64,000 nucleotides of DNA from Haliotis rubra (taxonomy: Eukaryota), in NCBI RefSeq assembly GCF_003918875.1, contig NW_025766990.1, positions 930,001-994,000 of the forward strand. The letters are read 5' to 3'. The position numbers were made by a program, and so were the translations under genes. The notes under the pieces were generated by a model. That model was not told where the DNA came from. It worked only from the letters and a program-made list of their open reading frames with translations, and ran no database searches. Positions 1 to 64,000 of the stretch are shown here, piece by piece; positions within the stretch are counted from its first letter, which is position 1; each line of letters begins with the position of its first letter.

Positions 1-300
1 CGCCCAACTGCGTACGACAGATCGATCGCTTCGGTGTCGGTAGTGTTATGATGTGGGGTGCTATATCATACACCGGTAGGATAGATCTTACAGCAAGATA
101 ACGCCCGACCCCATACGGCACGTGTGACAATGGCCTACCTAGCCAATGAGAACATTAATATCTTGCCATGGCCGTCCAGGTCCCCAGACATGAACCCCAT
201 AGAACATCTTTGGGATCAGCTGGATCGACGTGTACGTCAACGTCAACGAGTACCGCAGACGCTTGGAGAACTTGCAGTGGCGTTACAGGAGGAATGGCGG
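1..300 (+). mobile_element. Tc1/mariner transposase fragment (C-terminal DDE region, internally deleted)
   Basis: Translates to [22 protein letters not shown] and [18 protein letters not shown], the Tc1 DD34E motifs; runs off the left edge. Confidence 0.9.
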
Positions 301-2582
301 AGGTCAGGTAAGAATCCAACGTCTCATCGTGTTAGGTTTGAAAGCGTACCTCGTACGGCTAACTACTTTGTATCTTCATACATTACATCCGTGGTTGAAG
401 ATTGAAGAAAATAATCAGTTCTATTTGTTGTAGATTATCAACCGAAAAATGATTCCATTGGGAATAATATTGTTGGTACAATAGTGCTGGATAAATCGTA
501 GGTGTTCGTTAAGGAGATAAATATGTTCCGTTCCACAGGTAGCACCCATTCGCCACTCAACTTGCGTGTAGAGTATGTGTTTGCTATCTAACGACGCATT
601 CAGCCAGATAATATTATGCGTCATTCAAAGGGGGCACGTCAACATCAAAGCGACATGGCATGCATATCTAGAACCTATCCATTTCAACTGCGCAATCTGT
701 CTCGACAAATCTTTGTTCAGGCCTAACGTTAAATTCCTATCAATAAGGTCCCTTACAAATTCAAAATGGAGACTAATAATGGAGCACATCACCCGAAGAT
801 CGAGTTCATTTTCTTGGCGCATTTTAAATTACACACATAAATATATCACGCTTTTGTCGAGTGGACTGAACCCATCAGCGAGTGAATCCTGTGAGACATC
901 AAATGACTGTCGAGCTGACAGGAATGCAAAAAAAACACACATCCAAATGGGTGTAAGCTATTATTTACTACAAGATCATAATCACCACACATGAAGAGCA
1001 CCTTGTAATTGAAACACACCAAACAGTTTTCTTAGTGAGACAAACACCTAACCTAGTCTGTGAATGAGATCTATTGGAAGGAACAATAGTGTCATTCATG
1101 ATGATTCCAACGAATGTGCAGCGATTCCAAAGAATTTTGTAGATTTCATTAACAAATAGATGACTTTTTTTATGATCCAGCATGCCCTACAACTTCAGAT
1201 GTATTTGACTGATATGCGTTGATATTAAAACTAAGCTAAATATTTGTTTCTGCGGGCTTGACATCATGCATTAGAGTTGATTCATCCCCATGTAGTCATA
1301 AATCAGAAGAAAAAGGATTTCTCTCATGCACATCAGTTGACTGCTAGTAGGAAATTCTGAAAAGTAAAAAATCAACAATAGATGAATGTGTGTCTAACAA
1401 TAATGATCTCACTAATTCAAGTACATGTAATAAATTAATCTACGCTGAAACAAAAAGCAAGTATGGACACGTTTCGTAACACTCATGAATCTATCCCAGA
1501 GCTTCGAAAGCTACCATGAGTTGATCGTTGTATTTTTGTATATTTTCAATATTTAATTGCATATCTGTCAGACTTCCTTTCACAATTATGTTGATTTTGT
1601 GAGTTTGCCAGAACAGGGCCTGAGAGAGAAAGTGGAGTCAACAGAGAGCATGGCAAGGTGTCAACAAAAACAGTTTGATACCAGACTTGAAAGGATGTTC
1701 ACAGTATTTATGAGTGAGTGAGTGAGTGAATGAGTGAGTTAAAATGCATAGTCATATCTGCAGTCACGGGCCTATACGACTCCAGATAGACTTTATGTGA
1801 CCTAGCGATACACAGGGGCGAATTTGCAAATAGCATCCAAGTCGGCAACAATGAAGAAGTATTTCCATTAATAAGGCAGGTATTTAATTGCAAATAGTCA
1901 CGATGTTCAGAGAATGTGTTGTAATCAACATCGCATAGTATATATCAAAAGAAATCAAATCAAATCTGTTTCCTTGACCTAACACCAGCAAAAAGTGCAT
2001 CACGAAAAAAAACATGCTCCTGCTATGTTTTGGACAACATTCTGACCGATCAAAAAAAAACCCAAACCCCCCCCAAAACACACGACAACTTCTTCCGTGT
2101 ACGAAAGCAGACCTTGATAGTATTCAGACATCAGATGATTACGAGACTTCTGTCGGCCATTTTTCACAGTGTTATATAGTCACAGTGTTTCCAGGGAGGT
2201 GTTACAACTTATACTTCTTAACGGTTGCTTTTCCCAAGACTGATTCCGCCAATTCAGTTTCACTCAATAACATATATCTTTGTTCGATAGTTACAGATTT
2301 CCAGTGAGTGAGTTGTTACTCAACGCCGCATTCACGGTAATTGACCCTTCATCTTACCTTTCCTGTATGTCTGAAGCTTATACGCAGTGCATCTGCTTCT
2401 CCAAGTAAATCTTTGAAAACCGTTCCTTTGCTACACTTCAGATTTTGTGACAACTAACAGTATCATGAGCCTTTGATCTGAAGAAGCATGCTCCTGACTT
2501 CCATCAGGATGTTCCAGTGACTCGGATGTCGTCCTTAAGCTTTACCTCAGTCATCGAGCATAATTGATGCAATGTCGTAGGA

Positions 2583-2934
2583 GGTGAGACGTGGTGAGGT
2601 GAGGTGAAATGGGGTTTAACGTCGTACTTGAGAATACTTCGCTGATATGACGATGTGCATACGTGTGTATGTGTGGCTGCTTGCACTAGCCCAGACTTAA
2701 GCTGGTTTTATAGTGCTAGCTCACTGAAATACCATGCCGCAGTTAAGCATGAATACCCCACTCACACACATTTTACTGACTCTGCACCGACCAGTCCTTG
2801 CTGTACCCATTAAAGCCAAGCGCCAGGCAGGGACCAACAAGTATCATATTTTCGGTATGACGCTGCCGGGGATCGAACCCGCGACCTTCCGCTCTCCGGG
2901 CGGACGCTCTAACCACTACACCACGGAGGCGGTC
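2583..2934 (-). mobile_element. tRNA-derived SINE with Meta-like central domain
   Basis: Minus strand starts GACCGCCTCCGTGGTGTAGTGGTTAGAGCG...GGTTCGATCCCCGG (A and B boxes); 9-bp TSD GTC(G/A)TAGGA at 2574-2582 and 2935-2943; the site is empty in the paralog near 13245. Confidence 0.85.
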
Positions 2935-4577
2935 GTCATAGGATCTGTTATATGAATAGTGTTTAGTAGCATGGGATTTGGGGTTCTCGAAAATGAAAAC
3001 TACAAGGCTTCATGATGTGATCTGACGGTACATTTACTGTCCTCGGTCGAATCCCCTAATGTACAATTTCATTCTTTTGAATAAAACCGGGAGGCAATCG
3101 GTGAACAATGTAAGTATGTGTAGTTATTACGTCATGAACCCAATAATTTAAACTTCAGACACACGGTGCACAACAGTTATCAGTTACTCCCATTACATGC
3201 TGCAGTGTTCATCGCATACAATGCAGATCAAATCACGCCATGTAATGTACACACATACAAATATACTATGGATGTGTATAATACCTCTTTCATGAGGATC
3301 AGATTTAGTTACCTATAAAGGCTCACAGAACAGTGTATTGTACCATTTGTGGGGACCTGGGTTAACATGACCCAGCAATGACTAATGCAGTATTGTAAGG
3401 ATCTGTATAGTAAATATATATATACATGACACTACATAAATCCATAAGAAACGTATACGGATTATGTTCATTACCTGAATGCCCTACCCAACTGATAGCT
3501 GACACTAGCATGACAAACCCGATAAACGTCAGAAAGAAATTTTAAATTGTAAGGCTTGTGTGAGCATTGATTTCATACATATAGAAAGGGCCGTGTTGTT
3601 TGGCACGCGACACACAAGGGACCTTTCGTATTGTGTTTAGACACCAGGAAATTTTGTATCGCCAATGACAGTTGAAAACTATCCAAACATTCCCAGTGAA
3701 TCCAGGGTGAACATGTTCAACACACAACTTAAGCTGTTTGCATGTGCTGAATATAGTGCGCGTCTGGTGGTCACGATGTTAAACTTGGCAGATAGTCAAT
3801 AGCTGTACAGCGCACACGAAGGGTAATCCGGGGAAAATCTCAAACTGGTCTCCCCTCCTACATTGCCAGAGGACATAATATTACCTTAAGATAACATTAC
3901 TCCATTATTTCACAGTAACGGCTCACGAACTGAATTAGAAAAATCAAGTGGGTATAGTATTGCCTTTGAATCAAATCTTTCTTTATGTCATTGTTAACGT
4001 TGTCCTTAAACATCTGAATGTTAAATTCAGAAGGGCTTAGACTAGTAACGTCTGTTATAAATATTCAAATAGAGATCGTCCTGCCACCTAATTTTCATTT
4101 TGTGAATAATCGACATATCCTACTAATAGAACCTGACGATTCAAGTCACACATCGGCGTCCTATTTCAGCCGCCATTACATATCGTCCTAATACTGCACT
4201 GAGAAGTAAGCACGTCTTTCACTTGATGAATCGACAGTTCCAGGATCAGCTTTAGATACTACCTGTTTTGGATTGATTAGCATTATCAAACTGATTAGGT
4301 TTCATGTCATGTCACGATGGTTGATGTGTATGTTGATCTGTTCAGGAGTGTGGGGTTTGGGGTGTCTCTTTCATCCCGAGACTCTTGTCGACCTCAATGC
4401 ACAGAATATATGAGCGACAATGACTCTGATTCAGTTCTGGGAAAGTCGATCAGTGCTTAATCTCACTTCCTAACAGTTTCGAAAGCGCGCTATTAAAAGT
4501 GCAGTTACCAGTGAAAACTGGTTTACGAATGGCATTACATTGAGATTCCTCTCCACGCCAAACTGAAATACCTATAT

Positions 4578-5021
4578 TCCAGCTAACAATTTTACATTGT
4601 CAGAACGTTATGCTTTCGTTGTTACAACGTTAGTTTGTGAACTCCTATTTACGTTGTCACATCGTTGTGACGTGACGTTGCAGAGTGACGTGATATTAAC
4701 GTTGTCAGTAAACATGGAAATTATGTTACTGTGACCTCAGTATATTTATCGTATGGTAATCACAAAGTGTAACACAATAGGTAAATAATGTTCTACGTTT
4801 TCTGTGGAAATTTCGAATAATTTCATGTCATTCTTGCTTTTACGATGTTCGGGAAAGAGACAGTTCATGTCGCATCAAAGTTTCAGAAACTATGAAACAT
4901 TTTGTAATAGTCGATACACAATGTTATGACAATGTATATGTGTAAATGCTTTAGTCTATTGAAATAGTGTTATATAATGACATAACATCAACGTTGTGAT
5001 AATGTTGTGTGTCAGCTGGGA
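4578..5021. mobile_element. Old MITE-like element with internal AACGTT/ACGTTG repeats
   Basis: Ends (T)CCAGCTAACA...GTGTCAGCTGGG are imperfect inverted repeats; absent from the paralogous block. Confidence 0.45.
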
Positions 5022-5879
5022 TACAGTGAGATACGGTTCCAAACCCGCGTATTCACATATCGTATATATTGTTGTCCAATATCTTAAAATTTATGGGGAA
5101 GCATTTACAATGACGCCCCAAGCCATATATTACGACGGTCCCTAACAATGTAGTGGCCTCATGGTTGCGTTGATGCTCTCATTCACTTGCAGGGACATCG
5201 CCTTTAAAATAGAAAGCGCATCATCATGTACAGGCACTAAACCTAACACCTATCTTAGGCATAAATCACATGATTATCAGTGCGAAATATTTCTACTTGT
5301 AAGGCTTGAATACCTTAAACCTTTCAGCTGTATCCTCAGGTCGTCTTTCACTTGTTTTTGAACATACCAATCATGCTTTCATGTGCGTACATAGCATACG
5401 CAAGACAAGCTGATATTAGGTTTCGAAGTTGAAAAAATAATTTGATGTGAGCTTTAGTGTGGTGTTTGGCAGATACCAATTTCACAATTTATTTTATTAT
5501 TTTATACAGTAAATGTGGGGTTTGGTTGGCCCAGTGGTTAATGCTTACCCGTGCCACGTCACCCATGGTGTCGATTACGAACATTCGAAAGGCCAATCGC
5601 TAATATGGTTCGAATATAACTTCACGCTCCTGTGTAAAGGCGCTGAGTTGAACCAACGTGATGACTCTGCACATCCTTAGCCAAATAATTGAACAATTAA
5701 TTGAACACGTGGCTAGACATATCTGTTTTGGATTTCCTGACTTTAGACAGTGCTAGAAATACAGTAATCTCAAACTGAATTTTATACAATTTGGTTACAT
5801 TGTAGACAGAACATTTTACACAAGGTTTACGGTTTTGAAACTTTGACGTCATAACAGTGCTGCACTGAGCGGTATCCAG

Positions 5880-6126
5880 CGAGTTAGTGAATGAGTTTAG
5901 TTTTACGCCGCACTCGGCAATATTCCAGCTATATGGCGTGGGTCTGTAAATAATCGAGTCTGGACCAGACAATCCAGTGATCAACAGAATGAGCATGGAT
6001 CTGCGCAATTGGGAACCGATGACATGTGTCAACCAAGCCAGCGAGCCTGACAACCTGATCCCGTTAGTCGCCTCTTACGACAAGCATGGATTACTGAAGA
6101 CCAAATCTAACCTCGATCGTTACGGG
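5880..6126 (-). mobile_element. SINE family B (non-tRNA structured head, (ACTC)n tail), full length
   Basis: Reverse complement of 19552..19797; contains CTTGTCGTAAGAGGCGACTAACGGG and the GCTGGAATATTGC...GCGGCGTAAAACTAAACTCA tail. Confidence 0.9.
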
Positions 6127-6865
6127 TTGAGCAGTATACAAAGCCATTTGAGTGTTGTGGTGGTTGCACAAGTCAAATTACGTTGTTAATGTTATGCTGA
6201 CAGTCATGTCTCAAAGTCAATAGTACAGTCACTTTAGCTGTGCTGCATACCAATGCTTAACAACTGATATGAATAACGCCTATAAAGTCTTTAACAATCT
6301 AACCCTTCGTACGTGGGTGTTGCCATGTACCTGTGGCGTTCTATGGTGGAGAGGAAAACCTTGCACACTCAGTCTGTGTAAACACTATTCACAAGTAACC
6401 AAGCTACTAGAACACCTGAGCTGTAATGTAATGTCGCATATCAATTTCGCTATGCACTCTGTACTAGTTAGGTAGATCTGAAAAAGTTATATCCACCCGT
6501 ACAGTGATAACTCAATCAGCAATGACCTTGAACAATTAATAAAAGAAATATGATATGAAAATTTCGAATGGTGAATAAAGACAGTATCGATTAGAGAAAC
6601 TAAAAGTCATTATACCACCAGAGACGTTCCCTTTTCCCTCGCTATCTCGTGAAGACAGAAAAATAAAAAAAAACCAGAGCAAACACAGGGTGATGATGTA
6701 CGTCCTGAGCATGTCCTGGATGAAAGTTGTTGAGTTTGTTTATCAACACTATTTTGTTTGCTTAATTATTAGTAACCTTTTGCACTATTCTGGAAAGTGG
6801 ACGTATTTTACTTCGGACTGATAACAAGAGTCGTGATAAACGGTGTGAAAAGAGGAACGAGACGA

Positions 6866-7008
6866 ACAGCTATCTCGAGCACGCTATTTTGACTGGGAGA
6901 TGGTGCAGTTGGATTTCAGTAAGTTTCTCTTTAAAAGACCTAACCTGAATCATCTTGAAGCATTCGCATCTATGTGGAGGGTTGTCACTAATCAAATATT
7001 ACAGACTT
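6866..7008. repeat. ~140-bp duplicated segment (second copy 11285..11428)
   Basis: ACAGCTATCTC...GGATTTCAGTAAGTTTCTCTTTAAAAGACCTAACCTGAATCATCTT...CAAATATTACAGACTTT present twice. Confidence 0.85.
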
Positions 7009-8894
7009 TCATAGATTACTTCCTCAACGAAGGTACGTGTCTTTTCAGGAAAATACATATGAATCAAAGTACCCTGAGCATGTCAGACATAGGTTTGGTT
7101 TACAAATCTTCATCACATTCTCCAAAGTTTTAACTGAGCTGATTATTTTTCCTGTAATGTACTTCAAAGGTAATGTTTTCCACCGATATATATAAATAGA
7201 CCAAAGCATCCAGTTTTACATAATGGCACAGTTAAAACTTGCAAATCTTGAGTCAATACATCAATGCGAGGAAAATCTTTATATTTCTGCCCGCAGTTTA
7301 TCTAAATAATATTCAAACCTTCCAAATGGAAGGCAATGTGCTGCACCTTGAATTTCGTATTGATTACTATTGCGTTCTTACCGTGTGCGACGGGTTGACA
7401 TTTAGTAACTCATAAAGAATCCACAACATTGCTTTTGTTGTGACTGTTGCCATGTTACGAAGTCATCAGCGCAGCCATTCGAGGTGCGCCGGGTCATATC
7501 TGTGTAAGATCTGTTAAGAATGACACCGTCGTTACATGAACACAATGCTTGAGGATTTAGCTTTGCCTCATTGTTGAGTTGGATATGTTGTGAGCAACAC
7601 AAACTCTTTCGACGTTGACACAGGGAAGAATAATAGCTACCCACCTGAATCTACCCTATCAGGTTGCCAAAGCTAATACGTAATACAGAAATTAAGAACA
7701 TTAGATATTTGAATACGAGTTAATCGAATGGTTTCTATGTATATATAGATACATTTAGGGTCCATAATTTCTTTTATAGAGGTTAGAACACATGAGGCTA
7801 GTACCATTATGATCAGTTAAATCAGTTAGATATTTCTTGAATTGTGGTACTCAGGAAGGGAACTAACATGCATGTCACCTCTTACCATACTATGCGCGTT
7901 TTGAAAGGCAGTAAAGGACTAAATGAACGTATTAAGAATATAGTTAATATTTGTATCGCATTCCGATACTCTGAATCCAAAAACAACTATGTAATGTCAG
8001 CGTAAAGACGAAACAATAGTGTGTGTTTCCTTTTACTAAATCTCACTGGTTTAAGAAGAGTGAATAGGTGGGTTCGATCTTCTTTTATTTAAAATTGATC
8101 ACTTGTACTGATTGAAATTGATGGTCAAACTCCAGTCACTCCATATAAGAGTTAAGAAATGGAACTATTTCTTCATGGTCAATGGGTTCGCATTCTGAGG
8201 ACAGGTCTAATAAATTTAAAACTATCATGCCACCAGTGTCCTCTACTCTCATGAGATTATTTCAACCATGATAAGAGCGGTTTCCGTGCTTTAACTTGCT
8301 TTACTGGCACCCCCTCCCCCTCCCCCAACTTTGTAAAGCCATCAGTAAAAGAGAAGGTCGAAAACTGGTATACATATAGTTTAAAGTAAGTGTATATCTC
8401 AAGTTACTTTCTTTGAGATGCTGACAAGGCCATTGTTGTTTCACCCCACGAAAGGTTGTTTAAAGCATTTGTGAGTGAGTGAGAGGAAGGACACTTCATT
8501 AGGAGCCAAGTCGGAATCGAATTTAGGTCTTTTGTTTACCACTTTTGTTTCCGAAATATGATGAAGTGTTTGCTATGAAAGATCTGCTTTACTTTTAGAC
8601 ATTGTTCTTCCTGCAAAGATGACAGTTATTTATATACAAATGTTTTCTTCGAGTGTTAAGACCTGTGGACAGCTGAAATAGAATTATCTGTCTTGGCAGG
8701 TTCATTTCATCTGTTCACTTCCTTTCTCTGTGTATTTATCTACATTTCCTCCTCCGTACTTTCTCTGGAGTGTACATGACAAAAGGCTTCCACTGTACAC
8801 TTAAGAATCTTTTATAGGGATTTTCGGTAATAAACTGACGGGCAAAAGAAATAACTACAAAAGATTGATCCATAAAACAAAATGAACAGAGAGG

Positions 8895-9334
8895 AACGGC
8901 TTTCATCAGAGAATAGCACCTTCTGCCACTCACGTCGCTTCCAGCGTCGAACCGTCCGGATCCATCTAAGTCTCCGTCGACGATGTTCGGCTGTCAACTG
9001 CTGGCCCCGGAAAGGTCTGCAAGCCCGGATTCCATAGGACCTCAGTCGTCTGGCTACGGTGTATCGGCGTACACGGTGACTTAGGCCATTCGATGCTGAT
9101 GACGTCACCATCAGGAAGCAGTTTCTGAGATGCAGCGTGCGTAGATACTGGTCCTCCTGGAGCGTTGTGACTCGAGGTCTGCTTGATCGTCAGTCCTGTC
9201 TGACGGTATCTCTGCATGAGTTTGGTGACGGTGACGCGATGACAGCCATGCGTTCTTGCAACGTGGGCGTGAAAGGGTCCCATTTCGATCATTCCGATCG
9301 ACCGTTCTCGTTGTCGTAAAGTTAATCGACCCAT
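8895..9334 (-). mobile_element. Tc1/mariner transposase N-terminal fragment, frameshifted
   Basis: MGRLTLRQRERSIGM (paired-like HTH), TVARRLRSYGIRACRP, WQKVLFSDESR. Confidence 0.9.
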
Positions 9335-9374
9335 TCATTTGGTGGTTATAGAACGAATGTCTGACAACCCAGTA

Positions 9375-9508
9375 AGGACAAACTTTATGGATGAACAACT
9401 TCTTTATACAGGTGGTACGATGTTTCGATACAGATAATTGTATCGTTCATCCATAACGTCCATCCTTATCTAACTCTCCAACTTCTAAAATGCCACTTAA
9501 AGAAGTCT
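9375..9508. mobile_element. Penelope-like pseudo-LTR remnant in head-to-head arrangement
   Basis: AAACTTTATGGATGAACAACTTCTTTA...CGATGTTTCGATACAGAT is the reverse of the 32557-32612 motif; followed by CCAACTTCTAAAATGCCACTTAAAGAAGT as at 32628-32655 and 55815-55842. Confidence 0.6.
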
Positions 9509-10349
9509 GACTCGTTTGCTCTGGTTTTATACCCGTTTGGTATTCACGTTTTTAGCTTTGCATGTAAAACATGCAAATCACATTTGCACAAAATGGTGAA
9601 AACGCATGCATTGCATGCTGTATTTCCAAGTGGAAAACGTATTGTTCCTTATGTTCGATGTGTTTTCATGTGATGTTGATTGCAGCTGAATTTGGAATTT
9701 GGACACATAATGTAAAACCGTGGGTGTTCTGTTATCTGTTCATAGTCCCATGTTGTCATCGGTTTGAAGACATCATAGAACAATGAATAAAATGAGAAAA
9801 AAGTCTTTCCTTTTCGATACCATTTTTACAAAATATTCAACAAGATACAATATATTGAAGAATGTATAATTGTCGTCTGATCATACCTCTCAGCGAAAAC
9901 TTAAATATGTCTCAGATTGTCAGTGAAAATGAAAACCCAGCCTTGCCTATCCTCGAAAGCAAATTCCGTTTGATGTACATGGGAAAAGACATGGCTGTGA
10001 AAAGTATATGAACGGCTTCACTGAAAATCAATGATGACTCTAAGTGTTCGTGGGAAGGTTAAACAAATTATTATTCCTTACATGATTTACGTCATTTGTA
10101 TTTTTAGATATGACTGCCTTTTCGTCAAGAATGGAACGTGATGGACGAGGCTACAAGTTAGTATTATACGAGTTAATTGTTTATCATGGAACCTTTTCGT
10201 TGGATGCTGCTTTTAGAAACGTTTTATAATATTTTTTCTTGCAATATTCATTGATATTATAAAGTACACCCATAACATCCATCATGTCCCTTATTGTAAT
10301 TTTGGGGTCGAAGTCGATTTTTAACTATAAGATATTTAACTCTGAATGA

Positions 10350-10516
10350 CTAACTGACTGAGTTTAGTTTTACGCCGCTTTTAGCAATATTCCAGCAATA
10401 TCACGGCGGGGGGACACCAGAAATGGGCTTAACACATTGTGCCCATGTGGGGAATCGAACCCGGGCCTTCGGCGTGACGAGCCAACGCTTTAACCACTAG
10501 GCTACCCCGCCGCCCC
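10350..10516 (-). mobile_element. SINE family A (tRNA-derived, ~165 bp), full length
   Basis: GGGGCGGCGGGGTAGCCTAGTGGTTAAAGCG...GGTTCGATTCCCCAC head, (CAGT)n tail; exact 12-bp TSD AACTCTGAATGA at 10338-10349 and 10517-10528. Confidence 0.95.
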
Positions 10517-13454
10517 AACTCTGAATGAAGAGATGAGGATTTTGTTAGATCCACAAAAGAAGTTTGCAAAGAAAGTTGAATATATAGAACGTTTAATAGG
10601 ATATTTTGGGGATACATTGATGTACATTGTCAACCTGAAATTATATGAACTTGTTATTTTTGCTTCTTTTGATATTAGCTATCTACACCTTGCAAATTGA
10701 TATTTATTCTTCTATTTTCATGCCTTATTGTTATCAAGAGTACAATATCACTTAGAAAGTTCCTGATTTTCCCCTTAATTTCTATATTTCCAGCATTCCA
10801 TTGGGGCAGTGTTGGAAAAACTGAAAATGACTAACTGATCTTGACCTGAAACAGGTATGTGTACTCCAAACCCTTCAGTAAATGATGTACATAAAATTAT
10901 CCAAATAATGTAAATCCTGTGAATCAGAAACATACATAAAAATTACACAACCACTATTTTCGTAACTTCCAACTGGAAATATTTTCCACTTATACACATC
11001 TCCTTTCAGAAGCAGTTTGGCAGTTTTGGACGAACAAGAGGGTTCGTTCACCTAGAAGACAAAGAAGTGGGAAAGCAGAGGCCTTTGTCCGCAAAGAACA
11101 ACAATAGATTCAGATGTGTTAGTAAATACTAACCGTTCTCAATTCTAATCTTACACAGGTTAAACTTTAAGGAAAACCTTATTTGAAAACAAATCCAGTT
11201 AATGTAATTTCTGGAAAATGTACACTGATATTCCCAAGAACTTTCAAAATAAACACTGTTTAATACGTGCAATGTATAATTATACAGCTATCTCCAGCAC
11301 GTTATTTTGACTGAGAGAAGGTGCAGGTGGATTTCAGTAAGTTTCTCTTTAAAAGACCTAACCTGAATCATCTTTGAAACATTCGCATCTGTGTGGAGGC
11401 TTGTTACTAATCAAATATTACAGACTTTAACCTGGAAGGGTGAAAAAAGAACTTTGAAAATTCCAGACACTTCTTATATCACGGCCGTGATATTGCCGGA
11501 ATATTGCTAAAAGCGGCGTAACACTAAAGTCACTACCTCTTAAATCACGTGACAGTGCTTATCATTCAGTTCCGATATTGCCTGTCCGAATTCTAAATAG
11601 TGAAATCAACTGCGCATAGTAGACATCAAAAGAAATCAAATCAAAACTGCTTTCAGAGACCAAACACAAGACAAAGGTGCTTCACAAAAAACATGCTTCT
11701 GCCATGTTTCGGACAACATTCTGACGCCAAAAGAACACCGTGACAATTCCGTCAGTGACCGAAATACCTTGACAGCGTAATCAGACACCAGATGATTACG
11801 AGGCTTCTGTTGGCCATTTTTCCTGAAATGTATCCAGTGTTTCCAGCGAGGTGTTTTACTGAAGTACAACTTCTACCTCTTAACAATTGCTTTACCCAAG
11901 ACTGATTCCGCCAATTCAGTTTCACTCAATAACATATCATACCTTTGTTCGATAGTTACAGATTCCTATTTTCAGTGAGTGAATAGGTACTCAACTACGC
12001 ACTGACCTTTCATAATAGCTTTCCTGTATGTCTGAAGCTTAAACACAGGATATCTGCTTCTCTGCGGCTCATATTTTGTGACAAAAACATGTATCATGAC
12101 ACGAAACATGCCAGTATCATGAGCCTTGATCGTGCTGTCGTAAACAAATAATCAAATCGATTATCCTTTTAATCAAGAACAAGGATTTCTATGGATCTGC
12201 TGTGATAGCATAACAAAACGTCAAAAAATAATTTTCTTCAATTTCGTGGTCATTAGGATACATGGGTGGAATCAGCGTGGTGGAATCATTACAGATTTTC
12301 AAGATTTTGTTTGCATATTTTAAAATTTCTCATTAATATTATACCCTGGGAGATTTTCAAATTTCTTAATATGTTCCACAGATCTTTTTCGTGGATTCGG
12401 AAGTCTTTTATCTTCCTAGTTTGTCCATTGATTTCTCAGATTGTTCTTTGCTAGTTACTAGTAGAAGTATACCTTTCGGTGTTGCCATGTACATGTAGGA
12501 GTGTACATTTCTGTCAACTGTGATTGCTTCACTCACGCAGCATGAATCTAAAAGTTCTGATTCTACTTTTTGAGACACAGTGAGAAACAAAGACAACACC
12601 ATAGTTGCAGTGCCAACAACTCGAGCTATACATGTTATGTAAATTTAATATAATGACTTCACTTGTGACTTCTTACCAACACATTTTTTTTTATGTAAAC
12701 ACCTCTGGATACAGGTCTTTAACACACAGAGGCATAGTTGTCTTAATAGTTTCTACTGGTGGTCAGTGAACTAGGAAGGAAATTGTAGTATATGTATACA
12801 GCCATCTATTATTAACATCAGCACAGAGGCTTCTGGATATGTGAAATCTCTTAGAACAAAAACCTGGTAACTGAGACACCTCAATATTTGACAGAACTTT
12901 TGTGTCAGAGATACAGATTTAGGGTGTCCGAAAAGTAATGTTTTACGGACCTTGAACAGGTTATTAATTGAAGAAGAATTTTATGGATTGAATTCCGAAT
13001 CCATCTGCACATCACAAATGTTTCATGAAGAAGTTGGAACTATACTGGCTTGATTGCCAAGACTTTCTTATCTTCCGCCTCAGTCTGCGCATACAATATT
13101 CTGTCAGGATTCAAACTGTGGAGATATGCATCGTCACTTAGAAGAGGCATACCTCTGACTCCCATTAACTCAGTCTACGATGTTCCAATGACAAGGATAT
13201 CGTCCTTGAACTTAAACATAGTTATCGAACATAATTGACGCAATGTCATAGAGTCTGTTACATGAATAGTGTTTAGCAGCTGTGGGGACCTGGGTTTATA
13301 CAATCCAGCAATGGCTAATGAAGTCTTGTAAGGTCAGTTTGGAAAATAAACATACATGATACCGCATAAATCCAAATGAAATGTGTGTGTTTGACATACG
13401 GATTACCATATGCGCACTTCCTGAAAGCCCTATCCAAATGATACCTGACTCCAG

Positions 13455-13561
13455 TGCCCCGTTCCTCAAAGCGATCGTAGCGCTAAGGTGATCGTAACTC
13501 CCATACTTCAACATAGAATTACGACTGTCGTAGCGCTACGATCGCTTTGAGGAACGGGGCC
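13455..13561. mobile_element. Palindromic MITE, PIF/Harbinger-like (3-bp TSD)
   Basis: TIR GCCCCGTTCCTCAAAGCGATCGTAGCGCTA / TAGCGCTACGATCGCTTTGAGGAACGGGGC; CAG on both flanks; empty site in the paralog at ~3505. Confidence 0.9.
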
Positions 13562-14087
13562 CAGCATGACAAACATCGATATAGTTTTTTGGGTGTAAAT
13601 TGTTAGGGCTGCCTGAGCATTGAATCATATACAGTGTATGTACAAAGGATCGTATAGTGTGTACGCTATGTTTAGGATAGCAATATACGCCTGGAACATT
13701 CTTTTCGCCCAAAAACAGTTGAAATCTATCCTAGTTACAACAATGAATCCGAGGTCAAATGTTCAACACACAACTAAGCTGCTTGCGTGTTCTGAATAAA
13801 ATGAACGTGGGGTGGTAACGATGTTTAACTTGGCAGATAGTCAACAGCTGTACACCAAGGGTAATCGAAAATGTCTTCAACAGGCCTCCCCTTCTACATT
13901 GCCAGAGGTCATAGTATTACCTAATAAGATCACCCCATTGTTTCACTGTAACGGATACGAACTGAACATAAAGTCATGTAGATATAGTATTGCCTTTGAA
14001 TGTGAATGTTAAACCGCACTTATGAGAGGCGTACACAAAGTCCGTTGTCTAAACTACCAGTTGTCCGACTTACAAATTTGGGAAAAC

Positions 14088-14180
14088 CGCGGTGGCTGAG
14101 CGGGTGTAGGCGGCTGACTTTCTGTGCCGGCGATTAGGTGCCTGACTCTGAGAGTGTGGGTTCGAACCACGGATGGGTCT
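14088..14180 (+). repeat. tRNA(Leu/Ser)-like repeat cassette (same family as 28480 and 32714)
   Basis: CGCGGTGGCTGAGCGGGT (A box)...GGGTTCGAACC (B box) with shared internal GGCGATTAGGTGCCTGACTCT. Confidence 0.7.
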
Positions 14181-15001
14181 AAACCTAACACTTATCTTCG
14201 ACGTAAATATGGCTATTTCTGTGTAATGTGCAAGCGAAACTACTTGTAAGGATTGGATATCTTAAATCTTTTAGGTGTATCCTCAGGCCGTCTATAGCTT
14301 GTTTTTGTACATATGAACCTGATGGTTAAATTGGCAAATGCAAGACAAGCTGATATCAGGTTTAAAAGTTGAAACAGTTAATTTGACGTGAGCTTTAGTG
14401 TGATGTTTGGCAGATATCGATTTCACAATGTATTTTGATATTTGTTTTTCAGTCAATGTGGGGTTTGTTTGACCCAGTGGTTGATGATTACCCTTCCCAT
14501 GGTGGCGGCATGGTGTTGATTACGAACATTCAAGACTCCATGATGGATAGGTTCAAACTTATCGCCTTCTCTATTCAGATGAGTGTATCATCTACATTTA
14601 AAAATACGAAGCTGACTAAGTTGAAAGTCCGGTGATCATATGGGATATGGGTTCAATTCTTGCCGCACAGTATTGGGGACAGTGCACAGGTGTTCATTAC
14701 GCATCTGCAACTCAAACAGTTGTCACTACGTATTCGTGCACATGAACTGGTTTTACAGAACAAGCGGCTATTACCGAACGAAAATTTCATTTCCGTATAT
14801 TTTTCTAAGATAGCTGATCCAGTTAGCTTTGTCTGTGCCTTGAGAGTTCCTCTTCCACCAAAATCATCGTTTAACTTAGAAAATATAACTGTAATCATGA
14901 AGAAAAGATAAGCAATAAAAATGACACATCTTACACTCGCAATGGGTATATGGGCCATGGGAGGCCATGATTTGATTGACTATGAATCGTCTCATTTTCT
15001 C

Positions 15002-15056
15002 CCAATCAGTTCACTCCGAGTGCTCAGTGAACAAGTTAGAAAAGCAGATATAAAAG
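15002..15056 (+). promoter_or_regulatory. Putative Pol II promoter (CCAAT + TATA) of the Schlafen-like gene
   Basis: CCAAT at 15002-15006 and TATAAAAG at 15049-15056, ~270 bp upstream of the proposed ATG at 15324. Confidence 0.45.
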
Positions 15057-15323
15057 GCAGTTGAGTGACACACCCGCCACACGATTACTGGATTGGTGAC
15101 AAAACGGCTTTGAATACATTCAGACATGTAGTGAGCCAGATCGATTCATACGTACGATTACAAAGCTCCAATCTGTTTCCCAATATAGATTTGCTATCTG
15201 TTACAACTTCTGTCCTATCAACAACGCCGTCATATGTGTCTCGTGAGGCAACTGTGAGACAATCTTTCCAACTGCACAATTTAACTGTATACATGCCAGT
15301 CGTCATGTAGGAGTGGTCGGGGT

Positions 15324-15351
15324 ATGGCCTGTCTTCTCAGTGACCGAACAG
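15324..15351 (+). CDS. Schlafen-like gene, proposed first coding exon (MACLLSDRT)
   Basis: ATG then 9 codons +1 nt, donor CAG|GTATGG; phase 1 matches the acceptor at 15860. Confidence 0.55.
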
Positions 15352-15859
15352 GTATGGCAGATATACGTTCATGTAAATGTTCAGCAAATAGTGAAATTTC
15401 ATGTCTGATTTATTCAAGCATGGGCATAAGAGAACTTATATTTATATGTATGAAAGGAAAATCAACAGAGAAAGGAAACCTTGCTTAAAAAAGACTGTGT
15501 TTGACTTATGTTTATAAAGGGAATCAATTCCATATTATTTTTAGTCTCCAGGACTCCAGTGTCTCCATGTTTTGTATCATATTTGATTACAACATGGGAT
15601 TAAGTGGTATCTCTTACCAAGTTAATGTACTTGATGTTAGTAGCTGGGTGACTGAAATGTTCAGTAGGACTGCGTTGTGATATCTCAGAGCTGTCACAAA
15701 ATTACTGACGTTCTAGTTAAGTGCGTATACACCCTTCCGGGTTTAGAAAACTACATCGTAAATTGAACTAATCATTCATAAAAAGGACTTGACAATTAAC
15801 TTCCTTAGCGTTAAGTATTATATTACAAGTGGTCGCTATATATCATTTGTGTGTTTCAG

Positions 15860-16917
15860 AGAAAGACAAGTGCATCTGTTGGACCGCTTATAAATCCTTT
15901 GAAAGATCGTGCACAGAACCTAATATCATTTTGTTCCATACAAAAGAATCAACTTTTACCGAAAAGGATAAATATAAGAAGCGTTTAGTACTTCGGGAGT
16001 TTGAAAAGCGTGTGTCTGCATTGCGCAATACCGAGGGTGGTATTTTGTTTATTCACATTACTGACCGAACAAATAACAATAGCAACCTATCAGAATTTGA
16101 CCAGTTTGTTGACAAAAGTTTGAAAAGTTTGATTGCTGATGGTTGTTCATTTGTGGAGTCCTACTCTCGAAAGTGGCTCAGTCTTCAACATAATATCCTG
16201 ATTTTAACGGTTGCCAAAGGATCGTGTGTCTCCTCTGTGAGTCTCAACACCAAGGTGTGCTCAGATCATGGAATTGAGTTTCCATCAACGTTTGAACTGA
16301 CCAGATTTGTTTCAAAAGGACAACTTGATGAGAGTGAAGCCACAGTGAGGCCAGAGCCTCGTCCTTTCCACCTGAAAAGCCAAGACTGGGTGGAAGACAG
16401 ACACATTCAACTTAAAGCCTTTTTTGAACCCACCTTTCGTACGTATTGTGAAGGACACAAACACAATCGGTCTGATAAGAACTTTGTTGACTACGTTTGG
16501 AATAACCTACGTTTTCGGGAATACCTATCAGGTATGTCCAAAGTGCCACGTGGTGGCTCATATTATGTTGGAATAGCTGAGTGGAAAAAACAAGTTGTCC
16601 CAGATGTTCATGGAATTCATTTGAAGGGTTCAAAGACGGACATCACAAAACTCTTCAAGCAGAAACTGACCACTGTTACTGTTTACAGTTTTGATGACAA
16701 ATTCAAAAGCGGACAAAAGGAGGAAAATATCATTGAAATCCAATTCCACAATCTGAAGACAGGAAATTCCGTTCTTGAACTTGCAGTTAAACATGTAAAG
16801 GGCATAGTTTTCTATGACAATGGTCCACTTGCATACAAAATAGATGATAAATCTAAAATTGTAAAAATTGCTAAAGATCAGTGGATGAACAAAGTGAGAT
16901 CCTGGAGGTTGAAATAG
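15860..16917 (+). CDS. Schlafen-family (AlbA_2) RNase-fold domain exon
   Basis: Acceptor TGTGTTTCAG|AG; both Schlafen lobe signatures, RVSALRNTEGGILFIHI and YLSGMSKVPRGGSYYVGIAE, plus EDRHIQLK and VLELAVKHVKGIVFYDNGPLAY; frame closes at TAG 16915-16917, phase-1 donor after 16921. Confidence 0.85.
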
Positions 16918-17700
16918 GCAGGTATATAACGAAGGTATTTGGTGGCTGTGGCAACTGCCTGCTGTGTTACTAGGTTCACCTTGACTTAGTTGCATTGTAT
17001 GGCATTTTGAACAGCTTCATAAACATTCCAGTTCTTTTATGGTGTAAAGTGATTGGATCCTGACTACAATGAGTGATTCAGATTCCTACCTGTCTTATCC
17101 ATCGGACGAAGAAGACATGCCTTGCTGTCCCTTTGACCTGGACCCCATGAGTTCAGAATCATCTGATGAAAGTCCCGGCGATGTGTCATTCAAAGGTAAA
17201 ACATTTCCCCATACTTCGTTTCTGGAAGCCTCAGCAATTATAACAAATCTTCTCGCATTTGCAGTGTGATACTATTACCGCAGGTTTTGCTGCTTACTGC
17301 AACCAGCTAAGGCAAAGCTACAGGTGAATGGTGGTACAGATAAATGAACTCAATGTCCCAAGCGGTAGGCAGATATTTTACCCTGATCGTGGTTCATCGT
17401 TGGCTGGAATCTCCTGATGTCAAGGACCTCTCGTAGTTTCCTTTGACGCCGGTTGTTGGTGAACAGGACTGTGGTACCTTCCCACATGATTGTATGGTCG
17501 TCGTTCTTAATTATGTGGTCGGAAATTGCGGAATTCTGGCCTAGTTGGCCTTTAGACCCTTTATTTGAATTTATTCAAATTTATGACAACTCATTAAAGA
17601 CTGGTGAATGTCGTGTTTGGCTACTGTCCTTAACTGACAGAACCATAAACCCGATAAAACAGTCAGCGTCAAGGTTTCAGTCCCATCTTAAATACCTGGG

Positions 17701-17799
17701 TGGGCACAATGTGTTAAGCCCATTTCTGGTGTCCCCCGCCGTGATATTGCTGGAATATTGCTAAAAGCGGCGTAAAACTAAACTCAGTTAGTCAGTCAG
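17701..17799 (+). mobile_element. SINE family A, 5'-truncated, intronic
   Basis: 3' part of family A; exact 12-bp TSD TAAATACCTGGG at 17689-17700 and 17800-17811. Confidence 0.9.
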
Positions 17800-18157
17800 T
17801 AAATACCTGGGCAATACATGTCTTCATTTCTTTGAGAAATATATACTCTTAGGAGGATGCTGATGTCGGGGTATCAGATTTTACTTTGCATTGAGCCGAT
17901 GGTTAGTGATGTCATATGCATGTCTACTATTTATACACTGAAGGCCAAATGACTCTGACAGCAGTGATAAGAACCCCACACATACTGTAGTTTAAATGCA
18001 GTCAGTTCCTGCTGGGGAAAACCTTTTTCCATGCTGAAGAACAACTGTATAAGAGACGGTTCTCCATTTTGCTTCGAGAAACATTAATATAAAATCATGT
18101 ACCTTCACGTGGATTGTTCTGGAGTCAACTTAAATCTTAAACAACAATTGTTTACAG

Positions 18158-18235
18158 ATCTAAAGGGGCAAGCGGATGCACATTTCGAAAATCCTGATAC
18201 GAGTTACTTGGATAAATTGCAGTCAAGACAAAGAG
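18158..18235 (+). CDS. Schlafen-like gene, 78-nt linker exon
   Basis: TTGTTTACAG|AT...AGAG|GTATTT, phase 1-1, open (DLKGQADAHFENPDTSYLDKLQSRQR). Confidence 0.6.
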
Positions 18236-18805
18236 GTATTTATTCTTTCACAACATTTGCGTTTACAGATATTTATTGATGGTATGTTTACATATTGGGG
18301 AAAATGTGACTCCTACAGAAACTGGAGTCGAACTGAATTCAATTATAATCTCCCTGAGAGAAGGATCATTAGTGATACTCACTGCAGTTGCCCAAAGGAA
18401 ACAGGCCGTGTTCCTCTGAGACATCGGCCTTTCTAACTGTAGGTTCGAATCTCTGCTCCTTGCACCTTATGGCCAAAGGCATCGATCCAATGACTAACGG
18501 ACCCCAAACGCTGCACTAGCGTAAGAAAATTACATTGACTGAGTAGCATTTGAACAAACCCATGAACATATAGTACTCGAAAAACTATGGAATTGGATGA
18601 GGTCACTGGTCAAGACGCGTCCAAGATATACATGATCTACACATGTCCTTTTAGAACATTTTGAAAACTTAAGGGCTTAAATGCAGTACCCCTGATCAGA
18701 CAACTTTTAAAGATCTATGCAGTGATACCCTCTGTAGAAGGAGGAGAGGTATAGACAGCAAAAGCTAGAACTAATAGTAAATATAATTATTTATTTTTTC
18801 TCCAG

Positions 18806-19463
18806 GTGCCTGTGTCTTTTTCCCACTGAAGCTGACAAACTACTTATCAGACAATCATCAGTGTATAATTGATGGTTTGGAGGATTTGGGTTATGACCAG
18901 TCTTTCGTGTACATCGGGAGGTCTCTTGTTGTCAGCCTGAACGTGGACAATGACAGAATCAAAGTACCCAAACAGCTTATATGCGATACCATCATATTTG
19001 CACACAACAGACCTGTTACTGTTCTCAGTTTTGTGAGAACGAATGACAAACCAGAGAAGTATGCCTTGTACAATTCACTTCTATCGAGGCACATTACAAA
19101 GATCATGCGGACATCACTGCAGGAAAATATCAGTGTCATAAGTGGAGTTGTTGAAGAGCAAGGTGAAATCAAGAAAAGAATTGAAGAGTTTGAAGACAGG
19201 GCAACATTGTTTAGCATAGCAGGATCCCACGAAATGAACGCATCACGGAGTAGAGCTGCAGCAAAATCAATCCTGCAGACAGCCGCTGAATGTAAAGCAG
19301 CATCTTTGATAGACACAGGACCTGAAAAGGAAGGCACTGTACGCACGTTGAGCGAACTGGAATTTAAACAGATGATCGATGTGATTGACGATGCAGGCGT
19401 TTGTTACCAGCCCTCCATCACCTTTCAGAACAACAGGGTGGCTCTAGAATCTACAGTCTTGAG
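18806..19463 (+). CDS. Schlafen-like gene, SWADL/SWAVDL-type middle-domain exon
   Basis: Strong acceptor TTTTTTCTCCAG; SFVYIGRSLVVSLNV...LICDTIIFAHNRPVTVLSFV parallels the SLFN motif LIFSRSWAVDL...VICDALLIA..SPPILYT; donor GAG|GTAAAA, phase 2. Confidence 0.75.
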
Positions 19464-19551
19464 GTAAAAAGGCAAACCAGTACAGTGCTAAACGTCTCAT
19501 AGGTTTCATAGGGTCACTATAAACACGCATCCCAAGTTCGTATTATTACCA

Positions 19552-19797
19552 TCCGTAAAGGTCCGGGTTAGAATATTGATCTACAGTAACCCACGCTTGT
19601 CGTAAGAGGCGACTAACGGGATCGGGTGGTCAGGCTCCCTGACTTGGTTGACTCATGTCATCGGTTCCCAATTGTGCAGATCGATACTCATGATGTTGAT
19701 CACTGGATTGTCTGGTCCAGACTCGATTATTTACAGACCGCCGCCATATAGTTGCAATATTGCTGAGTGCGAAGTAAAACTAAACTCACTCACCCAC
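19552..19797 (+). mobile_element. SINE family B, full length, intronic
   Basis: TCCGTAAAGGTCCGGGTTAG...CTTGTCGTAAGAGGCGACTAACGGG...CTCACTCAC; 13-bp TSD TCGTATT(AT/GC)TACC at 19538-19550 and 19798-19810. Confidence 0.9.
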
Positions 19798-19963
19798 TCG
19801 TATTGCTACCTAGCATTTAGTATCATAACCAGTCTTGAATGTGTTACAGTAAAACGTAATACCTGGTGTGCGCACAATGCACAACTCTAAACATCTGCTA
19901 CCCTATACAATTAATCCATGGAAGTAGGGATTGTATATTCGCATGACCTGGTTTCGTTTTCAG

Positions 19964-20067
19964 GAAACACTATCCAAAGTTGGATATTGGACCAGTCATT
20001 GTGTCAAGTCTTCCGGTAGCAGGTGACAAAGATTCGCTGAATAGTGAGAGAAGCGTGTCAGTTTCAG
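19964..20067 (+). CDS. Schlafen-like gene, downstream exon
   Basis: GTTTCGTTTTCAG|G...TCAG|GTAAGA; open in the phase (2) supplied by the previous exon. Confidence 0.6.
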
Positions 20068-20481
20068 GTAAGAATCAGTCTCCATCCTTTTAATCGATGT
20101 CTTGCATATGAGGACCACTCTGAAACAAGGAACAGTATCAGAGATGCATTGTGGAACCTGTTTTATTGATTAGGAATATTTATACATCGTATACACACGT
20201 GTTGACGAGGAAGGTTGTGCTTTCACCTCAGAAGGGAAATTTTGCCATCAGCTCAGCAAACGCAAAGGAGGTATGCACTCTTTCTTGAACATAGTTGTTT
20301 GGCTCTATGAACACGTGCCATGTAAACCATGTAAATCTATTTAGGATGTTAAATTGATAATCTGAGACAGTAAGATCCATTATCAGGAACCCTGTAAGTT
20401 TGAATAACAAGCTTATTAATATTTTCTTTCAATTGTAAGATCACGCTAATCGTATTTTACGTGTTTTGGTGTATTTTTCAG

Positions 20482-20616
20482 CTTCAGTTTCAGATTCCGA
20501 GTCAATCATTTTTAAAAATCAGGAAATGAGTCCATGCAATACGAACGCGCCAAACCCAAGAAAGGCTAAAGCGAGCTCAGTCAATGTTGGACAAAGTGAA
20601 CCCAAAATTGATGCAT
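20482..20616 (+). CDS. Schlafen-like gene, downstream low-complexity exon (3' end of gene unresolved)
   Basis: GTATTTTTCAG|CT...GCAT|GTAAGT, phase 1-1, open. Confidence 0.55.
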
Positions 20617-21389
20617 GTAAGTATCTTAACATACTAGCAGCGAACAGAAAATCATTTTTTATATCTGATAATGTAACTAAATGACATGTTTCCATGTCGA
20701 CTTTAAGGTAGACTTCCAGGTAATATGGAGATGATAAGAAGACGGCATGCTTATGACAGTTACGTTACGAGCCCAAATGCGCAAATGCGGTGCAGGAGCC
20801 AAGTACAAATGACACAAACTCAATGACGTGTATGCAGAGAGAACAACGGTGCATCACCGACCCACAGTCTGTCAAACGAACACGAAAGGCTTAAGAAATG
20901 GCGACTCTGCTGTCAAATCAAGGCATCAACCATTCCATGCCACACAGGCTCTAAGGGAGACATCAGGTGAATTTTGCAGGACAATGGTGTACTAAATCAG
21001 TGCGCTGTTGCAGAAAAGCCATCAAAACTCAAGAAGTTTGAAGACAGGGTTTATCCTGTTGGAAGGCATCAATCCTTGGCCATGACTTTTACGAAACGGT
21101 TCAGTGGATCTGATCCTTTCATCCCATATCTGTCAAATTACTCTTAACAACAACTAAATTGTTCCTCTAATGTGATTTTACCCCTTTCCAAATCACTACG
21201 GAATCGGTCTTCTCCATGACACACGCTTGAGTACAACGCTTCACAAGACGTGTGTAGGCGTGTTGATGTCTGTCAATACAGGGAATGTTAAATCTGGATT
21301 CGCTGTAAGAACAGTAGTCCTCCACCAGAACCGAAATTAACAGGACATGATTTCGGCACCAACTTTGACGATTTTCTTAACTATGTTGC

Positions 21390-22260
21390 GTCAGGATGGG
21401 TCGGTCATATCTTGTATTGATTGACCAAAGCAGTCTCTGGCTGAGACGGGGTGGATACGCTGACAGCCTGGAAGAGAGTGAGCAGTGGTGGCTGTAGACT
21501 CGAACCTGTGCCGGTCATCCGTATCTATCTTTCTTGTCTTGGCGTTGTGACACGGACACGGACGTCGTGCACTTCACCGAGCTACATGCGTTGACGTGAG
21601 TGGACAGTGGATTCGTGTTCGGGTTCACAGATGGAACCTGCGTGCCTGACATCTACGTGTTATCCCACGGACTATCACATTACTGCGAGCCGTTGTTTTC
21701 AAGAGGGATAGCGCTGGACTAATCGTGTTTGGGCAAACGTTATGTTTTCGGATGAACGAAGGTTTACTTTCGACTTTCTTTGACAAACGCAACATAGTGT
21801 AGTTTAGACGGAATTGGTGCTAACATTAAACAGAGCAGGGAAGTACTACCGTGACAACATCCTGGAGACATACGTTGTGTCATCTGCGCGACAGCATGGA
21901 CGTCGGTCTGTGTTTCATGATGGCAACGCAAACGCACACAGGTTCGTTACTAAGTACCTCCAATAGGGGAAATTAACTACCTTAATATGGCTAGCACTCA
22001 GTCCAGACTTATCCCCAATCGAACATATATGGAATATCTTTTGACGGCGCATACGTCACCGTCAGCCATCGCCGACAAATCTCAACGGAATTGGCGCTGC
22101 CCTGCGAAAGAATGGAATGGAATGAATCAATTTTAGGCTTTAAGCGCCCACGTCTTAAGGCGTCTTCAGGCGTCTCCCTCTGTCACTCACAGACTGAGGG
22201 AGAGGTTCCAGGCCACTGGTAGAGTACAGGACAGACCTTGCTCTCGAAGACCCAAAAAAC
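21390..22260. mobile_element. Scrambled, degraded Tc1/mariner fragments in both orientations
   Basis: Minus: RVTTPRQ; plus: WANVMFSDERRF, VFHDGNANAH, WLALSPDLSPIEHIW. Confidence 0.8.
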
Positions 22261-22487
22261 ATGGGCCTAGTTCGTGGGAAGTCTGTCTTCTACATGCACT
22301 AGGCCGTTGTGTTTGGGCGTTTGAATCAAACATGGCGCTGGTATGTCAGCACCCTTGCTTTTCGCTGTTTTTGACAATGTTTCATTTCACTCAAACTCAA
22401 CGAATATTGAATCATTTGCTTAGCTGCATGCTCCATACTTTTTGTTTGTAGTATGTTTGTCGGTCCTGTGCTGTATTACTTTACTCT

Positions 22488-22527
22488 TGCTTGACAACGG
22501 TATAAAAATCTATACCGAAACGTCGCA
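22488..22527 (+). ncRNA. Minimal type-I hammerhead ribozyme motif (U3-A8 variant) in a Penelope-like pLTR remnant
   Basis: TGC-TTGACAA-C-GGTATA-AAAATC-TATACC-GAAAC-GTC-GCA: stem I TGC/GCA, perfect 6-bp stem II, GAAA, palindromic ACGT, GUC site; AATAAA just downstream. Confidence 0.7.
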
Positions 22528-22584
22528 TCATCATATAATAAAGAAATTGTTATCCATAAAAGTATCGTACCATTCTCATTAAGG

Positions 22585-22840
22585 TATGCATGACCTTTAT
22601 GGTCGACCCTCTTTACCAACATGCTCGCCAGACCTCCACTCAATTGAGCATGCCTGGGATGAACTCGGTCGACGTGTGTACACACGTCACCCAGCACCAG
22701 TGGATTTCCCAGGACTCTGCAGAGCTCTAGTAGAGGAATGGAATGCGATTCCGCAAGCTTTCTTTGTGAACTTGATAAGGAGCATGAGAACAAGGTGCAC
22801 CTGTGTCTTGGACGCGCGAGGAGGATGCACAAAATATTGA
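22585..22840 (+). mobile_element. Tc1 transposase C-terminal fragment
   Basis: PTCSPDLHSIEHAWDELGRRV...LIRSMRTRCTCVLDARGGCTKY*. Confidence 0.9.
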
Positions 22841-23767
22841 ATGACCGTCATTTTCATTTTGGGGGGTAGTCAGTACAACTGATGTTTGCTGGTGCTGCTT
22901 GATTTATTTGTCTGTATGTCACGATGTGTCAGGTTTGTCACCACATTTTGATGACACTCTCAGTTCTATTATTTCCTAAAAACTGTTCTTTACATGTGCT
23001 ATATATCATTTGACCCTTTATTAACGACGTCTAGTTATACTACTGCTCCTACACATTTTAATTGCTATGATTGTATGAATTTATGTGTATGTTTAATGTA
23101 TGTGATATCACATGCCGTTTCTTTAATCATACTTATGTCTCTTGGTGTGAAGGCTTCAACTGCGATATGAGTAGCAGCCCTTCGTCTTATCCTGTGTCAA
23201 CAGAAATCTACCACTAGACAGCATAAAAGATACAAATCCACCAAGAACATCGATGTTAGAGGTCCTTTGGATACAAGAACCGCCGATGATGTTTACATTC
23301 CACTCAATGGGAATGACATTTGAAAACATTTTATACATGTAGCATCATGTTGATTCGTCTCAGTTTTCAAGAATGTAGTGATAGTACTCGAAACTTGTCA
23401 TGAGTTTTCACTTTGACTGGCGGTCAGAAGAATTTGAAGTATTAACAATCAAACTTAACACACACTTGAAAGACGTTTGAAAATATCAGGACAAGACTAG
23501 AATATATTAATAAAATACTTACAAACCTGCGAAAGGGAAGAATAACTTTGATAGGTAAATTTGTAACAATAATAAAGACCCTTGCTGGAAGTCATATATA
23601 GCCTGAACCGAACTTTCTTCAATTTTATATGGAATACAAAGGAGCTATAAGCCAACGATCTAACGTGATAAAGGAAAACAGAGAAGGTGGGCGTTGTTTA
23701 TATGAAAATATCAAACTTAAGATGCAGCCTTCGAAACCTAATATTGAAAGTCCAAAGAACTCAAATA

Positions 23768-24636
23768 TACTGAGCAGCAAAAGAAACGTCGTAATATTGG
23801 AAATGACATTTAAGTATCAATGGAGTAATGGAACCTATTTTTTATAAGATATGCACCCGAAGTCAGATTTCAGGAAACATAAATCATGGTCGTATAGCCT
23901 GTTTTGCCCAATAAAGTATTGTTTGAGATTGAGGTTAGAAATGTTTTTGTTTGTGGAAAGGGAAGAGTTAGCACAAACACAAAATTGATATTGAGATGCA
24001 CGTGCATCATGCATGCATTCAGGCATAAAATGCCGACTTGAATGGCAATCGTTCAATTGTTTTCTGAACACAGCAGCCATGGCTAGGTGAATGAGAGATC
24101 AACGACAACACGCCATTGGACGTCTAGACGCTGGTCAACGTGCTAGAGTCATTGCTAATGACTTCAACTGCAGCCTACAAACGATAGACCGTCTTAGAAA
24201 GCGATACAACGCCACCAACAACACTGATGACCTTCCATGTAGTGGTCAACCCCGTGTAGCAAGACGTCGCCAGGACCGTCATATCGTCAATCAACACCTG
24301 CAAGACCGATTCGCAGGGACCAAAGAAACAGCTCGGGTGACAACAGGAAACCACCAGCGATCGGTCAGTGACCGAACCATTCGGCGACGTCTCCAAGCCA
24401 GGAAGCTGTTTTGTCGACATCCTGCCAGGGGACCCATATTCACCCAACTTCACCGCCGGGAACGTCTCAAGTTGGCACAACAGCGGCAAAACTGAGACAA
24501 TGGAGAGGGGTTAACTTCTCTGATGAAAGTTGATACTGCATTTCAGTGGCGTATGTTTAATAAACATAGGTTCAACTACTCCATTGATACCTAAATTGGA
24601 TTTCCAATATTCCGACGTTTCTTTTGCCTTTCAGTA
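23768..24636 (+). mobile_element. Internally deleted Tc1 element with both TIRs
   Basis: ~70-bp imperfect TIRs (TACTGAG...AAAAGAAACGTCG.AATATTGGAAAT...TATCAATGGAGTA and its reverse at 24568-24636), TA flanks; N-terminal transposase ORF 24091..24495, broken after FSDES. Confidence 0.9.
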
Positions 24637-25400
24637 TATAAACATCCTCTAGTGGCTAACATTAATCAAATAAATAAAATCAGGTTGATAATCCTTACAG
24701 GAATAAAATAATTGATATTTGGAATATATCTTATAGAAAACACTATATCAACGCTAGACACATGTATGCTGTGTGAACTAATATGGCTTAATTCCGCAAC
24801 GGATGTCAGTTTATACAAAACTGGTACAACAAAGAGGTACAAATTATGATAAAAATACTTGTTGTTCTACCTGTTTCACTAGGGGGTTGAAATTAAAATG
24901 TTTAATTGTAACTGGAATAAGAGGTAACATCTTAGAAATGATTAGCTAACAAAAAGCTTTTGCTGGTTTTACGTTACGCTACTGAAAATTGATGACTTTG
25001 CAGCTGTATGTAATAAGTGGGAAATATGTGCAGACATTCCATTTAGTTGTATAAAAACAATTCCTTTAGTATATCACAGTGATTCATAAACACATGCTCT
25101 GTCATCGTATCGCATGGTGACAATCACTGGATTGTGTGGTTCACACCCGATTTGTTTACAAACACCATACAACTGTAATACTGCTGAAACAAATATCTGC
25201 TCATGATATAATCACAATTGTACAGTCGATTTCTTATGTATGTGGAAAGGGTTTTGTCTCTCCTACTTAGTATAGAAACTGTACAAAGGATGTGATGTTA
25301 CTGGAATTCCAATTCAAACCTTTTTACATTGGAATAACTTATGTAATAGAGACAATGTCTTTGGTATATTTCTTGGACGAGAACATGTTAAACACTCCTG

Positions 25401-25669
25401 GCCCCGATTTCTCTCGAAACAAACTTAAGTTTTACTCAAATTTCAAGCTGAGTTTGACAATTTGCAACAGTTGAATTTTTTGACTCAACTGCATTTTAAA
25501 ATAAAAAGCCCGAACAACTTAAGTAATCTACCCACCAAACTTAAAATTGTCTACTATGTTTGAGTTTAATATCAATTTCAGTTTATTCTAGGAAATGCAT
25601 TTTCTCAGATTTGAGAAAACTCAAACTTAAGTCAAAACTCAGACTTAAGTTTGTTTCGAAAATCGGGGC
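25401..25669. mobile_element. MITE with GCCCCGATTT...CGAAACAAACTTAAG TIRs
   Basis: Inverted termini of ~30 bp, flanked by CTG and CAG. Confidence 0.85.
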
Positions 25670-25852
25670 CAGGACTCAACCGGGTCCAATCACATCACAC
25701 TGGCCGCAAAGAGAGACATATTAATATTAGGTATAAGAAACAAATACCAACTTGTTGATATATACAAAGTAGAAAAACTAATTTTATAATGCTAATTTGA
25801 ATCCATATGTATAGAATGAAGAATTATACACGTGTTTGCTCTACCACCTACT

Positions 25853-27615
25853 ATTTTATCCCAATATTTAAAACCCTTTTAGATTAACAGCAGGGTCTTA
25901 ATTGTATTCACACCATAACATCCAGTTCTTTAATTATAGATTCAATTAATCACCGACATATTGATGTGATGTGTTGTGATGTGATGTGATTCTTGTTGAT
26001 GTAGTTATTGCTTTTATTATTAATGTATTACTTAGTTACATGCACAGATAAACATGCACAGAAAAACTGCTTATGATTTTGTAATATTTGACTGAGTATT
26101 CATTTATTCAGTTATCCAAGTTTTCGACTACTAATATGATTATTTTACACATTATCGTATTTTCTAACTACCCTTTGATCTAAATACCTAAGCGCTTATA
26201 CAGTTACATATTTGGTTAACAATGTAATACTCACTTGCTGCTTATGAAAGCTTGTTTAATGTGACTTTTATCCCAATATATAAAACGTTTAAGATTAACA
26301 GCAGGGTCTTAATTTTATTCACACCTTAACATCCTGGGCCCTTATTCTCGAAACGTTCGTAGCCCTAAGAACTCTGATCGTAGCCAATGTGTTAAGAATG
26401 TGATTAAGAAGTTCTTAGGACTACGAACGTTTCGAGAATAGTTAGCCTGTTCTTTATTCATAGATTCAATTAATCACCGACATATTGATGTGATGTGATG
26501 TGATGTGATCTGGTTGGCTGGTTGTTGACTGATTGATATGTTTAGATGTATTTGGTGTGTTTTTTATCGATTAATTATATTTTTTTGTATTAATTTCTTT
26601 TCTTGTTGATGTAGTTATTGCTTCTATTATTCATTTATTTATTAGTTACATGCACAGATAAACATACACAGATTCAGTTATTCAGTTATCCAAGTTTTCG
26701 ACTTATCTATCGATTTACCCACCGAATTGTCTATATCTTTATACACCCATCCACTAAGTCAGTCCACATACAGACTCCCTTTACTTAACTACCCAACTGT
26801 ACTAATATGATTATTTTACATAATATCGTATTTCTCTAACTACCCTATGATCTAAATACCTAAGCGCTTATAAAGTTACATATTTGGTTAACAATGTAAT
26901 ACCTTGCTGCTTATGAAAGCTTGTTTAATGTGACTTTTATCCCAATATATAAAACGTTTTAGATTAACAGCAGGGTCTTAATTTTATTCACACCATAACA
27001 TCCAGGGCCCTTATTCTCGAAACGTTCGTAGCCCTAAGAACTCTTAACTCTGATCGTAGCCAATGTGTTAAGAATGTGATTAAGAAGTTCTTAGGACTAC
27101 GAACGTTTCGAGAATAGCTAGCCTGTTCTTTATTCATAGATTCAATTAATCACCGATATATTGATGTGATGTGATGTGATGTGATGTGATGTGACCTGGT
27201 TGGTTGGTTGTTGACTGATTGATATGTGTAGATGTATTTGGTGGTGATTTTATCGATTAATTATTTTTGTATTAATTTCTTTTCTTGTTGATGTGTTATT
27301 GCTTTATTATTCATTTATTAATTAGTTACATGCCCAGATAAACATACACAGATTCAGTTATTCAGTTATCCAAGTTTTCGACTTATCTATCGATTTACCC
27401 ACCGAATTGTCTATATCTTTATACACCCATCCACTAAGTCAGTCCACATACAGACTCCCTTTACTTAACTACCCAACTGTACTAAGATGATCATTTTACA
27501 TAATATCGTAATTCTCTAACTATCCTATGATCTAAATACCTAAGCGCTTATAAAATTACATATTTGGTTAACAATGTAATCACTTGCTGCTTATGAAAGC
27601 TTGTTAAATGTGACC
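25853..27615. repeat. Tandem triplication (units ~25853-26265, ~26266-26935, ~26936-27615) with internal (GATGT)n
   Basis: TTTTATCCCAATAT...AGATTAACAGCAGGGTCTTAATT and TTGCTGCTTATGAAAGCTTGTT each occur three times. Confidence 0.9.
26337..26446. mobile_element. Palindromic MITE (second copy 27006..27122)
   Basis: TIR TATTCTCGAAACGTTCGTAG.CCTAAGAACT; CTG on both flanks; unit 1 of the triplication has the empty site CATCCAGTTCTTT at ~25919. Confidence 0.9.
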
Positions 27616-27659
27616 TGCCTATTGAAATGTGAATAAAAAGTGCTTAAAAGAACAATTTG

Positions 27660-28425
27660 TTGTGCTGTGTTTTATCATATTACTTAGGAGACAGTATGGA
27701 ATTGTCAAATGGTATATGGATAGGTTACTGATAATCAAACAAAATATACCTTCAACAAAATTCTGACAAAGTGGCAAATACTAGAGATAAATTCCTGAAA
27801 CATAAACTGGTTTCAGTAAAGGCTATTCTACTGCTAACCATAATTGTAGTTTTTATGCCACTGTTTAGATGTATATGGTAAGAAGGAAACGTACATTATA
27901 TGGAACATTTATTGTCTTTAAGAAAGCCATTGACTCTGTAAATCGACAGAAACTATGGGCGTGTTTATGATAGGCAGGATTGGATTATTGTCTGTGTTAT
28001 AAGGTATCTGTGTGTGCGTAAAAGATTGTGTACGTTGTTTGGGAGAATTTACTGACTATTTTGTTTGCCCATTGGTGTTATACAAGAAGGTGTGTTGAGT
28101 CCTATTCTTTTTTCCTCCTTTGTCAGTGAGTTAGAAATGGAATAAGCTATAAAGGCACACATGTTGTATAGGTATATTCTCATATTTTGGAGATTTTAAT
28201 GTTACTGTTTGCTGACGATGTGGTGGGTTTACTGAATCAATTTTAGAGAATTAATCGAATGAATGGCAATTAAATGTCATACTTGATAAGTCAAATATTG
28301 TTGTATTTAGAAGGGGTAGACGACTCGCTAGTTACGTTCAGTGGTTCTGCAAGGACATTTCAGTGAAATTAGTTACTGAATATATGTATCTTGGTGTAGA
28401 TATTAGTCATAAATTGCATCTAGGT
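27660..28425 (+). mobile_element. Highly degraded LINE reverse-transcriptase fragment
   Basis: Remnants FKKAIDSVNRQKLW, GVLSPILFSSFV, LLFADDVV, KSNIVVFRRG, EYMYLGV. Confidence 0.75.
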
Positions 28426-28449
28426 AAAAAGGTTGTTGCAAACATAAAA

Positions 28450-28632
28450 TATATTTGGGATTACACTTTCTCAGTAGAAGTCGCGGTGACTGAATGGGTT
28501 AGATGGCTGACATCTGTGTGCTGGCGATTAAGTGCCTCACTCTAAGGTTGTGGGCTCGAACCCCGGATGAGACTCAACCCAACAGAAGTACTAGAATCTT
28601 TCTTTACTGAGAAAAACGTAATCCCAAATATA
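28450..28632 (+). mobile_element. Inverted-repeat element enclosing a tRNA-like cassette (duplicated at ~32683..32850)
   Basis: TATATTTGGGATTACACTTTCTCAGTA and TACTGAGAAAAACGTAATCCCAAATATA flank GTCGCGGTGACTGAATGGGTT...GGGCTCGAACCCC. Confidence 0.65.
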
Positions 28633-30131
28633 ACACGTTACATTTGACCACTTTCTAAACGGCATTGTGTATTCATTTGACGGGAGTGCTTTTCTTTCAC
28701 CTTGATCGCCATGTATCAGACACGATAATGTTATTTACTTTTTCAGATTTCGGATACAGAAGTCAAGGTCAAATATGTGTTAGTCTCTCATAATTGTGTT
28801 TGCTTGGTCCGCAAATAGAATATTCACAAACGACAGCAGTTCGGTTATTATCACAACTGTCTACGATGAAATAGGTACATGCAATTACATAAGTAATTTA
28901 GTAAGGAAGGTGTTGCAATTTAGTAATTTTGTAAACCAAAACTATCAGAATCGTGAATACACCTGTATTAATGTTACTGTAAATGTGCTTAATTTTTCAC
29001 CAATGTATGTATTCAACTGTTGAAAAGCTGAAAAGCTGTGTTTTCAAACAAATGACGTGCAGTCAATCGATCGTTCGTAATGAAAACAATAAATCTTTAA
29101 AAAAAATGAATGAAAAGAAAGATAAAACGATGTTTTTCACAATAAATTTGCATGAATTGCATTACTCAAAATACAGGGGAAGTACAAATCATATTTGCTG
29201 CATTACATACACAGGCTTGAACAGCACTCGATTATCAGGGTTAACCTGAGCAAACTGTTTACAAATGTTATCTTGTTACTTTATTTGGAAATGGGGCGTA
29301 GTTTGCGTTCGTTTACATTCTTGTTATAATTTCATTATATTGACGTCCATTAATTCTTCACAAATAGCACATGTCATTGCATTCCAATTGCGTAGGTCGA
29401 TGCTCATGCTATTGATTATCTGATGCAGACTCGATTATTTACAGACTGCCGTCACACACAGCTGGAATATTGCTGAGTGCGGCGTTAAACAGAAAGCAAA
29501 GCAAACAAACAAACCAACTTTACAAATACTTCCTCAAATTGTTAGCATAAACTGACGCATTACCACCATACATGTAGAAAATACTGGACAACCTTTCCAT
29601 GTTCCTGTTACCAGACTTTGCGCAATATCAGTAACAGGAACGAGGAAAAGTTTTTGACATGTTGTACAAATGACAAAACTGATATTTTTGCCACATCTAA
29701 ATTTCTATGGCACACCGTTTGCCCGACATGACTGTTCAGAATGACCTGACATGGGTGTCCGGGTGAGCCTATAAGAGTACAAATTGGTAGATGATGTCAA
29801 ATATCTATCAGCAACATATTTACTGGACAGGATTTATTCGCCTTTATGCGGAAATATGATTTACAATGCGGGGCTCTTTGCTAATATTACGTATTGCTTC
29901 ATATAACGAAACACAACAAGAATCAGCGGGATATGGTGTTGATATGTATAATCCGTATACATAGAGCATATGACACTGAGTATATGTTTAAATTGAAAAT
30001 GTATAAAATTTGAATTAATAAACTTAAAAATATATTTTAAAATATATTCTGTGTACAGGTGCTTCACAAAATATGCGACCTACATCCTCACCGTGTCATT
30101 GTGTTTCTCTGATCATAACCCTTCTTAAACG

Positions 30132-30230
30132 TTATTTAGCGTTCTTTAAATACGAAATATTCGCAACTAACGTTTCAGCAATTTTCCTCTAGCCTTGTGG
30201 TACTCCTGCTTCAATTTCCGCCTTAGAATT
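30132..30230 (-). pseudogene. 3' remnant of the duplicated ATP-grasp ligase gene
   Basis: NSKAEIEAGVPQG*RKIAETLVANISYLKNAK* versus intact NSKAEIEAGVPQGWRKVAEMLVENISYLKKSK*; fused directly to half a SINE. Confidence 0.9.
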
Positions 30231-30624
30231 CAGCGTGACGAACGGACGCTTTAACCATGAGGCTACCCTACCTACAGCGAGTACAGCGCGATATAAACTA
30301 TCTTTGTTCCTTGAACTAAACTTTATTTTCTCTCAAGGCTTAATACATAGCATAATAAGGGTTTACAGAGGTCAATACATCAAGTAAGTAATGGCGACAT
30401 AAAGACTATTTAAAGTTGCATAATATAGAGCGACAAAGGTTGACAATTTAATCAAATCCGAGACATTTTCAGTTTGAAATAAACTTATCATTTTAAATAC
30501 AGATGATCTGACGATTACTCGATAGTTTAATTCTCGCTGGAACCAGATCTTGGCTCGATACATCGGTCATAAAATGTTATGTTCCTCGCTTGACACCGTA
30601 CTGTAATTTGCTATTAGGGCCAAA

Positions 30625-30815
30625 GTGTTTCTGCACGTAGCAGCACTCAAAGTTTTGAACAGGCAAGTAGCAGCTCTCAAAGTGTTGAATAGGCAAGTAG
30701 CAGCTCTCACAGTGTTGAATAGGCAAGTAGCAGCTCTCACAGTGTTGAATAGGCAAGTAGCAGCTCTCAAAGTGTTGAATATGCAAGTAGCAGCTCTCAC
30801 AGTGTGTAGGCACGT
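30625..30815. repeat. 30-bp minisatellite, ~6 units (about 3 units at 36584..36680)
   Basis: Unit GCAAGTAGCAGCTCTCA(A/C)AGTGTTGAATAG. Confidence 0.95.
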
Positions 30816-31984
30816 AGTAGAGACTCCAGGAGTAATAAACGGGGCTCATTTCTTTATTTCCATAAAGGAAGACAAACAGCACAGAATACCAGCCCATTAT
30901 ATCTCAGTGGGCGACCTGTCAGAGGCGACTATCGGGTGGTCAGGCTCGCTTACTTGGTTTACACATTTCATCGTAATCCAGTTGCGTAGATCGATGCTCA
31001 TGCTGTTGATGACGGGATTGCCTGGCCCAGACACGATTATTTACAGACCGTCGCTATATAGCTGGTATATTGCTGAGTGCGATGAGTGCCAAATAGCGAA
31101 CCAGTTGACGACTTACCAAAATTACCAAGGCACGCCAGTAGTTACAGTAAATGTTTCACAGTTATCATTAAATGTTTGACATAATTGCCAACATTTCCCT
31201 TAGTATTTGTGTATCTGGGTGTACATCATGCAAGGCTTCGTACGCAGGTACACGTGAGAATACCACAAAAGGTGAACAGATATTAATTAAAATATTTGAT
31301 TGATTTGCAAAAAGATCGTTGAATAGATGAAAGATCGCAAAGGTAAGTTTCAGTGCTGGTAAGAAACTCTTTTGTTTGAAATAAATCGAATAAATCGGAT
31401 CCCATTTTGGTTTCTTGACAAATGTTCAAACGCTAAATACCTGTATCACTTCGGGCATTCAGAAGTATGCTGCCATGTTATGATTTCATTGAAATATTAG
31501 TCAGTGAGGAGTGTAAGTTGAACACAGAATATACCATATGGCGAACTGCTGTGTAGTTTCACGTTTATTCATGGATTTTGATAGTAGTATAATGTTTGTT
31601 TGATAATTTGAATGTTTATTAATCTGCTTAAACATGGAAATATTAGCCTTCATGCCTGAACACGATATTAAAGTAATTTCTATAATTCATGAACTATCCT
31701 CAATGTTTGCATATGAATTTAAATATACACACTAGAGCTTGGAGTCAACAGCTCTTGCACATACAACATGAAGTGTCAATATAGTTCGATGTTCATGCTG
31801 TTTATCACTGGATTGTCTGGTTCAGACTCGATTATTTACAGACCACCTCCATATAAGAAAAACAAGATTTATGGATGTCAACGTCTTTATTGTGAATAAC
31901 ACGACGTTTCGGGAGTGTATATTTCCTCTTTCATTCAGTAAAAGGCTATTCTACTACTAACCATTATTGTAGTTTTATGCCAAT

Positions 31985-32657
31985 TTTTCTATTTGATGAT
32001 TGGGGCTTGCTTTGATGTGGTCGGAAATGGCTGATTTGCTATCGGAATTGGTAACAGAGGTGTGATGTTCTTTCACTCGGGTGTTGATGGGTCGGGACGT
32101 TTCGCCTATGTAGCTCTGCCCACAATCACAGTTTATTTTGTAGATGACACATTTTGGGTTGTTGTTCGTTACCCAAAATCATCAAATAGAGTGGTCTGAC
32201 ATCACCAGTCTCTAACAAACAAACAGACTTCACTAAACGCAAGCTCGCCGAAGCCATCAACATCAAACGCCAAAAGCCCACCATCAACCGAGACCAAGGA
32301 TACTTAATTCCATCCGCTTATGATGCACTCACCCACCAAGCCCAATCTACTGTATAAACCTTGCTGTATAAACATCTCATTATTATTTGTACATCACTGG
32401 CTTCCTCGCCTGTCCTTTGTCTACTCTCTGGCTTCATCAGCTTTCTGCCTAGCCAATTATGTTAATTATGTTGGTTTCTTTTTACATTGTTACATCCAGC
32501 ATATATATACTTCACCCTTCTTCATGTTCCATTATGCTTGACAACGGTACAAGAATCTGTATCGAAACGTCGCACTCACGAATAAAAAGAAGTTGTTATC
32601 CATAAAGTTTGTTCTATATTGTACTTCCCAACTTCTAAAGGGCACTCAAAGAAGTTA
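31985..32657. mobile_element. Penelope-like element 3' fragment (GIY-YIG endonuclease + pLTR) with 5' inversion
   Basis: Minus 31985-32165: CVIYKINCDCGQSYIGETSRPINTRVKEH...SAISDH; plus 32176-32330: NHQIEW...RKLAEAINIKRQKPTINRDQG; then pLTR with hammerhead and AATAAA. Confidence 0.9.
32535..32574 (+). ncRNA. Minimal hammerhead ribozyme motif (U3-A8 variant) in the Penelope-like pLTR
   Basis: TGC-TTGACAA-C-GGTACA-AGAATC-TGTATC-GAAAC-GTC-GCA; stem II differs from the 22488 copy by a compensatory T-A/C-G change. Confidence 0.7.
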
Positions 32658-34128
32658 AAAAGAAGGTAGTTGCAATCATAAAATATATTTGGGATTACAC
32701 TTCCTCAGTGGAAGTCGCGGTGACTGAATGGGTTAGATGGCTTGCGTCGTGTGCTGGCGATTAGGTGCTTGACTCTAAGGGTGTGGGTTTGAGCCCCGGA
32801 TGAGATTCAACCCAACAAAAGTACTAGAATCTTTTCTCTACAGAGAAACAGGTACATGTAATTCCACGAGCAATTTAGTAAGGAACGTGTTGTAATTAAG
32901 TTATTTTTAAATAAAAATATAAGAATCGTGAATACACCTGCATTAATGTTACTGTAAATGTTGCTAAATTTTCACCAATGTATGTTTTCAACTGTTGAAA
33001 AGCTGACAAGTTGTGTCTGCAAACAAATGACGTGCAGTCAGTCGATCGTTCGTAAAATAAAACAATAAATCGTAATTATAAAATGAATGAGAATAAAGAA
33101 AACGGTCTTTTTCACAATATATTTCCATTTATTGCATTACGCAAAATACAGGGTAAGTACAAATCATATTTGCTGCTTTACGTAATAATACAGACTTGAA
33201 TAGCACTCGATTATCAGGGTTATCCTGAGCAATCTGTAAGTCACCAGTCAAATAACAGTTGTAACAAATGTTATATTGTTACTTTATGGGAATATGGGGC
33301 GTAGTTTGCGTTAGTTTCTTTGTCATAATTTCATTATATATTGACGTCCATGAATTCTTTACAAATAGCACATGCCATCGCACCCCAATTGCGTAGATCG
33401 ATGCTCATGCTGTTGATCACCGGATTGTCTGGTTCAGACTCGAATATTTACAGACCGCCGTCATATATCTGGAATATTGCAAACCAACAAAGAAATTTAA
33501 ATCAACTTTACAAAAGTACTTCCTCAAAGTATTAGCATATAGAGACGCGTAACTGCCATAAATGTGGCAAATACTGGACCACCTTTCCCTTGTTCCTGAT
33601 ACGTGACTTTGCACAATATCAGTACCAGGAACGAGGAAAAGTGTTTGACATGTTGTACAAAACGACAACACTGATATTTGTGGCACATCTGAATTTCTAT
33701 GGCACACCGTTTGCCCGACATGACTGTTCAGAATGACCTGACAAGGGTGTTCGGGCGAGCCTACAGTGAAATAAAGGGTAGACGATGTCAAATATCTATC
33801 AACAACATGTTTTTGCTGGACACAATTCATTCGCCTTTATGCAGGAATATGATTTACAATGAATGATTCTTTAGTAATAGTACTTATTGATTCATATGAT
33901 GAAACACAAAAGGAATTAGCGGGATATTGAGTTAGCTGTTCGGTAATACCCGACACGGCGCTATATATTCCGTATACATAAAGCATATGGTAACACTAAA
34001 TAGGTTTAGATGTAAAATGAATAAAATTTAAAAATAAAATTTAAAATATATTCTGTGTACAGGTCCTTTACACAATTTGCGACCTATGTCAGCCCTAATG
34101 TGTCATTGCGTTCATCTTAGCTTAAACG

Positions 34129-35043
34129 TTATTTAGATTTCTTCAAATACGAAATGTTCTCGACCAACATTTCAGCAACTTTCCTCCAGCCTTGTGGTAC
34201 TCCTGCTTCAATTTCCGCCTTAGAATTGTAGACAGTGTTACAGTTGATATCTATGACGTATGGAACACCGTCTGGGCCATAAATAAACTCCACCGCGCCA
34301 TTATCCAACCCGGGAGTTTGAAACAATTTGGTACACTTATCAATTACAGGATCCTCAAGGTCTTTCAGAATCTGGAACCTGTCTTTGGGTAAATCATCAG
34401 GACAGTAGTTGGAAGAAAAGCCATCGCACATTGTTGCTTTGCTGACGTAAAGAAACTGTTGCGCAACGAACTCTGCTCTGTAAACACCGGAAGTCGGGGG
34501 GAGATAACTCTGAATCAAATACAGTCCAGTATACGAACCAGGCAGCTCCTTTTCCGATTCAAATTCTGCGACATTATGGTACAGCTGTATATTAATACCA
34601 TGTCCACCTCTATCTGGTTTGATAACAAAGGGTGCATCCGTTCCGAAATGTTTCTGAATTAGTGCCTTTGTCGGTCTGGAAGTGAAGACAGTCTGAGGGA
34701 TATTTAAGCCACAGTCTTTGGCCATGACGTACTGGAAGGCTTTGCTGTCTTCGATGTCTATAGCAGGGAGACCATTCACTACTGTTACGTTGTGATGACG
34801 TAACCACTTGATGATGACGCGTGCCTGCTCCAGGGATAATGGGTGACCACGTGTATGTGACGTTGGACTACATCTGTTGTAGAAGATGGTGTTCTCTGGT
34901 GGGGATGACGTGAGGTCGATGTCAACTTCGTCAGAAACCCATTCGTCAACTACGACGTCATAATCCTTCAATGCATCTTTGACCAATGGAAACCACTTTG
35001 GGTTGTCATGGAGCACTATTATTTTGTATACTTGGTCGGCCAT
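34129..35043 (-). CDS. ATP-grasp ligase, RimK/alpha-L-glutamate-ligase-like (bacterial-type subfamily), 304 aa, intronless CDS
   Basis: Motifs VLHDNPKW, FYNRCSPTSHTRGH, VVNG...EDSK..QY, FVIKPDRGGHG, LIQSYL, YRAEFV..FLY, YCPDD, EFI..PDG.PYVIDINCNTVYN; ATG 35043 lies 6 nt after the acceptor TTTTGTTCAATGTGCAG. Confidence 0.9.
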   Translation of the reverse strand: MADQVYKIIVLHDNPKWFPLVKDALKDYDVVVDEWVSDEVDIDLTSSPPENTIFYNRCSPTSHTRGHPLSLEQARVIIKWLRHHNVTVVNGLPAIDIEDSKAFQYVMAKDCGLNIPQTVFTSRPTKALIQKHFGTDAPFVIKPDRGGHGINIQLYHNVAEFESEKELPGSYTGLYLIQSYLPPTSGVYRAEFVAQQFLYVSKATMCDGFSSNYCPDDLPKDRFQILKDLEDPVIDKCTKLFQTPGLDNGAVEFIYGPDGVPYVIDINCNTVYNSKAEIEAGVPQGWRKVAEMLVENISYLKKSK

Positions 35044-35282
35044 GTTTACCTGCACATTGAACAAAACATTCTTTAGTTTTTTGTTAATTGAACAGAGTGA
35101 GAAAATGACAATTTGAAAAAATGCATTGTTCATGTATGATGAATAATTAACACAATGGTTATTATAAAAAGAACATTCGTTATTTCATCATTAAGTCATC
35201 AGTCAAATATACACATGAAATAAACATATGTACACCGAATCGCCATTAGATTGTTTACACTTCGTTTCTCCTAACGTTAGTA

Positions 35283-35430
35283 CGCACGGTGCGGTTGAGA
35301 AGCCTGAAGATCTGGGTTATATTCCCCACGTGGGTACAATGCGTGAAGCCCATATTTTGTTCCCCGCTGTGATATTACTGGAATATTGCTAAATGCGGCG
35401 TAAAACTAAACTCACTTACTTAATCACTCA
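35283..35430 (+). mobile_element. SINE family A, diverged
   Basis: TTCCCCACGTGGGTACAATGCGTGAAGCCCAT...GGAATATTGCTAAATGCGGCGTAAAACTAAACTCAC. Confidence 0.85.
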
Positions 35431-36056
35431 CGTACGGCCACGGTGTTGTCACATCATATAACCAATGCATTACGCTTGAGATAAATTAGAAGACTTTTGA
35501 TTGGTTAATAACCATTGTATATGAAACCATACTAACTTCACAGGTAGTATGGATCCATCTTAACGTGTTCCAACGGGCGGTAAGGAAGACCTTGCAGTTT
35601 GCAACCTTTGACATTGATATGTAACGCACTTGGAGAATTCAATTGTTATCATCACGAAAAACTGATTTATCAAAAAAATATAAATACATATCTATAAATT
35701 GGCAATGGCTTGAAGTTAAAGCTTTATCCTAAGCGTTGGTATTATTTGAAATAACAAGTCACTTAAAACGTATTTATAAGCCTACACGAGTTACATCCCT
35801 TAGTATATCTACTGATAATGTTCGACTACGATGACGATTATGGGAAAAGCTGTGCGTTCCATACCGTTGGTGGATAATACTAGTGTGTCGTGTTTCATTT
35901 AAAGATACCTATGTAATGACATTTTCTAGCATTTGGCACAATATCTAATGGGTAATAAATGGTAATTACACGGCCTTCTGCCAGGTAGTTTGGAATGGTA
36001 CGGTCCGAATGAATCTGGTATATAGCCGTGTAACTAATAGTATCACGGTTACAGCG

Positions 36057-36221
36057 TGAGTAAGTGAGTATGGTGTTACGCCACTTTTAGCAATATTCCA
36101 GCAATATCACGGCGGGGACACCAGAAATGGGCTTCACACATTGTACCCATGTGGGGAATCGAACCTGGGTCTTCAGCGTGACGAGCGGACACTTTGACCA
36201 TTAGGCTACCCTACCGCCCCC
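36057..36221 (-). mobile_element. SINE family A, full length
   Basis: Family A consensus; TSD GTTACAGCG on both sides. Confidence 0.9.
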
Positions 36222-36774
36222 GTTACAGCGAGTACAGTGAGATATCAACTCTCTTTATTCTTTGAACTGAACTTTATTTTCTCTCAAGGCTACATACATA
36301 GCATAATGAGGGTCTACAGAGGTCAATACATTAAGTAAGTAATGGCGACATAAAGACTATTTAAAATTGCATAATTTAGAACGACAAAAGGTTGACAATT
36401 TAATCAAATCCGAGACATGTTTACTTTGAAATAAACTGATCATTTTAAATACAGATGGTCTAACGATTACTCGATAGTTTAATTCTTGCTGGAAGCGGGT
36501 CTTGGCTTGATACGTCGGTTATAAAATGCGACCAAGGTGTTCCTCGCTTGACATCGTAACTGTAATTTGCTATTAGGGCCAAAATGTTTAGGCACGTAGC
36601 AGCACTCAAAGTGTTGAATAAGCAAGTAGCAGTTCTCACAGTGTGTAGGCAAGTAGCAGCTCTCACAGTGTGTAGGCACATAGTAGAGACTCCAGGGAGT
36701 AATAAACGGGGCTCATTTCTTTATTTGCATAAAGGAAGACAAACATCGGCGGACACGAGCCCATTATATCTCAT

Positions 36775-36950
36775 TGGACGACCTGTAAGAGGCGACTATC
36801 GGGTGGTCAGGCTCGCTTACTTGGTTGACACATTTCACCGTAATCCAATTGCGTAGATCGATGCTCATGCTGTTGATCACGGGATTGCCTGGCCCAGACA
36901 CGATTATTTAAAGACCGTCGCCATATAGCTGGTATATTGCTGAGTGCGAT
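36775..36950 (+). mobile_element. SINE family B partial copy (further partial copies ~29370-29500, 30905-31080, 31785-31852, 33368-33480, 38960-39060, 60445-60565)
   Basis: Shared TAGATCGATGCTCATGCTGTTGATCAC.GGATTG.CTGG.CCAGAC.CGATTATTTA core. Confidence 0.85.
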
Positions 36951-39900
36951 GACTGCCAAATAGCGAACCAGTAGATGACTTACCCAAATTACCGGGCACG
37001 CCAGTAGTTACAGTAAATGTTTGACATAATTGCCAACATTTCCCTTAGTATTATCATACAAGGCTTCGTACGCAGGTACACGTGAAAATACGACAAAAGG
37101 TGCACAGATGTTAAGTAAAATATTTGATTGATCTGCAAAAGTTCGTTGAATAAATGAAAGATCGCAAAGGTATGTTGCCCCTTTTATAATTGTTTTGTTG
37201 AAATTGTTATGTTTTCAGTGCTTGTAAGAAACTCTCTTTTTTTAAATAAATCGAATAAATCGGATGCCGTAGGTTATCAAGAAGCCGTCCCCATTTTGGT
37301 TTCTTGACAAATGTTAAAACGCTAAATACCTGTATCACTTTGGGCATTCAGAAGTATGCTGCCATGTCATGATATAATTGAAATATTAGTCAGTGAGGAG
37401 GGTAAGTCGAACACAGAAAATACCATATGGTGAACTGCTGTGTATTTTCACCTTTATTCATGGTTTTTAATAGTAGTATTATATTTATATGATAATTTGA
37501 ATGTTTATTATTCTGCTTAAACATGGACATATTAGCCTTCATGCCTGAACACGATATTAAAGTAATTTTTATAATTCATAAACTGTCCTCAATGTTTGCA
37601 TATGAATTTAAATGTACACACTAGAGCTTGGATGCCTTTCTGCGTGCAAGCCATATTATGTTGATGACATATACTAGTATTTAGTTATTTAGTTCATGTT
37701 TGAAAATTAGCCCTATGTTGTAATTTCCGAGTTGTACTAGCTGAGGGTCAGATTTGTGTAAAGACCCTAAGCAATAAAGATTACGTTGTGCTCAAGATGT
37801 GCTCACGACGCCCTTTACAGAGTTGAACAGATTTTTGTCTGACCCAAAGAGGCGCGTATGTTTCATAAAGGTCCCTTGACCTACCTGCAAGGAAAGCTCG
37901 GTCATCACTACCGTCACATGTTAATCGAGTAATGTAGAGACCGAGGCAGTGAAGCACGTTGTCAGCTAGAGGGGCGTGTACTTATCATGTCCTTGTGCAC
38001 AATTACCTGCCAGGTATGCACCTACACTCCTTACAGTCGTGTGCAGAAACCTACCTTTTATCTCACGGGTATGTGTGGAGCTATTTCGGGCGGCCACTGA
38101 AGTCAGATCGACCCAATTTAAAGTCAGGTGTGTACAGTCTGATCGTTTCGTTACGACCACAGCACGGCCCACAATGTATGTACAGTCTGACCGCTGTGTC
38201 TATTTGTAATAACGGCCACGAGGTTTTGAATGTCTTTGTTGAAGTGATTGTGAGATTTCAAACTCGCGAAGCTTACGTAAAATACCTGAAATAAGTAAGC
38301 CTCAATGTCGCGTTCAAAAACATTTCACTTCACTTGCAACATGCGTGCATGCACAAATGTGTGCGTGCGTGCGCTTGAAGTAGCCCGTTCTATAGCTTAG
38401 GAGTGACAGCATTCCGCAGTCAGTTTAACAGGACTTTCAACCCCAAACTCAAGATACCCAACTCACTACGTGAGTGAGTGAGGTTAGTTTTACGCCGCTT
38501 TAGGCTACTACCACAACGTTAGTTGTTTACTTTGTGTTGCTTAGTGCAGATGTAACGCAGGTGAGCTTCCTTATTGACAAAGGTTGACGAGTGTGTCGTA
38601 CAGATATGAACATGTTGGTTCAGTTTGGTAATATTTTGACATGCACATTTACTTATAAACGGTGTATATGTTCACTGAGTCCTTAACAACAGGCGCTATA
38701 AGAAAGAAAAACAGATTTTCTTACCTCCATGAATCTTCCAAGCTCTGGAATGATTCATGATTGTCACTGTGTGAAACCTCCTCCTTAGCAATCAAAAAAG
38801 AGAATGTGAAATGAAACAACATTACTGGTTAACGGGCCATACGTTTGTAGATGCCTTCATTCCTTGTCACAGGTACATTTACAAACTGACTGTAAAGGGT
38901 TGGTTCGCTTTGAGTCTACAGCACTTGCACATACACACTCGCACAACATGAAGTGTCAATATAGTTCGATGCTCATGCTGTTGATCACTGGATTGTCTGG
39001 TTTCGACCGCCTCCATACAGTTAGAATGTTGCTTAGTTAAACAACAAACCAACAACAACCAACTCGTATAGGTGGAATCCACGTGTTTGCATTATAGCGC
39101 AAAAAACAGACATTTTTTTTTTCATTCGAGCTGAAACTATTTAAATCCAAATCAAATATACTGTCAGCATTAATGGAGATTAATGGACAAAAACTACAAC
39201 GGATGGTAAAGGAATGATTCATATGAATACTGACGTCTTCAACCTAAACCATTTATGATTTACTTTATTTCTGTCTGGAAGATAAGTGCCGTTACTCTTG
39301 CCTTTAATGCCCTAGCAAAGCAATAAACACGTTGTGCATGTTTGAATAAGCTATCAACATGTGATAAAGCACCAAATGAGCATTTACACTTACATGTGTA
39401 GAACATAAGTACATATAATTCAATCAAAATCAGCCATAAAACGAGTGAGAAAATTCATATGGTCCTAATGTAAACAACCATGGAGTACCACACTGGAGTG
39501 CTCGGCACTATCATTTGCCCAAACACCTGGTATGCCAATATTGATGTGTTTCTAAACGTGCGCGCCCTGTGATCTATACACTAACATATATGTTTTACCT
39601 GCAAAGATAAAGTAGCTTTGAAGTGCAATATGCTTTATTGGATAAATAACGTGGTTATTTTAAGGTGCGTTAGATTTGATTATTTTTTTCTGAAGTTGGT
39701 GAATGGTTCTTACTGTTATCGATTGCATTAATTAGTTTGTCTTTAAGAGCTTGTATTTTACAATGTTGCCTGTTAGAGTGTGAACTGAGAAATAGGTATG
39801 CACTAACGATATTGTTAGTCTGAAGATAACCTTGAACCGTTTGCTACAACAACTTACATGTACCTAACACATGTTCCCTGTTTTCAGTACACCTAAGGTC

Positions 39901-40015
39901 GTAGCTACGGAATATTCGTCGTGTCGTTTTGGAAGTGACGAAGAATACTCAAAGAAAATCTTAATTTCAACACAAGAAAATGAGTTTGGTTATCGAGCAA
40001 TAATCGAGCATTCTA

Positions 40016-40018
<3 letters not shown>

Positions 40019-40084
<66 letters not shown>
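40019..40084. repeat. (GA)33 microsatellite
   Basis: Perfect dinucleotide run. Confidence 0.99.
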
Positions 40085-40088
<4 letters not shown>

Positions 40089-40809
40089 TGATAGTATGAT
40101 ATCATACTATCAAGCACTTGATTTGCTTGCAAAGCATTTGGTTATTGAAAATCTGACAGGTTAGAGATAGAAAGGTGCTCACTTTGAAAGTTACATGTGA
40201 GACGTAAAACGAGACAGAGAGAGAGAAAAACGTAAAACGTAAAACGGAAAGGAAAGACACACTGAATTGTTGTGATATGATTCAGTATGATCTGTTTTTC
40301 GGCATAAGGCTGCACAGAGGTGTTTCTTAGCATTGTGTGTGTACATTGTTACTATTTTCATACATCAAATCGTTTACGTTTCCTGATGTTCACAGTCATC
40401 TCTCTCATGTGACAAGTATCCCTGCTTCTTACCATCTGATTACAGTGACATTGTCTCGTTGTAACCTTTCTAGGAAAGCCGTGTCATAGCAGTTCTTGTC
40501 TCTGCTTATCAGCTTTAATCGAGACGGGTGATAGTGGCCCACTGTGACTGTCCCTCTATATTGTTTAGCCAAGTAATCCATTGCGTCTTTCAGTCATACA
40601 GAAATTTGCAATAACAATAATCCTGACCACATATTGCGGATCGATTCCGCAGTACCGGAACCACCCATCACAACGGAAGGTCGTGGACACAATATAACTT
40701 GGTTTGGGCAAATTGAGTGAGTGAGTGAGTGAATGTCCTCATATCACATCTTATTCTTCACTCATGATTTTCGCCATACAGTCTACTTTTAGAACAGTAA
40801 CATCTACTT

Positions 40810-41305
40810 GGTGGGTGAACTGGCTAAAGCGCCAGGCTAGTGATACAGCGAGCTTGAGGTGACGGGATCGAGCCCACCTGTGACCGGGTGTAAAATCCTT
40901 GGAGTCAACTTTGTGTGCACACTCTTTCAGTGTTGTCACAACCCCTAGTGTACAGTACACAACCCTGTGTACTTAAAAGAACCCACGAATCCGTTGGTAT
41001 TTGACCAGATGGTGGCCACATGAATACGTGCAAACACCAAGATGCGGGTACAGCAACGTGCAGTGAACTTGGACAAAGTACTGTGACTATATATCCCAGT
41101 CCACCCAGCTGTGAATGGGTACCTAACTGTGAAAGCCACACTAACTCGGTGCGCCTAGTGGCAAGAGTTGTAGTGCAAGAGTTGTATGATCCCCAGGGAG
41201 TTGAGATTGATAAAACGACGTTCCGTTGAGATTGACATCCAGTGATCGAGGGAAAAAACAAAGCGCCTTTGAGCTGGATATCGGCGCTATACAAATGTTA
41301 GTATG
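40810..41305 (+). mobile_element. Long SINE with tRNA-like head and L2-type 3' tail
   Basis: GGGATCGAGCCC B-box-like; CCACCCAGCTGTGAATGGGTACC core; tail AAAGCGCCTTTGAG...GGCGCTATACAAATG. Confidence 0.6.
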
Positions 41306-41307
41306 TA

Positions 41308-42966
41308 TGCTCTCCCAAAAAAGAAACGCATATGGGAATTTCAACTGTATTTATATGTTTATTTTGAAACATCTTGTAGGCTTTATGAGTCAATGAAATA
41401 TAGCGAAATTGCACACTGGGAATGAAGACTTATCCGTCTTTGGCACCAACTCGAGGAAAGTCAGTTTGAGTGTCACATGGACACGTGTGGTGGCGCTGAA
41501 GTCAATACGTCGTGTGACCACCGTGGGCATCCAGAACTGCACGGCATCACCTCGGCATCGAACGAATAAGTCTCAGAATCTCGTGTTGCCCAATCGCAGC
41601 CCACTCTGCCTGTAGTGCCTGTGCGAGTTGCTGAAGTGTCTGGGGCTGAGGGTTACGGCGTCGCACCCGTCTGTCCAGGGCATCCCACAGATGTTCGATC
41701 GGGTTTAAGTCCGGTGATCTTGAGGGCCATGGGAGCACATTGATGTTGTGGTTCTGGAGGAAGTCTCTAGTGTGACGTGCTGTGTGGAGCCTGGCATTGT
41801 CCTGTTGAAACAACTCCCTCTGGCGATCAATGATTGGAAGGAGGTGTGGGCGTAGGATTTCGTCACAGTACCGTTGTGCTGTCAGGTTGCCCTGGATCAT
41901 CACCAAATCACTTCTCCTACGGCAGGTGATCGCTCCCCACATCATAACACTTTCCCGGCCGAATCTGTCCACCTGGGGAACGCAAGCGTAGGCGAAACGT
42001 TCACGTCGACGTCTGTTCACCCGCATTCTTCCATCGCGTCGTTCCAATAGAAATCGTGATTCATCACTGAACCAGATTCTACGCCAATTCGGTAGGTTCA
42101 AGGCCTGACTGACTGACTGAGTTTGGTTTTACGCCGCTTTCAGCAATATTCCAGCAACATCACGGCGGGGACACCAGAAATGGGCTTCACACATTGTACC
42201 CATGTGGGGATTCGAACCCGGGTCTTCGGCGTGACGAGCCAACGCTTTAACCATTAGGCTACCCCACCGCCCCTTCCAGGCCTGAACGTTGGTGCACCAT
42301 TGAACTCGATGTCGACGATGTTGTTGTCGAAGTACAGGGCCAAAATAAGGTCTTCTGGCACGTAAACCAGCTTCTCTCAACCTGTTACTGACGGTCTGTG
42401 CAGACAGCCTCTTCAATCCGGGTATTTGTCGAGCGGTACTGGTCGCCGTAGCTGTTCGATTACGCAGGTGATGTACCCGGATGTAGCGATCCTGCGCCGC
42501 AGTGGTCGCTCGAGGTCGCCCACTACGAGGGGCATCTGCTACCGAATTCTGCCGGCCATATCTCTCTCCCAGAGCCGTGAAATGGTGCTTTGGTGAACAT
42601 TAATGCGTCGGGCAACTGCACGTTGAGACTGGCCAGCTTCAAGCCAACCAATGGCGATATGACGGTTGGCTTCACTTAGACGTGGCATTTTGCGTTCGTC
42701 AACAATATTCCAAATACAGTGAATAATCGACAGACAGCGATCAACCTTCTATACCCATCAATGAGACTATCTGATCCCAAACTTTCACGTGCATTGCATG
42801 TGAATTGTGAATTCTGTGACACTACACGCTGAAATTGAAAATCATGCTGTTAAATACGGGTATTTTACGGACGGTGCGTTTTGTTGTGATGTTTCAAAAC
42901 ATAAACACCATAGGACTCAAAAACAGAGCAAAACCGTTCATGATGCGTTTCTTCTTTGGGAGAGTA
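41308..42966 (-). mobile_element. Full-length Tc1 (DD34E) element, inactivated
   Basis: TIRs T(A/G)CTCTCCCAAA(G/A)AAGAAACGCAT, TA flanks; transposase from ATG 42688 (MPRLSEANRHIAIG) with FSDESRF, FQQDNAR, SPDLNPIEHLW; frameshift near 42570, SINE insertion, TGA at 41547. Confidence 0.95.
42109..42273 (-). mobile_element. SINE family A inserted in the Tc1 transposase
   Basis: 12-bp TSD TTC(A/C)AGGCCTGA at 42097-42108 and 42274-42285. Confidence 0.95.
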
Positions 42967-44390
42967 TATGTATATATGTATATACTTAATTCTGCGTGGC
43001 TGAAAACATGTATTAAGCAATAGTAACCATATTTTCTGGTACCAACACCTCAAATCACATCAATACTTGGAGCGAATAAATGATTACGCGTGTACATTGC
43101 TTCTTACAATAGTCCAGCAAACTAAATAGATTCATTGTGTGTACTTAAACAGCGGAGTGCATGGGTTGATAGAGTGTTTCTGGTTTTGGATTCCATTTAA
43201 GTTTAGTAATATCATCGATAAATAATATATACGTCCTCCGGAGAGAGTAGTAAGTCCCAAAGTTTTCAAGGTAAATTTAAACCTACTATTATTTTTAATC
43301 GTAATATATATGTTCTTTTAAATTATGGCTTGATTATCTAAAATTGCTAACAGCTGAAGGGAGAGTGTAAATCCAGCTAGGGTCCACGCAGGAAGCAAAT
43401 GTACTGTTATCCAAAGGGTCCTTATTTAACTCCGCCCTTTTACCTGACAGGTAGTTGTGTTACCTGTCAGTTATCCCACACCTTGGAGGGCGTTTCTTTA
43501 CCGGAACTACGGTATACCCTCGAACTTCGGTCCTGACAATTCTGGATGTGCGAGAGGTACCGTGTCAGTACCCGAGGGCCCTTTGGACCTTTACCGTAGT
43601 TCCTCCAGCAACCACAAGACGATGATCTTCGTTCCACAGTTTTATTAACACTGCGTTGCTGGCCCAACCCACTCTATTTGTCACATAATTAAGAGACTTC
43701 AGCTGGAAAGCTTCAGTCTCAGTCGAAATGCTGGTGCTTTGAGTTTGTTTCTTAGTACGAAAGTAAGTGACAATCAGATGAGAGCTGATGCGCCCTAGAC
43801 CCCAGGCTTGGGGTTCCTAGGAGCACACTCGTTCTCGGCTTCAGGTCTCGTACCACTCTCTCGTCTCTCAGCTTTGCTCCAGCTTAAACCTGGGTTCCTA
43901 CGTCACAACCAACACCCTTTTCCATTTTTTCCATTGGTCAATAACCCATAACCTGACTATCTATCTATTCTACTCTCCCCTACCGTGAGGTGGATTCTCT
44001 CAGAGTCTCTCTCTCCCTAGCCATATATGACTTGTAGAGTACCAAGAACTGGTAGCTAGGTCCCCGGCCACGCCGCCCGTCTTGATAGTATAGTAGTTTT
44101 ACCTTACCTAAGCTATGAGTCACTTCACCTTGCCCCCATCAGCCCTAACGACCTACTTTCATGTTTATTACCTTCGTTACTGACTTTCACTTTACAACGT
44201 TATTAATCACTTCATATCTTAAATATATTATTAAATCCTCTCATAATTTGTATCTTATCACCTCTTAATCACCTGTTATTAATAATGTCAATTGTATATC
44301 TATTATTGCAGCAAGTACCATAATCGCATGCCTATATGAATGAATATCTGTCAAAAGAATTTTAATTTCTAATTTTATTGATCTATGATA

Positions 44391-47300
44391 ATCACTGCCC
44401 TAGAACTCTCTGTTCCAAATCATCATCCACTCTATCTCCTATCGATCTACCTACCCCCTTCGAATCGATCCATAGATCTCTACAAAATGTGCCTTGATGA
44501 ACTCCAAGAAGCATATTCTGCCTTGTCTGAAAGGAGCCCGGTAATCATCCTAGGCGACTTTAATGCAAAGATTGCAGGCCCAAGAGCAAACGTTAACCTT
44601 GACCAAAGAGCTAGCATGCTCGGGGAGCTCTTGTCAGAAAATTCACTAATCTCTATCAACATGCAGAGCTTCTGCACAGGCCCAGTGAATACCTTCTATG
44701 CATATACAGGAGGCCCCCAGACACCAATTGACCACATCGTAGTACCAACTGAGCTTATGTATATCATCCACTCGGCAGAAGTGATTGATGATAATCCACT
44801 CAACGTTTCCGACCATCACCCAGTTGTATGCCTTCTTGCAATTGACCTACCTAGTCAACCAGCTGCAAATCCTCCTATACGTAGACCAGCTTGGAACAAA
44901 GCCCTCCAGAACGGCTCAATCAAGGACTACACACATGCAGTCTCTAACTCCCTCTGGGGTAAGCAGCTGCCAGCTCTAGACTGTGACAGGGAAGATATTG
45001 AACACCTTACTGATATAATTACTATGGCCCTCACTATGGCTGCGTCTGACTGTCTTCCAGTGAGACATTTCAGGCGTTATCTAAGACCATACTGGAAGGA
45101 ACAAGTGAAAGACTTCCACGACCTGATGTTATCTTACAGACACAAATGGATTCTAGATGGGAGACCTAGAGGCATGACTTACACTAGCTTCCGTGACTAC
45201 AAGAAATCCAAAGACAAATTTCGAGCTGCTATGAAAGAAGCTGCAGCACTTTATGAAACAGAGCACTTCAACAATCTTGATAAACTATATGACATTGACC
45301 AGAAAACATTCTGGGCTCTCCTCAACAACAGAAACAAGAAATCACACATTTCAACCATAAGTGTATCAGGGAACCATACCACAGATTCCTTGGAAATCTG
45401 CCATGCACTCGCTGACCACATGAAGACTATATTCAGCAAAGGGGTAGATGATCACTTTGACCAGAACTTTAAAGACCATCTAGAAGGCAGAGTTGCTGAA
45501 CTAAAACATTGTACCTCTAACAAGATAATCGACGTCAAGTGCCTTCTGACCTCTCAGTCTGAGGTAAGCAAGCTTTGCAAATCTCTGAAAAACAACAAGG
45601 CCTGTGGTTTTGATGGAATCTACTATGAACACTTGAAACATGGAGGCTCAACTCTTCATTATTATCTTTCTGAATTATTCAACAGAATAATCACTACAGG
45701 TTCTATCCCATCCCAGTGGAAGAAAGGTATCATCATCCCAATCTTCAAAGGCGGAGGCAAACCAAGGACGTCCCCAGATTCATATAGAGGAGTGACTTTG
45801 TTGCCTGTTATGTCAAAACTTTTCGAACAGGTCATAGCGAACCGGATCCCACAATTCCAAGACTCCACGGATTTCCTGATCCTCTGCAATGCGGCTTCCA
45901 GAAAAGCCTCTCGTCGTCTCTTCATGCATCATTCCTCCTTCAGGAGACAGTCTACCACTACAAGGAACGGAATGACTCTCTGAAAGTGGTGTTCTTGGAC
46001 AGTAGTAAAGCCTTCGACACTGTGTGGCATGATGGGCTACTCTGGAAGTTGAAGGAGTTGAACATTCATCCAGGTGTGTGGCGCATTTTCTGCAACACAT
46101 ACCTGGAATGGAAAGTTGTGTTCTTGCCAATAATACTTACTCATCCTGGTTTAAACTCGACCGTGGGTGAGACAAGGTAGCGTCCTTTCTGCTAAACTCT
46201 ACTTGGTTTACATCAACGAGCTTCTGACAAACCTATCACATCTTAAGAAGGGAGCATTCGTACTGGATCTCCACCTCGCTGCTCCAACTCAGGCAGATGA
46301 TATCTCACTGATCAGCCCTATCACAGCTCATCTACAATCTATGGTAACAGAGTGCCAGAACTACAGTGCCAAATGGCAGTTCACATTCTCTCCTTCAAAA
46401 AGCAACGTATTGGTCTTCAATCCGCAAAAAAAACCAAGTGCAATATCAAACTTTACGGAAAGAAGTTACCTGAAGTGGACAACACAAAGCATCTTGGCAT
46501 TCTTCTCGACTCACACCTTAGCAGCCACACTCGAACATCAAACGCAAGTTCGAAGATGAAGTCAGCTGCAATGATGCTGATGAAATCAGGCCTACACAAC
46601 AGTGGGCTGAATCCAATTACCAGCTCCAATCTTGTCAAGTTCAGGTGTCTACCCAAAGCCTTGTTTGGGTGCGAATTGTGGTCAGGTTTGAAAAGAGCGA
46701 CATTATCACTGTCGAAAGGGCACAACGATTCTGTTTAAAGATGTGTCAGGGGCTCCCAAGAACTACTAGATCTGACATATGTAACTCCCTGATTGGATGG
46801 TACTCGGCAGAATCACATATTGACACAAAGAAGCTGTTTTTTCTTGGCTCCTTGTGTAACAGTAAGAAGCACCTACTTTGCTTCAAACTCTTTATCTCAC
46901 GCCTGTTTGCGTTTAGAAACTGCATATTGAAGACAAGAACAGGATTTATACCAGATATAGTTCATGTACTTGAAAAATACAAACTGAGGCACTTTCTCGA
47001 GAATTTTGTCTCCTCCGGCATCTTCATGAGTCAACTCTCCTGGAAGAAGATTGTAAAAGACTCTGTCATGGAATACGAGAAGTCCTCCTGGAACCAACGA
47101 ATGACATCAGATCCAGATCTCAGACACTTCAGGACATTACACCCTCGATAGAGCCACACCCAGCTTGGCTACTTGCCAAAAGATACCCCTCCTTGAAACA
47201 ACAATGCATCTTCACAGTACAATTGTGTGCTCTTTGGCGTCCTCACCGTGTGTATGGACCTTGTGATAAATGTAGTGTGAACTGTGCAGACCCCTTGATC

Positions 47301-47622
47301 CATGTCCTAACAGCGTGTGAAGCTTGTGCTGGCTGCAGAGACCAACTCTGGTGTGACATTATCAACGTGGGCCCGGTGGAGTTGAGCGTGCAACTTCACA
47401 ACAAGACTGATATGGACCTGGTGTGCAGCCTACTTTCCTGCCGCCCCCCCAGTACTGCTCTCTGGCGAGGAGACTGAGCTGTACACACTGACTGTTGTTA
47501 ACGGACTCTACGCGACCTGTAATGCATGAATATTCTATGCGCTTCTCTTGTTAACTTAAAACTATCTTAACTTTTCTCGCATTCCCTTGTACTCTCCATT
47601 GGAGGAATAAAAGTGTATATAT
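44391..47622 (+). mobile_element. 5'-truncated non-LTR retrotransposon ORF2 (APE endonuclease + RT + CCHC), frameshifted; clade not assigned
   Basis: SIYLP, ILGDFNA, IDHI, SDHHPV (APE); YRGVTLL, FLDSSKAFDTVWH, RQGSVLS, QADD, KHLGI (RT); CDKC...HVLTAC; AATAAA then a TA-rich tail. Confidence 0.95.
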
Positions 47623-48082
47623 AATACTGTAAGTCGCCATGGTCCCTAGTATGGTGATCTACCTTCAGTTGTTGGCAATCTATAGCCTGTTTTTACATTG
47701 TCTCGTCATTTCTAATTCAAATCGTTTAGATGTTAGATTGAAATACTAGTTTTAAATGAATATCTGTCAAAAGAATTTTAATTTCTAATTTTATTGATCT
47801 ATGATATAATCATTAATTCTTCTCGTCTGAAATGGCTGAAATATTGCCGATGTGGCGATAAATATTAACTCACTCACTCACTGAATAATATATCATTTTT
47901 AATCACATCCAGACATTGCCATCATCACATCTTCGCAGTCTCGACATGCAGCAAAACGTATACTACTCAAAGTTTTAAAGGATTGCCACTTTAAATGATA
48001 ATGCATCAACATTCTCACCATCTGTTGAGGTAGCCAAAGACGGTATTGCGTGAAGACACATTTAATGAACATAAGTCCGTTG

Positions 48083-49790
48083 TCATTGGCCACAATTCAG
48101 ATTATAGTTTTGCTTTACCTGAAATATATGATAAACAAATTTGGCTAAGTTGAAGGTTAATACCTTGGTTTGTAAACCTCTGTCATTTTTGCAAAAAGGA
48201 CATAATCGGTTTTCTAAAGCTAATTTTGGTCGAGCCCCTCTTCCTTTCTCAATCATAAGTGAATGAGAAGATAATCGTAGTCGTGTCAAGGCTACCCTAT
48301 AGTTTATAATATCAATTTGAGATAAATACGGTTTTCGTCACAGGTGATAATCTTAATCCAATATTTCATAATGCGTAACGATCTAATAGTAATCAATGGC
48401 AGTACGCCCATTTCACCATAGACAAAAGCTGATGGTGTTGAACTTTTAACACTCAGAACCTGCTTAATAAACTTTAAGTGGACCCTTTCGATAGCTGGCG
48501 CTTCCATAAATCCCCAAACTTCACAACCATAGCATAAAATTGGCAGTACTAAGCTTTTAAACAATTGATACTGCTGCGCAGGAGACATATATGGATTGGA
48601 CAACAACAGCCTGCTCCGATAGAGTCTTTTGTGCCTGGGAAAAACTACCTGTTGCTGAGAAGACAATACCCAAATATTTGAAACTATTAACATTTTCTAG
48701 TACCTGATCACCATAATACCAGATTTCTCTTTTGGACAATCTACCCCCTTTTCTGAAAATAACAACCTTAGTTTTATCTGTATTAACATTGATTGATGGC
48801 CCATTTGTCGCAATATCTCTGTAAAAAACAAGACCACGTTGTAAGCCTTCGATGGATTCACTGAACAAGACCATATCAACAGCAAATAATAACATTAATA
48901 ACTTAATGCAAAACACTGCCATGCCAATATCATTGCAAGCAGAGAATCAGACACAATATCATTTATAAACAATGAAAATAATATAGGCGATAATTTTTCC
49001 CCTTGCCTGACACCTATACTTGATGAAAAGAACTCTGAATACCTATTTCCAGGAAGTTTAACACAAGAGGAGACATCCATGTATATATTTTTGATTAATG
49101 ATAGAAATTTAGAATTAATACCCAAAGAATACAATTTAAACCAAAGAGCTTGCCTGTCAACATAGTCAAAAGCCTTTCGAAAATCTACAAACACACAATA
49201 TAATTTCACCCCTTTACTCAAGGCTAAATTTATCAATCCGTGAAGAATAAACATACAATAAGCCGTGCTATAACTCTTTCTAAAACCAAACTGTTCTTCT
49301 ACCAAGAGGTAGTAGTTATCACACCACTGTTTAACTCTGTTATTTAGAACACTCGTAAACAACTTGCTGACACAAGAAAGAAGTGTAATCCCTCAATAAT
49401 TATCTGCAACTAATTTACTTCTTATTTTATGAATGGGGACAATAACGCCCTTTCTCCATTCAGAGGGTTATTTACAAGATGTTTAAATAGCATTAAATAA
49501 CATAGCAATTACTGGAGATAAATATCTTCTCCGGCCTTAAGGAATTCATTAATAATGCCATCGTAACCTGCTGCTTTATTACACTTCAACTTACTAATTG
49601 CCACATGTACTTCAACCGCAGTAATGTCGCGGTCTAACTCGTGAACCCAGTGCTGGACCATACCATTGTCAGATTGCCTAATCACCTCGATGTATTCAGT
49701 TGGTGCAATTTTCTGTAGGAAATGTTTTAAATAATGTTGTCTGGAAATGATGTGCAATGACTCAGTCACGATACCTCCAAGCACTGGTCC
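48083..49790 (-). mobile_element. Degraded LINE RT/3' fragment (second family)
   Basis: KAAGYDGI, QFGFRK, FVDFRKAFDYV, GVRQGEKLSPILF, LFAVDMVL, FKYLG, YGCEVWG, RLRLSSH.L.IE.GR, CPFC. Confidence 0.92.
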
Positions 49791-50254
49791 TTAAAACCCA
49801 TAAGTGCAGGCATCTGTTCCTTTACAATAGAACTAAGGTACTACAGGATTTAGCCAATCACTGTGTATCGGGATATTTCAATCATTGTTTGTTGTTGCTA
49901 CTATCAAAACTTGATCTTTGAGTAGTATGTTAAGACGTGAGATGTTTATACATGTTTTTCTCTACCTATATGAATATCAGAATGCGAGTATAAACACATT
50001 GCATTGATGGACAGTTGTGAAAAGAACTAGACAAAAATACGCATTTTCTAAAGAGAATAAACATTCTAATTACCTTAAAAACTAAATCTTGGGTAAATCC
50101 AGAACAGTCCGTACCCATGCGTCTGTAGTGAAGCCGACTAGATAATATCTACATACTACATATGACATTACCAAGTAACATTATTAGCTAATATATAATA
50201 ATCAGCACCAAAGTACACATTATATTCAAGAGGGTTAAAACTATTGTGAATCTA

Positions 50255-50353
50255 CTGGTTCGATTCCCAACATGGATGCCAATTTCTTATTTCCGCTGCC
50301 GTAATATTGCTGAAAATATTGATAAAGCGGCGTAAAACTAAACTCACTCACTC
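50255..50353 (+). mobile_element. SINE family A remnant overlapping the stop codon of the adjacent gene
   Basis: GGTTCGATTCCCAACATGG...GCTGAAAATATTGATAAAGCGGCGTAAAACTAAACTCACTCACTC. Confidence 0.85.
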
Positions 50354-51741
50354 GATTGACAGAAGTTCTCAACTCTTCGCTGCAATGAAGCATTTTGAAA
50401 AACTAGTCTTCTACGTTCTGCAGTTGTTACGGTGTTTGTTTCCACCATTTGTCGAAGAGCACGTTCACGAGCTGCTTTTGGAAAATTAATTCCAAAATTG
50501 AAATTAGATTCCCGGTATCCATTGAGAAATATAGGATTTTCTATAGAGACCCTTCTGACTAAACTTTCTCGCCGAACTTCCTTAAAAGGATCATGACGAT
50601 ATCGATCCTGAGGCCTGACATAGTTGTAGATCCTCTTTCCTTTAAAAAGTATGTACCTCTTGTCATCTTTACTGGTATCAGCTGAGGGATCCGCATCCTC
50701 CTCACATATTGTCACATCTCCATTATTATCACCTGCGAGATCACATTTTGGACTCATGGCGACAGAAGCTTTCTTTGAATCATGAGACTCACTTTTACTT
50801 GGGTTGCTTGTTTGATTACTGTTTACCTGTTCAATGGTTGACGGGACACCTGTTTCGGGAACAGCCTTTTCTCGAATGACTGAGGTTAAATCCGTGGAAC
50901 AAACAGGATCCTGGTTGTTGAATTCCACTTCATCAAACCCGGATGGAGGATTAGCTCGATATTCCATTCCTGCAACTGAATGTGATCTATGTTTGCGATG
51001 CAGCATTTTAACCGCATCACCACCCCGTGTGCTTGGTTTTGTCACTGAAAGTGATCTTTGCTTCCTATTCCTCCTTATAACTGCAGCACCATCCTCTGTG
51101 TTTGTCCTTACAGATGACTGTAATCGTTGAGTTTCGTATTGAACAACATCTGTACCATCTTCCTTACTGTCTGCACTTTCAGAAGGATCATCTCTCACAT
51201 TATCTGTTTGCAAACGAAAAGCATGGCGTTTCTGTACTGGTGATGTTGTATTGCTTCTCTGGTCCCAGGAGGTCATTGGACGGGACACAGTGAGACTCTT
51301 CCCTCCCTGCCGTGATCCAGATGGTGCAGACTTGCAACCAACCCTGGGCAAGATTGGTCTGGAATCCTGGACACTTGGTCGTCGATACATATAAGGGTCA
51401 AATGGGTCGTTATATACGGCGTTGTAGGATGTCTCAGCGAACGTGAAAGCCCAGGGTTTTCGGAAATGCTTGGACAGGATTTGTTGGGATTTACAAATTG
51501 ACACATTTCCCTGGCAATATAGATCATCAACAACTGGACTTCTGCCGGATGTTCTGAATGTGTTTCGTCTGATGTGGAGAAGAGACTGCTTTTCCTTGAC
51601 CAGGGAGTCCTCCAGGAAGTGATGTTCTTGTTGAAGATGCTTCAGATGAAGATTAAGAGTTCTTTCCTCCTGGCGATTTTTTGCCCTTGCTAACACTTCA
51701 CCGTTTTTCAATGTGTTACCCCTAGGCATTCTTTTTGACAT
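50344..51741 (-). CDS. Uncharacterised 465-aa protein: N-terminal coiled coil, disordered S/R-rich middle, C-terminal helix
   Basis: Uninterrupted 1.4-kb ORF from ATG in non-repetitive DNA; heptad segment EVLARAKNRQEERTLNLHLKHLQQEHHFLEDSL; loosely CCDC190-like N-terminus (unverified). Confidence 0.8.
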   Translation of the reverse strand: MSKRMPRGNTLKNGEVLARAKNRQEERTLNLHLKHLQQEHHFLEDSLVKEKQSLLHIRRNTFRTSGRSPVVDDLYCQGNVSICKSQQILSKHFRKPWAFTFAETSYNAVYNDPFDPYMYRRPSVQDSRPILPRVGCKSAPSGSRQGGKSLTVSRPMTSWDQRSNTTSPVQKRHAFRLQTDNVRDDPSESADSKEDGTDVVQYETQRLQSSVRTNTEDGAAVIRRNRKQRSLSVTKPSTRGGDAVKMLHRKHRSHSVAGMEYRANPPSGFDEVEFNNQDPVCSTDLTSVIREKAVPETGVPSTIEQVNSNQTSNPSKSESHDSKKASVAMSPKCDLAGDNNGDVTICEEDADPSADTSKDDKRYILFKGKRIYNYVRPQDRYRHDPFKEVRRESLVRRVSIENPIFLNGYRESNFNFGINFPKAARERALRQMVETNTVTTAERRRLVFQNASLQRRVENFCQSSE

Positions 51742-52769
51742 AGTGAAACGTTACTTAATCCTTGAATGGAATTCTCCGTGGAACGGTTCTTAGTGATCTG
51801 TACTCATGAAGGCACACATCATTCGCTCAATACCACCCTCGTATCAATCAGCATAGCGAAATGAATATTTTGTCTGAAGTGATACGTCTTTAGTGCAGGG
51901 ACAAGTGTATTCCGTGGCCTTTACACCTTCTTTATCGGAGTACTTGATATTTTAAGAGGGGCTTTAAATTTGCTTCTGTATTGCTTACCTGTGCTGGCAT
52001 TTCAAGTCCAACGTCAAAGGTCACTTTGCAAGACGCCAACAAAATGATATGTCGCTACCTCTCTATGGGACTGGCAGTGTCAAGTCAAGTGCATGATTAT
52101 AGGAGGATTGTTATCAAATTGCCCAGATTTTATTACAGTCTGAAACAGTCGTTGATATCAAGGTAGAGCAAGATGTTGACACTCGGCAAATATTTTCCTA
52201 TAAATAAGCTTCCATCATCGGCAATACCCGATTTATTGGGATTATTAATGGACAATCCTAAATGCTTATCGTATAATATGACGCTTTTATGGTGGTTTAT
52301 GATATGCTGTGATAAAAGTCTTTTCTCACACTGTGGGGTGAGAGATAAGTTGTATCGGTGAGAAGGAGGCATCTGTAGACCCTCAGCCTTCGGCTGTACG
52401 TTGTCAGAGGCTTATCTGGGATCGCAGTACACCCTGATACAACATGTTGACATTAGTGTACATTAGCATAGCGGGAATGTCAGGATACACCGGCTGCCGT
52501 GCTCTGTATGTCAGTGGGCATGTCTTGTGTGGCCACCTCCATAAGTTTAAAAACACGTTCTTGTACTCGCTTTATGTGTTTTGTCAGGTAAGTGTTTAAC
52601 CGGAATGATACAGTACATGTTACGTCACAATGACTCTTAGGTATAGGTAGCTCCTGAATTGAAATATATATTCAATGTGCGGCAAAGTGAGTTTGTGTTC
52701 CTGTGTGTGTGCTTTTAGTAGCCCGTCCCATGGCTTCTTAGTGCTGTTCCACTAAGACACTATACCGCA

Positions 52770-54740
52770 GTAATGGGGTGTGCTCTATGGGGTAATGGGG
52801 TGTGCTCCCTGAGTAATAAAATGTGCTCTGTGCAGTAATCGGGGGTAGGGGATGGGGTGGGTGGGTGTGCTCTTTGGGGTAATGGGATGTGTTCCCTGGG
52901 GTAATGGAGTGTGCTCGCTGGGGTGATGGCATGTACCGCCTGGGGTAATGGGGTGTGTTCCCTAGGGGAATGGGGTGTGATCCCTGGTGTGATGGCATGC
53001 GCTCTCTGGGGTAATGATCGGGTGTGCCCCTGGGCGAATGGTGTGTGCTCTCTAGCGTAATGGGTCGTGATCTCTGGGGTGATGGCAAGTGCTTCCTGGG
53101 CTAATGGGGTGTGCTCTCTGGCGTAATGGGGCGTGCTCGCTGGGGTGATGGCATGTGTTCCCTGGGGCTAATGGGATGTGCTCTCTGGCTTAATGGGTCG
53201 TGCTTACTGGGGTGATGGCATGTGTTCCCTGGGGCTAATGGGATGTGCTCTCTGGCTTAATGGGGCGTGCTCGCTGGGGTGATGGCATGTGCTCCCTGGG
53301 CTAATGGGGTGTGCTCGCTGGGGTGATGGGGTGTGATCTCTGGCGTAATGGGGTGTGTTCCCTGGGGTAATGGAGTGTACTCGCTGGGGTGATGGCATGT
53401 GCCCCCTGGGGTAATGGGGTGTGTTCCCTAGGGGAATGGGGTGTGATCCCTGGTGTGATGGCATGCGCTCTCTGGGGTAATAATGGGGTGTGCCCCCTGG
53501 GCTAATGGGGTGTGCTCTCTAGTGTAATGGGGTGTGATCTCTGGGGTGATGGCATGTGTTCCCTGGGCTAATGGGGTGTGCTCTCTGGGGTAATGGGGAG
53601 TGACCTCTGGCGTAACGAGGTGTGCTCCTTGGGGTAATAGGGTGTGCTCCATGGGGTAATGGGATGTGCTCCAGGGGGTAATGGGGTGTGTTTTTTGGGT
53701 GTTGGCATGTGCTCTCTGGCGTAATGGGATGTGTTCTCTGGGGTAACGGGGTTTGCTCCAGGGGGTAATGGGATGTGCTCCAGGGGGTAATGGGATGTGC
53801 TCCAGGGGGTAATGGGATGTGCTCCAGGGGGTAATGGGGGGATTTGCTCCAGGGGGTAATGGGATGTGCTTCAGGGGGTAATGGGGTGTGCTTTCTGGGG
53901 TAGCATGTGCTCCAGGGGGTATTGGGGTGTGCTCCCTGGGGTAATGGGGTGTGCACCAGGGGGTAATGGGTGTGTGCTCCAGGTGGTAATGGGATGTGCT
54001 CCCTGGGGTAATGGAGTGTGCTCGATGAGGTAACGGGGTGTGGTCAAGGGGTAATGGGGTGTGCTTTCTGGGGTAGCATGTGCTCTCTGGGGTACTGACG
54101 TGTGCTCTTTGGGGTGATGGGTTGTGCTTTCTGGAGTAATGGGTGGTGTTCCCTTGGGTAATGGTGTGTGCTCTCTGGGGTGATGGCAAGTGCTCTCAGT
54201 GGTAACGAGGTGTGCTCTCTGGGGTAATGGCATGTGCTCTTTCGGGTAATTGGGTATTCTCCCTGGGGTAATGGTGTGTGCTCTCTGGGTATATGGCAAA
54301 TGCTCCCTGGGGTAATGGGGTGTGCTCCCTGGGGTAATGGCATGTGTTCCCTGGGCTAACGGAGTGTGCTCCATAGGGTAATGGTGTGTGTTCCCTGGAG
54401 TAATAGGGTGTGGTCCCTTGTTTGATGACAAGTGTTCCCTGAGCTAAAAGATTGTGCTCCCTGTGGTAATTGGTGCGCTCCGTAGGGTCATGGAATGTGC
54501 TCCCTGGTGTGATGATGACATGTGTTCCCTAGGGTATTCGGGTGTGGTTCCTGGTGTGAAGGAATGTACTCCCTTGGAGAATGAGGTGTACACCGTGGGG
54601 TAATGGGGTGTGTTCCTTGGGGTAATGGGTGTGATCCCGGGAGTGATGGCACGTGTTCCCTGGGAGAATGGGGTGTACTCCCTGGGGTAATGGGGTGTGA
54701 TCCCGGGAGTAATGGAATGCGCTATCTGGTGTAATGATGT
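52770..54740. repeat. ~2-kb G-rich minisatellite, ~22-bp diverged unit
   Basis: Consensus CTGGGGTAATGGGGTGTGCTCT with variant blocks (GGTGATGGCATGTG, CCAGGGGGTAATGGGATGTGCT). Confidence 0.97.
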
Positions 54741-55377
54741 GTGGTCACTGGTGTAACGAAAAGTGCTGTCTTGTGTTATTACATGTGCTTTCTGGTGTCT
54801 TGATACTCGGTATGACAGTATGCTCTGCTCTCTGATGTGGAGGCCTCTTTGAACACTCGTGTATGTGCCAAAATCGGTAGTGAAGTAAGGCAGTAGCAAT
54901 ATATACTCGACACGAAATGTTACTCAAGTGGTAAGTCAATATTTGTCAATCCGTTACACCTCCAGCCTAATGACTAAGTTTGGACCGGACTACTATTATG
55001 TTGACTCAACAAATGCACATAACCTGCACTTAAACTACGCTAAACACGAACAAGTGAAAGTAAGCAGATGTGTTGGATCACACTCATATCCGTCACACGT
55101 GACGAAAAACCTCCTAGCCAATTACATTTCACACATATGTACTTGTGCCAAGAGATACGACATGCGCGATATATCTGCCAATACAAATCCATAATTCGGA
55201 ACAATAGGTCTCCAGTAACCCTCCACTGGTTGCCACTAGATAACAGGTGGTTTAAATGTGTAAATGTAGATGTCTGGCTTGAGTAATTCGTTGCAACATG
55301 GAACCCTGGCTTAACTAACCATGCCATACCTCAAGTGGAAGAGAGACGACAGTGTATCTTCTAGCTCTCAATAATGG

Positions 55378-55530
55378 ATAACGCGTTGGCTCGTCCCTCC
55401 GAAGACCCGGGTTCGAATCCCCACATGGGCACAATGTGTGAAGCCCATTTCTGGTGTCCCCCACCGTGATATTGCTGGAATATTGCTAAAAGCGGCGTAA
55501 AACCAAACTCAGTCAGTCAGTCAGTCAGTC
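55378..55530 (+). mobile_element. SINE family A, slightly 5'-truncated
   Basis: TSD CTAGCTCTCAAT at 55361-55372 and 55531-55542. Confidence 0.9.
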
Positions 55531-55596
55531 CTAGCTCTCAATCACATACTCACATGTGATTATAAAACTATAAAAATAAACACTGAAACGCATCCA

Positions 55597-55852
55597 ACCA
55601 TAAGGGACTTCTTTGAGTGACCTTTAGAGGTTGGAGTGATGAACAACGAGGAGAGTTCTATGGATATACAACTTCTTAATTGTTAATATGAGGGACGTTT
55701 CGTCGGTGTAGCTACAACAATTTAATAACGGCGTTAGTAGCTACACCGAAACGTCGCTCATACTGATAATAAACAAGTTGTATATCCATAGAACTCTCCT
55801 CGTTATTCATCATCCCAACTTCTAAAGGTCACTCAAAGAAGTCCCTTATGGT
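55597..55852. mobile_element. Long palindrome formed by two inverted Penelope-like pLTR ends
   Basis: ~120-bp arms (ACCATAAGGGACTTCTTTGAGTGACCTTTAGA.GTTGG... and ...CCAACTTCTAAAGGTCACTCAAAGAAGTCCCTTATGGT); each arm carries the GAAACGTC half of the hammerhead. Confidence 0.85.
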
Positions 55853-55989
55853 ATACGTTATCAGGCAATGATGCTGACAAGCCAGAATCACATGGCAAAG
55901 GCGAATCTGGGATTCCGAACATTAATCGTCTAAAGCAAATGTCCTTCAATTTGCTGAGAACTACTGCGACTTGGTTGCCCTGGCAACGA

Positions 55990-56173
55990 CTGACTGACGG
56001 ACTGAGTTTGGTTTTACGCCGCTTCTAGCAATATTCCAGCAACATCACGGCGGGGGACACCAGAAATGGGCTTCACACATTGTACCCATGTGGGGATTCG
56101 AACCCGGGTCTTCGGCGTGACGAGCCAACGCTTTAACCACCCACTAGGCTAACCCACACACACCCCACACACA
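55990..56173 (-). mobile_element. SINE family A
   Basis: TSD CCCTGG(C/T)AACGA at ~55978 and ~56175. Confidence 0.9.
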
Positions 56174-56639
56174 CCCCTGGTAACGAGATAAAACAATCGA
56201 ATCGCATGTCACATTATCTCATCATATCTAGCACTGTAACACCGAATTAGTTCCTGTTGGTACAGGTAGCCACACAATAAAATACAAATATCAAAATATA
56301 CGTTGTGGATTTTTACCTCATTTTACTGAAGTAAATCTTAAAGTCTGCATGACATTTTTTAATTAAAAAAGCAATGCACTACAGGTAGGAATATTTCACA
56401 TGTGGAGATGTATGATGAATTATATATCTACTATCAATAGAACGTAGGGATAATCAATAAAAGGTGTCACATCTATTGAGTTTATACATTGAACGAGATA
56501 ATAGTTTAACCGTGTAATCAGGTTTTGATTTGCATTAGTCGTTACACGTCAGATTACCATAGATCTTTTAGATGATCGGCCAAAGCGCCCCACTGTTCAT
56601 CACGTCATTACCATGAAAGTCATTAATCATTAATATGGT

Positions 56640-57070
56640 GTGAATCCGCCTCTATTCTCAAGAGAAACCGGAATTCGACGACGTATACTTCTCCTAATCA
56701 AACGTCTAGTTTCATTGGTCCAATTGCATCCCATTCTTTACTTCAGGGCAGCGGCAAGTTCGTGGAGAGTGGCTGATAATTTTTGATATCCCAGACATAT
56801 ATAAGTGCTGGCCATGGTAAAGTGATTATGTTCCCCTGTTGGAGGTACTCAAGAACAATACGAACCGTGTGTGCTCTTACGTTGTCATTCTGAAACACAA
56901 AACGACGTCCACGTCCGTGCGCAGATAGCACCACATTTGCCTCCAGGATGTTGTTTCAGTGGTACTGCCCATTGACACGTCCGTGAATGACATGTAAAGG
57001 TATTCTGCCAGTCACAGTGAAACCACCCCACACCATTACTGAACCAGCCCCAAGTCGATCGCTCTGTCTA
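56640..57070 (-). mobile_element. Degraded Tc1 transposase C-terminal fragment
   Basis: GAGSVMVWGGF, FVFQNDNVRAHT, LPWPAL. Confidence 0.85.
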
Positions 57071-58503
57071 GATCAATATACAATCATAGAGCATGTTTCC
57101 AAAGTAATATCACCCCGAAATGGAACATCCCATACTTTTTGTAGTGCATATAGCGTGGATCTAGAAATCAAATACATGTTTGACGTGCATTGATTTAAGT
57201 TTTAAGCTACCACTAGAGACTGCATGCTAAGCTGACACAGTGAACGAATGTATAATACGAAAAGCGTCACATCGGATTAACGTCCTGAACGGATAACTCA
57301 AAAACACTCACAACATGTCATTCAATCCACGATAATAGGCGCGTAAGGAGACAACACCTCACAGCAGTGATAACATGCGAAAGCCATGGCTTGATACCTG
57401 GGTGACGCTCTACCTTCGGTCCAACGACCAATCCTAATATTATCAGTCAACGATAAGGAATACATTCATTCTGGCTGTCACATGTGTGACTACTGCGTGG
57501 TGACAAATGTTCACACGATATTTGGGATCACGCTGAGCTGGATATTAACTTTATAAACAGTTAATCTTCAATCAGAATTGCGAACTGTCCTCTGTAAATA
57601 TTTCCGTGAATGGTTGATATGATCCTGTTTGTTGTGGCGAAGGTAAATCACCGAACGAATCCCTCAGAGATATATGCATGTCATCATTAATTGTCATCGG
57701 GTATTATCTGTAGTCAAACAAGGCAATTTGTTTTGCAAGTCACAATACATACTTATGTGAATTACTGAAGTTGCTGATTAAAGCAGATTAAAAACATGTT
57801 CCTGTTTAGGCAAAGATTCCATCTCAAACATAACGCCTATGCCATTTACAGAATATATTAAGAACATTTTGAGAATATATTCCAGTGTTGTTTTGTGTGC
57901 ACTGTCAAAACATTCTCTCGTTTACATTACACTTCATGTTGATCTTTATAATTGATATTATAATTTTACATGTACTGTAAGAATATAAATGTGGCAAATG
58001 GAAGAAAGATATTAAAATTTGAAAAATATTCCCGACCGTAATATTTAGCTTGTATGTTTTGCATTGGTTTTGGTTTGTTTGTGTTTTCTTGGTTTGTTTT
58101 GTTTTTTGTAACCGTGACTATTAATCATCGATATCGACTTCATTGATTATTGTCAAGAGAGGGCACATTAGCTGGATCATTTAGTCATTTGTCTAGTCAA
58201 TATACCTTACTCTCCGCATGGGTCGTAGTAAATTAAAAAGATAAAGATTTTGAAATCTAGCTGACGATTATACGTGTCTCATATACGCCGAAGATAAATG
58301 GCATTCAGTAGAACACATTTCTCTGTCTATATAGTTTTGTCTATATCTGCTTGGTGTTACGCCGAATATTACGAGGGCATTCTGAGGAGGTGGAGGATGT
58401 GACAATATTTGTGGAATAACGATCCATAAATGATCGACATACACATCATCTTGGAACTGAATGAAAGGATAATTATTAGCGTCATCATCACACATTGAGA
58501 AGG

Positions 58504-59628
58504 ATGGACGATGGATACCACAGCAGATGGCCAGAGACGAGGCAGATGTTGGCCATAACAAGGCACTCTACCAGTAGTTCCAGCAGCAGAAGCTTCTCGA
58601 GACATGACTCTGATAGAAGGGATAGGAAGTCGCAGTTCCATCTTGCCGAGGAGGACAGGAGACTTCCACCACCCGCTGTGTTCTGGAGCGACAATGAGAG
58701 AGATGCATATAGGAAAAACAGAGTCATACAGAGTAAGTTAAATTCTGATTTGGATGACATCCGGATGCATAAACAGCATTCAACGCGGGTGATTAGATGT
58801 GACGCGATGAGATTCAGGTTACGTTCTTCACGATTTCCTCATCTTGTGCCCATGAAATTTGGTGTTTGGGGAAACTACAAGCAGATGCCTCGGTCAATAC
58901 AGTCGGGGCGTGGTGGGAATATAAGTAGCCTGAGGTGTTCACCGGTTGGAGATGACACTTCATCACCTACGGTATATTCTTCACCTATCCGACAAACTTC
59001 GACGGTTCATCTTACACCTACCAGGCAGTCTACGAATTTGTCCTTGCACAGAAATAGCAGCCTCAGAAGTTCCATTGGAGAGGCACAGGGTATTGACCAT
59101 AAACGACCAGAGACGAGTCCTGTCCTGGTTCGGGATGTACAATATCATACCAAACATAACGAGTCGGGTGACCGGATGGAAGCATCTCATAATGGTTCTA
59201 TACATCAACAATTACAACAAGATTCAGATCAAAATTCTGACAATGTACTGAACAATGACATTAGTACTTCATCACAGGATAATACTGAAGAAGCATGTGG
59301 AAATAAGAGTGTTCCTTCATCCATATTATCCAAAAGGAAAGCTCCAAGAAAGACAGTACGATGGAGTAATCCAGAATATTCCTTTCTGAGGTCGAGGACA
59401 ACGTTGGACGATCCATCCAAGGTGATCCCAAGTAAAAGTAAATTGGCATCTCTCTACAGTCCGATTCGTAACTTGGAGAACGCTTTGACATCTGAAAAGC
59501 TGAGGTTCCAAGACAGCCAAACTAAAGTGTCTGATTACGTGCGCAAGCTTGCAATATGTGGCTTTTCGAGACAGCTGGATACATGTCGTGATCTGGAGCA
59601 CAAACGAACAACTACCACTACAACATAA
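58504..59628 (+). CDS. Uncharacterised 374-aa protein: coiled-coil motif plus S-rich disordered region
   Basis: Uninterrupted 1.1-kb ORF, first ATG at 58504; ERDAYRKNRVIQSKLNSDL motif shared with the 50344..51741 protein. Confidence 0.75.
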   Translation: MDDGYHSRWPETRQMLAITRHSTSSSSSRSFSRHDSDRRDRKSQFHLAEEDRRLPPPAVFWSDNERDAYRKNRVIQSKLNSDLDDIRMHKQHSTRVIRCDAMRFRLRSSRFPHLVPMKFGVWGNYKQMPRSIQSGRGGNISSLRCSPVGDDTSSPTVYSSPIRQTSTVHLTPTRQSTNLSLHRNSSLRSSIGEAQGIDHKRPETSPVLVRDVQYHTKHNESGDRMEASHNGSIHQQLQQDSDQNSDNVLNNDISTSSQDNTEEACGNKSVPSSILSKRKAPRKTVRWSNPEYSFLRSRTTLDDPSKVIPSKSKLASLYSPIRNLENALTSEKLRFQDSQTKVSDYVRKLAICGFSRQLDTCRDLEHKRTTTTTT

Positions 59629-61234
59629 ACGATGTGATTGCAGGTATTTAGCCTGGTGGTGTACCAACCTATGCTTAGGCATACGATAATGGGATTGTAA
59701 GCATGCATAATAGATTATGTTTCTATTGTTATAATGAGATCAAGTCTAACGAGCTTTAGGAATGTGTTGTCCCTGCATTAAATGTCTGCTGATTATATTG
59801 CATTTTTTGTCAGAAAACATGACTATTTCCGTAGATTTCCGGGACAGTTACATGTAAACATGTCCCAAGAACACTGCAGAGAAAAACTTGCAGTTGGAGT
59901 CTTAACCGAAGGCTTACTGTAGGTAGTGCAAGACGAATAAGCTTTTTTTCAATTTAATCAAACGAAATTGTGATAGTATTGTGTCTGTATAGTGCCAGAA
60001 ACCTGCTATGATTAAAAGTTCATAAACAATTTCAGTAAACTCCTAGAATTCGACGCAAGGCGTCATTGCGAACATTCATACAAGGCATGGCCATGGTGGA
60101 ATGTTTACGGTTTTGGAACAGGCGGGCTGGGCATCCAGGTAATCCTGTAGTCTTGTTTAGCTCTAAAATGATAGGTAAGTTCCGAATTGTAATTATACAC
60201 AAAGAGGCAGTATCATTACATTGCTGTAGGTATTGTACACATCCTGTGTGTCTGAGCGCCATGGAATCAATACCTAACACTGCAAACAGGAAAACGTCGT
60301 TTTGACCTGTATATATACATTCGACAAAATACGACCTTTTCTGGGTGTATTCTTCCCATCGGAGTCTGAATAACGTCGTTATTTGACATCGGACTTGACT
60401 GCGAGAATATGATGTTATCATGCGTCTCCCTTTTCTTGATCTTGCGTAGATTTCGATGCTCATGCTGTTGATCACTAGATTGTCTGATCCAGACTCGATT
60501 GTTTACAGACCGCCGCCATATTGCTGGAATACTGCTGGAGTGCGGCGTTAAACAACAACCAACCAACGCTTTTCTTTATCGACATTGGACGACAAATCTA
60601 TATGTCAGGACTGGACAATTTTCAAATATTTAACAAACTAACGTCGTGTGGTTGCACAAAAACCGATCTGCAAAGCTTAATAAGGAATGTTTCAGTTACA
60701 TATTATGGTTATTGTACTCTTATGTGTGAAGACGGACCTCCACGTAAACTGAAAATGAATTATTACGCAGTCTTATGAAATACCGTTATCAGTATAAGAA
60801 TACTTCACGAAGTCATACAGAAAATTATTGATACACTGAGGAGTGTTTACATTCGGGAGAAAGTGCGCGCTATGCTCCATGATAATGACACCACGCGATA
60901 TGACAAATGTTGATATAGATACTCTCCTCTCACGTGGACAACTTCACATATGGAAACAAGTATCGCACCTCCGTTTTCATTTCTTCGTGAACATTGGATT
61001 GCGGCAGAGGTTCTAAAATGAATTTGTTAAAAATAAGCCTTGCTTCATTAACGACTTACCGTGATAGTAAGTGGTGGAGCGGAGGGGAAAATATTATGGG
61101 TTATTGAGTCTGACTATGTCCAGAATTCAGCAATGTAGCAAGTATATATGTTGTTAATGTAATAAAGGGAGTGTGATCGTTCAACATTAACTAGAGGACT
61201 GTGCGAAGGATGTATACAAATGATTCTATGTGTT

Positions 61235-61433
61235 TGTTTGTTGTTTAACTCAGCTATATATCGATTCTGAAATAGGCAATCCAGTGATCAACAGCATGAA
61301 CATGGATCTACGCTATTGGGCTACGATAAAATGTGTCAACTAAGTCAGCGAGCCTGACCGCCCGATCCCGTTAGTCGCCTTTTACGACAAGCATGGGCTA
61401 CTGAAGACCAATTCTAACCCGGATCTTCACGGG
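61235..61433 (-). mobile_element. SINE family B with intact head
   Basis: Minus strand CCCGTGAAGATCCGGGTTAGAATTGGTCTTCAGTAGCCCATGCTTGTCGTAAAAGGCGACTAACGGG. Confidence 0.9.
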
Positions 61434-61562
61434 TGTATCGAGACATGAACTTCTTATGAATGGAAGCTCGTTTTAATATCTTATGAACATGTAACAAAAT
61501 CCCATCCCCTGAAAAAGATCTGATATAATGTTAAGTTCCAATTCATCGTTTTCCTGGAATGT

Positions 61563-61660
61563 CTACTTGACCAGTAGGGTCAGCAGTAAAGCCAAAACAC
61601 AGGTCACACCACTTCGGACAGTTCCGGCCGAATCCGTCGTAGGGAATACCACATCCGGGC
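61563..61660 (-). CDS. Possible terminal exon encoding a GPI-signal-like hydrophobic tail
   Basis: Acceptor TTATTCACAG|GC; xPDVVFPTTDSAGTVRSGVTCVLALLLTLLVK*. Confidence 0.35.
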
Positions 61661-61719
61661 CTGTGAATAATTCAAATAAAGAAACAGTGATCTTCATCTC
61701 TCAATATCTCATCAAATCA

Positions 61720-61936
61720 GGACTGAGTTAATTGGTGTTTATGTCGCTTTTAGCAATGTTCCAGCTATATCACGGCGGGGAACACCGGAAATGGGCTTCA
61801 CACATTGTACCCATGTGGGGAATCGAACCCGGGTCTTCAGCGTGAGCCTGACCACCCGACCCCGTTAGTCGCCTCAACTATTACGACAAGCATGGGCTCC
61901 TGAAAATCATAGGTTCTTCTAACCCTGATCTTCACG
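61720..61936 (-). mobile_element. Chimeric SINE: family B head joined to family A body and tail
   Basis: Switch at ~61845 (TCTTCAGCGTGAG|CCTGACCACCCG). Confidence 0.8.
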
Positions 61937-61951
61937 TTTGATTCCATGATA

Positions 61952-62111
61952 TACTGAGAGAAACAAACAAAGGATCACACGAAAATTCAAGCGTTCCTTT
62001 AATATTTTCCAGTTTTCATCACCGTTTGGAATCGCACTGTGGCGATGAAAACTGGAATATAATAAGGAACGCTTGCATTTTCCTGTGATCCTTTATTTAT
62101 TTCTCTCAGTA
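61952..62111. mobile_element. Palindromic MITE-like hairpin element
   Basis: ~70-bp inverted arms TACTGAGAGAAA.AAA.AAAGGATCACA.GAAAAT.CAAGCGTTCCTT...TTCCAGTTTTCATC. Confidence 0.85.
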
Positions 62112-63071
62112 GATATGATATATACTGATATTCATGTGTATCCTATAATAGGAAGGTTCCTTGGCAACACGGTATCTGTTGGGCCATTATCGGATATTTC
62201 CGATCTAGTTGATCAAGTTGGCTTCTGGGTTAATTATTAGTAAAATAGGTTTATTTATCAAAATTAGCTTTTGACCGAAAATAAGAATCTAACAAGGGCG
62301 TACATGAGGCCTTTGTAAGTGTAGGTAATTTTGAAAACATAAAGTACGAGCCAGTTTTAGAGCGGACAGTAACGGTCGCCTCTCGTGCCCATTTCTGTAG
62401 CTGTGTCTGTAGTCATCTGGAGTTTTGTGGATCTTATCCAATCTTATTCCAATTCCAGCCTGAAACTATTGGATGTGTTACATATATTTTACCTCCATTT
62501 TGTCTTTGTGTGGACCCTCTAGAGGTATATCTTTATGACCGGCTGCCAGAGTAGATACTCTAGCGGTTTCAGTTGTGAGTAGCCCTTCCTGACGTGAGAG
62601 CCGAATCATGTCAAGAACCTTTCATTGAGTTGAAAACATTATCAGAACAACTTTCAATCTGGTCTGTATCCTTGAAATGTACAGCAATACAATGACGCCT
62701 TTCAGTGTAAATTTCGAATTCACATAATGAAAAACATCTGTTCGAAATCGGCGTGTTGGGCCATATTCACATCACGTTGTGAATGGCCATGGAATAATCA
62801 TTTTCTAAATCCATATATAACCATACAGCCCGGTTCCCAAAAATATGTCCCCAAACGGAATACCCTTTTCTGTTCTTTAATGATATATATCAGTGTATAT
62901 ATCGCAATTGTGTCAGTAATTTGCTGAACTGTTCATGACGTTGTTGAGTTTATGGTTTTTTTTTAAGTGTAATTAAAAATCCCGAAGACAAATGACCGTT
63001 TTATTAATCAACAGAATCCGTTTCAAATCTGTGTAACGAACCATTATCGTTTTTGGTTTGCATTACAAGTT

Positions 63072-63985
63072 TTAGCCAATTATGTTTGGACTTGAGTGAC
63101 ACTGCTGTTGACACTTGTCGGAGAAGTCCATCTGGTCACAGAATGTCACGTGACAAGTGATGTAGATGCCGTCCTGTTCATTGGGGATGTCAAACATGTC
63201 AAACTTAAACCTGGTCACGGAGTTCCTCGTCACGAGGATCTGAGTACGAGCAGCCACGGCACACCTGGAAATATAACAAGAACGTTTCCAAAGCCAGATT
63301 GAACAATTGTAAAAAACTTCATATTTTCTTATGATTTTTCGTAATCAAATGTTATTTACACGTATTTTGATGTTTAAAAATAACTTGACCTGCTGCAAGT
63401 AACACGAACTCGGAAGTAAATTTAAATATATAACAACTTGTATTCCGAAGATTACATCCTGTACGGAATAATGTTACAAGAGTGATTTTCCAATTGTAGG
63501 AGCGCAGAGGAACGTAACGGGTTTTTTTAAGAAAAGAAGGACACATATCAAAAACCTTTTCTTCAGATGCAAAGTCACCTCACTCACCCATCTGTAATGA
63601 GAGGATAAGATGCTTGTTTCCCCGGAACACTGTCAAGGTGGGCGTCACATGATCGTAACACCATTATTGTATTGGAAGTCCCTGGCGAGGCAACTTCAAC
63701 GTACACAGGTGCTCCAATCTTATTGTGAATCAAATTGCCCTTCAAAAGGTGCATATATGATGCATCTTGGTACAGGGATATATGGACGCTGGATCCTTGC
63801 ACCTGTCCAGATGTTGAGCCATGTGCAGTTGTATTTAAATCAGGGTAAAGGTGAACAGAGTCCGTCCCATCCACTGGTTCAGAGCAGCTGACATCATGAA
63901 CCCAGATGACATCTCGAACCAAATGATCGGTCCATGGTAGTGCATACGCCAAGGTATTCTTAAACGTAACCATTCCTTTGGATAC
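63072..63985 (-). CDS. Zona pellucida (ZP) domain protein, last two visible exons (63985..63588, 63264..63072); 5' part lies outside the window
   Basis: ISLYQDASY, IGAPVYVEV, MVLRSCDAH, YPLITDG|CAV, TRFKFDMF, IYITCHVTFC...C...C give the ZP-C cysteine pattern; donor GG|GTGAGT and acceptor TTCCAG|G are phase-compatible. Confidence 0.9.
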
Positions 63986-64000
63986 CTGAATAATGTAGAG

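What the first reader, a model, noticed from the sequence alone, without database searches (positions are those of the whole stretch)
15324..20616. Schlafen gene with one in-frame TAG at the RNase-domain/SWADL boundary
Seen: six GT-AG exons (28+1062+78+658+104+135 nt; phases 1,1,1,2,1,1) join into one frame of ~688 codons with a single interruption, TAG at 16915-16917 (AAA TAG GCA G|gt), ending 4 nt before the donor. Downstream exons have no stops or frameshifts. Known: vertebrate Schlafens come as short (domain only), intermediate (+SWADL) and long (+helicase) forms. Inference: either a recent nonsense allele, a conversion to a 361-aa short-form Schlafen, or readthrough/editing (UAG to UIG, Trp) toggling short and long forms of an immune nuclease. 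The nearby GTGAGA donor at 16894 is phase 0 and meets stops in the next two exons, so it does not rescue the frame.
Basis: partly seen in the sequence, partly recalled or inferred. Interest (0 to 1): 0.7.

Follow-up and report, generated by a model that had tools for sequence, protein, structure and literature searches.

The report
Split abalone Schlafen: normal stop codon
The "in-frame TAG" is the ordinary, conserved stop codon of a short abalone Schlafen-core protein, and the downstream exons belong to a second reading frame (the Schlafen middle domain) that starts 151 bases later on the same exon, so this is a two-part Schlafen gene, not a broken or recoded one.

Summary
The sequence facts hold: the six GT-AG exons, their lengths and the single TAG at 16915-16917 are as described. 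The reading does not hold.

- **Ordinary stop.** TAG ends a 357-aa protein that RefSeq already annotates (Haliotis rubra LOC124283631 isoform X3). The H. asinina orthologue stops at the same codon, and all 35 paralogous loci I examined stop within 0-47 codons of it (34 within 21).
- **Different exon.** Contigs from RNA-like runs cross the TAG and the proposed 16921 donor unspliced. The exon runs 15860-17195.
- **Second frame.** RefSeq lists its products as isoforms X1 and X2 of the same gene.
- **Folds.** The ORF1 model matches only Schlafen cores (Foldseek E 1.5e-15). The ORF2 model matches only Schlafens that carry the linker/SWADL domain (E 3e-8).

The locus is therefore a Schlafen split at the core/linker boundary into two cistrons. 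This layout recurs across a large Haliotis family, with gaps of 9-486 nt in all three relative frames, which excludes readthrough as a family-wide mechanism. How ORF2 is translated is not shown.

The scan had already noted an "apparently split Schlafen" elsewhere in this genome (s1-347425).

The parts
10141..10156 (+). Alternative first coding exon of ORF1 (ATGGACGAGGCTACAA|gt). It gives the MDEATK start of RefSeq isoform X3.
   Evidence: Pattern search. P0001 sequence.
15324..15351 (+). It is not the start used by the RefSeq ORF1 model.
   Evidence: Contigs of the RNA-like runs X1-X3 give depth in bin 15250-15448.
15860..17195 (+). The real large exon. It holds the ORF1 body, its stop, the spacer and the start of ORF2.
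   Evidence: RNA-like contigs are continuous over 16358-17163, 16724-17060, 17031-17163 and 16979-17195. Depth is zero in the flanking introns 15449-15846 and 17240-17637.
15862..16914 (+). ORF1 coding body (351 codons): a complete two-lobed Schlafen core.
   Evidence: 100% identical to XP_046575578.1. A family profile hits the SLFN11 N-domain 7fex at E 2e-5. AlphaFold model pLDDT 84.5; the top 25 PDB matches are all Schlafen cores.
16915..16917 (+). TAG, the natural stop codon of ORF1.
   Evidence: The RefSeq protein ends ...RSWRLK here. H. asinina has TAG at the same codon. All 35 paralogous loci examined stop nearby.
16918..17068 (+). 151-nt spacer between the two ORFs. It has no AATAAA or ATTAAA, and contains TAA at 16927-16929 in the ORF1 frame.
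   Evidence: Same length and 76% identity in H. asinina.
17069..17195 (+). Start of ORF2 (MSDSDSYLSYPSDEED...VSFK), Ser/Asp/Glu-rich, ending at the donor AAAG|gtaaaa in phase 1.
   Evidence: Identical to the N-terminus of XP_046575577.1 and XP_046575576.1. The junction 17195>18158 is carried by X1 contig 5.
18158..18235 (+).
   Evidence: Residues 43-68 of P0008. RNA depth.
18806..19463 (+). ORF2 exon encoding the Schlafen linker (SWADL / GTPase-like) domain. The local motif is RSLVVSL where SLFN14 has RSWAGDV.
   Evidence: Residues 70-287 of P0008. Profile A2 hits SLFN14 residues 362-482. Model residues 65-240 have pLDDT above 90, and the top 13 PDB matches are all linker-bearing Schlafens.
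19964..20067 (+).
   Evidence: P0008/P0029 sequence. Conserved in H. asinina and in the tandem paralogue L013.
20482..20616 (+).
   Evidence: P0029 sequence.
23153..23217 (+). Last coding exon of ORF2 isoform X1 (...CFNCDMSSSPSSYPVSTEIYH, stop TAG 23215-23217).

Best explanation
This is Haliotis rubra gene LOC124283631, a Schlafen encoded in two pieces. ORF1 (357 aa from the 10141 start exon) is a complete two-lobed Schlafen core and ends at TAG 16915-16917, its normal stop. After a 151-nt spacer on the same exon (15860-17195), ORF2 starts at ATG 17069. It runs through the exons at 18158, 18806, 19964, 20482 and 23153 and gives a 371-388 aa protein: an acidic Ser/Asp-rich head followed by the Schlafen linker (SWADL) domain, with no helicase. 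The two-ORF layout is the standard state of a large abalone-specific family, not damage to this copy. Shown: the stop is conserved, the exon is continuous in RNA-like contigs, both folds are Schlafen parts, and both ORFs are under similar constraint. Inferred: the two proteins are made from one locus, probably from one dicistronic message, and act together as a non-covalent equivalent of an intermediate-type Schlafen. How ORF2 is translated is not determined. The options are reinitiation after ORF1 (plausible where the gap is 9-17 nt), internal entry, or a separate shorter mRNA from an internal promoter or splice site.
For: - **Stop annotated and conserved.** XP_046575578.1 (357 aa) ends at the TAG. 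The H. asinina orthologue XP_067675932.1 (358 aa, 76% identical) ends at the same codon, and its DNA reads TAG GCAGGTA.
- **Paralogues.** All 35 paralogous ORF1 loci examined end in a stop 0-47 codons after the aligned end, 34 of them within 21 codons.
- **ORF2 follows.** Sixteen of the first 16 paralogous loci, and about 10 of 20 more, have an ATG-led Ser/Asp/Glu-rich ORF 9-486 nt downstream. Exon-4-like domains lie downstream on the same strand at many of the paralogous loci, 7 of those 16 among them.
- **One gene in RefSeq.** ORF1 (X3) and ORF2 (X1, X2) carry one GeneID.
- **RNA.** Runs X1-X3 give zero depth in the introns but carry contigs that are continuous across the TAG, the spacer and the ORF2 start. 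One contig links 16979-17195 to exons 3 and 4.
- **Folds.** ORF1: Foldseek E 1.5e-15, TM 0.62-0.68, against SLFN11/12/13/5/14 cores. ORF2: E 3e-8 to 8e-6 against SLFN14/5/12/11 chains that include the linker; the next hit is E 0.03, and no core-only structure is matched. Profile hits agree.
- **Constraint.** dN/dS between H. rubra and H. asinina is 0.58 for ORF1 and 0.52 for ORF2 exon 4.
- **Other species.** NCBI models call an ORF2-type gene 151 nt (H. asinina) and 185 nt (H. rufescens) after the ORF1 stop.
Against: - Contigs cannot prove a single RNA molecule, because two overlapping transcripts would assemble the same way.
- The H. asinina and H. rufescens annotations call the two ORFs as separate genes.
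- Fifteen ATG triplets precede the ORF2 start on the exon, so simple scanning from the cap would not reach it. No translation mechanism has been demonstrated.
- The joints table was truncated (945 rows not shown), so minor use of the 16921 donor is not excluded.
- The list of base differences was also truncated, so I cannot certify that the about 5% divergent allele in the RNA runs keeps TAG.
- About half of the second batch of paralogues show no obvious ORF2 within 500 nt.
- The Pfam SLFN_AlbA_2 score is just under its cut-off (24.4 against 25.3 bits).
Confidence: 0.85

Rival explanations
1. Two independent, overlapping transcription units. ORF1 mRNA ends in or after the spacer. ORF2 has its own mRNA, started from a promoter inside the ORF1 coding region or made by splicing an upstream exon to an acceptor near the ORF1 stop. 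On this view the apparent dicistron is an assembly of overlapping RNAs.
For: NCBI calls the two ORFs as separate genes in H. asinina and H. rufescens. Contigs cannot show single molecules. Fifteen upstream ATGs make cap-dependent scanning to ORF2 unlikely. An AG lies immediately before or after the stop in several copies (CAG|TAA in L004/5/10, CAG|TAG in L008/12; TAGGCAG in the window).
Against: Gaps of 9-17 nt in many paralogues leave no room for a polyadenylation site plus a promoter. The window spacer has no AATAAA or ATTAAA. Contig depths are about equal on ORF1, the spacer and the ORF2 exons in each run. RefSeq merges both ORFs into one gene in H. rubra.
Confidence: 0.3
2. One reading: programmed readthrough or A-to-I recoding of UAG toggles between a short and a longer fused Schlafen.
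For: With the 16921 donor the downstream exons would be in frame. The GCAG|GTA donor-like sequence is conserved in H. asinina and in the tandem paralogue.
Against: The donor is not used in any displayed RNA contig. In the unspliced exon TAG is followed by TAA after three more codons. ORF2 has its own conserved ATG and lies in another frame. The gap length modulo 3 takes the values 0, 1 and 2 across paralogues, and stop codons differ (TAA, TAG, TGA), so no family-wide readthrough product exists.
Confidence: 0.03
3. One reading: a recent nonsense allele or a decaying pseudogene, or an assembly error at 16915-16917.
For: Some family members are broken. Stops or frameshifts occur in several hits, and the tandem copy has a 323-bp deletion.
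Against: The same stop is present in the orthologue, the tandem copy and all 35 paralogous loci examined. ORF1 is otherwise open, annotated and transcribed. dN/dS is below 1 for both ORFs. The DNA run X6 covers the site, and no listed difference falls on it.
Confidence: 0.02

Closest known systems
Mammalian intermediate (group II) Schlafens, such as SLFN12 (core + linker/SWADL, no helicase)
   Same: The same two domains in the same order. The ORF1 model aligns with the SLFN12, 11, 13, 5 and 14 cores. The ORF2 model aligns with the linker domain of SLFN12, 14, 5 and 11. There is no helicase.
   Different: In abalone the two domains are separate polypeptides, encoded by two cistrons divided by a stop, a 151-nt spacer and a new ATG. 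ORF2 has an extra acidic Ser/Asp-rich head. Sequence identity is only 12-17%. This copy has Gln where SLFN11 has Glu214. The SWADL letters are not kept (RSLVVSL).
Short (group I) Schlafens, such as mouse Slfn1/2, and the abalone 'stand-alone Schlafen-core' genes noted earlier in this scan (s1-347400, s1-344896)
   Same: ORF1 alone is a core-only protein of about 360 aa.
   Different: Here, and in many paralogues, a linker-domain ORF follows directly on the same exon, so the core is not truly stand-alone.
Conserved dicistronic animal genes (from my own knowledge: Drosophila stoned A/B and Adh/Adhr, mammalian SNURF-SNRPN and MOCS2)
   Same: Two non-overlapping ORFs with related or cooperating products lie on one transcript-like unit, and the arrangement is conserved between species.
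   Different: Here the arrangement is multiplied across dozens of paralogues of an immune-type family and splits what is one polypeptide in vertebrates. Single-molecule RNA evidence and evidence for translation of the second ORF are lacking.

Membership tests
Schlafen family | Two-lobed Schlafen core fold (N- and C-lobe, AlbA_2-like) | tested here: met
   AlphaFold model pLDDT 84.5, pTM 0.82. The top 25 Foldseek PDB hits are all Schlafen cores, E down to 1.5e-15 over about 355 columns. The family profile aligns to SLFN11 residues 43-336, E 2e-5.
Schlafen family | Pfam SLFN_AlbA_2 (PF04326) at or above its gathering score | tested here: not met
   24.4 bits against a cut-off of 25.3, E 4.4e-5, N-lobe only. 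This is a near miss, and the fold evidence outweighs it.
Schlafen family | Acidic catalytic residues of the RNase site (SLFN11 E209/E214/D252, from my own knowledge of the structures) | tested here: inconclusive
   Placed by motif, not by structural superposition. This copy reads EDRHIQLK and GIAE, so the first Glu is kept, the second is Gln, and there is a Glu near the third site. Among 23 family members the second site is Glu in 12 and Gln in 11. RNase activity of this copy is therefore doubtful.
Schlafen family | Linker (SWADL / Pfam SLFN_GTPase-like) domain after the core | tested here: met
   The fold is present, but in ORF2. The top 13 PDB hits are linker-bearing Schlafens, E 3e-8 to 8e-6. 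Profile A2 hits SLFN14 residues 362-482, E 0.02. PF21026 is weakly hit by a relative (P0011, 24.1 bits against 27). The SWADL letters themselves are not conserved.
Schlafen family | Core and linker on one polypeptide | tested here: not met
   Stop, 151-nt spacer and a new ATG in another frame. RefSeq gives separate proteins.
Schlafen family | C-terminal superfamily-1 helicase (long forms only) | tested here: not met
   ORF2 is 371-388 aa. There is no Pfam hit and no confident structure after residue 240. This feature is not required for short or intermediate forms.
Schlafen family | Zinc finger in the core | not tested
   Not examined here. The earlier scan note s1-347400 says the family lacks it.
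Programmed stop-codon readthrough or recoding | Open, in-frame, conserved coding sequence directly after the stop | tested here: not met
   TAA follows four codons after TAG in the transcribed exon. ORF2 is in a different frame. The gap modulo 3 varies across paralogues.
Nonsense allele or pseudogene | Sense codon at the homologous site in orthologues and paralogues | tested here: not met
   A stop is present in H. asinina, in the tandem copy and in all 35 paralogous loci examined.
Dicistronic eukaryotic gene | Both ORFs on one mature RNA molecule | tested here: inconclusive
   RNA-like contigs are continuous across both ORFs and spliced downstream, and RefSeq uses one GeneID. Contigs cannot prove single molecules.
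Dicistronic eukaryotic gene | The second ORF is translated | not testable with these tools
   Only indirect support: dN/dS 0.52 and open frames across species and paralogues.

The most novel reading that the evidence does not exclude
Across dozens of abalone paralogues, a Schlafen core and its SWADL-domain partner are translated from a single dicistronic mRNA. Translation of the partner would be by termination-reinitiation where the gap is 9-17 nt, and by internal entry or a related route where it is longer. The products would assemble into a two-subunit Schlafen, letting the family mix nuclease cores (Glu or Gln at the active site) with different partner modules such as SPRY, CARD-like, GIMAP or ankyrin tails. 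That would be a conserved family of operon-like immune genes in a mollusc.
Probability: 0.25. Interest if true: 0.7.

Novelty: new variant of a known kind. Interest (0 to 1): 0.4.

Why it matters
For the finding as written, the result is deflationary. There is no premature stop, no recoding switch and no null allele, and the TAG is the annotated end of a RefSeq protein.

What remains of interest is the gene architecture. Vertebrate Schlafens join the RNase core and the SWADL linker in one chain, and structures show these domains packed together. Abalone keeps the same two folds as neighbouring cistrons on one exon, conserved between species and multiplied across a large family.

If both proteins come from one mRNA, this is a rare, family-wide dicistronic arrangement in an animal immune-type gene family. 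It would also be a natural experiment on whether the core and linker must be covalently joined.

It also bears on annotation. Pipelines treat the pair inconsistently, as "isoforms" that share no residue in H. rubra and as two genes in H. asinina and H. rufescens. Readers of raw sequence will keep mistaking the stop for a lesion.

Tried and rejected
- **Misreading, corrected.** I first thought the window had an extra C near 17090 that frameshifted the ORF2 start. That was my double reading of base 17100 at the seam. One search shows the frame is intact from ATG 17069 (corrected in note 3).
- **Intron removing the stop.** GT is not conserved at the stops of the paralogues. For example L009 reads CACTAA, and L016, L006 and L018 have no GT.
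- **Small intron inside the spacer (16922 to about 17048).** No conserved acceptor in H. asinina, and the RNA contigs keep the spacer.
- **Leaky scanning to ORF2.** Fifteen ATGs lie upstream on the exon.
- **Mobile-element origin of the two-ORF unit.** Copies are 30-40% identical at protein level, carry introns at matching places and are annotated host genes in four Haliotis species.
- **Pfam on ORF2 exons and on 17 relatives.** Nothing at threshold.
- **Literature.** Searches for Schlafen with mollusc, Schlafen with bicistronic, Schlafen with invertebrate and AlbA_2, and dicistronic with gastropod found no description of this arrangement.
- **The look-up of encoding contigs.** No record for the window's own protein.
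- I did not search or fold the joined spliced model. Exons were searched separately by reference, and the full ORF2 was handled through the database protein P0008. The only joining was a frame and stop count inside a script.

Full report
**What is in the sequence.** The window is Haliotis rubra (blacklip abalone), contig C2100:930001-994000 of a 1.38-Gb assembly. Joined in a script purely to count frame and stops, they give 688 codons with one stop, TAG at 16915-16917.

**The TAG is the normal end of an annotated, conserved protein.**
- A word search with the 351 codons before the TAG returned XP_046575578.1, [quoted passage not shown]. It is 357 aa, 100% identical, and ends ...RSWRLK exactly at the TAG.
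- The H. asinina orthologue XP_067675932.1 (358 aa, 76% identical) ends at the same codon (...RSWRMQ). Its DNA reads TAG GCAGGTACATG.

**The stop holds across the family.**
- The genome holds at least 125 exon-level matches to ORF1.
- I examined 35 paralogous loci. In every one the ORF ends in TAA, TAG or TGA 0-47 codons after the end of the alignment, and within 21 codons in 34 of them.
- A recent nonsense allele, a pseudogene and an assembly error are therefore all excluded. The tandem copy 58 kb upstream also carries the identical TAGGCAGGTATATAACG.

**The exon model behind the "in-frame" reading is not the one seen in RNA.**
- I laid four public runs on 15250-21200.
- X6 behaves as DNA, with depth in all 30 bins. 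X1-X3 behave as RNA. They have zero depth in 15449-15846, 17240-17637, 17837-18035 and the other introns (apart from two SINE-like repeats), and depth on the exons. These introns serve as the silent-stretch control.
- Their contigs run without a break over 16358-17163 (X3), 16724-17060 and 17031-17163 (X2), and 16799-17007 (X1). They therefore cross the TAG and the proposed donor at 16921.
- X1 contig 5 (346 letters, depth 6.87) lies on 16979-17195 and then leaves. Its remaining 129 letters fit exon 3 (78 nt) plus the first 51 nt of exon 4. A contig of that same depth ends 13 letters after 18844, and the bin depths agree.
- The real exon is therefore 15860-17195, and the junctions are 17195>18158 and 18235>18806.
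- Limits: these are contigs, not reads, so they cannot prove a single RNA molecule. The joints and differences tables were truncated, so I cannot exclude minor use of the 16921 donor. I also cannot certify the TAG in the about 5% divergent allele that the runs carry.

**A second ORF starts on the same exon.**
- ORF2 begins at ATG 17069, 151 nt after the TAG: MSDSDSYLSYPSDEEDMPCCPFDLDPMSSESSDESPGDVSFK. It ends in phase 1 at AAAG|gtaaaa and joins exon 3 in frame.
- An exhaustive HMMER search with exon 4 found XP_046575577.1 (371 aa). Its cluster also holds XP_046575576.1 (388 aa). The last coding exon of X1 is at 23153-23217.
- RefSeq thus places two proteins that share no residue under one gene.
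- In H. asinina the ORF2 orthologue is called as a separate 482-aa gene that starts 151 nt after the ORF1 stop. In H. rufescens a paralogous pair is called 185 nt apart, and the second gene starts MTSSSEGNLSSYSDD....

**The two-ORF layout is a family trait.**
- All 16 paralogous loci of the first batch have an ATG-led Ser/Asp/Glu-rich ORF after the ORF1 stop. About 10 of 20 in a second batch do as well.
- The gaps are 9, 11, 13 (six copies), 17 (four copies), 38, 46, 55, 94, 107, 143, 155, 156, 166, 223, 282, 348 and 486 nt.
- Exon-4-like domains lie downstream on the same strand at many of the loci, 7 of the first 16 among them.
- The gap takes all three values modulo 3 and the stop codon varies, so readthrough cannot give a family-wide fusion.
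- In this copy, reading past TAG on the transcribed exon meets TAA after three more codons.
- Gaps of 9-17 nt leave no room for a polyadenylation site and a promoter. The window spacer has no AATAAA or ATTAAA.

**What the two ORFs are.**
- *ORF1.* Pfam SLFN_AlbA_2 scores just under its threshold (24.4 against 25.3 bits). A seven-member profile aligns to the SLFN11 N-terminal domain (7fex) over residues 43-336, E 2e-5. An AlphaFold model built from 23 family sequences (pLDDT 84.5, pTM 0.82) has Schlafen cores as its top 25 PDB matches (SLFN11, 12, 13, 5, 14), with E down to 1.5e-15 and TM 0.6-0.7.
- *ORF2.* No Pfam family is hit. A 17-member profile puts three SLFN14 chains on top, aligned to residues 362-482, the linker domain that holds SWADL; abalone RSLVVSL aligns with RSWAGDV. 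The AlphaFold model is confident for residues 65-240 (pLDDT above 90). Its top 13 PDB matches are all Schlafens that include the linker (SLFN14, 5, 12, 11; E 3e-8 to 8e-6). The next hit is at E 0.03, and no core-only structure is matched.
The locus is colinear with an intermediate-type Schlafen but split into two cistrons. There is no helicase.

**Constraint.** Between H. rubra and H. asinina, dN/dS is 0.58 for ORF1 (dN 0.139, dS 0.238) and 0.52 for ORF2 exon 4 (dN 0.103, dS 0.199). My rough chi-square on the implied substitution counts gives p of about 0.006 and 0.014. Both ORFs look functional and similarly constrained.

**Mechanism, with what is shown and what is inferred.**
- Shown: two ORFs on one transcribed exon, both conserved, both Schlafen parts.
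- Inferred: they are co-expressed, and the products act together as a non-covalent Schlafen.
- Not shown: how ORF2 is translated. Fifteen ATG triplets precede it on the exon, which argues against leaky scanning.
- Reinitiation after ORF1 is plausible for the 9-17-nt gaps.
- A separate ORF2 mRNA, from an internal promoter or from an acceptor near the stop, remains a live rival at about 0.3.
- RNase activity of this particular copy is doubtful. Its motif reads EDRHIQLK where SLFN11 has ESQSIEFK, so the second catalytic Glu is Gln. Twelve of 23 relatives have Glu and 11 have Gln. This was placed by motif, not by superposition.

**Relation to earlier notes and to the literature.**
- The scan has noted the same family elsewhere in this genome: stand-alone Schlafen-core genes with recurrent Gln (s1-347400, s1-344896), SWADL-domain genes with dead P-loops fused to SPRY or GIMAP (s1-329464 and others), and one unfollowed note of an "apparently split Schlafen" (s1-347425).
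- My tests agree with them. They add that the core genes are often not stand-alone but the first cistron of a pair.
- Four literature searches found no description of a split or dicistronic Schlafen.

**Rule notes.** The joined spliced model was not sent to any search or folding tool. Exons were searched by reference, and the whole ORF2 was handled through the database protein.

**Verdict.** The recoding, null-allele and short-form-conversion readings are not supported. The residual interest is the family-wide split of a Schlafen into two adjacent cistrons. This is a new variant of a known kind and needs single-molecule RNA and translation data.

Noticed in passing
L013:3380-3440 (G000:C2100:885000-894000), equivalent to window 16589-16911: The tandem paralogue 58 kb upstream has a clean 323-bp deletion that removes the last third of ORF1 and shifts its frame. 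Its spacer and ORF2 are intact. They are more similar to the window copy (94% DNA identity) than ORF1 is (88.7%).
   Followed up: partly
window 16171-16193: Nine base differences within 23 nt of ORF1 are shared by the RNA-like runs X1 and X2 and by the DNA run X6. Across the exon the run contigs differ from the assembly by about 4-5%. This looks like a divergent haplotype or a gene-conversion patch in the N-lobe/C-lobe connector.
   Followed up: no
window 17638-17836 and 19429-19826: Two intronic SINE-like repeats ending in a CTCACTCACT tail have enormous summed depth in both the RNA-like and the DNA runs. They dominate the joint and loose-end tables.
   Followed up: no
ORF1 residue 189 (window about 16411-16413) and 22 relatives: The second catalytic Glu of the Schlafen RNase motif is Gln in this copy and in 11 of 23 family members, and Glu in the other 12. 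This recurrent two-state site suggests active and inactive (or differently active) cores.
   Followed up: partly
G000:C2100:926248-929011 (just left of the window), minus strand; L015: Another ORF1+ORF2 pair lies head-to-head with the window gene. Its ORF1 carries stops and frame breaks (1 TAA, and the match is split into pieces). Its ORF2 exon is open.
   Followed up: partly
window 44385-45983 (+): A 532-aa open frame with an endonuclease/reverse-transcriptase N-terminal domain (Pfam Exo_endo_phos_2, E 6e-8), probably a LINE-type retrotransposon fragment. The open frames at 50344-51741 (-) and 58495-59628 (+) have no Pfam match.
   Followed up: partly
P0011, P0020, P0023 (H. rufescens and H. 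cracherodii, about 1340-1360 aa); P0013; P0024; P0028: ORF2-type SWADL domains occur twice in tandem in about 1350-aa proteins, with a Walker-A-like GPGTGATT that lacks the lysine. They also occur next to weak, below-cut-off CARD and SPRY matches and clear ankyrin-repeat matches, so the partner module is highly combinatorial in Haliotis.
   Followed up: no
window 20605-20616 and 23153: RefSeq isoform X2 (…SEPK|MLQLRYE) needs exon 6 to end two bases after AAA, where the genome shows TG rather than GT. This is either a non-canonical donor or a model artefact.
   Followed up: no

What the first reader, a model, noticed from the sequence alone, without database searches (positions are those of the whole stretch)
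34129..35060. Bacterial-type ATP-grasp peptide ligase apparently domesticated in an animal genome
Seen: an intact 304-aa intronless CDS with ATP-grasp motifs (IKPDRGGHG, LIQSYL, EF...IDINCN). A spliceosomal acceptor (TTTTGTTCAATGTGCAG) lies 6 nt before the ATG, implying a 5'-UTR intron. Host SINEs flank it and there is a local tandem paralog, which argues against contamination. From recall of the family: HxNPxW, YNRxSxxSHTRGH, CPxD and DxNxNTxYN mark a bacterial RimK-related alpha-L-glutamate-ligase subfamily rather than animal RIMKLA/B, glutathione synthetase or synapsin. Inference: a horizontally acquired amide-bond ligase making an unknown small peptide or glutamylating a protein.
Basis: partly seen in the sequence, partly recalled or inferred. 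Interest (0 to 1): 0.8.

Follow-up and report, generated by a model that had tools for sequence, protein, structure and literature searches.

The report
Old animal ATP-grasp ligase gene in abalone
This abalone gene is a real, selectively constrained host gene for an unstudied ATP-dependent ligase of a mostly bacterial family. It is not a recent bacterial import into abalone, because it belongs to an old, intron-bearing animal branch also found in another snail, amphioxus and a flatworm.

Summary
The 304-aa ORF (minus strand, 35043..34129) is real and intact. It folds confidently as a three-domain ATP-grasp enzyme. The closest solved structures are ArgX/LysX and RimK, at 13-18% identity and below every curated family cutoff. 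It sits in host DNA: SINE-like repeats flank it, the orthologous Haliotis rufescens locus is collinear, and dN/dS is 0.14.

The "tandem paralog" is only a dead 32-codon remnant with an in-frame TAG.

The family is very large and mostly bacterial (257 or more GTDB species). The abalone protein, however, falls in a fully supported animal-only clade (UFBoot 100) with Batillaria, Branchiostoma, Macrostomum and three unlabelled contigs.
- The non-abalone members have spliceosomal introns.
- Amphioxus and flatworm share one phase-0 intron position.
- A species-tree arrangement is not rejected (AU p=0.46).
- The clade does not nest in any labelled bacterial group. Its weakly resolved neighbours are an amoebozoan transcript, probable giant-virus contigs and unlabelled marine sequences.

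So the gene is an ancient, patchily retained animal gene. Ancient transfer and early-eukaryote ancestry both remain open.

Substrate and expression are untested.

The parts
34129..35043 (-). Single-exon CDS of 304 aa plus the TAA stop. It encodes an ATP-grasp ligase of an uncharacterised RimK/LysX-like family.
   Evidence: ORF and translation. AF2 pLDDT is 94.8. ArgX/LysX/RimK align at Z 24-26. The H. rufescens ortholog is 89% identical at the protein level, with dN/dS 0.14.
35044..35066 (-). Acceptor-like motif TTTTGTTCAATGTGCAG followed by GTAAAC, directly upstream of the ATG. It is a candidate 3' end of a 5'-UTR intron.
   Evidence: The sequence is. The motif is conserved in H. rufescens. 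Analogous ...CAG motifs lie 3 and 14 nt before the ATG in L002 and L014. No RNA support was obtained.
35044..35213 (-). Upstream stretch that still aligns with the H. rufescens locus. It may be intron end, UTR or promoter-proximal sequence.
   Evidence: blastn aligns window 34119-35213 with L003 9825-10931 at 85% identity. The alignment is shown.
34597..34623 (-). IKPDRGGHG: the ATP-binding Lys142 and the glycine-rich loop.
   Evidence: K142 and G149 are invariant and G147 is nearly invariant (90% or more) in 51 family members. The profile positions equivalent to K142 and the loop align with the K and GxxG of ArgX and RimK.
34225..34296 (-). AVEFI ... IDINCNTVYN: the putative Mg2+/phosphate ligands E252, D265 and N267, plus the family-specific NTxYN motif.
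   Evidence: E252 and N267 are invariant. D265, T270, Y272 and N273 are nearly invariant.
34393..34404 (-). CPDD: the family-invariant Cys214-Pro215. In animals it lies in a loop shortened relative to the bacterial, protist and virus-like members.
   Evidence: Alignment A2 shows the deletion shared by all animal sequences. C214 and P215 are invariant.
34843..34884 (-). FYNRCSPTSHTRGH: a family-specific motif of the N-terminal domain.
   Evidence: S59 and R65 are nearly invariant. Position.
34993..35010 (-). HDNPKW: a family-specific N-terminal motif.
   Evidence: W17 is invariant and N14 nearly invariant.
35304..35430 (.). SINE-like interspersed repeat 260 bp upstream of the ATG. A second, inverted copy lies at 36049-36220.
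   Evidence: Self-blastn finds 8 or more copies across the window.
33369..33480 (.). SINE-like interspersed repeat about 650 bp downstream of the stop codon.
   Evidence: Self-blastn finds 7 or more copies across the window. Related copies occur in the H. rufescens locus.
32660..37632 (.). Copy B of a local segmental duplication. This copy contains the intact gene.
   Evidence: Self-blastn gives collinear blocks against 28426-31743.
28426..31743 (.). Copy A of the duplication. It lacks the equivalent of 34228-36171.
   Evidence: Self-blastn.
30135..30230 (-). Dead remnant of the gene: the last 32 codons, 81% identical at the protein level, with an in-frame TAG at 30189-30191 where the intact copy has Trp.
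   Evidence: tblastn and the sequence read-out.

Best explanation
The locus is a functional abalone host gene with a single coding exon. It probably has a 5'-UTR intron ending just before the ATG.

It encodes a cytosolic three-domain ATP-grasp enzyme. The protein belongs to a large, uncurated family related to LysX/ArgX and RimK.

By inference from fold and conserved residues, it binds ATP-Mg and activates a carboxylate as an acyl-phosphate. The carboxylate is most likely that of an acidic amino acid, a small peptide or a protein C-terminus. The enzyme would then ligate an amine to it, forming an amide bond. The substrate is unknown.

In evolutionary terms, it is not a recent bacterial acquisition by abalone. 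It is the vetigastropod member of an old animal clade of this family. That clade is at least as old as gastropods and probably as old as Bilateria. It has been lost from most animal lineages. In the abalone lineage the coding-region introns were lost.

The ultimate source of the animal clade is unresolved. It could be an ancient transfer from bacteria, from a giant virus or from a protist, or inheritance from early eukaryotes.
For: Shown:
- The ORF is intact.
- The AF2 model has pLDDT 94.8 and pTM 0.91.
- The best structural matches are ArgX/LysX (Z 25.8, 2.5 A over 271 residues) and RimK (Z 24.5).
- The family profile hits ArgX at 1.8e-11 and RimK at 1.1e-10. The profile positions for the K142-equivalent Lys, the Gly loop, the QEYI motif and the R189-equivalent Arg align with theirs; the window protein itself reads QSYL at 178-181.
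- K142, G149, R189, E191, E252 and N267 are invariant in 51 members.
- Host integration: flanking interspersed repeats, and an ortholog on a 63-Mb H. rufescens scaffold with collinear upstream blocks.
- Constraint: dN/dS 0.14 at dS 0.39.
- The animal clade has UFBoot 100 and SH-aLRT 99 and shares a loop deletion.
- Introns: Branchiostoma has 4, Batillaria 3, Macrostomum at least 2, and an unlabelled animal-type contig at least 3.
- Branchiostoma and Macrostomum share a phase-0 GT..AG intron at the same alignment column.
- A species-tree-compatible topology is not rejected (p-AU 0.458).
- The labelled bacteria form a separate clade.

Inferred: the ligase chemistry, the loss of coding-region introns in the abalone lineage, and the 5'-UTR intron.
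Against:
- The window protein has Ser where the family consensus QEYI has Glu (QSYL).
- Pfam and NCBIfam hits are all below their curated cutoffs.
- Only one intron position is shared, which could be coincidence (roughly 1-5% by my estimate).
- Macrostomum sits on a long branch (1.7).
- Three members of the animal clade (P0003, P0005, P0006) have no organism label.
- Only the best 150 of 717 exhaustive hits were visible, so the true animal distribution is uncertain.
- No conserved bacterial gene neighbour points to a substrate.
Confidence: 0.75

Rival explanations
1. Recent, lineage-specific horizontal transfer of a bacterial gene into the abalone or vetigastropod lineage.
For: The coding sequence is intronless in Haliotis and in the L002 relative. 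Most of the family is bacterial.
Against: - The closest relatives are other animals, in a 100/99-supported clade with intron-bearing members.
- The best bacterial identity is only about 35-37%.
- There is no nesting within any labelled bacterial clade.
- CDS GC is 44%, against 40% for the window.
Confidence: 0.04
2. There was no transfer into animals at all. The family was present in early eukaryotes and has been inherited vertically, with massive independent losses. It would survive in a few animals, Amoebozoa and other protists, and would have been captured by giant viruses.
For: - Animals, the Paramoeba transcript P0020, the probable giant-virus clade and unlabelled marine sequences all lie outside the labelled-bacteria clade. 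In the ML tree they form one weakly supported assemblage.
- Introns, one shared intron position and species-tree compatibility fit vertical descent.
Against: - Support for the eukaryote-plus-virus assemblage is very low (11-35% UFBoot).
- The Paramoeba sequence comes from a transcriptome and could be a contaminant.
- Most neighbours are unlabelled.
- This scenario needs very many losses.
- The root of the tree is unknown.
Confidence: 0.25
3. The ORF is a decaying or unexpressed relic: an unprocessed or retroposed copy that is not functional today.
For: No RNA evidence was obtained. A neighbouring duplicate has decayed. H. rufescens also carries a broken fragment beside its gene.
Against: - The ORF is intact in two species separated by dS 0.39, with dN/dS 0.14.
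- All invariant family residues are kept.
- The start context and the upstream 170 bp are conserved.
Confidence: 0.07
4. The enzyme is an ATP-grasp kinase or a non-ligase member (like ITPK1/PPIP5K or synapsin) rather than an amide-bond ligase.
For: The profile also hits inositol-trisphosphate 5/6-kinase (E 1e-5). Synapsin (Z about 22) and PPIP5K2 (Z about 20) appear among the structural matches.
Against: The ligases ArgX/LysX and RimK are the top matches by both sequence profile and structure. Their profile scores are clearly higher: 47 and 44.5 bits against 28 bits for the kinase.
Confidence: 0.1
5. Bacterial or viral contamination, or a misassembly, in the abalone genome.
For: None beyond the mostly bacterial make-up of the family.
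Against: - Host interspersed repeats lie within 260-650 bp on both sides.
- An ortholog sits at a collinear locus in an independent chromosome-scale assembly of another species.
- The gene lies inside a host segmental duplication.
- DNA runs of the same species hold the CDS.
Confidence: 0.01

Closest known systems
LysX / ArgX (LysW-dependent amino-group-carrier ligases of Thermus, Sulfolobus and Thermococcus)
   Same: Best structural match (Z 25.8, rmsd 2.5 A, 271 of 304 residues aligned) and best sequence-profile match (E 1.8e-11). It has the same three-domain ATP-grasp architecture and the same ATP-binding Lys, Gly loop and QEYI-type motif.
   Different: Identity is only 13-17%. The TIGR02144 score is 23 bits against a cutoff of 276. 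No LysW-like carrier or lysine/arginine biosynthesis neighbours were seen in the window or in the two annotated bacterial loci, and no gene family recurs next to the gene in more than 5 of 80 bacterial loci. The family-specific motifs (HxNxxW, SxSSHxRG, CPxD, NTxYN) are absent from LysX.
RimK (ribosomal protein S6 poly-alpha-L-glutamate ligase) and the automated name 'alpha-L-glutamate ligase'
   Same: Second-best structural and profile match (Z 24.5, E 1.1e-10). Bacterial members of this family are auto-annotated 'alpha-L-glutamate ligase' or 'RimK family'.
   Different: TIGR00768 scores 25.4 bits against a cutoff of 143.4. PF08443 gives no hit at E<=1 for the window protein. The C-terminal Mg-site motif is D-I-N-x-N-T-x-Y-N. 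From my recollection, RimK and Ddl have an E-V-N-x-x-P-G type motif there. No activity has been shown for any member.
Animal RIMKLA/RIMKLB (NAAG and beta-citrylglutamate synthases)
   Same: They are ATP-grasp ligases encoded in animal genomes that make small acidic amides. This rests on my knowledge of the family.
   Different: RIMKLA/B are true RimK-family members (from knowledge). The abalone protein fails the RimK models. A direct alignment with RIMKLA/B was not done because no tool-supplied sequence was at hand.
MysC-type ATP-grasp of the mycosporine/shinorine pathway in anthozoans
   Same: It is a precedent for a prokaryote-like ATP-grasp enzyme with a patchy distribution among marine animals (PMC3640398 abstract).
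   Different: It is a different ATP-grasp family, part of a four-gene pathway and restricted to anthozoans. The abalone gene is stand-alone, with no pathway partners nearby.

Membership tests
ATP-grasp superfamily | Three-domain ATP-grasp fold | tested here: met
   AF2 pLDDT is 94.8. Foldseek E reaches 8.5e-16, and VIA-align gives Z 20-26 to many ATP-grasp enzymes over residues 4-302.
ATP-grasp superfamily | ATP-binding Lys, Gly-rich loop and acidic/Asn Mg2+ ligands conserved | tested here: met
   K142, G149, E252 and N267 are invariant and D265 nearly invariant in 51 members. The profile positions equivalent to K142, the loop and R189 align to the K, GxxG and R of ArgX/RimK. Caveat: the window protein has QSYL where the consensus is QEYI.
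ATP-grasp superfamily | A Pfam ATP-grasp model reaches its gathering score | tested here: not met
   The best hit is PF02655 ATP-grasp_3, at 14.2 bits against a cutoff of 23.2, E 0.046.
RimK family (TIGR00768 / PF08443) | Score at or above the curated cutoff | tested here: not met
   TIGR00768 scores 25.4 bits against 143.4. PF08443 gives no hit for the window protein. Bacterial members score only 55-62 bits.
LysX/ArgX | Equivalog model score, and a LysW-type carrier or AAA-pathway context | tested here: not met
   TIGR02144 scores 23.1 bits against 275.6. No gene family recurs next to the gene in more than 5 of 80 bacterial loci, and the recurrent ones scanned are generic enzymes, not lysine or arginine pathway genes.
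Uncurated family annotated 'alpha-L-glutamate ligase / ATP-grasp domain-containing protein' (HxNxxW, SxSSHxRG, CPxD, NxNTxYN) | Full-length homology and the family-invariant residues | tested here: met
   There are 717 hits at E<=1e-3, of which 320 are at E<=1e-10. A profile search finds 1011 proteins. W17, K142, G149, R189, E191, Y199, C214, P215, E252 and N267 are invariant and all present in the window protein.
Animal clade of that family | Monophyly with other animal sequences and the shared short CP-loop | tested here: met
   UFBoot 100 and SH-aLRT 99. The deletion is shared. An animal-specific HMM outscores the general HMM by 74-251 bits for these sequences only.
Recent prokaryote-to-animal HGT | The recipient sequence nests within a donor prokaryotic clade and is absent from other animals | tested here: not met
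   The animal clade lies outside the labelled-bacteria clade. Orthologs exist in Batillaria, Branchiostoma and Macrostomum.
Recent prokaryote-to-animal HGT | Physical integration in host DNA | tested here: met
   Host repeats flank the gene, and it has a collinear ortholog in H. rufescens.
Expressed host gene | A spliced, polyadenylated transcript | not testable with these tools
No run on record as RNA holds the gene.

The most novel reading that the evidence does not exclude
A bilaterian-age ATP-grasp amide ligase family survives in only a few marine invertebrate lineages: abalone and other gastropods, amphioxus and macrostomid flatworms. It would make an as yet unknown small peptide or protein C-terminal modification. 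It may have entered early animals or other eukaryotes through giant-virus or bacterial gene flow, since the nearest non-animal relatives include probable giant-virus contigs with conserved synteny.
Probability: 0.3. Interest if true: 0.6.

Novelty: new member of a known kind. Interest (0 to 1): 0.42.

Why it matters
The finding corrects an attractive but wrong story. This is not a fresh bacterial gene domesticated by abalone. It is a member of an old, patchily retained animal branch of a huge, wholly uncharacterised ATP-grasp family.

That family has thousands of bacterial members and no known substrate, no structure and no curated model. Its animal branch offers a tractable case of extreme differential gene loss, or of very old gene transfer. 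It also points to a possibly unknown amide or peptide metabolite in marine invertebrates.

The practical value is modest until a substrate or an expression pattern is known.

Tried and rejected
No read-level test of expression, splicing or flank junctions was therefore possible.
Local scripts did use the whole window file as a BLAST subject and scanned 33500-34131 locally for poly(A) signals, finding none. Of that stretch only 34059-34131 was printed.
- The look-up of sequencing runs was run twice. No holder is on record as RNA, and the small shares were uninterpretable without laying reads.
- The IMG/VR scan with the family alignment found no confirmed relative. The giant-virus link therefore rests only on the gene content and synteny of three metagenome contigs.
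It was repeated with the 13-sequence alignment.
- A search for a conserved bacterial operon partner found none. No neighbour family occurs in more than 5 of 80 loci, and the recurrent ones are generic SDR, DAO, hydrolase and kinase genes. An SDF-family transporter lies 38 bp upstream in Clostridium bovifaecis only.
- Two literature searches found no paper on this family in animals.
- The word-index protein search with an animal-only profile found no further named animals.
- ARAGORN found no tRNA-like head in the flanking repeats between 28000 and 34000.
- I considered and rejected contamination, a giant-virus insertion in the host (there are no viral genes nearby, and the flanks are host repeats, LINE and DDE remnants), and membership in RimK or LysX proper.
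Full report
**Observation**

The minus strand carries an uninterrupted ORF. Its ATG is at 35043 and its TAA stop at 34129-34131, giving 304 aa. An upstream ATG at 35133 would add 30 residues. That stretch has frame-breaking indels relative to Haliotis rufescens, so it is not conserved coding sequence.

The string TTTTGTTCAATGTGCAG lies 6 nt before the ATG.

The window has no N runs and is 40.4% GC. The CDS is 44.4% GC.

**Host context**

The best database hit is 'uncharacterized protein LOC124110294' of Haliotis rufescens. It is 89% identical at the protein level and lies on a 63-Mb scaffold. The window is therefore from another abalone species.

The two loci align at 85% nucleotide identity over the CDS plus 170 bp upstream. 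Further upstream blocks are collinear.

Two families of short interspersed repeats flank the gene, each with 7 or more copies in the window. They lie 260 bp upstream (35304-35430, and inverted at 36049-36220) and about 650 bp downstream (33369-33480). Related copies occur in the H. rufescens locus. Contamination is effectively excluded.

The window also holds a Schlafen-like gene, LINE endonuclease/RT fragments and a DDE transposase remnant, all typical of host DNA.

**The 'tandem paralog'**

A segmental duplication pairs 28426-31743 with 32660-37632 at 78-87% identity. The first copy lacks the equivalent of 34228-36171, which holds nearly the whole CDS and its upstream region. It retains only the last 32 codons (30135-30230). 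These contain an in-frame TAG at 30189-30191, where the intact gene has Trp.

H. rufescens likewise has a broken fragment, corresponding to residues 33-80, about 190 bp downstream of its intact gene. These are decayed duplicates, not a second gene.

**What the protein is**

Curated libraries give only sub-threshold hits:
- Pfam ATP-grasp_3: 14 bits against a cutoff of 23.
- TIGR00768 RimK family: 25 bits against 143.
- LysX: 23 bits against 276.

Bacterial members of the family also fail these cutoffs.

An AlphaFold2 model built on a 51-sequence family alignment is very confident (pLDDT 94.8, pTM 0.91). Its best structural matches are:
- ArgX/LysX: Z 25.8, rmsd 2.5 A over 271 residues.
- RimK: Z 24.5.
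- Synapsin, glutathione synthetase, DcsG, D-Ala-D-Ala ligases and the RiPP macrocyclase PsnB follow. All matches are at 10-18% identity.

A family profile hits ArgX (1.8e-11) and RimK (1.1e-10) among solved structures. The profile positions for the ATP-binding Lys (K142 in the window protein), the glycine-rich loop, the QEYI motif and the conserved Arg (R189) align with theirs.

W17, K142, G149, R189, E191, Y199, C214, P215, E252 and N267 are invariant in 51 members. All are present in the window protein.

It is therefore an ATP-grasp enzyme of a distinct, uncurated family close to LysX/ArgX/RimK. By inference, it forms an acyl-phosphate on a carboxylate and ligates an amine. One caveat is that abalone has QSYL where the family has QEYI.

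No signal peptide-like N-terminus is evident by eye.

**Constraint**

Between the window gene and the H. rufescens ortholog, dS is 0.39, dN is 0.054 and dN/dS is 0.14 by the Nei-Gojobori method. This indicates purifying selection.

**Family distribution**

An exhaustive HMMER scan of 1.84 billion representatives found 717 relatives at E<=1e-3, of which 320 are at E<=1e-10. A profile search of the word-indexed collection found 1011 proteins at E<=1e-10. The named ones are overwhelmingly bacterial: Bacillota, Pseudomonadota, Thermodesulfobacteriota, Opitutaceae and others. They are auto-annotated 'alpha-L-glutamate ligase' or 'ATP-grasp domain-containing protein'.

A single peptide pattern recovered relatives in 257 GTDB species genomes. 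Among the 80 best that were listed, many are marine Bacteroidota, Balneolaceae and Alpha- or Gammaproteobacteria. All are at or below 37% identity to the abalone protein.

**The animal clade**

The closest relatives of the abalone protein are not bacterial. They are:
- a second Haliotis paralog group (H. rubra, 58% identity);
- an intronless copy on a 33%-GC eukaryote-like contig that shares no repeats with Haliotis (57%);
- two unlabelled Logan contigs (43% and 40% over the full-length alignment; 47% and 42% over the matched stretches);
- the caenogastropod Batillaria attramentaria (44%);
- Branchiostoma floridae and B. lanceolatum (41-45%);
- the flatworm Macrostomum lignano (35%).

An animal-specific HMM beats the general HMM by 74-251 bits for these sequences, plus one exon-sized fragment, and for no others among the top 150.

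In a careful ML tree (LG+C20+F+G4 PMSF, 84 rows) the nine animal-type sequences form a clade with UFBoot 100 and SH-aLRT 99. They also share a deletion in the loop after the invariant Cys-Pro.

The inferred order has Macrostomum outside Branchiostoma and the molluscs, which differs from the species tree. Forcing Macrostomum together with the molluscs costs only 3.2 log-likelihood units (p-AU 0.458).

**Introns**

The Branchiostoma gene has 4 coding-region introns, Batillaria 3, Macrostomum at least 2, and an unlabelled animal-type contig (L012) at least 3.

Branchiostoma intron 1 and Macrostomum intron 1 are both phase 0 with canonical GT..AG ends. They fall at exactly the same column of an ungapped, well-conserved alignment region, between window residues 107 and 108. 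I estimate a chance coincidence at roughly 1-5%. This favours an intron-bearing gene already present in the bilaterian ancestor.

The Haliotis genes and the L002 relative have no coding-region intron. All four nevertheless have a pyrimidine-rich ...CAG 0-14 nt upstream of the ATG.

One inference fits this pattern. Loss of coding introns through reverse transcription tends to spare 5'-most introns. That would explain an intronless CDS with a retained 5'-UTR intron. This remains untested.

**Where the animal clade attaches**

All labelled bacteria fall in one clade (SH-aLRT 98 in the quick tree). The animal clade lies outside it, in a poorly resolved zone (supports 11-35% UFBoot). That zone also contains:
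- a Paramoeba atlantica transcript (MMETSP);
- several unlabelled short contigs;
- a clade found on three dense, low-GC marine contigs.

Those three contigs share the gene order Exo_endo_phos, ATP-grasp, SNF2 helicase and HMG-box protein. They also carry glycosyltransferase genes, and one carries a DNA methylase gene. That content is typical of giant viruses. This is an inference, since IMG/VR gave no confirmed relative.

A donor therefore cannot be named. Ancient transfer into early animals and descent from an early eukaryotic gene with massive loss both remain open.

**Function**

No neighbour family recurs in more than 5 of 80 bacterial loci, and the recurrent ones are generic enzymes. In Clostridium bovifaecis an SDF-family dicarboxylate/amino-acid symporter gene lies 38 bp upstream. 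This is a weak, single-species hint towards acidic amino-acid substrates.

The best available mechanism is an ATP-dependent carboxylate-amine ligation of the LysX/RimK type. A kinase-type ATP-grasp activity is a minor alternative.

**Expression**

Two run searches found the CDS in DNA-like runs of the same species, but no run on record as RNA.

**Literature**

Two full-text searches found nothing on this family in animals.

**Verdict**

The gene is a genuine, constrained, host-integrated ATP-grasp ligase gene of a predominantly bacterial family. It is, however, an old and patchily retained animal gene rather than an abalone-lineage acquisition.

Noticed in passing
L001:3989-8259; L095:5441-9554; L096:3591-7683: Three dense, low-GC (about 31% in L001) marine metagenome contigs share the gene order Exo_endo_phos, ATP-grasp, SNF2 helicase and HMG-box protein. 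They also carry GT2 or GT25 glycosyltransferase genes, and one carries a DNA methylase gene. They look like giant-virus (Nucleocytoviricota) genomes carrying a member of this ligase family.
   Followed up: partly
L003:11109-11267: H. rufescens has its own broken fragment of the gene (residues 33-80, 72% identity, with an insertion) about 190 bp downstream of the intact copy. Partial tandem duplication and decay therefore occurred in both abalone species.
   Followed up: partly
window 15829-16917 and 18877-19467 (+): Schlafen-like ORFs (PF04326 SLFN_AlbA_2, just below cutoff). The scan already noted these as s1-341759.
   Followed up: no
window 44385-45983 (+), 48895-49362 (-), 41547-42101 (-): A LINE-type endonuclease/RT ORF, a reverse-transcriptase fragment and a DDE_3 (Tc1/mariner-like) transposase remnant.
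   Followed up: partly
window 53428-54899 (-): Overlapping long ORFs encode a highly repetitive His/Pro/Thr-rich sequence (units such as HTPLPQGAH...ITPxSTPHYPREH). They have no Pfam hit. It is unclear whether this is a coding repeat protein or a minisatellite.
   Followed up: no
window 50344-51741 (-) and 58495-59628 (+): Two long Ser/Arg-rich ORFs (465 and 377 aa) without any Pfam hit.
   Followed up: no
window 30577-30897 and 36584-36856: A minisatellite of about 30-bp units, read as CESCYLPIQH or VAALKVLNRQ repeats depending on the strand. It is present in both copies of the segmental duplication.
   Followed up: no
P0016 (WP_094925755.1, Lottiidibacillus patelloidae): A bacterium whose name refers to a limpet carries a family member. 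It falls with other Bacillota in the labelled-bacteria clade, far from the animal clade, so it is not a donor candidate.
   Followed up: yes
L004:2486-3322 and 3607-4443: The high-GC marine contig carrying P0321, a member of the P0082 cluster that is one of the nearest non-animal relatives, has two tandem 278-aa ORFs with no Pfam hit. The organism is unknown.
   Followed up: no
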